From Octopus sinensis (Eukaryota): a DNA stretch of 64,000 nt. Below the pieces are notes generated by a model. The model made no database searches. It was not told where the DNA came from and was given only the letters and a program-made list of their open reading frames with translations. Positions 1 to 64,000 of the stretch are shown here, in pieces; positions within the stretch are counted from its first letter, which is position 1; the number at the start of each line of letters is the position of its first letter. The stretch spans positions 50,592,001-50,656,000 of the forward strand of contig NC_043010.1 of assembly GCF_006345805.1 (NCBI RefSeq), in the 5' to 3' direction. Position numbers and translations under genes: made by a program.

Positions 1-321
1 CTGTTTTGTCTGAAGCAGTGTGGAGCCGGCTTAATAGAGTAGCAATGAAAACAATCACTGTATCACTTTAAGTCTCAATGCTAAAAAGCAAGTCTGTAAA
101 ACTGATGCACGCACTGATGGATTTACGGTTTCACATAAGGCTATAACAAACTCAGTCTCACAAAACAAGTCAGTATAAAGTTGGCCATGACTATGTAATT
201 ACTAAGTAAAATACGTAGCACAGATCACAATGAAAAAGTGGATGAGACAGGGACTCTTTGTGTATTATACATGAAGTCACTTTGTCCCACTATGCTGGTG
301 TAGCTGACAAGGAAATATTAC

Positions 322-383
322 CTTGATATACTTGTTGCTTTGAGTTTAAATTGATTGCATTCAAAGAAAAATGCTTCCAGTCT
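322..383 (-). CDS. Candidate exon of an unidentified minus-strand gene
   Basis: ttcctag| acceptor and aag|gtaat donor; splices stop-free to 524-591 in two frames across a 140-nt intron. Confidence 0.4.
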
Positions 384-523
384 CTAGGAATGACATCATT
401 AAACACAGTAAACTTTCCTTTCATATATCTGTATTGTAAGTTTAGGGCGTTTAATGATTTTAGACAAAAAATATTCAACATTAAAAAAAGAAACAAAATA
501 TACCAATGGCCACACTTAATTAC

Positions 524-591
524 CTGGAAGGCCGCAGGTTCCCCCATTTCTGTCTTAATGGCTTTGGCATACAACCCTGGGCACATTGTTC
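524..591 (-). CDS. Candidate exon of an unidentified minus-strand gene
   Basis: GC-richer 68-nt block between a tttttgttataag| acceptor and a cag|gtaatt donor; two frames open. Confidence 0.4.
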
Positions 592-685
592 CTTATAACA
601 AAAACAGGTTTAAATTAATGGAGGTGTTTGTCTTGTTCTTTTCTCATTCATTTATTAACTAATATATACTTATTTGTATGTATAC

Positions 686-734
<49 letters not shown>

Positions 735-1148
735 AATTGAGATAGGGGTTGTAAATGCAACCCTCTATGGGATAACGTATATCCAATATACTGCTAGTGA
801 AGTACCCAACAAAGTTAATACATAAATGTTAATAATTGCGATGCAATCAATTCATTTACTGTATTATATGGGCAAAGGTAAAATGATTTACCACAAATTA
901 CTAATACAAGATAAGAAAATGTAGAAATACATCTAAATCAAATATCAATTACCAGATAATACTCAATCACATACTTTATTAAACCACCACATAAGAGACT
1001 GTAGGGTTAAATATAAAAAGCAGAACAAATCAGTGTACATAAAGGAGTGGTTTAATAAAGTATGTGATTGAGTATTATCTGGTAATTGATATTTGATTTA
1101 GATGTATTTCTCCATTTTCTTATCTTGTGTATATATATATATATATAT

Positions 1149-1180
<32 letters not shown>

Positions 1181-1499
1181 ATATACACACACACATGCAC
1201 ACCATACACAAACACGTTATCAATTACCTATTTCTTTATTACTCACACGGGGCTAAACATTGAGGGGACAAACAAGGACAGACATAGGTATTAAGTCGAT
1301 TACATCGACCCCAGTGCATAACTGGTACTTATTTAACCGACCCCGAAAGGATGAAAGGCAAAGTTGACCTTGGTGGAATTTGAACTCACAACGTAACGGC
1401 AGACGAAATACCACTAAGCATTTCACCCGGCGCGCTAACGTTTCTGCCAGCTCGTCCCATAAACAGACATTTAGGATTGGCCATGTCTCCACTTGTGTT

Positions 1500-1850
1500 C
1501 ACACTTCACTGCATTCACCTCTGTAAACAATCTATCCATTTACTGATCTCCTTTCAAATTCTCACAAAATTACTCACCTATCCCCCCAACTTCTGTACTA
1601 CTTTTCTTATATTAAACTTCCTGTAACTTGAGAGTAACCTCATGGTATGCTCTGACACATTTCCACTACTATCTTCTCTCTCTTTTCCAACTGGAGTAGC
1701 CATGTATCTGCTGGACAGCGAGACACCTGTTCCCATTTCCCTATCATGCTTTAAACCTCTCATCATCAAGTATAAAACCATCTTCTTCAGTACTATACAT
1801 CAGGCCTGGCCAATTCAAACTACATTGGGGGCCACTTTAATCACAGAAAG
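1500..1850 (-). mobile_element. Probable decayed RTE-type LINE endonuclease fragment
   Basis: Purine-rich minus-strand translation (GTGVSLSS...YMATPVGKEREDS...) loosely resembles the APE YAPQVG region; weak. Confidence 0.35.
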
Positions 1851-3479
1851 TTTTTGAGGTCTGCTTGTATACTTTATGCACTAATAGTCAATCAAATTAC
1901 AGAATCAAGAATTTTTTGTACTTTTCATTTCTTTAAAATTATAAAATTGTAGGCTATTACTCTATTGCCACTTATGAATTCTAATTTTATTTTAAAATTA
2001 AACACGATACTTAAAGAAAGTATCAAGCAGGCTGCAAGATAAAAGCCTGCGGGCCACGTTGGTGCCCCCTAAAAAGCACCCAGCACATTTTGTAAAGTGG
2101 TTGGTGTTAGAAACCGTACCAGAATAGAAAACATCCTTTCTGTAGAGGAGTGTAGGCTCAAAATGTTAAAAACTTTTACCTGCGCATCAACCTAATAGAT
2201 CTTGTTGTTCTTTAATCCCATCTTTGTATTGTTGCAATCCTTTGAATGATAACTGAAGAGGATTTGGTGACATTCTGTGTGTTTGTCTGTCTGTGGTTAT
2301 ATAACTTATGTGTGTTTTTTTTAACATATTATTTAATGCTTATCCATGCATCTAAGCGTGAAGCTTACATAAATACCATCCCAAATTGTGAACTGTAAAC
2401 ATTGAACCAAGAAAAATGAACAAACAAGCAAGCAAGCAATGCAAAAAACCAGCATTTAGAATTGGATGTTGGAACATAAGGACCATGACAACTTGTCTGT
2501 CAGAGGACCTTCAAAAAATCACCAAGACAGCAGTGATCAACAACGAACTGCTTCGACTCTGAGTGGATATTGCAGCATTCCAGGAAACTCTATTCTCTGT
2601 TTTCCTTAATCTGATTCATTATGTGTGTGTGTGTGTGTGTGTGTGTTGAAAAAAAAAGAGGCAGTCAGAATTTTGGATAATTCTTTATTAGTGCTTCTGT
2701 TTGTTTACCCAAACTCTTCAAGACAAAAATTAAAACCAAAATTATTTTGGCTTTAACTTTTGTCTCGAAGAGTTTGGTTAAATGAACAAAAGTGTTAATA
2801 AGGAATTACCCAAAATTCTGACTGCCTCCTTTTTCTCAATATACAATATCTGTACACCACTTCAAAGACTCCATCCATCCATCTGTACATATGTACGTAT
2901 TCTTTTATGTTTCAGCCCTAGGGCTGTGGCTTTGCTGAAACACCACCAGTGTAATCACCTTTTCAATGTCCGATCTTATTTGATTGGCTTTTGATGAAGG
3001 AGGGAGTTCGACACTGCTGCTCTCTTTTGAGTTTCCTGCCTTGATATAGGTTTATCTGGGGCAATTTTCTTTGCTTGCATGGATCAGAGAGAATTCATTA
3101 AGATAGTTTTTCTATGGTTGGATATTACTTGTTGCTAGTTCTCACGTGTTTCCCATCTATTGTGATAATCTCTTACTCTATCAAATGACAAACAGCCTCA
3201 AAATAGTTATGTGGTGAACTGGAAATGATGAACACCACCTGCACTGTTGTTTACAGTCAGCAAAACCACTTGAGGACAAGGAGAAACACACAAGTACCAT
3301 TGAATGTAGCACTTACCCTTCCCAACTGTAAATGTAGATGAAACAGGATTTTTCTTAAAAAACATACTTTCCTGCGATTTAATCGCCCAAGAAGGACAAA
3401 AACACTTCCGGGTTGAAAGCCAGACAAAACTGTTAACCGTATTACTTGGTGGTAATGGTTCAGGAACCAGTAATACCAG

Positions 3480-3720
3480 AAAGAATTTTTACTACTCAAT
3501 TCTTCAGTATCAGCATCACTAGGGTTATGGAAATCATGGACCTGTTTACTGAGGATGATCCTGACTTGAAGTACAACAGTAATGTAGAGAGAGATATTCT
3601 GGATATGATCATTCTCCTACCATCAACTACTTCATGAGAGAACATGCAAAAGAACACAAGCAACATTTGATGCTGTCTTCATAAAGCAACCACTATGCAA
3701 AGAAGAGCCATTGCCTAGAC
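3480..3720 (+). mobile_element. pogo/Tigger transposase C-terminal remnant
   Basis: DLFTEDDPDLKYNSNVERDILDMI ... QATFDAVFIK resembles the pogo DPxxERSxxV...QTTLDxFF tail. Confidence 0.55.
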
Positions 3721-4230
3721 CTTCATCTTAGATACAGCATCTTTTATCCTGCTTTGCACTATTGCTTTTCAACTAAATCAGTGGTTAATAGGCCGGTGTA
3801 TTGTGTAATTAAAGTTAATTTCACCTGTTTAATAATTTCATCCTTTAAGCTGCCTCCTTTCTACTATAGCCTCACTCAGTCGTAGGGGATCACAGTTTTG
3901 TTAGTGATGTGATGATATACCTAGTGCTGATGCCTTGAAAAAAAATGTTTTGACCTAATTAACACTGATACTATGCTATAAAGTGGTTGGAGTTAGGAAG
4001 GGTATCCAGCTGTTGAAAAACATGCCAAGCAGTCATTGGAGCATAATGTAGTCCTGGGAACTATCAGGTCCTTTCAAACCATTCAACAAATGAGGATGGT
4101 GATGATTAAGATTTCATGTAGCAATCATACCTCACCACTTCTTCCCATGTCTTTTTGGTCTTCCTTTTCCACAGGCTCTTTCCACTTGTATCATTTGACA
4201 CTTTTCCACCCAACTATCATTTTTCTTTAA

Positions 4231-4451
4231 CCCTTTAGTGTTCAGAATACTCTGTTAAATGTAATACCTTTTCACTCAAATTGTTTTGAATTAATCAAGC
4301 ATTATCTTATAGCTTTGAGGTTTCAATGATGTGATTGTTTATTTTCAGAATGGCATTGTAGGTTAGGAGTGAGAGGCTAGATATCGCCAGTTTGAATATA
4401 AAACATGTAGAATATATTGGGCCGGATTTGGCCGGTTTAAACACTAAAGGG
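4231..4451. mobile_element. piggyBac-type MITE family 1 (other copies 11969-12194, 51663-51883; partial ~50340-50490)
   Basis: TTAA-CCCTTTAGTGTT ... AACACTAAAGGG-TTAA. Confidence 0.85.
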
Positions 4452-5310
4452 TTAAACATCCCATGATTATATCTATGCAGTCTACTTTCATGTATAACTC
4501 TTGCTTAAGTCTTGTTTGCGCTATCAAACAATATATCTCTTAGCTTGATGGTTCAGAGCACTGTCAGCATTTGAGAGGACCGGGGTTGGATTCCCTATGG
4601 AGACTTGCTGGCCACTTTATTTTTTTTTTGTTATTGCCCTCGTGGCAAATAAAGAAAACATCAAAGTTCTTTAGAACTACAAGAGTATTTCACACCCTTC
4701 CAATTCTCCTTTTAAAACATATTTTGTTCTTTGTTACAAGAATTCTGTAGCAGATGAGTTGATTTTGAATATTAGAGTATAAATTATTTAAGAGAAAGGT
4801 CTTTAATCATCTATCTTTTGTGATGACAGCTGGAGGAGTGGGTAGAGAATTGGACATTATTTGAAGAGAGATCTGAGAAATAACAGATGTTGAAGGTCAC
4901 AAGTTATTACCTTTCAGTTGAAATAACAGAACTAGAAATATTGATTGAGCAAATAGAATGTTATGTAACAACCATAAGCTGCAATGGTTTTAACAAACTC
5001 TTTAAGAGCTACACAGGGGGCTTCTATATGATAACTTGACCTGCCAAAAGAATGCTACCACTTTAAAGGGGAAGATGGAGATGCATGTTATATAGGATAA
5101 AGACAGGGTTTCTATAACTGGAATACACTTTTGATCATAAGTTTGCTCTATCTTGGGAATGAACTACACATTCCCCATCTGTGAGGTGTGGAAGGGGATT
5201 ATTACAGTCTCACCGCATGGTACCTTGGGCAAGTCCGTTCTACTATTGTCTCAGGCTGACAAAGCCTTGTAAGTAGATTTGGTAGATGGAAACTGAAAGA
5301 AACCTGTCAC

Positions 5311-7480
5311 ATATATATATGTATATTATATATACTGCTTGTGCGTTGTGTGCGTGGGTGCGCTTCGTGTGTGTGGGCTTGCTTCGGATGTGCGCGTGCG
5401 TATGTATGCATACATACCCACACACTCGCATGCATCCCTACCCACATACATACACGCACACCTACTCACACAACACATACACACACATACCTGCACACAC
5501 ACACACACATACATACATACACATACATACCTACTTCAGACATACACACACACAGACATACACCCATACACTCACACTCACACGCATACACACACACATA
5601 CACACGCACACGTACACATACACACACACACACACACCTACATACATACATTACACTTGTATACACACACACTTACATTCATACACACACACACCTACAC
5701 AGCCATACCCTAACTCAGACACACACATCTACCTACACACACACACAAACACACACGGACACACACCCATACATACATACATCTACACACACACGCCTAC
5801 ACACATACATACACACATACATAAACACACACACATACACATATACACACATACGCACACACACATATACTTATACACATGCACACACACACACATACAT
5901 ACATACACCCATATACATACACACCACATACCCACATACTCTATACGCACATACACACACACAGACATACACACATACACACTCACACAAACATACACAC
6001 ACACATACTTACACACACACTCACCTGCACGCGCACACACATGCATGACAAACACCCATACACTCACACTCACATACGCACACACCAACATAAACACGCA
6101 CACGCACACGCACACACACACACCTCCCTCACCCACACACATACACACGCACCTACATACACACACGCACGCATACACACGCATAAACACATACATTACA
6201 CACGTAACACACACAACTACATACACATGCACACACAAACATGCACGGACACACCCAGACATACACACATACACCTATATACACACGCCCACACACCTAC
6301 ATACACACACATATACAACGCCCACACACCTACATACAACACACATACATACACACACATACACGGACACACCCATACATACTTACATACATACACCTAT
6401 ATACACACACGCCTACACACCTACATACACACACATGCATACACACACACACACATGTACGCACACACACACACATATACGAACAGAACATATATACCCA
6501 CACACATGCACACCACACATACGCACATGCATGCATGCATGCATGCACACGCGCACACCTACACGCATACACACACGCACGTACACATACATACATACAC
6601 ACACGCATACATACACCCATACACATACATGCATCCTACACACACATACATACACACTCACACATACATACACACACACACACTCACTCACACACCTGTA
6701 TGTACGCGCACACACATGCACATACACACACTTCCCCACACCCACACGTACATACATACACACTCACACACATACACCACACACACACACACACACGGAC
6801 ATACATCTATGCACACACATACATACACACATACTCACATACATTCATCGGACACACTGCCACCGGACATACACACAGACACACTCACACATCCACACAC
6901 ATACATACTTACGCACATACTCGCAGGCTCGCGCACGCACGCGCTTGCGCCGGTTCGCGTACGCATACGCTCCGCAGGCACCTCGCTCTTGGAACCGACA
7001 AGACCTCCCGCCCGTTCCTGGGACCGTCGCGTGTCGTTGGGTTTTCCCACGCCCGCCTCCGCGGGACCACTCTTCCATCTTCCCCTCAGCGAGTCCTTTT
7101 CCTTAACCCCCCCCTTTTTCGTTACACACACGCGCACACATATACACACATTGCTTAATATATACATTACTCTACACACATCAATCTACTCGCCATTTAT
7201 ACCACCACGACACTGGACACACACACACACTACTACTCAACACACGCTGGCACGCTACATACGCCCCCACCTCTTCCCCTCCCTCCTTCCTCCTTCCTTC
7301 TTTTTCTTACTAACTGACCTTTGTCTGCTAAGCTGACCACTATCTCGCCCTACCTCACACGCCTACACACAGGCGCCACACACACTAACACACACATATA
7401 TATTTTTTTGTTTTTTCATCTCGCCTCACACACACACATACACCACACGCACACGCACACACTCACACATACACACACAT
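5311..7480. repeat. ~2.1-kb degenerate (CA)/(TACA) low-complexity array
   Basis: Almost purely C/A with scattered T; source of the His/Thr and Val/Cys ORFs. Confidence 0.95.
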
Positions 7481-7653
7481 CTGTTGCGTTACCAACCTTG
7501 TCTCCACTCTTTTGCCTTTAAAAACCCACTTTGCTCTGTTTTCGTAAACATCCGCCTTTCACCATGTGCAACTCGTAAACACCAGTCGTCTTTTTTCTCT
7601 TTCCCTGTTGCCCGCTCTGGGATCTTCTTTCCTCTCTTTCCTTCTTTATGTTT

Positions 7654-7680
7654 CCGACGAAGAGCTCCACTCGAAACGTC
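7654..7680 (+). ncRNA. Hammerhead-like motif (CCGACGA variant) in a Penelope-type fragment (7480-7790)
   Basis: gttt-CCGACGA-A-GAG-ctcca-CTC-GAAAC-GTC^atac. Confidence 0.55.
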
Positions 7681-7837
7681 ATACCTCCCTGCTTCCTTTT
7701 CCTGAGCGCCTATTAATAATAATACTGTAATTGTTCCATTGTTGTTGTTTTTTTTTTGTTTCCCGTTTGGATTAAAATTATATATATATATATATAGCCA
7801 CTACACATTCTTTCTCTCCTTGTTTCTTCCTGTGTTC

Positions 7838-7873
7838 CTTTCCATGGAAAAGCGTAGGCTTGAAACGTTAAAG
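7838..7873 (+). ncRNA. Degenerate hammerhead-like motif in a Penelope-type fragment (7795-7965)
   Basis: CTTT-ccatgga-A-AAGC-gtag-GCTT-GAAAC-GTT^AAAG; stems I and II intact, core decayed. Confidence 0.5.
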
Positions 7874-8500
7874 ACATTTTCACTTCCTGAGCGTAAAACT
7901 AATGCATCTGTTTGTTATCTACACCTCCTGTTTTTGCCTTTTGTTTTTTTGTGAATTCTCTCTCTCTATATATATATATATGTGTGTGTGTGTATGTATG
8001 TATGTATGTATGTCTGTGTTTGTCCCCCACCTTTGCTTGACAACCGGTGTTGGTGTGTGTATGTTTTTTCGTAGCTTTGCAGTTCGGCAAAAGAAACCAA
8101 TAGAATAATTACTAGGCTTAAAAGATAGTTAAGTCCTGAGTTTAATTTCCTTGACTACAAACCCTTCAAGGCAGTGCCCCAGCATGGCTACAATCAAATG
8201 ACTGAAACAAGTAAAAGATACAGACATATATATGCATGCATGCTGTATGCTATCTTCTAAATCCAATTGTAAAGCTTTGACTGGCATGAGGTCTTATAGT
8301 TAAAGGCATTTGCTAAACGTGCTGCGCCAGTTGATTGACTTGTTAAAAGAAAGCAACATGGGGTGAATAAGCTGTTTGATGATGATAACTATAAAGGGAA
8401 TATTGAACATAAAATACAGAGCACAAAGGCAGTATGTAGATAGAATAGCTCAGAAGCTAATTTAAAATCTGACTGATTTTACATGTTCAGGCACATCTTT

Positions 8501-9083
8501 TACCCTTTTACTCTTTTACTTGTTTCAGTCATTTGATTGTGGCCATGCTGGAGCACCGCCTTTAGTCGACCAAATTGACCCCAGGACTTATTCTTTGTAA
8601 GCCTAGTACTTATTCTATCGGTCTCTTTTGCTGAACCGCTAAGTTACGGGGACGCAAACGCACAAGCATCGGTTGTCAAGCTATGTTGGGGGGACAAATA
8701 CAAACACACACACACATTTCTCTCCTTGTTTCTCTCCTTGTTTTTTTTCTGTGTATCTTTCTGTCGAAGAGCATAGGCTCGAAACGTAAAAGACTTTTTC
8801 TATTTCTATTCCTGAGCGCTATACTAATACATTTGTTTGTTTGTACTCCACCTGCCTTCGTCTTTCGTTTATTTTCGTAAACTTTCTCGTTACATATATA
8901 TACACACATACATATATACGATGGGCTTCTTTTAGTTTCCGTCTACCAAATCCACTCACAAGGATTTGGTCGGCCCGAGGCTTATAGTAGAAGACACCTG
9001 CCCAAGGTGCCACACAGTGGGACTGAACCCGGAACCATGTGGTTGGTAAGCAAGCCACTCACCACACAGCCACTCCTGCGCCT
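8501..9083 (-). mobile_element. tRNA-head SINE family A, interrupted by a hammerhead-bearing fragment
   Basis: Reverse complement of aggcgcaggagtggctgtgtggt...ggttcagtccc (A/B boxes), internal (TA)/(TG) tract, aaagagta tail. Confidence 0.85.
8756..8793 (+). ncRNA. Minimal type I hammerhead-like motif (CUGUCGA variant) in a Penelope-type fragment (8716-8895)
   Basis: TCTTT-CTGTCGA-A-GAGC-atag-GCTC-GAAAC-GTA^AAAGA; 5-bp stem I, 4-bp stem II, palindromic ACGT stem III. Confidence 0.7.
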
Positions 9084-9534
9084 ATAACGATGATGATGCT
9101 TTTAGTATTGGATATTTTGATTTATTTTTCTTAGCTATTCATGCGGTTCATAGTTGATGAGATGTGAAGCTTGAACTTCTGTTTGTATTCAGTCAAGTAG
9201 AAGGTTGTAGTTGGTATGTTGATGTGCTAATGAAGGATTGGTTAGCAACCAATGCAGTGACACGGCAGCTGGAATAGCAATTAAAGCTGGTTCAGTTGAT
9301 TAGTTGATTCCTGTATATAATTGGAGCTGAATATTGCATCTTTGTAAAGGTGTGTGTAGGTCAATAGGAAGTGTGTGTATGTGTGTATGAGAGAAAGACA
9401 ATGACATTTGATTGTACAATATACTTATTAATAGATGAATGACAGAAGAACTGAAATTATGTAATCATATATATATGCATATACCCAATACATACAATCT
9501 GTGTCTGTCTGTCTTTATTGATAGGAGTGTGTGT

Positions 9535-9790
9535 GTGTATGTATAGATATATATATGTGTATGTATGTATATATATATATATATATTTGCGTGTATATAT
9601 ATGTATATATAATTCAACAAAACTGTCCGACGAACGGGAACGTGAAACTCAGAGTATCTATATATATATACACACATATATATGTATATATATATATGTG
9701 TGTGTATATATATATATACACACATATATATATATATACATATATATGTGTGTATATATATATATATATAATATACACACACATATACAC
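9535..9790. repeat. Compound (TA)/(TG)/(CA) microsatellite (similar tracts 687-731, 1123-1190, 19070-19116, 19540-19597, 23925-23990, 60070-60232)
   Basis: Direct inspection. Confidence 0.9.
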
Positions 9791-10157
9791 GCGCGCGCAC
9801 ACTCATACATACAGGGTGTCCATAAATTACCTTTACAATCTGAAGTGTGGAAGTTGTATGTATACACGCACACACTCACACAGGTGCATCTTTTTTCTTT
9901 TATAAAAACTTGCCATTTCACATGTGGAGAAAGAACAGTAATTATACACAGCCATAAGCTACACCTTGCATGATTTATAGCCAATGCAAATAGGCCGACA
10001 AAGGTTAAGTGTTTTGATTTCAGTAACAAGATATAAATCATTAACTTCTCAGATTTTGTTGAATGAAACACCAGTGATCTCACCCCCCTCCCCGGCACCC
10101 ATAACACAGTTAAAAACATTGGAAACAACACTGGCTTAGTTGCTTTGTTTACTAATC

Positions 10158-10440
10158 TCTCTCTGTATAAAATTCTTTGTCTGTCTGTTTGTTCCCTATG
10201 CATTCTCAAACAGCTCCATCAGATCAAATTTTACATGGTGATAGTATTAGAGACCCTGTGAGTGTCAACATGTAATTTTTATTTTCATTTGGGTTAAAGT
10301 CTGTCTGTATGCCTCTCTGTCCGTTCCCCATGCATTCTCAAATGACTCCACCAAATCAAATCAAACCAAATTTTACAAGGTGGTATTAGACCCCGCGAGT
10401 GTCAACATGTAATTTTTATTTTCTTTTGAGTTAAAATAAT
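10158..10440 (+). mobile_element. 5' end of a Helitron/DINE-like element with a tandem ~130-bp duplication
   Basis: tctctgtataaaa...gtctgtctgtttgttccctatgcattctcaaa unit at ~10175 and again at ~10300. Confidence 0.55.
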
Positions 10441-10699
10441 ATATTTTATTTTAAATAATTTTACCACCATGACTTCACATTTTGTATATGAGTATGTATG
10501 TGTTGTGAGTGTGTGTGTGTTGTGTGTTCATTACATACAACTACTAAAGGACATTTTATACCACCACTACCACCAACATGACAACACATTTTATATATGA
10601 GTGTGTATATGTCAGAGTGTGTGTGTGTTAGCACATTTGTTACGTACAAGATAGTAAAGGATTTTGGAAACAGAGACCTGGACCCAGTGAAATTGAATG

Positions 10700-10960
10700 A
10701 AGCTGTTGTCTGGCATACACTGACCCTCGATAATGAAGGCTTCAAGACTAATAAACCAGATATTGTTATTGAGGACTTTTCAAGAAGGGAAGTACCTCTT
10801 GATAGATGTATTTGTCCCAAGAAATAATAATGTATCTCGAAAAGATATGAAGTTACTATCCAAATATAAAGATGTGGAAAATAGAGAAAAGCTACATGTG
10901 GAGTTTGAAAACAGAAAAAAATCCCTATGATATCAGCTACGTCATTATTGACGTTGTCAT
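10700..10960 (+). mobile_element. Remnant of the restriction-like endonuclease domain of an R4/Dong/NeSL-type non-LTR retrotransposon
   Basis: Across frameshifts: KTNKPDIVIEDF / KYLLIDVFVPRNNNVSRKDMKLLSKYKD / MWSLKT, a PD-(D/E)xK RLE pattern. Confidence 0.75.
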
Positions 10961-12986
10961 TTTAATGTCCATTTTTCCATGCTTAAATGGGTTAGATGAA
11001 AGTTGGTTTTCTACTGTCAGATGCTCCCAATCCTCACCTGTCACCAACCCTCACCTGTTTCCAGGCAAGGTGATATTTATCCATGACCAGACATGTTTTA
11101 TATAGAGGACTGGAAATGAACAACGCCCTCTGTATGATGATGATGATGCTTGATTACAAATATTGCACAATGTTAAGGCAAGAAGACAGTAACATACACA
11201 CATACAGATATACATATATATGTGGCATTGGAGGAGGTCATCTGACACAAGATCACCTTCTCCAATGCCCCCTCTCCCTTCTCAAAGATTCCTTGTCTTG
11301 CAAGTTACTTTGTGAGCCTGCCAATGCTGGTACCACTTAAAAAGCATCCAGTCCATGCTGTAAAGTGGAAGGGCATCCAGCTGTAGAAACCATGCCAAAA
11401 CTAACCACACTGTGCTGGTACCACATGAAAAGCACTCAGCCCACTCTGTGGGGTGGTTGGTATTAGGAAGGACATCCAGCTGTAAAAACCATGCCAAAAC
11501 AGGTATAGAAGTCTGGTGCAGTTTTCTGCCTGGCCAGTTCCTGTCAAATCGTCTTACCAATGCCAGCATGGAAGACATGATGATGAATTGGCATTCAGTT
11601 TTTGTCTAACAAATCCCCTCGTCCCCTCACAAGGATTTGGTTGACCTGGAACTATAGTAGAAGACTCTTGTACTGTGTCATGGGACTGAACTCAAAACCA
11701 TGTGGCTGTGAACTGAACTTCTTAATCACACAGCTATTTTGGGAATAAATTTTAAAAAGCGCCAGACAAATACTTTATAAAGACGTCTTACTGTGTAAGA
11801 AGTGTTTTCAGTACAGTAGAAACTATAAACCTGAAGCATTACAATGCAAGCCTTGACGTAAGCTCTGTGTACTATGCAGAGGTGTATTTGAGTCATGAAA
11901 GCACACTATAAAGATATGACTGAAAAGTAATAATGTTAAAAAGGAAACTGTTAGCTATGGTTATTTAACTCTTTAGCTTTCAGGTTATTCTGCCAAATGT
12001 AATGCTTATTTATTCACATTCCTTTGAATTACTCATTCATTCATTATCTCATAGCTTTGAGATTCCGATGATGGGATTGCTTGTTTTTAGAATGACACTG
12101 TAGGGGAGGTGTGAAAGGTCAGATTTGGCTGGTTTTGAATATAAAACAAGTAGAGTATGTGGGCTGGATATGGCCAGTTTAAATGCTTAAAGGATTAATA
12201 GTTGTTGGCTGGTGAGAGTGAGCAGCTCTTTATTTGGTTCTTTTAATAACAATAATATAAACTTCTGTTTCCAGCACATCCAAGCTACCATGTATCTTGT
12301 TAGCGATATTTTGGCATTTGTTGTTGTCGGTTTTCAAATTTTTGACTGTTTCAACAAGCATGTAGATATGTGTTTACTTCTATTGAAACCAAGTACGGAC
12401 TCCACCCAATATATAGAAGAAATGCAAATTAATCATATGACAGTTGCTCATTCTCCCAGATATATCAAGTTATCTCCATTGTTAAACTCTGTACTCTTTT
12501 TGTAAGTTGTTGGGAACTAGATTTGTTAAACTAGGATGTCATTCTGTTTTTGTTCATGGAACACTATCAGAAGTCTTATTTTTGTTCATCATAATCATCA
12601 TTATCATCATCATCGTTTAACGTCTGTTTTCCATGCTAGCATGGGTTGGACCGTTCGACCAGGGTCTGGGAAGCCAGGAGGCCACACCAGGCCCCAGTCT
12701 GATCTGGCAGTGTTTCTACAGCTGGATGCCTTTCCTAACACCAACCACTCCGTGAGTGTAGTGGGTGCATTTTTCGTGCCACTGGCACAGGGGCCAGTGG
12801 AGGCTGGCAAACGGCCATAATTGGTTGGTGCTTTTTACGTGTCACCAGCACAGACGCCAGTCAAGGTGGTGCTGTGATGTTGATAAAACATGTTCTTTGC
12901 CTATCTACTTATCCTCTTTGTGGTTTTGGATAAAAAGAAAACCTATACAAATGAATCCTTCGAATTTAACTAAATTCTATATTTTT

Positions 12987-13075
12987 ATGCATCTGAAGAT
13001 TGCTCTACATTTTAAATTGATGTAATGTTTGCATTGTTCAATTAAATGGAGTCGCATGAAACAATCGTACTGCAT
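12987..13075 (+). ncRNA. Type I hammerhead-like motif with long stem II
   Basis: ATGCA-t-CTGAAGA-[58 nt hairpin]-GAAAC-aatc-GTA^c-TGCAT. Confidence 0.65.
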
Positions 13076-15431
13076 TATCTCTGGATATCCTTGTTGCTTA
13101 TTTGGATTATAATCACCCCATTTTGAATTATATGGATAATACCATACTAAATTCTTAAGTACCATATTCATCTGAATCTAAATTTTAATGAACTTATACA
13201 CACACACTTTCTCTCTACCAAATTCACTCACATAACACTGGTCAGCCTGGGGCTACGGTAGAAGATAGTTGCTCTGCAATAGGACTGAACTTGAAACCAT
13301 GTGGTTGCAACGTGAGCTTCTTAACTACACAACAATGCCTGCACTTGAAATGAAATAAAATTAAAGGTTAAAAGTGAACAAAAATTCTACTTGCACTTAA
13401 TTAATCAGGAAACCAACAGAGCTGGATAGATTGCCTGGTAGTATTTGTTCAGGCTCTTTGCATTCTGAGTTCAAATCCCACTAAGGTTTTTTCATCATTT
13501 CTGGGTCAGTAGAATAAATACCAGTCCACAGTGTGAAACTGGCTGGGTTGTTAGAGCATTGAATGAAGTTCCTTGTAGTCTTTGTTCTGGCCCTCTGCAT
13601 TCTGGATTCATGGGTGGTGGAAAACTTGAATAGTTTAACTCTGCCACCTGGTCCTTAGCTGTCTTTAGCTGAGTCCACTCCGTTGCATGCATTCTTTAGG
13701 TCAGGTTTTCCCATGCCCCGTTCAAGAATAACTTACCTCAACCAATCTCAGAGACCTTGAAAAGGTAAAAAGTCATAGATAATGCCCATCCTTAACCTGA
13801 CTAATAAGAGGAAAAAATAAAGATAGATAAACGAATACATAAAAACAAGGAAAGAAAGAAAACATCTGACTTATCTCCATAGAAATTGCACCTCAATTTA
13901 TTGTCACACATATTCAATGTTTGTATTTTTTATTTCCCACAATGAGTGGATTTTTCTTGTCATTATGTAAGTAATAACAAATTTGTATGAGAGTTAGGTG
14001 TGGTTCTTATAATTTTTTTTTCTTTTCTTTCCTATTTATTATTTTTTTAATATCTTCAAACTTAATCTTTGTATTCTTTTTTCCTTGTGAATTTTCTCAG
14101 AAACCGTAAAAAGTACCAACCAGTTGTGGACGTTGCTAGCCTCTTCTGGCCCCTGTGCCAGTGGCACGTAAAAAGCACCCACTACACTCATGGAGTGATT
14201 GGCATTAGGAAGGGCATCCAGCTGTAGAAACACTGCCAGATCAGACTGGAGCCTGGTGTGGCCTCCTGGTTCCCCAGACCCTGGTCTTTATCATTTGTCT
14301 TTTGATTTTTATTTGTTTCAGTCACTGGACTGTGACCATGCTGGGGCACCACCTTGAAAGGTTTAGTCAAACAAATTGCTCCCAATACTTATTTTTTTTA
14401 TAAGCCTAATACTTATTCTATCAGTCTCTTTTTGCCAAAGTACTAAGTGAGGGCAATGTAAACAAACCAACACTGGTTGTCAAGTGGTGGGGGTGGGGTA
14501 GGGGACAAACACACACATACATATATATTACAAGCTTCTTTCCACCTATATAATCAACTCAGAAGGCTTTGGTTAGCCTGAGGCTATGGTAAAAGACACT
14601 TGCCCAAGGTGCCACACAGTGGGACTGAACCTATCGTCATGTGGTTGGGAAGCAAACTTCTTACATCAGTGCCACACCTCTGCCATGTTTGTGCCTTATA
14701 AGCCTTATAAATTTCTTACTCTAAATACTGAGTGCTTTAATTTTTGTTCATATCAACAATATTAATTACACCATGTGTGTGTGTTGTATAGCACTGTGGT
14801 TAAGAAGTTCACTTACCAACCATGTGGTTTCGAGTTCAATCCCACTGTGCTGCACATTTGGCTGTTGTCTTCCTCTATAGCCCCACATCAACCAGAACCA
14901 AAACCTTGTCGATGAATTTGTTAAATGAAAATGGAATGAAGCCTGTTGTGTTTATATGAATAAATACATATACATGTGAAGGTGCATGGCTTAGTATTTT
15001 GGGCATTTGTCTCACAATTGTAAGGTTGTGAGCAACACACTTTAATTCACATTGCTCCAATCCACCCAGCTGACACAATTGAGTTGCATCTGTAATTCAG
15101 AAGAGACAGCCCTATCACTTTCTGTGTCACGCTGAATCTCCCTGCAAACTACATTAAGGGTACTCATGTCTGTGGAGTGCTCAGCCATTTGCATGTTAAT
15201 TTCACAAGCAGTATGTTCCATTGAGTGTATTAAGTGGAACACTTGTTATTGTAATTGATAGAAAGCCAGGTCACATACACATTGTGTGTGTGTCTGTGTG
15301 TCCATGTGTTTGTTTACATATGCCTTCTGTGACAGTTGGTACAGTGTTGTTGTTATCTCTCTTCTTGTCAACAACTTATCAACTTGCTTCACTCCTTCAT
15401 AGAAGTATGAGATAAGAGATCCTTTGCTTAA

Positions 15432-15651
15432 CCCTTTGGTTACCAAACCGGCTGAAACCAGCTCTGGTCCTGAGTACAAATGTGTTGTTTTCATAAGTTT
15501 TGTATTAAAATCTTCCACCAAACTTTTGTCACCATTTATGTTCCTAACACTAGCTGAATGATAACTAAGTTATTTTGCTAATTTCTTTGTTATATTTAAA
15601 GTAATTGAAAGAAATACAGAGCATCTCAAAATAAATATAGTAACAAAAGGA
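15432..15651. mobile_element. piggyBac-type MITE family 2 (another copy ~39018-39204)
   Basis: TTAA-CCCTTTGGTTAC ... GTAACAAAAGGA-TTAA. Confidence 0.75.
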
Positions 15652-16201
15652 TTAAAAAACAAATAAGTTAGTGATAGGAAGGGTATTCAGCTGTAAAACA
15701 ACACTTGAATGATATATTGTCCAATCCATGCAAACATGAAAAAATCGACATAAAATTAACAAATGAATATATATAATATTGATATATTTTAACTTATTAA
15801 TCAAATCAAATATATTTGAGAAGACATCTACATAAAAAATGCATACATCCATCAGTTTGAAAGTGGGCCCTCCGATTTGAACTATATTTATCTCAATTAC
15901 TGCTGAGCACTTTTAATCCATAAATGGTGCACAGGAATAAAGTACCTGTGCTAGTACCACATAAAAAGCACCTGTATTGGTGCCGGGTAACAAAAAATTT
16001 CCATGCTAGTTCCACATAAAATGTACTCATGCTGGTGCCATGTAAAAAGGAACCTGTGTTGGTATCACCTAAAAGGCATCCAGATGTAGTAACCTTGCCA
16101 AAACAGACAATTGCAGCCAGGTGTTGCTCTCCAGCTTGCCAGCTCCTGTCAAACCATCCAACCATATCAGCATGGTAAATGGTCATTATATGATGATGAT
16201 G

Positions 16202-16233
<32 letters not shown>

Positions 16234-16940
16234 TACGGATCTGAGATCGTGTGCTGGAACGAAAACAATTGCAGCATGGGAGGTGTTTATAAGCCATTTA
16301 AGAAACACTTGCACGAAGCTTTGTCAATGAACAGGTCGCGGTCTCAAAGCAACGGAAATATTTTGACAAATTAAATTTAAATGTTGAAGTGAATCTAACG
16401 GTTTTGTGTGTTTCTTAAATGGCTTATAAACACCTTCCACGCTGCAATTGTTATATATATATATATATATACGTAGTGGTTTTGCAGAATTGTTTGAGCA
16501 TCTAGCTGCTTTGCAGTATGTAACTACATCCCTTTGTATTCTAAGTTCAAATTCTGCTAAGATCCATTTTGGCCTCTCCTCTTTCCAGGATTGGTAATGT
16601 ATGTATGTCACATGCTAGATGGGAATGACATAATCAGCTAATGTATCCTCTAGTTATAATATCAATATAGTCAATAATCTACTGACGTAAATTTGTGATC
16701 AATGAAAGAAAGATGAAGCAATTGATTTTATTTATCTGCACCAGTAAATGTGATGTACCAGTATAGTAAACGAGTAGCATTTTCTGTAATGTGTGTGTGT
16801 GTGTTTATATATATATACTCATAGAGAACAAATTTTTGAGTGGATTGTAGGTATTTGACATCTACTTCTAGCACTGGCGATGGACATTTCCAGAGGCCCT
16901 TAACTATAATTATATTTTTATAATTATATATATACATATA

Positions 16941-17813
16941 CATGGTCTGATCAATAAGTATCCGGACTGTGGCCATAGTAACGAAGCTAAAGCATGCAGA
17001 GTAAAGCTGCTTGGCACAGATTGACTTTGAACTCTGCTGTGCATGCACACTAAATTTTAACGTTGTAGCTCACTTCTGCTGTTTACAGCAGTGCATGGAA
17101 GGAAGGTGTGTAGTGTGTGATTGTCATATTGACCATGACAGAGAAAGTTGAACAGAGAATTTACATCAAATTTTGCCAAAAGCTTGGTGATATCTGCTCA
17201 GAGGCCTACACAAAGTTTTCAAAAAGTTTTCATCATTCTCAACACAATTAAGATCTTGTGCAACTGAAACCTGTGTGTCATTTGGGTCAGCTGAAAGCAG
17301 TTTTAGTGCAAACTTGGCAGACATGCACCTCATACCCAAATCTTCAGTGATAATGGACTGAACTGAACCATAACTAATCTGTACATCCTCTGATAAGTCA
17401 CGGATGGTGATTTTGAGGATTTCCTCTCACAGTTACACACACATCTGCAGTGTTTTTCTCAGTTCTGCTGGTTGTAGGTCTCCCAGAACGTTCAGTAATA
17501 TCAATATTTTTTCATCCATCTTGGAAACATCTGAACCACTTGCACACATGTATGCAACTCATACTTTCCTCTTCATACACTTTTTGCAACCTTGTGTAGA
17601 CCTCTGAGCAGGTATCACCATGACAACTTTCTCTGTCATGGTCAATGCAATGATCACACCTTACACACCTTCCTTCCAAGCACTGCTGTAGACAACAGAA
17701 ATCAGCTAGAACATTAAAACTTAATGCACATGTAGAGCAGAGTTCATGGTTAACTTTTGCCAAGCAGCTTCATTACTATGGCAACAGTCCGGATACTTAT
17801 TGATCAGAACTTG
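16941..17813. mobile_element. Mariner-derived foldback element made of two inverted 5' ends
   Basis: TIRs (ca)tggtctgatcaataagtatccggactgt and complement; TA on both flanks; transposase N-terminus MTEKVEQRIYIKFCQKLG on +; VYEEESMS...KWFRCFQDG...ERSGRPTTS on -. Confidence 0.85.
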
Positions 17814-17819
17814 TATATA

Positions 17820-17863
<44 letters not shown>

Positions 17864-18290
17864 TAAATAAAGATATTATTAATAATAAATAATAACAATA
17901 ATATAAACATTAAAGCCAAAATAGCAAATTTATAAGTTTTTAATTAATTATTAATTATAATTGAGGGTACATGAAGTACTCAGTGTTGCTAGAAATAAGA
18001 GTCAAAAAAGTACTCAAATAAGTCATGATTTCACTGAAAATACAACTGGCTGATTAAAGTCAAGCGATAAGCAAAATCTAACTTACTGAAAGTTGCAAAT
18101 GCTTACCTCCCACTCCTCAATCCTATCCTCTTGGTCCTGTGCCACTGTATCATTGCTCGCCACCACACCCCACCCCACCCCGTGACCTGTGTGCTCCACT
18201 CACACCCCCTATCTCACTGTATTATTGTTATCTGCTAGCCTTTGACCTGTGTATTCCACCCACACATAACAAGAAAACTTTTCACTAACT

Positions 18291-18650
18291 GGAAGGTGTT
18301 TGTAAGCCATTTAAGAAACACACAAAAGCCGTTCGATTCACTTCAACATTTAAGTTTAATTTGTCAAAATATTTTCGTCGCTTTAAGACCGCCACCTGTT
18401 CACTGACAAAAATCTGTGCAGCACGGATTTTTGTCAGTGAACAGGTCACGGTTTTAAAGCGACAAAAATATTTTGACAAATTAAACTTAAATGTTGAAGT
18501 GAATCGAACGGCTTTTGTGTGTTTCTTAATTGGCTTACAAACACATTCCACGCTGCAATTGTTTTCGTTCCAGCACACGATCTCAGATCAAATCACTTGC
18601 TATGCGAGAACATCTCCGTAATTTTCACTAACTCTACCCCTAACAAACCA
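18291..18650. mobile_element. Palindromic (foldback) DNA element; inverted partial copy at 16236-16452
   Basis: Near-perfect palindrome 18291-18549 centred ~18420 (arms ~127 bp); 18546-18588 is the reverse complement of 16238-16275. Confidence 0.8.
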
Positions 18651-19057
18651 ATCTACATCTCCACATCTCTTTTCTTCCTCACATTTCTTCCTTCATACAC
18701 TATACCTTGCTCTCACTCCCCAATCCTGTCTTCATGGCCCTGTTCCTCTGTATCAGTAGCACCCCCTTCCACCGTCTCTGTACATACCCAGGTTTTCGCC
18801 ACTCATTCCCCACCTCCACATTCTTTAACCACACTAACCATATTTTGCAATATCCTGCCACTTATATTATGGGTATGTCCTGGCTCTTACACCATCTATA
18901 TCTCTCTCTTCCTTTACTCAACCATCCCATTTATATTCTGACCCCCCACCCTTGTGAGTATACCCAGCATTTAGACACCATCTAAGTTACAGGGACATAA
19001 ACAAACTAATATTTGGTTCTCAAGTGATAGTAGGGGGGTTCAAACATAGACACAAAG

Positions 19058-19119
<62 letters not shown>

Positions 19120-19535
19120 TCATCATCATCATCGTTTAACGTCCGCTTTCCATGCTAGCATGGGTTGGACGGTTCAACTGGGTTCTGGCAAGCCCGAAGG
19201 CTGCACCAGGCCAGTCAGATCTGGCAGTGTTTCTACAGCTGGATGCCCTTCCTAATGCCAACCACTCCGAGAGTGTAGTGGGTGATTTTATGTGCCACCG
19301 ACACATGTGCCAGACGAGGCTGGCAGACGGCCACGCTTGGATGGTGTTTTTTATGTGCCACCGGCACAGGTGCCAGATGAGGCTGGCAGACGGATATAAA
19401 AATTAGAGAAGAACCACCATGTATCAATTCAACAATGATATACTTAAATCATACCATATAGAAAATATTAAAGATACGATGAAACATTTACGTAGAACTA
19501 AATAAAGTACGAAATAATAAATAAATAGTATATAA

Positions 19536-19583
<48 letters not shown>

Positions 19584-20572
19584 ATATATATATACATATG
19601 ACGGGTTTCTTTCAGTTTCTGTCTACCATATCCACTCAAAGCTTTGGTCGGCCTGCAGCTATAGTGGAAGACTCTTGCCTAAGGTGTCACAGTGGGACTG
19701 AACCCATAACCATATGGTTGGAAAGCAAGGTTCTTACCACTTGCCTGTGCCTACACATATCAGTGCACAAAAGACAATTCTTCCTGAATAAGCACTGCTG
19801 AAATTGGGGTGTGGCTTATACGCCTTATCCTTATGCCATCAGCTACAGTACATACATTTGACACAAAGCATTTTTTTTTCCTCTTTTGGCCCAGGATATG
19901 TTTCACCCAGCATACTTTTCTTATAGTATTTCCTATAAAACTTACTCGCCTAGTAACCCTGAGTGCTGTAATGGTAGGAAAATCGTTGTAGTAATTAAGA
20001 AAAGAGTTTCCAATTTACTTGTGCATGTAGGTGTGTGGGGACAGGGATGGAGGGGCATAGGATTATACATAGTTATTTTGGTTGTTAATCATTTAGTGCC
20101 AAAATGTTTGGCATTCTGGTTTGGTAGTACAAACAGCTACAAATAGCAAAGCACAAAATTTTACTTGCTTCACACAGTTTACCCAAAATGTAATCATCGC
20201 CACTGTAACATCCATTTTGTAACATGCTTGCATGGGCCAGAGGGATATTATACTGTGGCAGATTTTCTGTGGCCAGATTCTCTTTGTGTTGCTAATCATT
20301 TGCTGTTTTCTAAGCAAAGAAATATTTCTTTGCTTAGAAACATGTTTCCACAGAATATTAGAAATGAATGACAAATGAAGGTTGATTTTATATATATCAT
20401 CATCATCATCATCATCATTTAGTGTCCGCTTTCCATGCTAGCATGGGTTGGACAGTTCAACTGGGGTCTGGGAAACCAGAAGGCTGCACCAGGCCCAGTC
20501 TGATCTGGGAATGTTTCTACGGCTGGATGCTCTTCCTAACGCCAACCACTCCGTGAGTGTAGTGGGTGCTTT

Positions 20573-20846
20573 GCAACGGCCATGATCGGATGGTGCTTTT
20601 TTGGGACTAGATGTAAGTTATCTTGCTTGTCTATGACTACCAAGCTAAATTGAACAGAGTATATTCTTGTATGTCAATAATGACAGCTTGCCTACAAACT
20701 GGGGGCCAGGCGAGGCTGGCAATGGCCATGATCGGATGGTGCTTTTTTGGGACTAGATGTAAGTTATCTTGCTTGTCTATGACTACCAAGCTAAACTGAA
20801 CAGAGTATATTCTTGTATGTCAATAATGACAGCTTGCCTACAACTG
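20573..20846. repeat. Direct tandem duplication, period 146 bp
   Basis: 20573-20700 recurs almost identically at 20719-20846. Confidence 0.9.
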
Positions 20847-20946
20847 GCAAAACACATACCTTGTGTGTACGTGTACTTGATATTGTTTTTATCCCTCAGC
20901 CTGCTTCTCATGCATATTTGATATACACACACATATATATATGTAC

Positions 20947-20984
<38 letters not shown>

Positions 20985-21878
20985 GTCAGTGCTGCCTGAC
21001 TGGCTCCCATGCCGGTGGCGCGTAAAAGGCACCATTCAAGTGTGGTCAATGCCAGTACTGCCTGGCTGGCCCTTGTGCCAGTGGCACGTAAAAAGCACTC
21101 ACTACACTTTGGGAGTGATTGGTGTTAGGAAGGGCATCCAGTTGTAGAAACTCTGCCAGATCAGATTGGAGCCTCGTACAGCCTTCTGGCTTGTCAGCCC
21201 TCAGTCAAACCATCCAATCCATACCGGCATGGAAAGCAGATGTTAAATGACGATGATGATGATGAAATACAGGTAAGGCATAGGTGTGTGGTTCTAGAAA
21301 TTTGATCACCAACCGCATGGTTTTAAGTTCAGTCCTACTGTATGCTGCCTTGAGCAAGTGTCTTCAACTATAAGAACTGAGTTCACCAAAACTGAGGAAA
21401 GCCCATTGTGTGTGTGTGTGAGAGAGAGAGAGAGAATGTGTATATTTGGATGAGTGAATTCATATTTCCCTTCTCTACACATGTTCACTGGTTGTAGTTC
21501 TACAGACTGGGAGCTTGCTACTTCAGTTGAAAACAGATGGGACTGTATTCAGGAGGGTATCTTGTTCCAAAATCTTCTTCCCCAATGTACTCCCATCTGA
21601 TCTATGCAAACATGGAAAAAGTAGCCAGTAAAACAATAGTGACAGTGATGGTGATGATGGTAAAATATTGTACTCAGTATGCACACACACACACACACAC
21701 ACTTTTTAAAAGCAAAATCAGTAAGTGAAGAATTTCAGTTCTTGTTTCATATACTCTTACCTGATTGATGTGTTCTGTCATTCAACAATGGTATTCGTTT
21801 CTCTCAGTTTGCAAGCTGTGTACCTTTTTTGACCTCCTAACCTACCCTCTGTTGAGGATGATTCCTATTTTACCCAAT

Positions 21879-22200
21879 AGGTGTAGGAGTGGCTGTGTAG
21901 TAAGTAGCTTGCTTATCAACCACATGGTCCTGGGTTCAGTCCCACTGCATGGCAACTTGGGCAAGTGTCTTCTACTATAGCCTCGGACCGACCAAAGCCT
22001 TGTGAGTAGATTTGGTAGACGGAAACTGAAAAGAAGCCCGTTGTATATGTGTGTGTGTTTGTGTGTCTTTGTCCCCCAACATCGCTTGACAACCAATGCT
22101 GGTGTGTTTACGTCCTGTAACTTAGTGGTTCAGCAAAAGAGACCAATAGAATATTACTAGGCTTACAAAGAATAAGTCCTGGGGTAAAGAGTAAAGAGTA
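21879..22200 (+). mobile_element. SINE family A
   Basis: Same head, core and gtaaaga tail as the other copies. Confidence 0.85.
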
Positions 22201-23064
22201 AATTCAAATAATGTCTGTTACTTTGGTGACATTTTATGATTCTTTGTGATTAATTAGAATAGTATCCCTACTCCTTTCAACTAATTATTGTTCTTTAATT
22301 AGCACTTGTCAAAAATCGATGTAACTAACATTTTCATGCCATACTTTATGACACTGTGACATGTCATACTTTCGTTCTAAGAGTCTCCATTGGTTACCTG
22401 TTGACAGCTGAAGCTGTTCCATTCTCAGCATTAGTTTATCTTTGTCTATAATCTGGATTAAAATATCATCATCATTTAACGTCCGCTTTCCATGCTGGCA
22501 TGGGTTGGACGGTTCGACCGGGGATCTGGGAAGCCAGAAGGCTGCACCAGACTCCAGTCTGATCTGGCAGTGTTTCTACAGCTAGATGCCCTTCCTAACG
22601 CCAACCACTCCGTGAGTGTAGTGGGTGCTTTTTACGTGCCACCGGCACAGAAGCCAGTCTGGGTGGCGCTGGCATCGGCCACATTCATAGGGTGCTTTTT
22701 ACGTGCCACCGGCACAGGGATCACAATTGCAGTTTCCATTGATTTTGATGTCGGTGTACTTGACTCAATGGATCTCCTCAAGCACAGGGTCGAAATGGTG
22801 TTTCTTCACTTGCCACCTGCACAGGAGTCAGTCCAGCGGTCCTGGCAACTGCCGGATGCCAGTCATAGGATTGGTTCAATTTCGATTCCGGTTGATGATA
22901 TTTTCCTGGTGATATCACCGGAGTCATAGATCCTTTTGGGAGGTACTAGACATCATTCATCTTGTCTGTAAAGTGTCCCAGTACCCAACAGTGTGATGGG
23001 TATATTGATAATTTACTACTTTTAGTAGCCAGTGTCTCTGTCATGTGTCGCCAGGTGTCACTTT

Positions 23065-23450
23065 TACTCTTTTACTGTTTCAGTCATTTGACTGCGGCCA
23101 TGCTGGAGCACCGCCTTTAGTCGAGCAAATCGACCCCGGGACTTATTCTTTGTAAGGCCAGTACTTATTCTATCGGTCTCTTTTGCTGAACCGCTAAGTG
23201 ACGGGGACATAAACACACCAGCATCGGTTGTCAAGCAATGCTAGGGGGACAAACACACATACATATATATATATATATATACATATACACGACCGGCTTC
23301 TTTCAGTTTCTGTCTACCAAATCCACTCACAAGGCATTGTTTGGCCCGGGGCTATAGCAGAAGACACTTGCCCAAGATGCCACACAGTGGGACTGAACCC
23401 GGAACCATGTGGCTGGTTAGCAAGCTACTTACCACACAGCCACTCCTGCG
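23065..23450 (-). mobile_element. SINE family A
   Basis: Full-length reverse-complement copy. Confidence 0.88.
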
Positions 23451-23707
23451 GATCTTCAAGGATCTTATACATAAACTTCATTGATGTTGTGACGTAGTTA
23501 CAGCCCAGCTGTGATCAAGGATTACTCTCACAAGAATAAATTAATAGGTTATTGATAACCTTAAGAGTAACAGATTGCATTGAAAGTAACATATGGCTTT
23601 AATATTAGTTAATATAACAGCTTACCTTTTGCAAATATTCCTATAAAAATATAAGACACAAATTAGTGTGTAGGAGGACGGATTATAGTTTGTGTGCTGT
23701 TTTACAG

Positions 23708-23813
23708 GTGTCATCGTAACTAGCTGACGTAAATTTATATATATATAAGGTACACGTATACCTACAGTCAATCATTTTATTATACACAAAATGACTGACT
23801 CCTCCTCATCCAG
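23708..23813 (+). CDS. ENTPD4: Putative first coding exon of ENTPD4/7-like (5'UTR 23708-23790, then ATG 23791: MTDSSSS-R)
   Basis: Acceptor gtgctgttttacag ends at 23707; start context cacaaaATG; phase-2 donor AG|gtaaga at 23814 joins G-ATC at 28369 to give ...SSR-ITCSW in frame. Confidence 0.6.
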
Positions 23814-23920
23814 GTAAGAATATTTAAAACCAAAAAATCTTCACTTTTAAATTTTGCTGTTTAATGTATACTCCTGTAATATATTTATGTAAGTTGCCAA
23901 TTCTGGCCGAAATCTATCAA

Positions 23921-23988
<68 letters not shown>

Positions 23989-24726
23989 TACAATAATGTC
24001 TCGATATACAAGTTAATTTGTTCCCTGGGGACTGCTCATAAAGTGAAAACTCGCACTAGACTCACGCTCACCATCGCTTGTATATGCGATTGCCAATTCA
24101 CAAGCACTTGTAGATGGACTTGTAGATTTCTTTTTAAAAACAAGTCTAGAGTTTTCTTAGAAGAAGCTTCTTTTTTTTTTCCACTCTCTGTAAAATTCTC
24201 GGTAACATGCAGAAGCATTTGTCATAGTAGTACAAACTTTTGCACTTCATTCGAAATTTGGATCTTGTGCTTGAAAAAATAAAACTTGTAAACCCGGTGT
24301 CTTGTAAAGCGGGTTGTTGTAAAGTGAGATACTACTGTATGTTTATATCCTGTTTGTTTGAAAGATTTGCCCTAAATTACAGACAGTAAAAACAATTGGT
24401 GTTTTATTGATTGATTGTTGAGCTGGTCTGTCATCAGTCATTTCAGCTGTAACAATCTTTTGTATTTTTATGATGGCAGGCTGCAGTTTGAAGGAAATTG
24501 AGCTGCTGTTTCTAGTAGGTTGAGATATCATATATACACACACTAACTTGTAATCTATTAGGACTCGGTTTGTTGATCCTGTTGTGATAAGAGGATGTGA
24601 TATGAATACACCCATGTATAAGGATGTTAATTTTTCTTAAATGACACCATCAGAACATCTAGCACCGAATTTCTCAGCAGTCAAGTGCACACGAACAAGA
24701 ATAACACACACACACACACACACACT

Positions 24727-24758
<32 letters not shown>

Positions 24759-25847
24759 CCCTTTTTCTTTCTCTCTTTCTCATACAGAAGCGCACACACA
24801 CACACACACAAACATTTTAACCTTGGGTTTTTAAAAACAATTCCACGAAAATATACAATCACAACCAAACAAAAATCAAACTGTCTTCTGATACTTGTGA
24901 GAACAGACCTGGCTGCACTTAACATAATAGACATATAGACGTCTTTTCTTCAGAACTCAATCAACTTACGTCAACAACCTTAAATTGCATAAACCAACTA
25001 GGGAGCTTCTACATGGTTGCTCAGCATACTAGAAATAGCAACCAAATCACTCTCAAATTATACTGTACTGTCTTGAAATAGTCATATTGGATAATGTAGT
25101 CCAGGCTATGTATCACTTCAGAAAAGCAAAATAGTAATGGTTGAATTGCCCTTGATCGTAGGTTCTCTTAACCAGAGCTGACCAAAAGGAGCAGGAAGCT
25201 CTACAACAACCTTAACCTATTTGCTATAATAGTTCTCTTAAAATATCTTTTATTTTTTACTTGCTTCAGTCATTTGACTGTGGCCATGCTGGGGCACTGC
25301 CTTGAAGGGCTTTGGTCAAACAAATCAACCCCCAGGACTTATTTATTTTTTCAAGCCTGGTACTTATTCTATTGGTCTCTCTTGCCAAATTGCGAAGTTA
25401 TAGAGATGTAAACACACCAACACCAATTGTCAAGTGGTGATGGGGGACAAACACACACACACATGTATATATACATACATACATATACAGACAGACAGAC
25501 AAAATTAATATAAGCAGCAGTTTGCAATGTTTCACCAGAAAGGAGAATTATAATTGTCACTAGATGTGAGTAGGGTGTTAGAAACATCTACATTGCTAGA
25601 AATAAGAGCTAAAGTGCTCTAATACTGTTGTCAACACACATAAATGTAAGCATATACACTATCAGGGACCTTAATCAGCTGAAAAATGCCTTAATCAAGA
25701 AAAATGCCAATCAAGTGCCTCTTCATTTCTTGAGTAAGCTGAAGGTCTGCCATTATTATTTTCTGAAAGAAAGATTATACAAAGTTAGCAAAAAATGCAG
25801 CAATGACCCAAAAATGGTGTCCTCAAATACCTTACGTACTCTGTATA

Positions 25848-25889
<42 letters not shown>

Positions 25890-28800
25890 CATACATACAC
25901 ACATAATGGGTTTCTTTCAGTTTCCAACTACCAAATCAGTCACAAAGCTTTGGTTGGTCTGAGGCTATAGTAGAAAACACTTGCCCAAGGTACCACACAG
26001 TGGAACTGACCCCAGAACATATGTGGTTGGGAGACAAACTTACCACACATGTTGCTTTTCAATTAGTTTTGAAAATAATGAAAAGAAAATTAAAATAGCC
26101 ATGACATTTATTAAGCTGGTGTTTGGAACATAAATCAGTGTGAAGTTTTGATCGCAGGTTTAAATTTAGATTACCACAGAACTGGAAGTTTGTTATTTCT
26201 TTACTGCCCATAAGGGGCTACACACAGAGGGGACAAACAAGGACAGACAAACGGATGAAGTTGATTATATCGACCCCAGCGTGTAACTGGTACTTATTTA
26301 ATCGACCCTGAAAGGGTGAAAGGCAAAGTCGACCTCGGCGGAATTTGAACTCAGAACGTAACGGCAGGCGAAATACCTATTTCTTTACTACCCACAAGGG
26401 GCTAAACACAGAGAAGACAAACAAGGACAGACAAACGGATTAAGTCGATTATATTGACCCCAGTGCATAACTGGTACTTAATTTATCGACCCCGAAAGGA
26501 TGAAAGGCAAAGTTGACCTCGGCGGAATTTGAACTCAGAACGTAACGGCAGGCGAAATACCACTAAGCACTTCGCCTGGCGTGCCAGCTCACTGTTTGTA
26601 TCGGAGAACAGAAGATGGTCTTGGGTAGTTAGGTATCAAAAGGGTTAACCTACAAACGTTGGTCCACATTACTCCATAGGAAACATGGGGCCAGTTTCCT
26701 GGTTTCTCTGGCATGTATATTCCTCCCTGTATAGGACGCTGGTCCAGTGCAGGGATTACAGATTTCTACCAGCTGAGTGAACTGGAGCCAATGTGAAGTG
26801 AGGTGTTTTGTTCAACGCATTGAAACCACAGTCTTACAATCTTGAGTTCAACATCCTTACCACTAAGTCATGTGCCTCCACAGAAATCTTCCATTACTGT
26901 AGATTTATCTCAATAAACTGTCTTACAAAACGTGCTGTATCTATACGGCTTCTGATAGTTATGTTGATTGGATGTCAGACTGGCTTGTTCAGATTAAGGT
27001 CATGAACGTTTGTTGGTTCAATTCTAAGGAAAAGACGGTTTCCTCTCTATAACGTTAATTGCCTCTATATCTTTTCACATGAATAGCAGAAGACAGAGGA
27101 CAGATTTATATTTGTGAGTGATAATATAATGGGTGACATTTGGGATATGAACCAGTAACTAACAGGTCTCTGGTTGATATCTTATATCTTACCACCAACA
27201 CTGTGCAGGCTCTGCATTTTCTCATTTACTCTCTCATTAAATCTGTTCATATAAATGTAACTGTAAGCCTTTGTTTTTTTAACCCCATGTTAGTTCTGAT
27301 GAAGCAAATTTTTATCAAAGATATTCCTTGTCACGGGCATCCTGTCTTTTTGTTTGTGTAGGGTTACTTTGTCCAGTTATTCCTTCTATTTTTAGACTGT
27401 AGTATTTGATTTAAGAGAGATTTGAATGCTAATTGTAGTAGGTTGAATGATCATGTACAAGCTCCTGTGTAATAGATAAGTACTTAGCTTACAGTAAAGA
27501 TTCTGATTCTGATTTGGAGCTTCATGTGTTGGCCTATGTTGTACAACAAGTCTGCCTGTTAAACTTACAACATGTGAACAGCCGGTCACTAAGTGTGTTT
27601 CTTAATCAGCAGCTAATGACAACAATACCTTAGCCCTGTCCCCTTCGCTCACTTCTCTTTAGCATGAAACTGAGCAGATATCTCAGACACTCTTGTCATA
27701 GCCATCCTGTCTATTTGTAGGGTTACATTGTCTAATTTTTCTTTGTTTTTAAGACAGTAGGTTTTGATCTAAGAGAGATCTTGGTACTCACCAAACAAAC
27801 AAGAATCGATTCTTAAGAAATATCATCATCATCATCAACATCCCTTCTCCCTCTTCTACAACGACATGGGATGGACAGGGGCTTTTTGAAGTGGGTGTTT
27901 TCAGATGGACATCTTTCTGAATGCTGTCTCTTACAACATGCAGGAATACAGTGTACATATTCTAAAAACCAGAATACATGCAGTATCTGAATAACTGGGT
28001 CTATTAGTGTGTGTGTGTGTGTGGTGTGGTGGGGTGGGGGTATGTATGAAAGATAGAGAGATAGAGTGAAAGTATGGCTGACATTAAAGTGCTGAGCTAG
28101 ATGTATTATACAACCAAGGTCAGCATTTATTTGTTCTGTGTTTAAATATTGCTGGGGTTGACTTTATTTTTGATTTCTTTTTAAATCCTTGTTATATGTC
28201 TTAGTTTGCAAACCTTGAAATGTTTCTACATTTGTTTGTATTCCTTCTCTTTTTCATTTTTTTTTTTTTTTTTCTTTTTCAGTAATAAAATATTAACCTT
28301 CTTGTTCAAGCAACAGTTTGTTGTATCATTTAATGATGCAGTTTCTAAAGTTCTGTTTTCCTTTGCAGGATCACATGCAGCTGGTGTCGTTACCTCACGT
28401 CAACCCCCAGCACTCCAGTCACCGTCACGCTCTCTCTGAAATGCGTGATTATTGTAGTTATTCTGTTGGTTCTCTACACTATTGCTCTGATAATGTTTCT
28501 GGAGCTACGACATTCAAACATATATCACACTCCGTCAATACACAAACACCAGAAGCTGGATTCAATATACCCTTCGCTTGTGTCTGCAGCCTCTTCGTAT
28601 GGCAGCTTTCAACAGAACGCAGATGACCATGGCAGCTCCTCAACTCAGCGCTACCACTATGGTATTGTGATTGATTGTGGGAGCAGTGGCAGTCGTGTGT
28701 ATGTATATCAATGGCCAACACATTCCGGAAACCCTAATGAACTCCTGTACATTACTCAGCTTCGGGAAACATCTGGAGAGCCAGTAGTGAAGAAGATCAC

Positions 28801-31800
28801 ACCAGGTGAGGTTAATTTGGTACATTTTAATGCAAAGAAAAAGTTAATAATTATTGTTTGTCAAATATTTATTACACATAGAGGAAATTCAGTTTGGAAT
28901 AAAATTCATAACTCAGTTTTATATACTCTTTATTCTTTACTCTTTTACTTGTTTCAGTCATTTGACTGCGGCCATGCTGGAGCATCGCCTTTAATCGAGC
29001 AACTCGACCCGGGACTTATTCTTTGTAAGCCCAGTACTTATTCTATCAGTCTCTTTTGCTGAACCGCTAAGTGACAGGGACGTAAACACTCCAGCATCGG
29101 TTGTCAAGCAATGCTTGGGAGACAAACACAGACACACAAACATACATGCACACACACACATATATATATATACACATATATACGACAGGCTTCTTTCAGT
29201 TTCCGTCTACCAAATCCACTCACAAGGCTTTGGTTGACCCGAGGCTATAGTAGAAGACACTTGCCCAAGGTGCCACGCAGTAGGACTGAACCTGGAACCA
29301 TGTGGTTGGTAAACAAGCTACTTACCACACAGCCACTCCTGCGCCTATTTTATAATGCTTTTTATAATGTATAGAAAAAATAAGCAAGAGAGTAAAGTAT
29401 ATGGTAAGATGTGGAGTCCAAGAAACTTGTGATGTCCCTTTGTTTTTAATCTCTTCACTCTTTTGCTCTTTTCTCCTACCTCACTTACCTACTTCTTTGA
29501 TTATCCTTGCTCTACTTTTTCCTCTCCTATCATACATCAGCAAGATGTTCGAAACCATCCTTAAGAAAAGTATGATGCTCCACCTCCTAAACACAGCCTC
29601 TATCTCTGATTCCCAACACGACTTCGTGCCGAAGAGATCATGCTTGACCAACTTACTAGTAATAGAAGAATTGGTGACGCGCATCCTCGATGATAGTGAT
29701 GCTGTTGACATCGTTTTATTGGACTTTGCCAAAGCTTTTGACTCGGTAAACCACCGCCTATTACTTGTCAAGCTTCAAGCATATAGTTTCCATCCGGATA
29801 TTATACGATGGGTTGGTGCCTTCCTCTCAGATCGCTCCTTCCAAGTCCAAGTTAATGGTTCACGGTCCGACGTCTCCAGTGCGAGCAGTGGCGTGCCTCA
29901 AGGTTCAGTGCTTGGGCCCTTGTTGTTCTTAGTCTTCATAAATGACTTGCCCGACGACCTCACGCAACACACCCTTCTATTTGCCGACGATATCAAACTG
30001 GTCGCTCCTCACGGTAATATAGAGGATCTTCGTCGATGCCTCCACCAAATTTGGAAGTGGTCTAACGATTGGGACCTGTGTCTGAACGTGTCCAAAGTGC
30101 TGTCATCTGCCTGTCGGCTCTACTCCTGCAACTCAACTTGATTTCGAGCCGGGTCGTCTGCTGCTGGAGAGGACCGATCAGGTAAAGGACCTGGGTATCT
30201 TGGTGGATTCCTCCTTTTCGCCTTCGGCCCAGTGCGTCCATGCTGCCAACAAAGCACGCGGAATTCTGTTCTTGATTCGACGGTCATTCGGAATGCTCAC
30301 AGCAGCCATATTCCTACCACTCTATGTCACGCTGGTGAGACCCATATTGGAGTATGGGATTCAAGCCTCTTCTCCTTATCTCCTCAAAGACATACAGCAT
30401 CTCGAAAGAGTCCAGAAGCTGGCTACCCGCATGGTTCATGGTCTCAAAAATTTGTCCTACGAAGAAAGGCTGAGGACGCTCGACCTTTATTCTCTTGAAA
30501 AACGCCGCCGCCGTGGTGATCTCATTCTCGCCCACAACATCATAAGCAGAAAGTGTAACCTCTCGAAAGAGCTGTTCTTCACTCCTGCTCCAGAGCGTCG
30601 GCTGCGGGGTCATTCCGAAAAGCTCTACCTGCGACGATTTCATCTCAATCGAAGGAGAGGAGCTTTCTCCGTCCGGGTTGCGGATCCGTGGAACAAGCTG
30701 CCAGACGAGATGGTGAAGATGCCGACGACCGCTTTGTTCAAAGCCTCCCTGGACCTCAAGTGGCCTGAACTCTTTACATGAACACCACCCTGTACTTAAC
30801 TCCATGTCCCCCTACATGGCCTTGCTATTTGCTTTTGAGCCAAATTAACTAACTAACTAACTATTCCTACATCTAACTTTTCCTCCTCCCTTTCTTCAAA
30901 TCTATCTCCTGACAAAATTCCTCCATTTCCTTTTGTCATTCACTTATTTGCAACTTAGTGTTGAAAGCATTATTCCTTTCTCTCAAGAAGGACAAGTATC
31001 TGAAGCATTGTATACTCTCTCTTTACTCTTTTTACTTGTTTCGGTCATTTTGACTGCATCCATGCTGGAGCACCGCCTTTAATCAAGCAACTCGACCCCA
31101 GCACTTAAACACACCAGCATCGGTTGTCAAGCAATGCTAGGGTGACAAACACAGACACACAAACATACACGCACATACATATATACATATATACGACGGG
31201 CTTCTTTCAGTTCCTGTCTACCAAATCCACTCACAAGGCTTTGGTCGGCCCGAGGCTATAATAGAAGACCCTTGCCCAAGGTGCTACGCAGTGGGACTGA
31301 ACCCGGAACCATGTGGTTGGTACACTTTCATGACAAATTAACTCATTGTAATTTATTTTTATCTATAGCTTTTTATGGACATCAATAACTTATTTTACAA
31401 GGCCATTTGCAAAGCCTTAATCTTTGTTCTTGCAAATAGGTACCAGATTTTCAGTGAATGTTGCTGTCTGGTATTCAATACAGGATTAAATTTCTATTTC
31501 ATACTATTTACATCATACAACCAGAGTGAAGCATTAACTCTTATGAATCTTTAAAAATTTCTTGGAACTTTCACATTTAAAAATTACATCAACCCACCAT
31601 AGGCACAGGAGTGGTTGTGTGGTAAGTAGCTTGCTTACCAACCACATGGTTCCGAGTTCAGTCCCACTGCGTGGCACCTTGGGCAAGTGTCTTCTACTAT
31701 AGCCTCAGGCCGACCAAAGCCTTGTGAGTGGATTTGGTAGACAGAAACTGAAAGAAGCCCGTCGTATATATGTATATATATATGTGTGTTTGTGTGTCTG

Positions 31801-34796
31801 CTTTTTTCCCCCCAACATCGCTTGACAACTGATGCTAGTGTGTTTGCATCCCTGTAACTTAGCGGTTTGGCAAAAGAGACCGATAGAATAAGTACTAGGC
31901 TTACAAAGAATAAGTCCTGGGGTCGATTTGGTCGACTAAAGGCGGTGCTCCTGCATGGCCGCAGTCAAATGACTGAAACAAGTAAAAGAGTAAAGAGTAT
32001 AAGGCTTCTGAGAGGTATTAATTTCATTTTGTATCCCTTCAAGAGGATTTGGATACCTCAGCTTACAGCCTTATGCAATTATTATCCTCTGTGGGGCTCT
32101 TTTGATCATAAGAGAAATGCTTTACTTCTGTGCAAATTTCACCCCTTATTTAGTGTTAAGTCTTGGTACAGAATTTTTTCCTGTCATAGTTTTGTTTTTG
32201 CTCTGTTTGTAAGTTGCACCCTAGCTTTATTCAGTTAGAATCAAGTATAAAATATTGTGACGTATACTTGATTAAATGCTCTAATTCCTGATAATTAATG
32301 AATTTAATGCTGGTCATTCACTTCTCACAACCAAGTAATAACTATTGAAAACACAAAGGCTTGTTCTTCTTCATAGATGAATGCTCAAAAAAAATATAGA
32401 TGTAAATGTAGAAATGTAGAGGCACGTGGCTTAGTGGTTAGGGTGTTAGCATCATGATCGTAAGATTGTGGTTTCGATTCCTGGACCAGGCGACGCGTTG
32501 TGTTCTTGAGCAAAGCACTTCATTTCACATTGCTCCAGTCCACTCAGCTGGCAAAAATGAGTAACGCTGTGATGGACTGGTGTCCTGTCCAGCCGGGGAA
32601 CACATACGCCATTGAAACCAGGAAACCACGCCCGTGAGCCCGGCTAGGCTTTAAAAGGGCGCATTTATTATTTATTATATTAAATGTAGAAATATCCTGA
32701 TTGTAGTCATTGCTCTTATGTGTATCTTTATCGTTTTCATTTTTGGTTTTTCTGTTTCTTGTAGGTTTATCAACATTTGCTTCTAATCCATCCGCAGCAA
32801 GCAAATATCTACATCCATTGTTATCCTATGCTGCCAAAAATATACCAGAAGTGAAGCATTCTGAGACTCTGTTATATATTCTTGCCACTGCTGGCATGAG
32901 AGTTTTGCCTGCAAGGTAAGCAGTGACATGATTTTGAAGATATTTCAATGCTCTCTTTATTTTTTTTTACCTTTTTTTTTTTAAGATTTATGCTGCCTGA
33001 AGGTTCTTCACACAAAAATGCAAAGAACGGGTGAGAGAACAATATGGAATTGAGTTTAAGTTTTAAAATAAATCTAAAATTCGAAATCAAACCAAATTCG
33101 TCGACTGGCACCCTCCCTTCACTGGACACTAAACTCTGCTTGCGAAGACCTGTTGGGGCAAGTGAAATCGAAATTGAACCAAATTCAATGACTGGTACCC
33201 ATGCTAGTGGAGCGCTAACAGCTCCATCCAAGTGGGATCACTGCCAGAGCAGCTGTCTGGCACGTAAAGAGCATCATTTGAGCATGATCATTGTCAGCGT
33301 TGCCTCACTGACACGTGAACAAAACATTTGAGCGAGGTCATTGCCAGTGCTGCTGGACTGACTCCTGTGCAGGTGGCACATAAAAAACACCTTTTTGAGC
33401 GTGGCCATTGCCAGTACCGCCAGACTGGCCCTCTTGCCAATGGCACTTTAAAAGCACCCACTACACTCTCGGAGTGATTGGCGTTAGGAAGGGCATCAAG
33501 CTGTAGAAACTCTGCCAGATCAGATTGGAGCCTGGTGCAGCCATCTGGTTCACCAGTCCTCAGTCGAATCGTCCAACCTATGCTAGCATGGAAAGCGGAC
33601 ATTAAACGATGATGATGTGTAAAATTCAGCAGTAAATATTGCTACTGCCATATATGGTTTCATAAAAGATCTTCCCATTCTTGTTATCTAGAATGTGACT
33701 GGTGGAAGGGTGCATTGAAAAATGCAAATGGAGTAGACAATATAAGTAATTCTTATCAGAGGTCACTATTGAAAAATTTATAGAGCTTGTAATCTTGCAA
33801 GCTGCATTCTAACCTCTCTAGTGCTGGAGTCATGAAAAAGCACCCAGGATACATTATAGAGTGGTTGGTGTTAGGAAGGGCATTCAGTTGTAGAAACCAT
33901 GCCAAAGTAGACATTGGAGTATGATGCAATTCTTAGACCTATCCAACCCAGACAAGCAGTGCATATTCAGGAAATGTAAAAACGATTTTTAGTACTTTAA
34001 TGTATATAATATAGGCCCAACACCAAATATGGGACCCAGGGTGACATTTTAAGATTTAAAAAAAAAAAAGGAAATCTTATATACCATCAGATATGGTAAC
34101 TCAAAGATCATGATTTTATTCTGTTGCAATTTTCTAAAGAATACTGCAATTAGTCTGCTTTCCTCTACGTAGAAAGATTTGTTCTCAGTTCACTTAGTGC
34201 TGTGGAAACTGGAATTATGCTCTTTCTCTGCCCTAAGAATTCATTTATTCTTTTTCCCTCCTCTCTTCTTGCTAGTGCCCAAGCCAGTATTTTGGAAGAA
34301 CTGCAAACATCCATACCAAAGTATTTCAAATTTGTTGTGGCTAAGAATAATTTTGAAGTTATCACTGGCAAACAAGAAGGTGTCTATGGTTGGATTGCTG
34401 TCAACTATATCTTAAACAAGTTTGCTCATGGCATTGAAGGTAAGTGCCTTTATTATCATTGTTGTTATTATTACTATTATCATTATTATTATTATTATTA
34501 TCATCAAGGTGGTAAGCTGGCGGAATTGTTAGCATGTTGGGCAAAATGCTTAGCAGCATTTTGTCTATCTTTACAGTCTGAGTTCAAATTCTGCTATGGT
34601 TGAATTTGTCTTTCATCCTTTCGGGGGTTGATAAAATAAGTACCAGTTGAGCACTGGGGTCGTGTACTCAACTAACCCACTTCCCCAAACTTGCTGGCCT
34701 TGTGTCAAATCAATAAAATAACAGTCAAGCACTGGGGTCAATGTAATCAATTTACCCCTTCCCCAAACTTGCTGGCCTCGTGCCAAAGTTTGAAAC

Positions 34797-34832
<36 letters not shown>

Positions 34833-37800
34833 TTTTGAGGTGGCAAGCTGACAGAATTGTTAGTACACTGAATGAAATGCTTAATGGTATTTTGCCCATT
34901 GCTACGTTCTGAGTTCAAATTCCGCCGAGGTCAACTTTGCCTTTCATCCTTTCAGGGTCTATAAATTAAGTACCAGCTGAGTACTAGGGTCGATGTAATC
35001 GACTACCCCATCCCCCAAATTTCAGGCCTTGTGCCTATAATAGAAAGGATTATTATTATTATTATATTATTATTATTAAGGTGGTGAGCTGGCAGAATTG
35101 TTAGCATGCTGGACGAAATGCTTAACGGTATTTTGCCTGTGGCTACGTTCTGAGTTCAAATTCTGCCGAGGTCAACTTTGCCTTTCATCCTTTCGGGGTT
35201 CATAAAATAAGTACCAGTTGAACACTGGGGTCGATGTAATCATCTCATCCCCTCCCCCAAAATTGCTGCCCTTGTGGCAAAATTTGAAACCATTATTATT
35301 ATTATTGTTGTTGTTGTTAAGGTAGTGAGCTGGCAAAATCATTAACACATCAAATAATATACTGAGTAGCATTTTTTCCAGCTCTTTTTCTTCTCTGTTT
35401 AAAATCACCGAGATAACTTTTGCCTTTTCATCTTTTTGGAGTTGATAAAATAAAGTACCAGTCAAGTACTGGGGTTGATGTAATCAACTTACTCCCTCCC
35501 TTAAAATTGTTGGCTTTGTGCCAAAAATCTAAAACCATTATTATTATTATTGGTATTAAAAGATGGTTAATTAGTAAAGTGACAGATAAAACACCATGCT
35601 GCAATTTGGTTACCATGACTAGACTTGGGAGGAATTTAGTTGTTGCCTTCAAGTTCTGAGTCCAAATAAAAACACAGCCAACTTCATATTTCATTCTTTT
35701 GGGGGCATATTAACCCTTTAGCATTTCCTGTTGCCTTCTCCAGCTGGGTAGGATTTGAACTCAGATTGTAGAGAGCCTGAAGATACACCTTAAAGCATTT
35801 CTGCCAACTCCAACAATTCTTCCACTCTCCCATCCACAGAGCAATGTGAAATGAAGTGTTTTGCTCAAGAACACAATGTGCCGCCCAGTCCAGGGATCGA
35901 ACCCATAAACTAGCAATTATGAGTGCAGCACCCTAACCACTGGACCACATGATTCAAGTAACCATTTATAAGCCTTTTTATTGGCCTAAAGATTCTCTCA
36001 TTGGTTCCTTCAGCGGTTTAAATGAGTCAGTAGAAGGTTTCTCATTAATTTCAGACTGGTGTATTCCTGATGTTTAGTTGTGTTTTTTAGGCCCTATGCT
36101 AATCTGGATTGCATAATTAACTGTAGTTCTGAGTTCAAATCATGCCACAATCATCTTTTAGATATTAGCAAACTGAAATCTTGCTGAGAACTGATTCAAG
36201 ATTACTTGAAGAAAATCTTGCTGGAAGAATGGTCAAAGTGCCAGAACATTTCTTTTGCATGACAGTCAAAGACTAGTCTCATACAACTATTTCAGTCGTG
36301 ATTTTATGGAGACAAAAATTAAGAAAATCAGTAAATATAACTGCAAAGAATTAAATTGATGTGAGATGCACACATATACTCACAAACTTTTCAACATTGA
36401 AATGATATATTGAGGTTGTGAGTTAGTGCTTAAGCAGGTATGACTGTCTGTGTACTAAAGTAAATTCACTTCACAACCACATGGTCCTTACTCTTTACTC
36501 TTTTACTTGTTTCAGTCATTTGACTGTGGCCATGCTGGAGCACCGCCTTTAATCGAGCAACTAGACCCCGGGACTTATTCTTTGTAAGCCCAGTACTTAT
36601 TCTATCGGTCTCTTTTTCCGAACCGCTAAGTGACGGGGACATAAACACCCCAGCATCGGTTGTCAAGCAATGCTAGGGGGACAAACACAAACATACACGC
36701 ATGCACTCATACACATATATATACATATATACGGCGGGATTCTTTCAGTTTCCGTCAACCAAATCCACTCACAAGGCTTTGGTCGGCCCGAGGCTATAGT
36801 AGAAGACACTTGCCCAAGGTGCCACGCAGTGGAGCTGAACCCGGAACCATGTGGCTGGTAAACAAGCTACTTACCACACAGCCACTCCTGCGCCTTGTTC
36901 AATTCCACTGCATTCCCACAACACTTTGGGCAAATATCTTATAACCATAGCCTCACGGTTGACCCATGAATAAATAACTGGCACTCCATTGGTTATGACG
37001 ACAAGGGTTCCAGTTGACCTGATCCGGGAAACAGCTTGCTTGTGAAATTAATGCGCACATTATTGAGTACTCCACAGACGTGTACCCTTTAACGTAATTC
37101 TCAGGGAGATTCAGCATGACACAGAATGTGACAAGACTGGCCGTTTGAATTACAAATACTAATCATTTTTGCCAGCTGAGCAGACTGGAGCAATGTGACA
37201 GAAAGTATCTTGCTCAAGGACAAATTGCACTGCCAGGTATTGATCTCACAACCTTACGATCATGGGCCGAATACTCCTAACCACTGAGCCACGTGATGAA
37301 ACTTTATAGAGAGAGACTGTGTAGAAACCTTGTTACATGTGTGTATGTATGTATGTATGTTTCTTTCTTTCTTCCTTTTTTCCTTTCTTTCTTTCTTTCT
37401 TTTTTTCTTTCTTAGGCATATATTAGCTAATGATTTAAATATCAGTAGGAAAGCTGAAAAAAAACTGGTACTTTTCTATCAAATTTCCTTGAGATATTTG
37501 TTCTGCCTCAGTTTAGATACTCCCTTGTCACTCTCATTGTCAGACATGGTTACTGATTTCCATTGATTAGAAATCGGTAACCAACAATGCTATTGTTCTC
37601 AAAGTGTGAAATAAAATAAAATAAAATTTTTTATTTGTTTTTCTAGTTTTATAACAGTGCTGCAGCAGAAGGTACTTGGTCTTCTCAATTGCAATTAACA
37701 TAATTAATGTTTTTTTTTATGTCATCTGTTTCTATTTCTCTGTTATACTCTACTGTCAAACGGAATTGTTGATACCATGTAGTTAGCACACAGAATTACT

Positions 37801-40800
37801 AGATAGCACACACAATTGCCCAATAACACACAGAATTGCCCAATAACACACACAATTGCCCAATAACACACACAATTGCCCAATAACACACACAATTGCC
37901 CAATAACACACACAATTGCTCAATAACACACAATTGCTCAATAACACATGCAATTGCCCAATAACACATGCATTTGCCCAATAACACATGTAATTGCCCA
38001 ATAACACATGCAATTGCCCAATAACACATGCAATTGCTCAATAACACACAATTGCTCAATAACACACAACTGCCCAATAACACACAATTGCTTAATAACA
38101 CACAATTGCTTAATAATACATACAATTACTACATAGAGAAAGAAAACTTATATATACCTTTCTAATCATGTTTTTATCAACATCATCGTCACTTCTATCA
38201 TCTTCACTTTCATCATCATACCACCACTACAACTACTGCCACCATCATCACTAAGACTCCTGGTTGTCATCATTGTTACTCTCTTCTCCCATTCTCATCA
38301 TGCTTCATGTCCATGCTTAGATTAATTACTGGTATCATAGTGTCTTGTGAGATGATATAATAAAAATATTACCATCTGCCTGATTATTTTTCTAGTAAAA
38401 AGGGTAACAAGAGTTTTGGTGTTGATGCCTTTCCATAGTCCTTGATGTTCTGTGTGAAATTAAATAATTCTATTGAGGAATCAAATTTATCCACGTGAAA
38501 GTATTTTATTTGATACGTAATTATAAGGTCACCAGAGAAAGGAAATGAAAAATAATGGAAATAAAATAAAAATAAGCAATTACCATCACAGTAGCATCTT
38601 ACCATGTTCAAGGCATTATGTATTTCTTCGTTGTCTTTCTTCTAAAAGATATTTGTCCGAAATATAGAATAATCCACTGGACAAAAAAGGACAAAGTGAC
38701 ACAGATCCTGGAAAATGGAGAGTCTCTTTCAATGGGATGTATTCTATAGCTAGAAAACCTACTAAAGACTGTCCTCTCTATATAGAGTATACTCTATATC
38801 TAAGTGTAGCTACAGAAGTGTTTATATACTAGCATTTTTGTAGCTATTCTTATATAAACATTTACTTACAGAAATCTTATGAAGACTTTAACTGAACTAA
38901 GATAAAAATTATAATTACTTATTACTAATTTTTGGGGGACTTTTTGTGTTTAATTGACACGGTTTTAAGCTGGAGTTGGAAGAAAACTTCTCATCATTTA
39001 TTGTAACCAGTTGTTTAACACTTTTGATACAAACCCATGTGTAAGTGGCCCTGGTTCTTGCTTTAAAGCGATCTAAATTAAAAATTTTATGTTAATTTAT
39101 GCTTCAAGCATCAGCTTAATGACAACAGTTATTTTACTTCAATTATTTTCAAAATTAATTGAAATAAATAATGTGTATTTCAAAGAAATATGGAAATAAA
39201 AGGGTTAAGTTACTTAAAAATCTTGACTCTTGGCTCTCTTTTACTATTGGCTGTATATTGTACTCCAGTGCAAAATATATCAACTGCACAATAGTTTAAA
39301 GGGGACAAAAAGAAAAAATAACCATTTGGTTATTTGACCTACTAGGAATAGCAGCAAAATTCCCTCCAACCACACTTTGTGTGTTGGAAAAAAAGAAATT
39401 TGACACATTGGATAATGTAGCTCAATGAACCCATGAATACTAACCTGGAGTTAAGCAACAATATACCAGTCATATTTGTCTTGGTCTAATGAACTTCTTT
39501 CTCCGTTGTTAACCTCCATTGCATCAGACAGCATGTTAAGTAAATCAATGTTTCTCAACCTTGTTAATTATTTTGTATATAAGCTCACTCAACCATGAGA
39601 GAAGCTGAGAGCCAGGCTTATTAGATATGGTAGCTGAGTATATAGAATGTTGTTTCATTCCTAAAGATACAAACAACACAGTTGTCTACAACATTTTTGA
39701 ATCTTGAAAAGCATTTCTTCATAAACTTTATTCTATTTGCCCCAGTTAGTCTCAATAGAAAAAAAATTCACATTCATTTCCACATCATGCACGAGTGGTT
39801 TGTGTGGGACAAACACCTGGTTTTATTAAGAAAAACGTAAATATAGGAAACAATTGCTCTACTAAGTTATAGAAATGCCTAAATCTACAGAAGCTTATAA
39901 ATTACTCTTGCATGATGTAGTTGGAAATATTAAAATTTAGAAAACAGTTTCCAGTGATATGTCTTCAAGGAACCAACCTCCAAGACTGCAGTCCTAAAAA
40001 AAAAGCTACATCATTTTAAAGGGTCCTCCTATATTTATCATTTGTCATTTCTTTTTTTTTTTTCTAGTTAACTGTGATGCTGGAACCCAAGGAGAAAACT
40101 TCAACACTATTTCACACGTCATAAATTTATCTGTGCCACCAAACAAGGTCAATTTGTCTGAAAAGACCCTTAATGGCATTAACCAGCAGGTGAACTCTTC
40201 TCTCACTGCATCACCTGTCTCCAACAGTAATTACTCAACAGGTAATTGCAGGCAAACGTTGCCCTCAGTACCTCACCCCACCTCAGCTTTATTGTAACAT
40301 TAGGCAATTTTAAGCAAACTCTACCGTTGATATTCTGCCTGCTCTCAATAAATAGATTGTTAGTAAATTCTGCCTTTGTACTTGTTATTGGCAGTTGTTG
40401 GCAAACACCTCCCTCAATACCTTATTTGTTATCATTAGCATTAACAGTACCTGTATAATATCGAATAGCTTTGCTCCCATCATTGCTACTATATTAGAGT
40501 TCATGACCTCTTTTCCTCACTTCTCCCCTATTTTGTTGTGCTCATTTTTTCACTTGCTTAGTTCAAGCTTGGGTTGAAAATTTCATAGATATAAACATCC
40601 ACTCTAATACTCACATCTTGTTCTTACTATTAACCATACTAAATTTGTTACAACTAATCTTACTGAATGAATTTTTTCTTTATTGGGAATCACTTGAATG
40701 GGAAATCCATTACCTTCAATCATTTTGATTTTTTTTAAAAATGATATAACACTTCATGGCAACCCTATCTACACCTGATATTATCACTCATTATTCCTCA

Positions 40801-42647
40801 TTCACATTTCTTCATCCTCAAAGTTCAACATGGAAAATACTGTACGTGCCCATTTCTGCTGCTACTGCATTCAAGCAATGTATCCCAAATGCCTCTGAAA
40901 ACAACAAAGAAAAAAATCAGCTCTTCAACCTCATCTCACACACAGGAATCTGTCCTGAAATTTGACACCAAACAATTGTTTCACTCTCCATGTGATTGTC
41001 AGTAGAGTGTTTGACTAAATTAGATCTACTTGGGGTATTAACAGCTCTCAACCCTCCCTACAAAAAAACAAAAACAAGGACCTTGGGTTGTGCTACTTTT
41101 TCTCTGAAATCCAAAAGGAACTATATGTTAGTCTTTTAGAGCAATGCTTTCTCAAGTTTCCTATTCTTGCTTAGGCAATTCATTGAAGGTTAAGTTTATG
41201 AATAATCTTCTGATGAAACTGGAACAGACAGAAGTGATGAAAGATGATCTCAGGAAACTGAGCCTCACAAATACATTGACAAAATGATGATGATGAGTGC
41301 AGAGATGCTATGCCAAACTGTGTTAACTTATAAAAGCAGACATTAAAATGATGATGATGATGACAATATGATGGCCTGTCACAACAACAATAAAGAAAGA
41401 GAAAGTGTTCTAGATTCTATCTCAATCATTTCACTTGATGCATTCATAATTTTATACGACTAGTTTTTACCAAAAACAACAGCTTTAAAATTTAATTCTC
41501 TTTAAACTGGTTATTATATATTTTTGTCATTGCTTAACAACTCTTCTGAAGATTTCAAAGTATATGATGTGTTGTACACTCAGTCCTGGACAGTTATCTT
41601 TTATCATTGATCTCAATCCATGGCAGGGCTATCATCATCATCATCATCATCATTTAAAATTTGTTTTCCATGCTGACATGGGCTGGATGGTATGACTGGA
41701 GCTGGTAAGGCCAGGGACTGCACCAGGCTCCATTGTCTGTTCTGGCATGGTTTCTGTGACTGGAGACCCTTCCTAACACCAACCACTCCACAGAGTGTAC
41801 TGTGTGCTTTCTATGTGGCACAAGCACCAGTGTTTTTAACAGGACACCAGCATGAGTACTTTTTATGTGACACCAGCATCGGTTTCAACTCTGCTGTGGT
41901 AGTCAGATATTTTTGAATACAGCAATGTACCACTTATCTCAGTCCTTGGTCATCTCCTTCATAAGGCTCAGTGTCTTCAGATTAGTTTTCAATATACCTT
42001 CACTAAATTTTATACTGGATCTGAGTAGACCCTTGTTTTGTATTCTCACGACTTACATATATTTTGATGTTGGTGATTATATATTTGTGCATCCCCACTA
42101 GGTAAACTGGATTTACTAAGCCTGATGAGTGCAATTGTCATGGTAATTAATATTATAAGAGTTCATTCCTTTGGAAAATGAACTGAGGTGATGAAAAAAA
42201 ATCCCAAAAACTCAAAGTGATCAGAGATCAAAATACCTAGTTACATCAGGCTGGGAACAATACATCAGAAACAAAACTAAACATTCAGAAACTGAGAAAT
42301 AAAAAAAAAAAACTATAAAATGTACAAACAAAAAGAATGTGTCCTACTTAAACCAAACACACTGTCTTAGAAATCTCTACAGGAAATGAAGAAGAACATT
42401 AATGACTTCAACACCATCCCCACTCTGTTGCATGTCACTTTAGTATCGTTTTATTCCATTACTACACTTCAACAAAAATTAGCAAACTAGGTCACTGAGA
42501 ACACCTGTACTGTCTCTCATCCTGTAAGATGATATGTTCAGATTTCCTTCAGATTGCTTGCTATGATCTTAGGAAAAAATAAAAAGGAGAAGATACATTT
42601 GATTTAATCGCTGAAAATTTATGACAAATACTCCCATCACTATCACT

Positions 42648-42712
<65 letters not shown>

Positions 42713-43918
42713 CCAGTTTAAGGTTCACTTTTCCATGCTTCTTTAGGTCAGACCGGATTTGTTGAGGCAAATTTCGCATGGTGGGATGTCTTTTTTGTTG
42801 CCAACCCTTACCTGTTTCCAAGCAAGGTAAAAGTTCCCTATTGGCCTAACATGCTTTCACAGAAGTCTTAAATGAGAGACTTCACTTGTATAATGGTAAC
42901 ACTCATTTATAATTTTCCTATGATGTCAAGGAAAATACACACTCACAGGCCTCTTTCAAATTCTCTCTATCAAATTCACTTACAAGCATTTGGTTGGCCC
43001 AAGCCTATAGTAAAAGACACTTGCTCCCAAGATGCCTCACAGACATCCATACACCTGCAAAAAGACAAAAAGATGGTGTGACCATGGATGGAATGTCTTT
43101 GATCATATGTCTTCTGGATTATGGCTGACCCGAGCTAAACAACTTCGGATAATATAGTCCTTGAAGACCTACATACACTAAATAATCACTAAAAGGAAAA
43201 CTTTTATAATAGATCTGTTGAATTAGAGCTGACACAAGGTTAAATGAGTAAGGACTCCCAGCCTTGAAGCATTGAAGAAATAAATCCATCTCAGATATCT
43301 CTATAGTGACCACTGCTACAGTTTTTGACCATATAAGAACTAATTAAATAACAAGTTAACTAACCTGCTCTGTTTGTAATACTAACAGTACATTCCTCAA
43401 AACAAATAACCAACTAACAATGTTAAGATGGGGTTTCACACCAAACTAAAGCATGAGAGGTACAGTATGCTACACTTGGATATAACATGTGGCTTACTGA
43501 AGCAGGGCTGACTGAGAGTAATCGATGACAACCGATAAGACATGTAGGGTCTGTCATAAGCCCTATAACACATAAGTTTAGGGCTTAATATCTGGTTTCC
43601 ACGGCATATAAGTGAGTGACCTTACAACATTTCCCTCTGAATGGGATGTTGGTCTGTCACAGGGTTAACTTCCCAGCTATTGCTAGAACTCATTTACAAC
43701 TAAATGGATTAGGATTAGATTAGATTGCCTATGTTCAGTCCACTTCAAGACTAAGACCTCAGCATGTTCTCTCCACCAACCATGGTCCGATGTGGAGGCA
43801 TTGAATTTGTGCTTAAGGTCATACTGGTTCAACAAGCCTACTCTGTCACACTGGCTCAACATATCTTGGCAGGGGGGTGCAGTTTTTAATCTCTCAACAA
43901 AAAGTTGTCACTGATATC

Positions 43919-43970
<52 letters not shown>

Positions 43971-45168
43971 CATACCAGTACTCAGCTGCTACTAATTTTA
44001 TTGACCCCGAAAGGATGAAAGGGAAAGTCGGCCTCAGCAGAATAGGATCTAGAGACACATGAAATGAAATGTCTTGCTCAAGAACACAATGTTCCTCCTG
44101 GCCCAAGAATCAAAGCCATGAACTTACAGTTGTGAGTACAACAGCCTGACCCCTAAGCCAGATGCCTTCAATAAGGCATATGAACCCAGTTTTATTCCAA
44201 AACACCTAATATATATATATTAGGCAGAGTTTCTACAGCTGGATGCCCTTCCTAACGCCAACCACTCCGAGAGTAAAAAGCACCCACTACACTCTCGGAG
44301 TGGTTGGTGTTAGGAAGGGCATCCAGCTGTAGAAACTCTGCCAAATCAAGGCTGGAGCCTGGTGCAACCATCTGGTTCGCCAGCCCTCAGTCAAAATCGT
44401 CCAACCCATGCTAGCATGGAAAGTGGACGTCAAACGATGATGATGATATATATATATACATCGTCAATGTATCCTATATCTGAGAAAGAAGCACACTCTA
44501 AAACATAGAACAGTAATGTGTTTATATGTAGTTAAGTCTATATTCAGTCATAGAGCGACCAGTGGTTTTGCATCCAAAAAGGGCTTGGACCCATGGGTGA
44601 GACGTCCATTGGGCTAAGTCCTTTGTTGATGCAAAAATATTGGTCACTCTGTGACCAGACATAGACTTAACTACACATACACACATATATATATAATACC
44701 ATCTACCTGTTGATGTGATTGCATTCTTCTGTCCCTGCTTCACTTTCTGTTTCAGTGATTTGCTTCAGTGTTTGTTCCCCTGTTCTTTTTTTAAATTTTT
44801 TAGGAGGGGTGGTTGTTGTTGTTGTTTTTTTTGTTGTTTTTTTTTGCTTCTTCTCCGGATGATGTCAAAACACTTTGCAACTTAAATGTGTTCAAAGCAG
44901 TTGTTCTCCAAATTTTGATTTCTTCTGGCTGCTCTCAGTTTGAAACATTTTTCTGCTATTTATATCTGTACTCTTTTTTTCCCTCTCTCTTATTTTTTTT
45001 ATAGATCATCCTCTTGTAGTTGTTGATGTCTCTAGTCAAACAGGAAGTGTGACACCTCACATTAGGCGGCGAACGGTTGGTGTTATTGACATGGGTGGTG
45101 GTTCCATGCAGATTGCCTTTGAGGTTACCAAAAGTGTGAAGTTTGATTTTACTAAGGTATTCCATGTT

Positions 45169-45218
<50 letters not shown>

Positions 45219-45930
45219 TTTACTTAAGATGGCAAGCTGGCAGAATCATTAGCGCACTGGGCAAAATGCTTAGTGGTATTTCATCTGCCGCTACATTCTG
45301 AGTTCAAATTCTGCCAAGGTCGACTTTGCCTTTCATCCTTTTAGGGTCGATAAATTAAGTACTAGTGAAACACTGAGGTCAATGTAATCAACTAGTCCCC
45401 TCCCCCAAAATTTCAGGCCTTGTGCCTATAATAGAAGGGATTATTATTATCCTTATCATCATCAAGGCAGTGAGTTGGAAGTATCATTAGCACATCAAGC
45501 AAAATGCTTAACATTTCTTCTGGCTTTTACATTTTGAGTTGATCTATAGAGGTCAGTATAGTAGAACCTCAGTTTTTGAACAACCCTGATCACGAATAAA
45601 TCGTACTTTATCTCCTGTCTTTCTCATATTCATTTAATACAGTAGTACCTCGGTTTACAAACACCTGATCACGAATAAATCATATATATCTATATCTAAC
45701 TATATATATCAAAATTAACAAGTATATCCAGAGGTAATGCAGTACGATCGTTTCAAGCAACTCCATTTAATTGAACAACGCAATCATTACATCAATTTAA
45801 AATGTAGAGCAATCTTCAGTTGCACAAAGACATAGAATTTAATTAAATTACAACAGGTGGACACAAGATTGTATGGATGATATTGTACTAAATTCTGGCA
45901 CCTCAACTTAAGTACCATATTCATCTGAAT

Positions 45931-45980
<50 letters not shown>

Positions 45981-48900
45981 TGAGATTAGAGTTGTTCGAA
46001 AACCAAGGTACTACTGTATATATAGATATAAGTAAATGAAGTCAGGAGGTATGGGATGAATATATTTATTTTACCAGTTGATATCTATATTATGATTGTT
46101 TCACAGCCAACATAAAGGAAAAAAAACAAACTATTTTAGTGTATAATAAATTAGTTTATATGGCTGCACCAGTGTATTTGTTTAAATTACATAGTGAGTG
46201 CCACTGGATTAGATAAATCCATATATTGTGCATCAAATTTTTATATATATATATATGTGCTGAGACCCCCTTCAGTCATGACTGACCAAGGGATTGCACC
46301 TAGAAAGTTACCATCCCAGGCACAAGTCCGGGCAAGGTTGTTTTATGGGAGACCAACAGTCGCCCATGTATACCGACCTCCCCTCTCCATGCCACCATTG
46401 TTATCCAAGGGAAAGGCAAAGGCTGATACAGCTTGGCACCTGGGACGTCGCAACTCATTTCTACAGCTGAGTGAATTGGAGCAACGTGAAACAAAGTATC
46501 TTGCTCAAGAACACAACATGCAGCCCGGTACAGGATTCGAACTCACAACTTCACGATCGTAAGCTTGATGATCTAACCACTGAGTCACACACTCAATGGT
46601 TATATAATATATTATATTAATGATTATATAATATTGGTTATATAATATATATATAGGGAGAGTTTACGAAAAAAACAAAAGACAGATGGTGTACAAAAAC
46701 AGATGTATTAGTATAATGCTCAGGAATAGAAAAAGACTTTTATGTTTCAAGCCTACGTTCTTCTACAGAAAGGGACACAGAAAAAACAAGGAGAGAAAAA
46801 AATGTGTATAGTGGCTAACGATCTATCATGGCGACTATATAAAATATATATATTTTATATGATACAGTAATACCTTGCTTTAAAAGGACCCACTTTATGA
46901 GACCCTGGATTTACAAGTTTTATTTTTCATGCACAAGATCCAAACTTTGAATGAAGTGCAAACGTTTCTACTACAATAACAAATGCTTGTGTGTGTTACT
47001 GAAAAATTTATAGTGAGCAAAAAAAAAAGCTTCTTCTAAACAAGCAACTCTAAACTTGTTTTAAAAAAGAAACCTACAAGTCCATCTATGAGTGCTTGTG
47101 AATCAGTGATTACATCCAGAAGTGATGATGCGCATGCGTCTAGTGCAAGTGAATGCAATTCAGAAAATGATCATAATAATATTTCTTATTACTTTACATA
47201 AAATATTCTTTACATTCTACTGTTGTTTTATTGCCATTTATTAACGATTATTATAAATTTTACAGGTAAGATGTTTTTTCTGAGAATGAATTATGGTTTA
47301 TAACATTACTATTATGGGAAATTATTGCTCTGCTTTATGAGTTTTTGCTTTACAAGCAGTCTCCAGGAACAAATTAATTCGTGTGTGTGTTATATCAATT
47401 TTAATCATTTTTTTCTCTCTTTCTATTATTTGTTATAGGAGGATTTGGCAAAAGACTTAATGGCAGAATTTAATCTTGGCTGTAGAAGTTTTGATCTTGA
47501 CCACAACTACCAACTTTATGTATCTACTTTTCTGGGTTTTGGGGCCAACTCTGCTCGTCGGCGTTATGAAGAAATGTTGCTAAACGATGGGACTAACAGG
47601 TGTGTAGATATTTATCTCTACCTGTCTGCATTACCAATATTGTGCAACACACCAATTAATCCTGATTCCTTGTTCAGTGAAGTTTGTCAGTTTTTGATAA
47701 GTTAGTATGCTGTGGGGGGAAAAGGGGATACTGATCTTTCATTTGAAACAAAATAATTCTTTCCAGAAAAAGAAATTGTTTTTTTTTTTTTATTTCAGTC
47801 AACCCTGAAATACCTTCTCCCTCCTCTTCCCTATCTTTTCCTCCCCCAACATGTAAGGACTTATCCAAACTTTTAATTTTTGCCAAAGCAGACCAAAACC
47901 AGTTTCCTTGACTTTAGTCTTTTTTGCACAAATTTTTGGGAATCTTGTTGGAAAATTAAAAATTTTTTCCTTATGCTGTTATTAATTTCAGGTTAAGCCT
48001 GATTGGATATTCATCATCATACGTTTAACGTCATCTTTCCATGCTAGTATGGGTTGGACGATTTTGACTGAGGGCTGGCGAACCAGATGGCTGCACCAGG
48101 CTCCAATCTTGATTTGGCAGAGTTTCTACAGCTGGATGCCCTTCCTAACTCCAACCACTCTGAAAGTGTAGTGAGTGCTTTTTATGTGCCACCGGCATTG
48201 GGGCCAGTCAGGCGATACTGGCAATGACCTCGCTGAAATCCTTTTACACATGCCACCAGCACAGGTGCCAGTAAGGCGACGATATTGATCAGGCAAATTA
48301 TCAAACACATTAAAATCATAACCATACACTCTTTTTAGAGAGTATTGTTATGATTTGAATGTGTTAGATCTTTTCTACGTTAGTCGGATACCCTGTGTGG
48401 TAGTTAAGAAATTTGCTTTCCAACTACATGGTTTGGGGTCCAGTCCCAATGTGCAACAACTTGGGCAAATGTCATCTGCAATTGCCTCGGGTTCACTAAA
48501 TCTTTCATCAACATTTAACATCCACCTTCCATGCAGGCATGGGTTGGACGGTTTGACACACACAAGCATACATTCACCAACACACACACACACCCACACA
48601 TATTGCAGGCTTCTTTCTGTTTCATCTATCAAATCCACTCACAAGGGAGTAATCGACTCAGGGCTATAGTAGAAGACACTTGCCCAAGGTGCCCTGCAAA
48701 CTTCTTAACCACACCTATGCCTATTAACCCAGAAAAAAAAGGAAATTGGTCAGTAACAGCAGTATATATTTAAACTTTGTATCTTTATTTAATTTTTTTT
48801 TTTATCCTTTTAGCTCTCAAGGCTTTGACAAACTGAGCCCTGTTCCTGACCCTTGTCTTCCATTGGGACTACTCTATACTTCTGCAACCAACACTCAACA

Positions 48901-51900
48901 AAAGACCTTTTTCATTGGGCTCGGTGACTATGCACTGTGCCGCAGGAACCTCTTTCCCCTGCTCAATGTCACTGTCCCCTGTCAGAAGAAACCCTGCTCT
49001 ATGAACGGTATTTACCAGTCAGACATAAACTTCCACAACAGTGAATTTTATGGCTTCTCAGAGTTCTGGTATTCCATGGAAGATGTCTACCGCATTGGAG
49101 GGCACTATAATGCTGACATATTTGACAAGATCTCAATTGTATGTTGGACAATTTCTTTCTTCTTTATTTTCTGTCTTCTGTCTTTTTTTTTTTCTTTCAT
49201 TTTATGTAACAAGTGATGAAGTAGGAGTGGTAGTACTGGTAGGGTGTTGGACAAAATAACATGCAGCATTTGTGTTAGCTGTGCATCCTGAGTTTGGAAC
49301 TCATTGGGGGTCGATAGTATTATTCATCCTTCAAGGCTCATCATCATCATTTAGCGTCCGTTTTCCATGCTAGCATGGGTTGGACGGTTTAACTGGGGTC
49401 TGTGAAGCCGGAAGGCTTCATCAGGCCCAGTCAGATTTGGCAGTGTTTCTACGGCTGGATGCCCTTTCATAAAACCGAAATCCAGTTATATTCTGGGATC
49501 AATTTAATCAACTGTACCACTCACCCAACTATGAGGCCTTGTGCCTATATAAGAAATTATTATGATATAAGCACCATAATTTTATAAATGTAAGAGATTA
49601 TTATTATTATTATTATTATTATACTACTCTGGTAGAAGTAGGGATTCACCAAGATTCAGTCCTCAGCCCCATCTTATTCATCATAATCCTCCATGCAATA
49701 ACACAGGAATTCAAGACATGCTATCCCTGGGAGCTCCTCTATGCTGATGACCTTGCTCTAATAGCTGAGTCACTACCAGAACTAGAGAAGAAGTTTCAGG
49801 TGTGGAAATAAGGTCTAGAAAGGTCTTAGAGTCAATCTAGCAAAAACCAAAGTCTTAGTAAGTAGGAAGGCAGACAAATCACAAATCCCTTCAGGTAGAT
49901 GGCCCTGCTCAATCTGTAGAAAAAGCATAGGTAGAAACTCCATAAGATGTACTCAGTGTAAGCTATGGACACCTAAGAGGTGTAGCAATATCAAAGGAAG
50001 GTTAAATGGAAAGGTAGTTTTTGTGTGTGGCAGATGCACAGGGGCCATAAACACCGGCAATGTACAGAAAACAGATGCCATCACATGCCAAGAGGAAAAA
50101 CTAAAAGTAGTTGATAGTTTTAATACCTGAAAATATTTTTCACATTCTTTTTCTCCATTATCAATTTCTACAGAATATTTCTGTTAAATATATATTTCAG
50201 AAACACTGTTCTACAAGATGGGCCAAATTGGAAGAATGGTTCCTCAAGAAGCTTTATCCAAAATCTGATATTTTGCGTCTCAAGTATGTATCTCATTTTC
50301 TCCATTTTTTAAAAGTTTCAGTCATTGAATTCTTCTTCTTCCACTTTTTCTTCTTTGAAATTTCAATGATGTGATTGTTTATGACCTTGTACAATGGGTG
50401 TGAGAGGCCAGATCTGGTTGAGTTGAACAGAAAGCAGGGAGAATATTTGGGTCGGATATGGATGGTTTAAAGGCTAAAGAGTTAAAGTTATGCATCTAGA
50501 AATTTTTTAATTAAGTGAAAATTTTTAAATTTGGTACGTTGATGCCGTTGAGAGGTAGGCTCCAAAATGGCGTGCATTCTCTCCTGATGACACTTACACT
50601 TGCTGGCTTCTGGTATGCAGAGCACTTGACTGGTTGCACTTGCATACTCTTTTACTCTCTTTTACTTGTTTCAACCATTTTACTGTGGCCATGCTGGAGC
50701 ACCACCTTTAGTCGAGCAAATCGACCCCAGGACTTACTCTTTGTAAGCCTGGTACTCATTCTGTCGGTCTCTTTTGCCGAACCACTAAGTTACAGGGACG
50801 TAAACACACCAGCATTGGTTGTCAAGTGATGTTTGGGAGACAAACAAAGACACACATACATATATACAGTAAGCTTCTTTCAGTTTCTGTCTACCAAATC
50901 CACTCACAAGGCTTTGGTTGGCCCGAGGCTATAGTAGAAGACACTTGCCCAAGGTGCCATGCAGTGGGACTGAACCTGGGACCATGTGGTTCGTATGCAA
51001 GCTACTTACCACACAGCCACTCCTACGCCTGTGCAAGTTGTTTGCAAAACATGTAATTCTTGTTGCTGAATTTGAATTTGGTATTCATTTATTCCCAGAA
51101 AGATTTGGGAAAATCTTACAGCGGTTCAAAGTTTCATAGTTTTTTAATCCAATCAGGAAACCCGAATCAAATGTTGTGCATGTTCTGTGTGATGACTGCC
51201 TGTTCACAAAATGACAGGCAGAAATAACAAACAACAGGCACAAAATATCGCTTGTCAAAAGTTGAGGTAGTGATTGTGTCACTGCTGCACCAAGTACAAC
51301 ATCCCTGTTACAATGAAATCAGGGCAGACTACAGTTTTTCTTATTACTATGAAAACAGACACCAATGTGAGATTTATGGTCATGTGTATAAATGCTGATT
51401 TTTAATTGGTTAAAATTCCACAAAATTTGGAAAATTTAAATGTCATTAACTTTTTATTTATTAATTTATGGCAAAAATAAATTTCATTTTTGAAATTAGC
51501 ATTCAAAACTAAATCGGTGAACCAAATTTGAAAACAATTGGAACAAAATTGAAAAATTTTTAAACCTATGACAGTGACCAAAAGGTCTCTAAAAGTCTTA
51601 TCAAGAACAGACTACTGTTCTGTCCTGAAAGGTCCTTAATCCCTTATCTGCTTAAAAATGAACCCTTTAGCATTCAAACCGGCCATATTTGGCCAAAATA
51701 TTTAACCTGTTTTATATTGAAACTGACCAGATCTCACCTCTCACCTCAGCCCTACCATGTCATTCTAAAACTAAAAAAATCACATCACTGAAATCTCTAA
51801 ACTACAAGATAATGCATGATTAATTCAAACCATTTTAAATAAACAAACATCACATTTGACAGAATAATCTGAACACTAAAGGGTTAAGGAAAAAAATATG

Positions 51901-54180
51901 TTATATGGATCAGTTTTATGATTCATTGTACTCTATGGAAGTTGTGTCATAGTATTAACTTTGTCTTGTAGGTTGCAGTGTTTCAAAGCGGCATGGATGT
52001 CTCTGGTTCTTCACGATGGCTTGAAGTTTCCAAGGACTTACCGCCATTTCTACTCCACACAGAAGATTGATGGTAAAGATGTCCAATGGACACTGGGTGC
52101 CCTCATTCATCGCACAAGATATCTACCTCTCAGGTAAGTCCGTCTAGCCCATACTTTCAAAAAAAAAAAAAATGTTTTGTCTGGTGGAAAGGAATCAACA
52201 TTGATTTCATTAATTGCAACAAGATCTTAAGGGGAAAGATACAGTCACAATCAACTATGCTGTATCATTCTCTCAACTTTCTAAGTCTTGGTTGATCAAA
52301 TTCCATCACTGACATTTAAAAGTTCACAGTTGCTGAATTAATACTGGTTTCAAATTTTGGCACAAGGCCAGCAATTTTGGGAGAGGGTCTAAGATAATTA
52401 CATCAACCTAGTGCTCAATTGGTACTTATTTTATTGACCCTGAATGGGTGTAAGTCAATGTTGAGTCTGGCTGAATTTGAACTCAGAATATAAAGACAAG
52501 CGAAGTGCCTCTTAGTATTTTGCTCATTGTGCTCACAATTCCATCAGCTTGCCACCTTAGTTGCTGAATTTAACATTGGGTATTCTTAACACACAAATTT
52601 GTGTGTGTTTAGGAGAACAACTTTTCCTTTAAATCTGTACTAAAAACTGTTCTAGTTCCATCTACCAGATGAACAAAGAATATTGCTCAGAAATAATGAG
52701 GATATATATGGCTGTCAATGAATGACATACAAGAACAAACATTGACAGAATTCTTTTCATTGTGCATCAATGATGACTTTACACAAATATTACTTTATGC
52801 TGAAGTACCCACTTGAAACAGTAGTAACAAAGAATGGTAAAGAAGAAAGAAGAAAAAAAGTTGAAGGCCATTTGAACATTTTCAAAGAAGAAACACTTAG
52901 TCATGTTTATGTTGTCCCACCAAAGGCAGGAGAACTGTATCATTTAAGAATTTTATTGCATTAAGTTCAAAATAGTAATTTTTCTTTTGCCGCCATGTAT
53001 TGACATTTTCAACTCGGAGTGGTTATGACCCAACGGGTTATGGATACATCTAGTATATATATATATAAGAATATAAAAATAAAATAAATGTTTCCTTCTC
53101 AAGCCATGCCAGGCTACTGAGGGCTGTATATATTCCCCACCTGGATGGGATGCTGGTCCATCACAAGATTACTAATTTTTGCCAGCTGAGTAGGCTGGAG
53201 CAACGTGAAATGAAATGTCGCCTGGTCCAGGAATCGAAATCATAATCTTTTGATCATGAGTCCAACACACTGACCACTAAGCCACATGCCTCCACTATAT
53301 AAGAATAAGACAGCAGAAAATAGTTGAAGATTGAACTTATGAGAACTTAATGTCAAGCAAAAATGAAAGATGAGTTCAAATGTGTGACTGTTTCAAAATT
53401 ATATATCATTTTTGTGTGGTGGTGGTAGTAGTGATGAAGGTCTAATTATGAAGATCATTTTCTGTAGCCTGGTCTAGTCATTGCTGACAATGGGCTATAT
53501 ACATAACAATATTAACTCAGACCAATCAGGCAGCCTCTGGGCAGTCATTTAACCTGGTGAACTTATCTCTTGTAAATCATAGAGCTTATTGTCTTAAAAA
53601 TAAAAATGAGGACATTGGATCATTTAATTCTTGATACTCTATGCCTGACAAAAAAAAGAAAGACAGAAGTCATGCTTATGTTTGAATAATAATAATGCCA
53701 CACTAGTAGGGCCATTGTAATAACCAAGTGCACACTATGAAAATAACCATCATAATCACCATTGATATGTATTTTAATTTATTTTGCAGAGAAATCGAGC
53801 AGATGTCCCCGCATCAGAAAGGCCATGCCTCCAACTGGAATTTCAACCATTCTTACCACTTCTACTATGAATATCTGATTGTGCTCTGCTTTCTGATAGT
53901 GGCAATGGCAGTCATTTTCTACCTGCGCCAGTTGCGGCACCTCCGCTCCCTCTCCTCTATGCCACTGTCACCACAGCCCCCGCCTTCGTCACTCCACGAC
54001 TCCTCTTTGTCATCCACCCCGATTGCACTCAGCGCCGGTTTCGGCGGCAGCACAACTTTGAACCGGGTGTCTTCGTCATCCTACTTCATGCTGGACGAGT
54101 CCTCACCTTCCGGTGGCAAATCTCTTTCAAAGGGAGATTCCACGGGAGGGATCTACTTCAAAAGCTCTGACTATTCTTGA
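23791..54180 (+). CDS. ENTPD4: Spliced ENTPD4/ENTPD7-like ectonucleoside triphosphate diphosphohydrolase (UDPase/LALP type), 10 coding exons, 682 aa (740 aa with the cassette exon)
   Basis: Exons join in frame at GT-AG boundaries (23+437+151+164+152+161+325+83+162+391=2049 nt). Motifs: ACR1 DCGSSGSR, ACR2 LATAGMR, ACR3 TGKQEGVYGW, ACR4 DMGGGSMQ, ACR5 QWTLG. N- and C-terminal TM helices. AEFNLGC and QCFKAAWM match the ENTPD4/7 subfamily as I recall it; ENTPD4 versus ENTPD7 cannot be resolved. Confidence 0.93.
23991..24337. mobile_element. Tigger/pogo-type MITE; inverted related copy at 46865-47170
   Basis: TA flanks, cagtagtatctc-like TIR; internal sequence is the reverse complement of 46865-47170. 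Confidence 0.7.
26195..26590 (-). mobile_element. Tandem pair of SINE family B (other copies 1227-1458, 45228-45450, 52345-52560)
   Basis: Two consecutive reverse-complement units sharing aaaggcaaagtcgacctcggcggaatttgaactcagaacgtaacggcagg. Confidence 0.85.
28369..28805 (+). CDS. ENTPD4: ENTPD4/7-like exon 2 (TM1, ACR1)
   Basis: ctttgcag| acceptor; encodes ITCSWCRYL...CVIIVVILLVLYTIALIMFL...YGIVIDCGSSGSRVYVY...KKITP; G|gtgag donor, phase 1. Confidence 0.93.
28924..29346 (-). mobile_element. SINE family A
   Basis: Full-length copy; explains the 3' part of ORF 28445-29062. Confidence 0.88.
29518..30862 (+). mobile_element. 5'-truncated CR1/L2-group LINE (RT and C-terminal domain) in ENTPD intron 2
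   Basis: DFAKAFDSV, GVPQGSVLGPLLFL, LFADD, VKDLGI, LERVQKLATR, RRRRGDLI, LRGH motifs; one +1 frameshift near 30093 (tccaaagtgc); 3'UTR ending in a (TAAC)4 tail. Confidence 0.93.
31012..31322 (-). mobile_element. SINE family A (internally deleted)
   Basis: Matches the family with a deletion in the 3' half. Confidence 0.85.
31601..31999 (+). mobile_element. SINE family A
   Basis: Full-length plus-strand copy. Confidence 0.88.
32421..32670 (+). mobile_element. SINE family D, tRNA head (minus-strand copies ~26620-26880, 36955-37275, 46255-46590, 53095-53295)
   Basis: gtggcttagtggttagggtg...ggtttcgattcctgg (A/B boxes), then ttgctccagtccactcagctggcaaaaatgagt. Confidence 0.8.
32765..32915 (+). 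CDS. ENTPD4: ENTPD4/7-like exon 3 (ACR2)
   Basis: tttcttgtag| acceptor; GLSTFASNP...LYILATAGMRVLPA; AG|gtaag donor. Confidence 0.95.
33180..33620 (+). mobile_element. SINE family C with RTE-like 3' end and (GAT)n tail (other copies ~12600-12880, 14110-14285, 19115-19400, 20400-20600, 20985-21265, 22468-22860, 41630-41880, 44222-44450, 48010-48290, 58400-58575)
   Basis: ggcgttaggaagggcatccagctgtagaaac...gctagcatggaaagcggacgttaaacgatgatg motif. Confidence 0.82.
34276..34439 (+). CDS. ENTPD4: ENTPD4/7-like exon 4 (ACR3)
   Basis: cttcttgctag| acceptor; SAQASILEELQ...EVITGKQEGVYGWIAVNYILNKFAHGIE; G|gtaag donor, phase 1. Confidence 0.95.
34506..35700 (+). mobile_element. Head-to-tail cluster of 4-5 SINE family B copies (Nin-like domain) separated by (ATT)n
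   Basis: Repeated aaggtggtgagctggcaga...ttctgagttcaaatt...gcctttcatcctttcggggtcgataaa units at ~34506, 34836, 35078, 35318, 35560. Confidence 0.85.
36489..36895 (-). mobile_element. SINE family A
   Basis: Full-length copy. Confidence 0.88.
37786..38130. repeat. 18-20-bp minisatellite, unit caataacacacacaattgcc, ~17 copies
   Basis: Direct tandem units with blocks of variants (acacaga, acatgca, shortened 18-mer). Confidence 0.95.
40068..40241 (+). CDS. ENTPD4: Candidate extra or cassette exon of ENTPD4/7-like (58 aa, Asn/Ser/Thr-rich)
   Basis: Long poly-T tract then ctag| acceptor; G|gtaatt donor; 174 nt, phase 1-1 matching the flanking exons; stop-free VNCDAGTQGENFNTISHVINLSVPPNKVNLSEKTLNGINQQVNSSLTASPVSNSNYST. 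Confidence 0.7.
42640..42712. repeat. (CAT)n microsatellite
   Basis: Long catcatcat run. Confidence 0.95.
45005..45156 (+). CDS. ENTPD4: ENTPD4/7-like exon 5 (ACR4)
   Basis: ttttatag| acceptor; DHPLVVVDV...RRRTVGVIDMGGGSMQIAFEVTKSVKFDFTK; |gtattc donor, phase 0. Confidence 0.95.
45640..46016. mobile_element. Tigger/pogo-type MITE interrupted by a hammerhead-bearing insertion
   Basis: TA-cagtagtacctcggttt ... aaaccaaggtactactg-TA. Confidence 0.8.
45737..45825 (-). ncRNA. Type I hammerhead-like motif with long stem II (second copy, perfect stem III palindrome)
   Basis: Minus strand: GTGCA-a-CTGAAGA-[58 nt]-GAAAC-GATC-GTA^c-TGCAT; ACGATCGT palindrome. Confidence 0.7.
46737..46772 (-). ncRNA. 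Hammerhead-like motif of the same family as 8756, in fragment ~46655-46835
   Basis: Minus strand: CTTT-CTGTAGA-A-GAAC-gtag-GCTT-GAAAC-ATA^AAAG. Confidence 0.55.
47439..47599 (+). CDS. ENTPD4: ENTPD4/7-like exon 6
   Basis: tgttatag| acceptor; EDLAKDLMAEFNLGC...YVSTFLGFGANSARRRYE; AG|gtgtg donor. Confidence 0.95.
48814..49138 (+). CDS. ENTPD4: ENTPD4/7-like exon 7
   Basis: ccttttag| acceptor; PDPCLPLG...CSMNGIYQ...EFYGFSEFWYSMEDVYRIGGHYN; |gtatgt donor. Confidence 0.95.
49630..50120 (+). mobile_element. Degenerate RTE-clade LINE RT fragment
   Basis: Translates VGIHQDSVLSPILF...WELLYADDLALIAES...LRVNLAKTKV...WPCSICRK...CTQCKLW, with stops and indels. Confidence 0.85.
50201..50283 (+). CDS. 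ENTPD4: ENTPD4/7-like exon 8
   Basis: atttcag| acceptor; KHCSTRWAKLEEWFLKKLYPKSDILRLK; AA|gtatg donor. Confidence 0.92.
50645..51030 (-). mobile_element. SINE family A (further partial or old copies ~5215-5310, 8010-8218, 11600-11735, 14306-14680, 19600-19750, 25255-26045, 58585-58730, 60790-61120)
   Basis: Shared family motifs. Confidence 0.85.
51972..52133 (+). CDS. ENTPD4: ENTPD4/7-like exon 9 (ACR5)
   Basis: tcttgtag| acceptor; LQCFKAAWMSLVLHDG...DVQWTLGALIHRTRYLPLR; AG|gtaag donor. Absent from the ORF track in this frame. Confidence 0.95.
52655..53053 (+). mobile_element. Internally deleted Helitron: Rep/helicase linker fragment plus intact 3' terminus
   Basis: HLPDEQ / TLTEFFSLC...LLYAEVP / HVYVVPPKAGELYHLRILLH; hairpin ATGACCC-aac-GGGTTAT (53025-53041), then CTAG (53050-53053) followed by T. 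Confidence 0.85.
53790..54180 (+). CDS. ENTPD4: ENTPD4/7-like terminal coding exon (TM2 and Ser-rich tail)
   Basis: attttgcag| acceptor; EIEQMS...YLIVLCFLIVAMAVIFYLRQLR...SSDYS; TGA at 54178-54180. Confidence 0.93.
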
Positions 54181-54234
54181 CAACAGTATCAGCATAACTA
54201 AGAATTAACAACAACACATTTAAAGTTTCTCCTC

Positions 54235-54600
54235 CTGCTGCTGCTGTTGCTGCTACTGCTGCTTTCCCTCTCCACCCTCTCCACCTCATTCCCACCATCA
54301 CTACCACCACCATCATCATCACCATCAACGACTCACCACTGCTGCATCTATTTATAAAGTAGTTTCTGCAACTGCACTCCAACAGAAGCGCAGCGGCTGC
54401 AGACAATAACAACATCAGCAACTACTATTACTATTACTACTACTACTACTGTTTATGCAATAGCTACTACTATAATTGTCAAATATCGGCAACAACAAAA
54501 GCAACTATTAAAAGGAGCTTTATATACTACTACTACTACTATTACTATAATTATTACTACTGCTACTTCTACTACTACTACTACTACTACTACTATTAGA
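54235..54600 (+). repeat. Mixed trinucleotide repeats (CTG, CAC/CAT, CAA, CTA) in the presumed ENTPD 3'UTR
   Basis: Starts ~55 nt after the stop; AATAAA at 54674 and 54949 are possible polyA signals. Confidence 0.75.
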
Positions 54601-56945
54601 ACATTGGTGACCTTCACCTCTCTACCTCTCTTAGATGATTCCATAAGCAATTGGTTATCTTACTAAAAGTGGAAATAAACCTGTCACCGATGTTGTTGAA
54701 GACAAAATAATAGTGTGGAAACGTGTGGGGAAGGATCATTTGGTGGCATTGATGGGCCTTTGGTGGTGAGAAAGGTTGTGATGGTGGGCATGTGTATATA
54801 TATATATAAATATATATACATGTGTGTTTGTATGAGTATGTATATATGTGTGCGCGTGTGTGTGAAATACTAACATTTTTTAACATGAAGTGCTGTTAGA
54901 CATGCGTGCACACATACACACACACACAAGGTATATGCATGAATATACAATAAAGATCTGGATTTCTTTTTCCCTATTGAAGAACATTTATACACATACA
55001 TTAGTGAAAAATATGTGTATATGTATGTGTGTTGTATTTTATATATATGTGTGTGTGTATATATATATATATATATAAATGTGTGTACAAACATGCACAC
55101 ATACACACAGCCACCTTTATGCATATAGTGGGATATTAGGGCATTTGTATGTGTATATATATATGCATATACATTGTTGGGGTATTGGTTCTATGAAGTT
55201 TAAGTTTTATTTACTGTTGGGTTGTTGTGTCTGTGATATATATATTTGTGTATGTGTGTATGCGTATATGTATATATGCACTGGTGAAATGCAAATACTG
55301 TATAGTGTATATTATACTCTAATTTTTTAATGACAATTGTGTGTGTTTGTGTGACAGAGAGAGAGAAAAAGAGAAATCACGATCAATATATGTTAATCTG
55401 TATTTCTCCTGTCGTAGTGTATTGAATAACCAACTTGAAAGTGATAACAAATGTTTTACAAAATATTTAAAAAAAACAAAAAACACTCCCCACCTTCCTT
55501 TCCTGAATACTATTTTATTTAAAATATCAACTGTTAGATGTAGCCTGACTATTCAGATGAGAAAGCGAAGTTAGAGATGTGGAGATAAACAACTGGGTTG
55601 GCTGTAATTAGGGGGTTGAATTTCAATGATCACATGAGAAACTTTGTATAGTATTTATATCAGGATGCTGATAGGATAGCTATCGGTATTTTCTTGTAAC
55701 TAGAGTTACTGGTCACTACATCGATACAGCAACAGACTTAGTGATCAGAATAATTGAAAATTTGTATCTTGTCATCAGCACTGCACAGTGTCCATTTATC
55801 ATGACTCTTAGCAGTCCACATGGCTTTAAATAGGTATCAAGGGTATCACTGCTAAATAACAGCAGAGCATAATTGATTTATTACATAAGTACAAGTCCAC
55901 AAAGATAGGGGGGGGGGATAATTGATGGAGTTGATTCACAGTCCTCAATTACTACTTGTTTTTATTGACCCTGAAGGGAAGACAAAGTGGATTTAATAGT
56001 TTAATAACTTTATTGATTGACCCTAGTGTAACATTTTTCTTTAAAACTAGTAATCACAGAGAAATAGCTAGCAATCTCTTGAGTTACCTTGAGGTTTTAT
56101 GTCTGATATGCTTGCAATCATTGAAGCAATAAAAGCATCTGCTAGAAAGGCTGGCAAAATATAGACAAAAGTAACTAAAAAGAGACTTCTTGGGCAAGTA
56201 TTTTATACCATAGCCTGGGGTTTACCAAAGCCTTGTGGGTAAAAATTAGCAGAGAGAAAAGAAATAGAAACCCATCATTAACATCCTCCACTGAATCATT
56301 GAATAACTTTAGCAGAGTCTCCTCTCTTGCAAGCTTTCAAGCCTGGCCTCTGGGGATAATATCTTGCCTTGTTAGCACCTGTCTCAGGGGCTCTGAAAAG
56401 GGTCATGGATACTACATTTCCTCCTTTCAAGTTGTCATTTAAAGTCATTTGTTTCACCATGGAGAAAATGGTAAAAAAATATTACTGTATTGAAGGTATA
56501 AAAGACACATTAGCATTTTAGATAGATACATCCCAATTTCAGCAGCACTTATTTAAGATGAAAGGGGAGTGTTATGGATAAAATTAGCTTCTGGGAAGCT
56601 ATAAGACCCTGAAGGATTTTTTTAAACAACTTTTTGGGTGGGGGTGAAAAAGTGCAATTTACATACATCCAATACGGTTATGAAATCAGAGTATGATAAA
56701 TATGTTACCTCAGTGATTAATACAAAATATATTCTTCTTGGAGTTTACATCTCCCTCTTTTAGAAAAAAAGAAAAAAAACTTTTTTTATACATATTAAAT
56801 TTTAATGTTGTAATAGATGTCAAATAATTCGTAATACTTCTTAGATTTTAGAATGCAGGGAAATATATTGGCTAAAACTGGCTAACCTTGCTTCCTTATT
56901 GATAACTTCTGTATAGCATCTAGATTCAAACCACTGTTTATAAAG

Positions 56946-57323
56946 TAGCAGTTTTCAACCGGGGTCTATATGGATCTTGGGGGAAGGGGGTCTCCATAAG
57001 CAAAATAGTAAACTGGGGACCCACAGTAATATTTTAAGGATCCATGAAAAAATTTTGCTTTAGATGTATTTATTGCAGGAGACAGCTAAGTTTCTTTCTC
57101 TATTATTCTGCACAGTTCAAAATATTTATGGTCACTGAAACATGTTCTCTGAGATAGTGATATGCCACTCCTACACAAGGGAATGTGTGAAAAACAAAAG
57201 AATTTTGAAAGAATTATCTATAAAACTAGTTTTTAAACATTGAATGGCTATGGGGGTACACCAGAATGCGATAGTAGTGAAAGGGGTCCTCTGATAGAAA
57301 AAAAATGTGGTTGAGAACCCCTG
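56946..57323. mobile_element. hAT (Charlie-like) MITE
   Basis: Perfect 8-bp TSD TTATAAAG (56938-56945 and 57324-57331); right TIR ggttgagaacccctg. Confidence 0.88.
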
Positions 57324-58795
57324 TTATAAAGCATGAGCATATTTAATGATCTAAGCATTAAAAAAAAGGCTGGAGTACACAAAACAATAATTATTAGTTA
57401 ATGGCTCATTTCTATTACTTTTGACAAACAAGGAAGACAACTCCGGACACATCTTCACCTTGTGGAACTACAGTACGATTTTTCCATAAATTGCTCTAGT
57501 GTTAGTGAGCCAATTGCTAAATAAACATTACTTAATCGTGCATTTGTAGATATCGATTTAAAAAATATTCATATAGAATACCATCCGAGTGATAATTAGC
57601 TATATTGGTATGGGCAAAACTGGTAAAAAAAAAAATGACAAAATATCTCCATTGACATGAACGGGAGACAATTCTGAATTGCCTAGCTCCACACGTTTTG
57701 TTGACATTAACTTGAAATCATTTCATTACATTTTATTTTTAAAAAATTTTTTACAGCCATCGTTATTAATTAGATTGTTCTTAAAATCCAGACATTGGAT
57801 AGTTTTTTTTTTTTGTTTCTTTTTAGCAAGACATTTATTAAGTGTGCTTATTTGTTGTCTTCTCCGGAACTTTTAAAATTGCCAGTCAGAAAGATAATAC
57901 AATTGTACTAATTATTATCTTTTTGTCTTCTCAACCAGTATGACTAAGGGTAGTTATGAACCCAAGCGGGAACCTCTCTGAAATTGTTCGAAGAGATCTC
58001 CCTCAAAATCTTGCCTTACCATCTTAAGAATAATTACACATGGAATAATTTGATCAAATGGACCGTGACAAGGAAAGGTATGGGATGATCACAACAGGAA
58101 TGCATTTGATCATAAGCCTACTAGATCAAGGCTAACCTAGTGATAAACTACAGCTAAAGTTGATTAAATTCTTGGTTCAAGTCTCTTAAGCAGTGTCTCT
58201 TTCTTTACTGAAACTCGTGTATGTTTTTAAGTTTTAAGGGGATTAACATTCCTGATACAGTAGGTGCAACTGCATAGTTCAATCCTGTAGTATAGCACTT
58301 TAATGAAATGTTTTCTATCATAGCACCAGGTTGATCAATGCCTTTTATGTGGTAATTTTGTTGAGAGAAACTACAGAAGTTTGTTACGCCCCTGCCCTTC
58401 TCAAAATTCCTTGCCTTGCAAGTTACTTGGTGACCCTGCCAGTGCTGGTGACATGTAAAAAGCATCCAGTCCACACTTAGTTGTGGTTGGCATTTGGAAG
58501 GGCATCCAGCTGTAAAGATCATGCTAAAACTAACCTCACCTGTGCTAGTGCCACATAAAAAGCACTGGTGCTAGGAAGGGCTGTAACTTAGTGGTTTGGC
58601 AAAAGAGACTGATAGAATAAGTACTAGGCTCACAAAGAATAAGTCCTGGGGTCAATTTCTTCGACTAACACCCTTTAAGGCAGTGCTCCAGCATGGCCAC
58701 AGTCAGATGACTGAAACAAGTAAAAGAATACATATACGTTTGTGTGTATATAGATTTGTATTGTAATATATGGATTCAGAGAATTATTAAATAGA

Positions 58796-58943
58796 TGTCC
58801 AGTCATAGAGTGACCAATGGTTTTGCGTCCATAAATCACTTAGCTTTATAGACCACTTGTCTCTGCCATTACAGTCTGACAAGTCATCTATAAAGTCAAT
58901 CACTTTATGGATGCAGAACCAGTAGTCACTCTATGACTGGACA
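58796..58943. mobile_element. Foldback MITE; related copy at 44541-44663
   Basis: ~40-bp TIR tgtccagtcatagagtgacca..ggttttgcgtccataaa / tttatggatgcagaacc..agtcactctatgactggaca. Confidence 0.75.
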
Positions 58944-59011
58944 TATTTAACTGCATGTAAATACATTAGTGCTCTATCGTTTAGAGTGTGCTTTTTAGTT
59001 TCATATATATA

Positions 59012-59397
59012 CTAGCGGTATTGCTCGAGTTTGTAAGGGAAATAACTATATAAGCATTTTTAGAGATGTAAAGTATAATAGCCATCTCCATATGGCTAAC
59101 CACAAAGGGGGGGGGGTGTTACTGTAGCTTTTTACGTTCTGAGATTTAATAATAAATTTTTAGAGAGTTACTTCCCTTATATATGCCAAAAATGCATTAA
59201 AAAATGGGAAAACTTTATGGTAAATTTTTTTTAAATCATAGACTCATCGTAGACGCGCGCTAATACCCAGAAGGGCTCGATATGAATCACGACTATAAGA
59301 TACCGGGTTTTGGTTAAACTGCACCGCAAAATGTGGGAGTAAGGAATTTAAATCGTAGGAGACAGACAGCATACAACCTCTCTTTTATATATAAAGA
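59012..59397 (-). mobile_element. Non-autonomous Helitron-like element
   Basis: On the minus strand it begins TC, ends CTAG and sits between A and T; subterminal gtctgtct microsatellite-like motif. Confidence 0.7.
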
Positions 59398-59411
59398 TAT
59401 ATATATATATA

Positions 59412-59488
59412 TAGGGCGTCCATAAATTATCTTTACAACTTCCAAACTTTTAATCTCAATATTGTAAAGGGACTTTATGGACACCCTG
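59412..59488. mobile_element. Tiny Tc1/mariner MITE (77 bp); a half copy starts at 9812
   Basis: TIR (c/t)aggg(t/c)gtccataaa ... tttatggacaccctg, TA on both flanks. Confidence 0.8.
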
Positions 59489-60233
59489 TATGATCCACTG
59501 ACGATATGTGTGTATGTATATGTATGTATGTGTATATATATATATATATATACAAACATCTACATTTATGCATGCTTGACAATCAGTGTTGGTTTGTTCG
59601 TACCTCAGTAACTTTAGCAGTTCAACAAAATAGAATAATTACCAGACTTACAAAAACACAACCTACTATAATTTCAGAGCTGTACCCCTAGCATAGCCAT
59701 AGTCCAATGACTGAAATAAATTAAAAATAACAGATAACTGATAAGTTTGATATTCAAAATATAATGCTTGTTGGTGATTTATTCTATCCACAGGGAGAAA
59801 TACAGAGACATTTATTTGCAATTGTCACTATACAGTGATGGCTGTGATGTGTTTTGGGAAAAAAAGGCTTAACTTCTATTATGTTATAATTATAGTAGAG
59901 AATGAACGCTGTGTAAATGCATAATTAATGACCAGATTTGAATAAATTACCAAGTTAGCTCTGTTTATGCAAATTGAACTAATCAAGTCAGCAAACTCAT
60001 AATATATTTTTGCATATATCTGTATGTGTATGTTCCTTTTATGTAATGAGATGTGTAATCGAGTGTCTTTATATATATATATGTGTATGTATGTATATAT
60101 ATATATATTTATTTATATATATATATGTGTATGTATATATATATTTATTTATATATATATGTGTATGTATATATATATGTGTATGTATATATATTTATAT
60201 ATATATATATATATATATATACATACATACATA

Positions 60234-60439
60234 CATGGGGGTGCTAAAAAGTTCCTCGCTTTGGTAAAAGAAAATACAGAGAGATCAGTTAACTAAATAT
60301 ATTCCCCTCTCAGATTCATACACTTATTGCAGTGGTCCTTCAGTTTTTTTAAGCCCTGTAAAAGAACTCAGAGGGTTAGGTCTTCAACCAGGCCTTTTTA
60401 CAATACCCTTAAAGCCAGGAACTTTTCAGCACCCTTTCA
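60234..60439. mobile_element. Mariner-type MITE
   Basis: TIR gggtgctaaaaagttcctcgcttt / aaagccaggaacttttcagcaccc, TA flanks. Confidence 0.75.
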
Positions 60440-61656
60440 TATTGAGATACAAATTAGAAAAAAAGTTTGATATTATTTATATACCATTACACATGTTTCA
60501 TCGCCTAATAGGAACATGTACAAACATATATATGTATATATATGATGCAGGTGAAGTAAATCAAAATGTCAAAACCAGGTTGTGGTCATCTTATTGTTAC
60601 TTGATCACACACATCCATTAGAATTGAAAAAGAATCTCTTATGCTGTGTATTGGCAGTGTACAACATTTTTATTTTCTTTTACTTTTTGTTATTTTCATT
60701 TTTGTAAACTTTTTTTTTTTCATCTCAAACATTTTTACATCTTCTGTTCCATATGATAGGTGTATGCCTGGTTGAGTGGTTACGAAGCTCACTTTGCAAT
60801 ATTTTAGGAAAGTGTCTTCTACTATAACCCTGGGGCCAGCCAATACCTTGCGAGTGAATTTGGTAGATGGAAGTTGTGTGGAATAATTGTGCATGCATGC
60901 GTGTGTGTTTATGTTTGATTTTGTTTCCACCCACCCACCGTTTGATAACCAGTGTTGGTTTGTTTACGTCGCCATCACTTTGTAGTGCAGCAAGAGAGCC
61001 TGTAAGAATTAGTACCAGACTTTAAAAACATAAAATTAGTACTCAGATCGATTTATTCGACAAAACCCTTCGTGGCAGTACCCCAGTGTGGCTGCAGTCC
61101 AATGACACAAACTAATCAAAATATAAAAGAAATAAGAAAAAAGATTGTAGCAGCCTAATTTCAGCAGGGTTTTCCTGTATAATTTGCTTGTCCCTTCCCT
61201 TTTTTTCCTTTCCATTTTTTTAAAGAAAAATCAAACAAGCCATTCTTATGATTCGAACACTGTGAGGCAATGGTACCTATTTATCAGCTAGGATTTCTTG
61301 AGACAAGAACAGTAACGTTTCCTTGACTGTGAACTCTATGCAACGTCAGTGTATGGCTGGATATGTCGTCATGAACTTTTAACTAATGCATTAATCAATT
61401 ATTTCATTCTGAAGACCAAGGGCAAGGGTGTCCACCTTGTTAACTAGATGTCTTGTCCTACTAAGTTGTCACTGCTGATAGAACAACCAGACTTTCTTCA
61501 CCTGCATCCACCAGAAAATATCTCATCTTTCCAGGCAGGTCTGTAATTTTCTAAACAGACACAAACACACACACACACACACATTTTTATATACAAATAC
61601 ACCCATCGTTCTCTAATGTGGTTCTATGCTGGGGCACTATTACAAAGCACATTTAC

Positions 61657-62071
61657 GATCTTTTCGGTTTGAACTGCAGTTTTTTCTAGCGGTGTCTTTG
61701 AAATTGTCACCCATAATTATGACCCTAGTATCGATCTATTGCATTTCAATGTGTTTTAGGGTTAGGGTTAGGGGTGGGGGGAAGGGTATCTTTTTTTTTC
61801 TTCACAAATGTAAATAAACCCAATCTGTTTCTTAAACGAGGGACATATTCATACAGCACAGAATGTTTTCACCTCGAATAGACATCACTGATTGGTTGAA
61901 ATTGCAGAAATTGAAGAAAAAACAGCAAATATCTTACAAACTATAGAATTTTCTCAATAAAGCCAAGAGAAAAAGATGTTTTATAAACATATTCTACCAG
62001 TATATGAAGTTTAAAATTTTTTAGTTACCTAGAAATTATGTTAAAAACTGCCGTTCAAACCGAAAAGATCC
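61657..62071. mobile_element. Mutator-like MITE with 9-bp TSD
   Basis: TIR gatcttttcggtttgaac(t/g)gcagtttt at both ends; TSD CACATTTAC at 61648-61656 and 62072-62080. Confidence 0.85.
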
Positions 62072-62158
62072 CACATTTACATATATTTATACATACTTAA
62101 ATTCTTCTACTGAAACTTTCTAATATACATAAGCATGCATGTACTCATACATATCATT

Positions 62159-62189
<31 letters not shown>

Positions 62190-62411
62190 TGCTGCTTTAG
62201 TGTAGTGCCATCATGGTGGATGGAGCTCTACTACAAGGCACTTGTACGCACATACATAACACTTCTCTATGGAAGCTTTCTCTGATGTAAATTACATAAA
62301 TACATACATATATATATATGTATTTTAAGTTCAGTTATGATAAAACACAATTTTACATTAATCTGATGAAATACTCTTAAACAATAATGTTGATAAACAT
62401 CAATTTCAAAG

Positions 62412-62475
62412 TCTCAGCTTGTTAAGCCATCATCAGGCTTTCTGATGATGGTTCAACTGGTTGAAACTTCAAAGT
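62412..62475. ncRNA. Divergent pair of decayed hammerhead-like motifs
   Basis: Plus: CTTT-CTGATGA-T-ggttcaactggtt-GAAAC-TTC^AAAG. Minus: CTGATGA-T-GGCT-taaca-AGCT-GAGAC. Inverted repeat CCATCATCAG-gcttt-CTGATGATGG. Confidence 0.55.
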
Positions 62476-63115
62476 GACTGTCAACATTATATATATATAT
62501 ATTGGTAAAAACAGTAAGATAACAAAAGAAAGAAAGAGGCCTCAATATTATGTAAATAGAGGAAATTTATCTGTAAAATAATGTGACAATTATTCACTAG
62601 CCAAGATAAAACTCTGAGCTTCGGATGCCGAGGTGGAAATCCACAACACCATCTCTTCGGTTATCTGGCCATCTGAAAAGTCACATATTATTTTAGATAT
62701 ATATATATATATATATATGCATGTACAGTCACACATTTGGTGCTTTAGTGTGGATCTGCCCATACTACAGCACTACTCGAAAATTCCTTTACGTACATTT
62801 ATACACTCTTATGCTCCCATAGTGAAACTTTACCGACTGTCCTTCCAACACACTCCATATTCGGTGGGTTTTTTTTGGGGTGGGGGGTTAGTATACAGAT
62901 GCTTACAACAAAACTTAACTCCCCCTCCCTATATTTCCTTGTTATTGTTGAATCAATTTTGACATGCATGGAAGAAGTCATAGCTGTCTATGACTGATTT
63001 TATAAACATTTACAATGAAAATGTTTTAATAAAAATGTTAAACTGAATTTTTGAATTGTGTGAATTCTTATTTGAATAGCTTGGTTATCTCTCTCCCACT
63101 CTTTATATATATATA

Positions 63116-63496
63116 ACAAGCAAAACGCCCCCTGTCCAATGCTGAGTTGTCAAGCATTTAAACCAAATTTTCTCAAAACAACTTGTCCAACCGTCCCATT
63201 ATGTGGCATTATTTCAAGCCACCTGGCTTCTTTTGCGCAAACTGCACATGCATTTTTCTTGTGTATGCGTAGTATCAATTGCAACAGCTGATGTACTTGT
63301 GCATACAATTGCATGTTCCCATGGCTTTATCAATCGCATTCTCACCTGGAATCAATTTTTGTAATTTTTTCAAGACTTATACATGCCCTCATACCATCGG
63401 TATCTACATATCAAATTTGAATGCAATCAGATGGAGGATGCCCGAGATCCTAGATGACACACACACACACAGACAGAATGGATTTAATATAATAGA
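63116..63496 (-). mobile_element. Non-autonomous Helitron/DINE-like element
   Basis: On the minus strand: 5' A|TCTATTATA, then ctgtctgtgtg, ending ...CTTG|T. Confidence 0.5.
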
Positions 63497-63559
63497 TCTG
63501 TTGGCCAAGAGCTTGAATATTCATCTGCTAATGCCTGAAACAAAGTTTCTAATTATAAC

Positions 63560-63960
63560 AGGGTTTTAAGTTCATGGATGTATACAGCTTCCTCATTAGA
63601 CTTTCTGTAGGGGTAGTACTTACCCATGCTCAGGTTGGCTGTAATCGTTATGGACGGGCTGAAATCCTTGAATATTTTTATTAAGTCCTTCCTGGACTTG
63701 TCCATGACATGGCTGTTCATGTGGCTTGAGATTACCAGGCCATTGTCCCTATAGAGGGCTGACCTATGTGGATGTGTGCTTCTCTTGAGGGTGTCCAAGA
63801 TGAATAACCTGACGAGGTTGGCAATCTCAGCCCTCTTGTAGCTCCCCATAGAGACATTGAGCAGTGGATCACCTTTCTTCACCCAGAAGGAATCGTGGAC
63901 AAGCATTAACTTTCTGGGATTCAAGATTTCTTATACTAGTGAAGTGTTCAACAAAACTTA
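63560..63960 (-). mobile_element. Penelope-like element reverse-transcriptase fragment (decayed)
   Basis: WVKKGDPLLNVSMGSYKRAEIANLV...LYRDNGL...RKDLIKIFK...YYPYRKSNEE..YIH, matching the PLE RT pattern MGSYDGAE...LYRDDGL; catalytic DD has become DN. Confidence 0.85.
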
Positions 63961-64000
63961 AGGTCTTCGGTGGGTGGGTGGCGAGGTAGTGTCTTTGGTA

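Follow-up and report, generated by a model that had tools for sequence, protein, structure and literature searches.

Among the known enzymes close to the protein considered here are human ENTPD4 (NTPDase4, LALP70; PDB 6WG5) and vertebrate ENTPD7, which share with it the GDA1/CD39 fold, a two-transmembrane topology and the ACR motifs. NTPDases function through rotation of their lobes (cf. the title of PDB 3ZX3), and a preference for UDP, UTP and GDP is a trait of the ENTPD4/7 subgroup, of which the octopus enzyme is, by analogy, a putative bearer. Two splice variants of human ENTPD4, LALP70 and LALP70v, reportedly described by Biederbick et al. in J Biol Chem in 2000, are said to differ in their enzymatic properties; the difference between them reportedly amounts to eight residues (VSFASSQQ) just after ACR4, arising through alternative splice-site use. 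If so, they set a precedent for isoform-specific catalysis. The VSFASSQQ stretch is visible in the sequence of 6WG5, after ACR4, where the next exon ends. For the octopus gene itself, the nearest description is the RefSeq annotation of Octopus sinensis, whose predicted isoforms X1-X4 belong to the same gene, with identical sequence, as that in the window (the whole 64-kb stretch of O. sinensis DNA analysed here). That annotation carries no functional or evolutionary comment on the exon that is our subject, and no papers discussing this cephalopod cassette were found in the searchable open literature.

We conclude, with a probability of roughly 90%, that positions 40068-40241 of the window represent a real cassette exon, subject to alternative inclusion, in an ENTPD4/7-type gene of O. 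sinensis, encoding a 58-residue insert that is predicted to be disordered and carries four sequons and one cysteine. The exon had been proposed from splice signals and reading frame as a hidden feature, invisible among the open reading frames of the window. It is indeed missing from the list of frames of at least 60 aa, but hidden it is not: the RefSeq annotation of O. sinensis already lists it, and the cassette is therefore already known as part of the annotation of this ENTPD4/7-like gene.

The host gene was modelled by tblastn with the best homologue, after which each junction was inspected, yielding a complete model of nine coding exons plus the cassette in which all junctions are GT-AG (Table 1). 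The motifs DCGSSGSR, ATAGMR, GKQEGVYGWIAVNY, DMGGGSMQIAFE and QWTLGA, which from established family knowledge we take to be ACR1 to ACR5, follow one another in that order in the spliced model. Its product matches Pfam PF01150 (GDA1_CD39) at 361 bits (cut-off 24.9) in two stretches with the insert between them. In a profile search, all the best protein matches to the inclusion model bear ENTPD4- or ENTPD7-like names, and among solved structures human ENTPD4 (6WG5; E 4.7e-58, 42% identity) is the closest. The host gene is an ENTPD4/7-type NTPDase of the GDA1/CD39 family, for which family membership predicts a localisation of the Golgi/lysosomal class. A regex search of the window for the first coding exon of isoform X2, with its MAR start, found no match, and that exon may lie upstream of the window. 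Isoform X4, through its alternative terminal exon, is without the C-terminal transmembrane helix.

Table 1. Coding exons of the octopus ENTPD4/7-type gene and splice signals of its cassette exon, in window coordinates.
Feature	Coordinates	Strand	Remarks
Alternative first coding exon (MTDSSSS + AG), isoforms X1, X3 and X4	23791..23813	+	Regex match, then GTAAGA
Coding exon, N-terminal transmembrane helix and ACR1 (DCGSSGSR)	28369..28805	+	
Coding exon, ACR2 (ATAGMR)	32765..32915	+	
Upstream constitutive exon, ACR3 (GKQEGVYGWIAVNY)	34276..34439	+	Ends ...HGIE + G (...GKQEGVYGWIAVNYILNKFAHGIE + G)
Acceptor region of cassette	40034..40067	+	TTGTCATTTCTTTT motif (conserved), polypyrimidine tract, ctAG
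Alternative cassette exon, 174 nt, phase 1-1	40068..40241	+	Encodes VNCDAGTQGENFNTISHVINLSVPPNKVNLSEKTLNGINQQVNSSLTASPVSNSNYST, residues 254-311 of X2
Donor site of cassette, GTAATTGCAG	40242..40251	+	
Downstream constitutive exon, ACR4 (DMGGGSMQIAFE)	45005..45156	+	Starts AT-CAT (D-H-P-L)
Coding exon	47439..47599	+	
Coding exon	48814..49138	+	
Coding exon	50201..50283	+	
Coding exon, ACR5 (QWTLGA)	51972..52133	+	
Last coding exon of X1-X3, C-terminal transmembrane helix, cytosolic tail and stop codon	53790..54180	+	
Alternative terminal coding exon, (S)MTKGSYEPKREPL*, isoform X4	57939..57981	+	

Inspection of the sequence confirmed strong splice signals, a length divisible by three, matching 1-1 phases and a stop-free frame, all of which had been noted for the exon. 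It is preceded by ...tcatttgtcatttctttttttttttttctAG and followed by GTAATTGC; the acceptor has 20 pyrimidines among the 21 positions of its tract and ends in ctAG, and at the donor the exon end CAG is followed by GTAATT, with a score of 6/7. The phase 1-1 frame is open, and the other two frames hold two and five stops. Inclusion, through the junctions 34439->40068 and 40241->45005, joins the flanking exons as ...HGIE-VNCDAG...NYST-DHPLVVVDV..., the downstream exon reading AT CAT CCT... (DHPLVVVDV...GVIDMGGGSMQIAFE), and the skip junction 34439->45005 is likewise in frame. Translation of the 58-residue peptide VNCDAGTQGENFNTISHVINLSVPPNKVNLSEKTLNGINQQVNSSLTASPVSNSNYST bears out the expected four sequons (NLS, NLS, NSS and NYS) and single cysteine.

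Both forms are annotated. The inclusion model is identical to XP_029644808.1 (X2, 735 aa, ENTPD7-like, Octopus sinensis), with 100% identity over 100% of the query, spanning the 732 residues of X2 encoded in the window, and the 58 cassette residues occur verbatim in it. Within O. sinensis the RefSeq predicted models X1 (XP_029644807.1, 740 aa), X2 and X4 (XP_036364910.1, 624 aa) include the exon and X3 (XP_029644809.1, 682 aa) lacks exactly those 58 residues. Both forms also occur in the annotation of two other cephalopods, with inclusion in X1-X3 and skipping in X4 of O. bimaculoides and one inclusion and two skip models in Acanthosepion (Sepia) pharaonis. Both annotated proteins of O. vulgaris are of the skip form (none including the exon), as is the annotated protein of Argonauta hians, which omits the cassette.

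The O. sinensis forms are predicted RefSeq models; transcripts of both products were observed in two decapodiform species, among Logan contigs of 2.3-4.8 kb, each assembled from a single SRA run. The sequences P0156 and P0159 (cuttlefish-like) and P0158 and P0157 (squid-like) lie full-length and uninterrupted on such contigs, which we take to be spliced mRNAs because full-length coding is uninterrupted and the assemblies derive from RNA runs. In the cuttlefish-like species an inclusion contig (L004) and a skip contig (L005) match at 99.6-99.8% identity to either side of an insertion of 183 nt; in the squid-like species, where L006 and L007 include the exon and L008 skips it, the identity of L006 to L008 is 99.7-100% to either side of an insertion of 201 nt. 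Inclusion and skip contigs derive from different SRA runs. Alternative splicing, as first suggested from the window sequence, is thereby seen in the division of the RefSeq isoforms and again in decapodiform RNA contigs of both forms. In the cuttlefish cluster skip-form proteins occur on more contigs than inclusion forms do, which hints that inclusion is the minor form there; the same may hold for O. vulgaris and Argonauta, which have skip-only annotations.

Conservation of the exon across cephalopods extends well beyond the genus. A tblastn search, proposed as a check of the original prediction, found an 84-aa match in the orthologous intron of Argonauta hians (L003), where the DNA reads ...cattgtcatttcttttcattttttttttcatatattttcctctcttgtAG up to the exon, TTAACTGTGG...AATTACTCAACAG within it and GTAATT after it. 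The Argonauta exon is 252 nt long, is open solely in the same frame as that of Octopus and has an identical splice-site context, the acceptor motif TTGTCATTTCTTTT being common to O. sinensis and Argonauta. Its product begins with VNC and ends with NYST, contains the cysteine and carries four sequons (NSS, NVT, NTS and NYS) that align by position with the four of Octopus. Outside the exon the Argonauta and Octopus introns can be aligned only via dispersed repeats. At closer range, the exon in the O. vulgaris genome is 100% identical to that in the window, and that of O. bimaculoides is 96.6% identical, compared with 92-93% for the flanking intron, with 100% identity in the 20 intron nucleotides that precede the exon and the 10 that follow it. 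The six differences between the O. sinensis and O. bimaculoides exons comprise four synonymous and two non-synonymous changes, one of the six abolishing the last sequon in O. bimaculoides (NYS to NYL).

Intron position and phase are as in Octopus in Argonauta hians, in Acanthosepion pharaonis (CAE1176337.1) and in the squid-like contigs L006 and L007. Cassette lengths in the four lineages are 174, 252, 183 and 201 nt, all divisible by three, and the indels among them are all multiples of three; in all four an AG acceptor, a GT donor and an open host frame accompany the frame-preserving length. Every one of these cassettes starts with T(T/C)AACTGTG, ends with ...ACAG and encodes 44-48% S+T+N+P. 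The orthologous cassettes resemble that of Octopus in their VNC(G/D) start, their ...ST end followed by (E/D)HP and their two to four sequons (two only in the squid-like species), and differ from it (174 nt) in lengths of 252, 183 and 201 nt and in a middle section that can barely be aligned, with about 20-40% identity across lineages and many indels. The exon originated no later than the common ancestor of octopods and decapodiform cephalopods, and has since kept its splice sites, a length divisible by three, the initial VNC, a composition rich in S, T and N, and the terminal ...ST; the middle has diverged freely.

The original prediction further held that the exon is lineage-specific, a claim that is supported. 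The spacing between ACR3 and ACR4 was surveyed in ENTPD4/7-like proteins with both motifs identifiable, first in a wider set of 90 and then in a family-focused set of about 130 metazoan homologues, and usually amounts to 20-49 residues. Within the family-focused set, spacings above 50 (96-105) occur in cephalopod proteins only. The wider set, however, contains seven proteins with loops of 53-80 aa, and long loops are therefore not unique to cephalopods. A non-cephalopod contig (L002) shares the intron in both position and phase, and that intron contains neither a homologue of the cassette nor a good frame-compatible exon; a weak tblastn match within it (9564-9611, E=2.5) was rejected as chance, there being no pyrimidine tract, stops nearby and no good exon. 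A decapodiform-like genome contig (L001) is uninformative on this point, the 10 kb that precede its ACR4 exon containing neither the upstream exon nor the cassette. The expectation of a short vertebrate loop holds for human ENTPD4 (6WG5), which aligns tightly on both sides of the insertion point with about five residues between, compared with the 58 that the octopus cassette adds.

Structure prediction, which had also been called for, was carried out with AlphaFold2 on an alignment of 80 sequences (mean pLDDT 73.8) and modelled the catalytic core with confidence. The hydrophobic helices assigned to residues 29-47 and 634-651 correspond to long predicted helices at 26-52 and 629-660, and the position of the insert between these two predicted transmembrane helices agrees with the luminal placement proposed at the outset. 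A low-confidence segment at 253-310 coincides with the cassette (254-311), is flanked by residues of pLDDT of about 90, and lies between a helix that follows ACR3 (230-244) and a strand that leads into ACR4 (315-321). Because this low-confidence segment lies between well-folded flanks, the insert is modelled as a disordered, flexible surface loop linking the two lobes of the enzyme. Its sequons fall at residues 273, 282, 296 and 308, within the predicted disordered luminal loop, at a density of 6.9 per 100 aa versus 0.57 in the remaining luminal domain (12-fold). Given the N/S/T-rich composition of the insert itself, the excess of sequons is not significant (shuffle mean 2.5, P(>=4)=0.20). The enrichment is a matter of composition and density, and since the number of sequons is within what composition leads one to expect, the property under selection may be a generic hydrophilic, glycosylatable spacer rather than particular glycan sites.

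Understanding what such an exon represents requires that several other readings be considered. One of them, that the cassette is a pseudo-exon due to chance, or a piece of exonised transposon, devoid of a coding role, draws on the repeat-rich nature of the 10.5-kb host intron and on the absence of the cassette from the listed reading frames. We give it a negligible probability. When every frame-keeping AG...GT segment of the intron was enumerated, the cassette ranked first by a wide margin among the frame-compatible segments; it is the sole candidate with an acceptor of at least 18, a donor of at least 5 and a length of at least 120 on both strands of the window, and none of 500 Markov-1 simulated introns gave a candidate equal to it. 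No second copy of the exon region was found within the window and no Pfam match for the insert, on which grounds an origin from a transposon or local repeat was rejected. With the Argonauta orthologue, an open frame kept in four cephalopod lineages, the identity to RefSeq models and the presence of the cassette in mRNA contigs all contradicting it, this reading is already refuted. It is harder to dismiss the suggestion that the exon is constitutive in Octopus, with the skip forms (X3, together with the models of O. vulgaris and Argonauta) reflecting errors of annotation or rare mis-splicing, and with no regulated choice between isoforms. The exon has very strong splice sites (20/21 pyrimidines, CAG then GTAATT), three of the four isoforms include the exon in O. 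sinensis and likewise in O. bimaculoides, and no Octopus RNA contig of either form was retrieved. Nevertheless, full-length skip and inclusion transcripts both occur in the RNA-seq assemblies of two decapodiform species, with the skip form on many contigs in cuttlefish, and a skip isoform is modelled by RefSeq in two Octopus species, so that constitutive inclusion appears improbable.

A different possibility is that the insert is a near-neutral disordered spacer, tolerated at the surface and kept only as an open frame, in which glycans and cysteine have no specific role. The weakly conserved middle with its many indels, a sequon count that composition predicts, the predicted disorder and the lack of a Pfam match are all what such a spacer would produce. 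Against this, frame, splice sites, VNC start and S/T-rich end have persisted in octopods and two decapodiform species, the indels all preserve the frame, the changes within Octopus number four synonymous to two non-synonymous with the exon more alike than the intron, and the four sequons of Octopus and Argonauta align positionally; a neutral spacer is on balance rather unlikely, albeit the most serious of these alternatives.

For a functional, alternatively included cassette, the predicted model suggests how the two products of the gene might differ. Skipping leaves the short loop typical of the family, and inclusion inserts 58 residues, rich in N, S, T and P, between the helix after ACR3 and the strand into ACR4. 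Accessible luminal sequons are normally glycosylated, and the inserted loop would for that reason be expected to acquire N-glycans in the secretory pathway, rendering the inclusion isoform the more heavily glycosylated of the two. As the loop sits at the connection of the two lobes, it may tune folding and quality control, stability, or lobe movement and hence activity, and the luminal cysteine count, which rises from eight in the skipped form to nine in the included one, leaves an unpaired residue that may mediate oligomerisation. The originally proposed effect of the cassette on stability, trafficking or substrate preference is likewise putative. The most ambitious version, in which a coleoid-cephalopod innovation acts as a regulated, tissue-specific switch whose glycan- and cysteine-bearing loop alters lobe movement, disulfide oligomerisation or stability in the lysosome or Golgi, is speculative and we consider it unlikely. 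Were it true, the isoforms would differ by tissue in nucleotide preference, cation dependence or half-life.

As a genome feature, the cassette is an ordinary alternative exon, already present in the NCBI annotation of O. sinensis, and it validates the premise that a short exon can be found from splice signals, phase and frame alone. What is possibly unpublished is that it is common to octopods and decapodiforms and absent from the other animals sampled, and that its boundaries, first three residues and richness in sugar sites have been retained as the remainder drifts. The closest parallel remains the case of LALP70 and LALP70v, in which, as in the octopus gene, splicing acts within the luminal catalytic domain of an ENTPD4-type enzyme and near ACR4; the two differ in that LALP70v reportedly concerns eight residues after ACR4 through splice-site choice, and the octopus gene a separate 58-residue cassette before ACR4. 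Should the cephalopod isoforms prove to differ enzymatically, they would constitute a second, independent case of splicing that tunes an intracellular NTPDase, a modest question in itself, and if inclusion acts as a switch, this would be a parallel to human LALP70/LALP70v achieved with an independently evolved exon.

The ENTPD4/7-like NTPDase gene of Octopus sinensis varies at both ends of its coding sequence as well as at the 174-nt cassette exon, and the features concerned are collected in the table together with other tracts in the window. At the 3' end, RefSeq isoform X4 uses an alternative terminal coding exon situated 3.8 kb 3' of the usual last exon, and this exon substitutes for the C-terminal transmembrane helix and tail, so that isoforms with this type of end are predicted to yield a singly anchored enzyme. 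The same type of terminal exon, or its orthologue, is found in O. bimaculoides X1, X3 and X4, and O. bimaculoides X2 has another C-terminal end. At the 5' end, isoform X2 begins with a MAR-type first exon of 8 nt, for which a regular-expression search of the window gave no match; the position of this exon may be upstream of the window.

Features in the window outside the cassette exon
Feature	Position	Strand	Details
Alternative first coding exon, MTDSSSS, ATGACTGACTCCTCCTCATCCAG/gtaaga	23791-23813	+	Isoforms X1, X3, X4
Alternative terminal coding exon, (S)MTKGSYEPKREPL*	57939-57981	+	O. sinensis isoform X4
Repeat-family copies, (ATT)n then ...ggtaagctggcagaatc...	34450-35560 and 45165-45400	+	
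Two ORFs, 246 and 193 aa	29401-30781	+	Intron after first large coding exon
Long CA/TA-rich low-complexity tract	5286-7336	both	GC 0.46, strong GC skew

The low-complexity tract is not a gene: its ORFs of up to 606 aa are spurious, reading HTHTYTHT.... The two intronic ORFs contain a ...LLFADDIKL... motif and, judged by eye, resemble part of the reverse transcriptase of a non-LTR retrotransposon.

Amongst other octopuses, the cassette exon is present in the O. vulgaris genome (L010, 52036-52209) with 100% identity to the window, and is left out of both annotated O. vulgaris proteins (CAI9733144.1 and CAI9733145.1). In the O. bimaculoides genome (L009, 38073-38246), the exon's only two non-synonymous changes convert SNSNYST to SNTNYLT and thereby remove the last sequon. 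Separately, CAI9733144.1 carries an odd N-terminal extension of 187 aa, which may be a mis-fused transposase-like ORF.

Both exons flanking the cassette intron are followed by a copy of the (ATT)n-ggtaagctggcagaatc repeat family that starts within ~10-30 nt 3' of the donor site; this family has many copies in the Octopus loci. At the Argonauta hians locus (L003), a short degenerate copy of the 3' end of the ACR3 exon, reading SANCSLNKFAHNIE, lies ~210 bp 3' of that exon (10736-10784; 79.5% identical to window 34402-34445) and has the look of a minor duplication within the intron. The motif TTGTCATTTCTTTT, which precedes the cassette acceptor (window 40034-40047; L003 11611-11624), is common to Octopus and Argonauta, the rest of the introns being unalignable, and may represent a branch-point or splicing-regulatory element.
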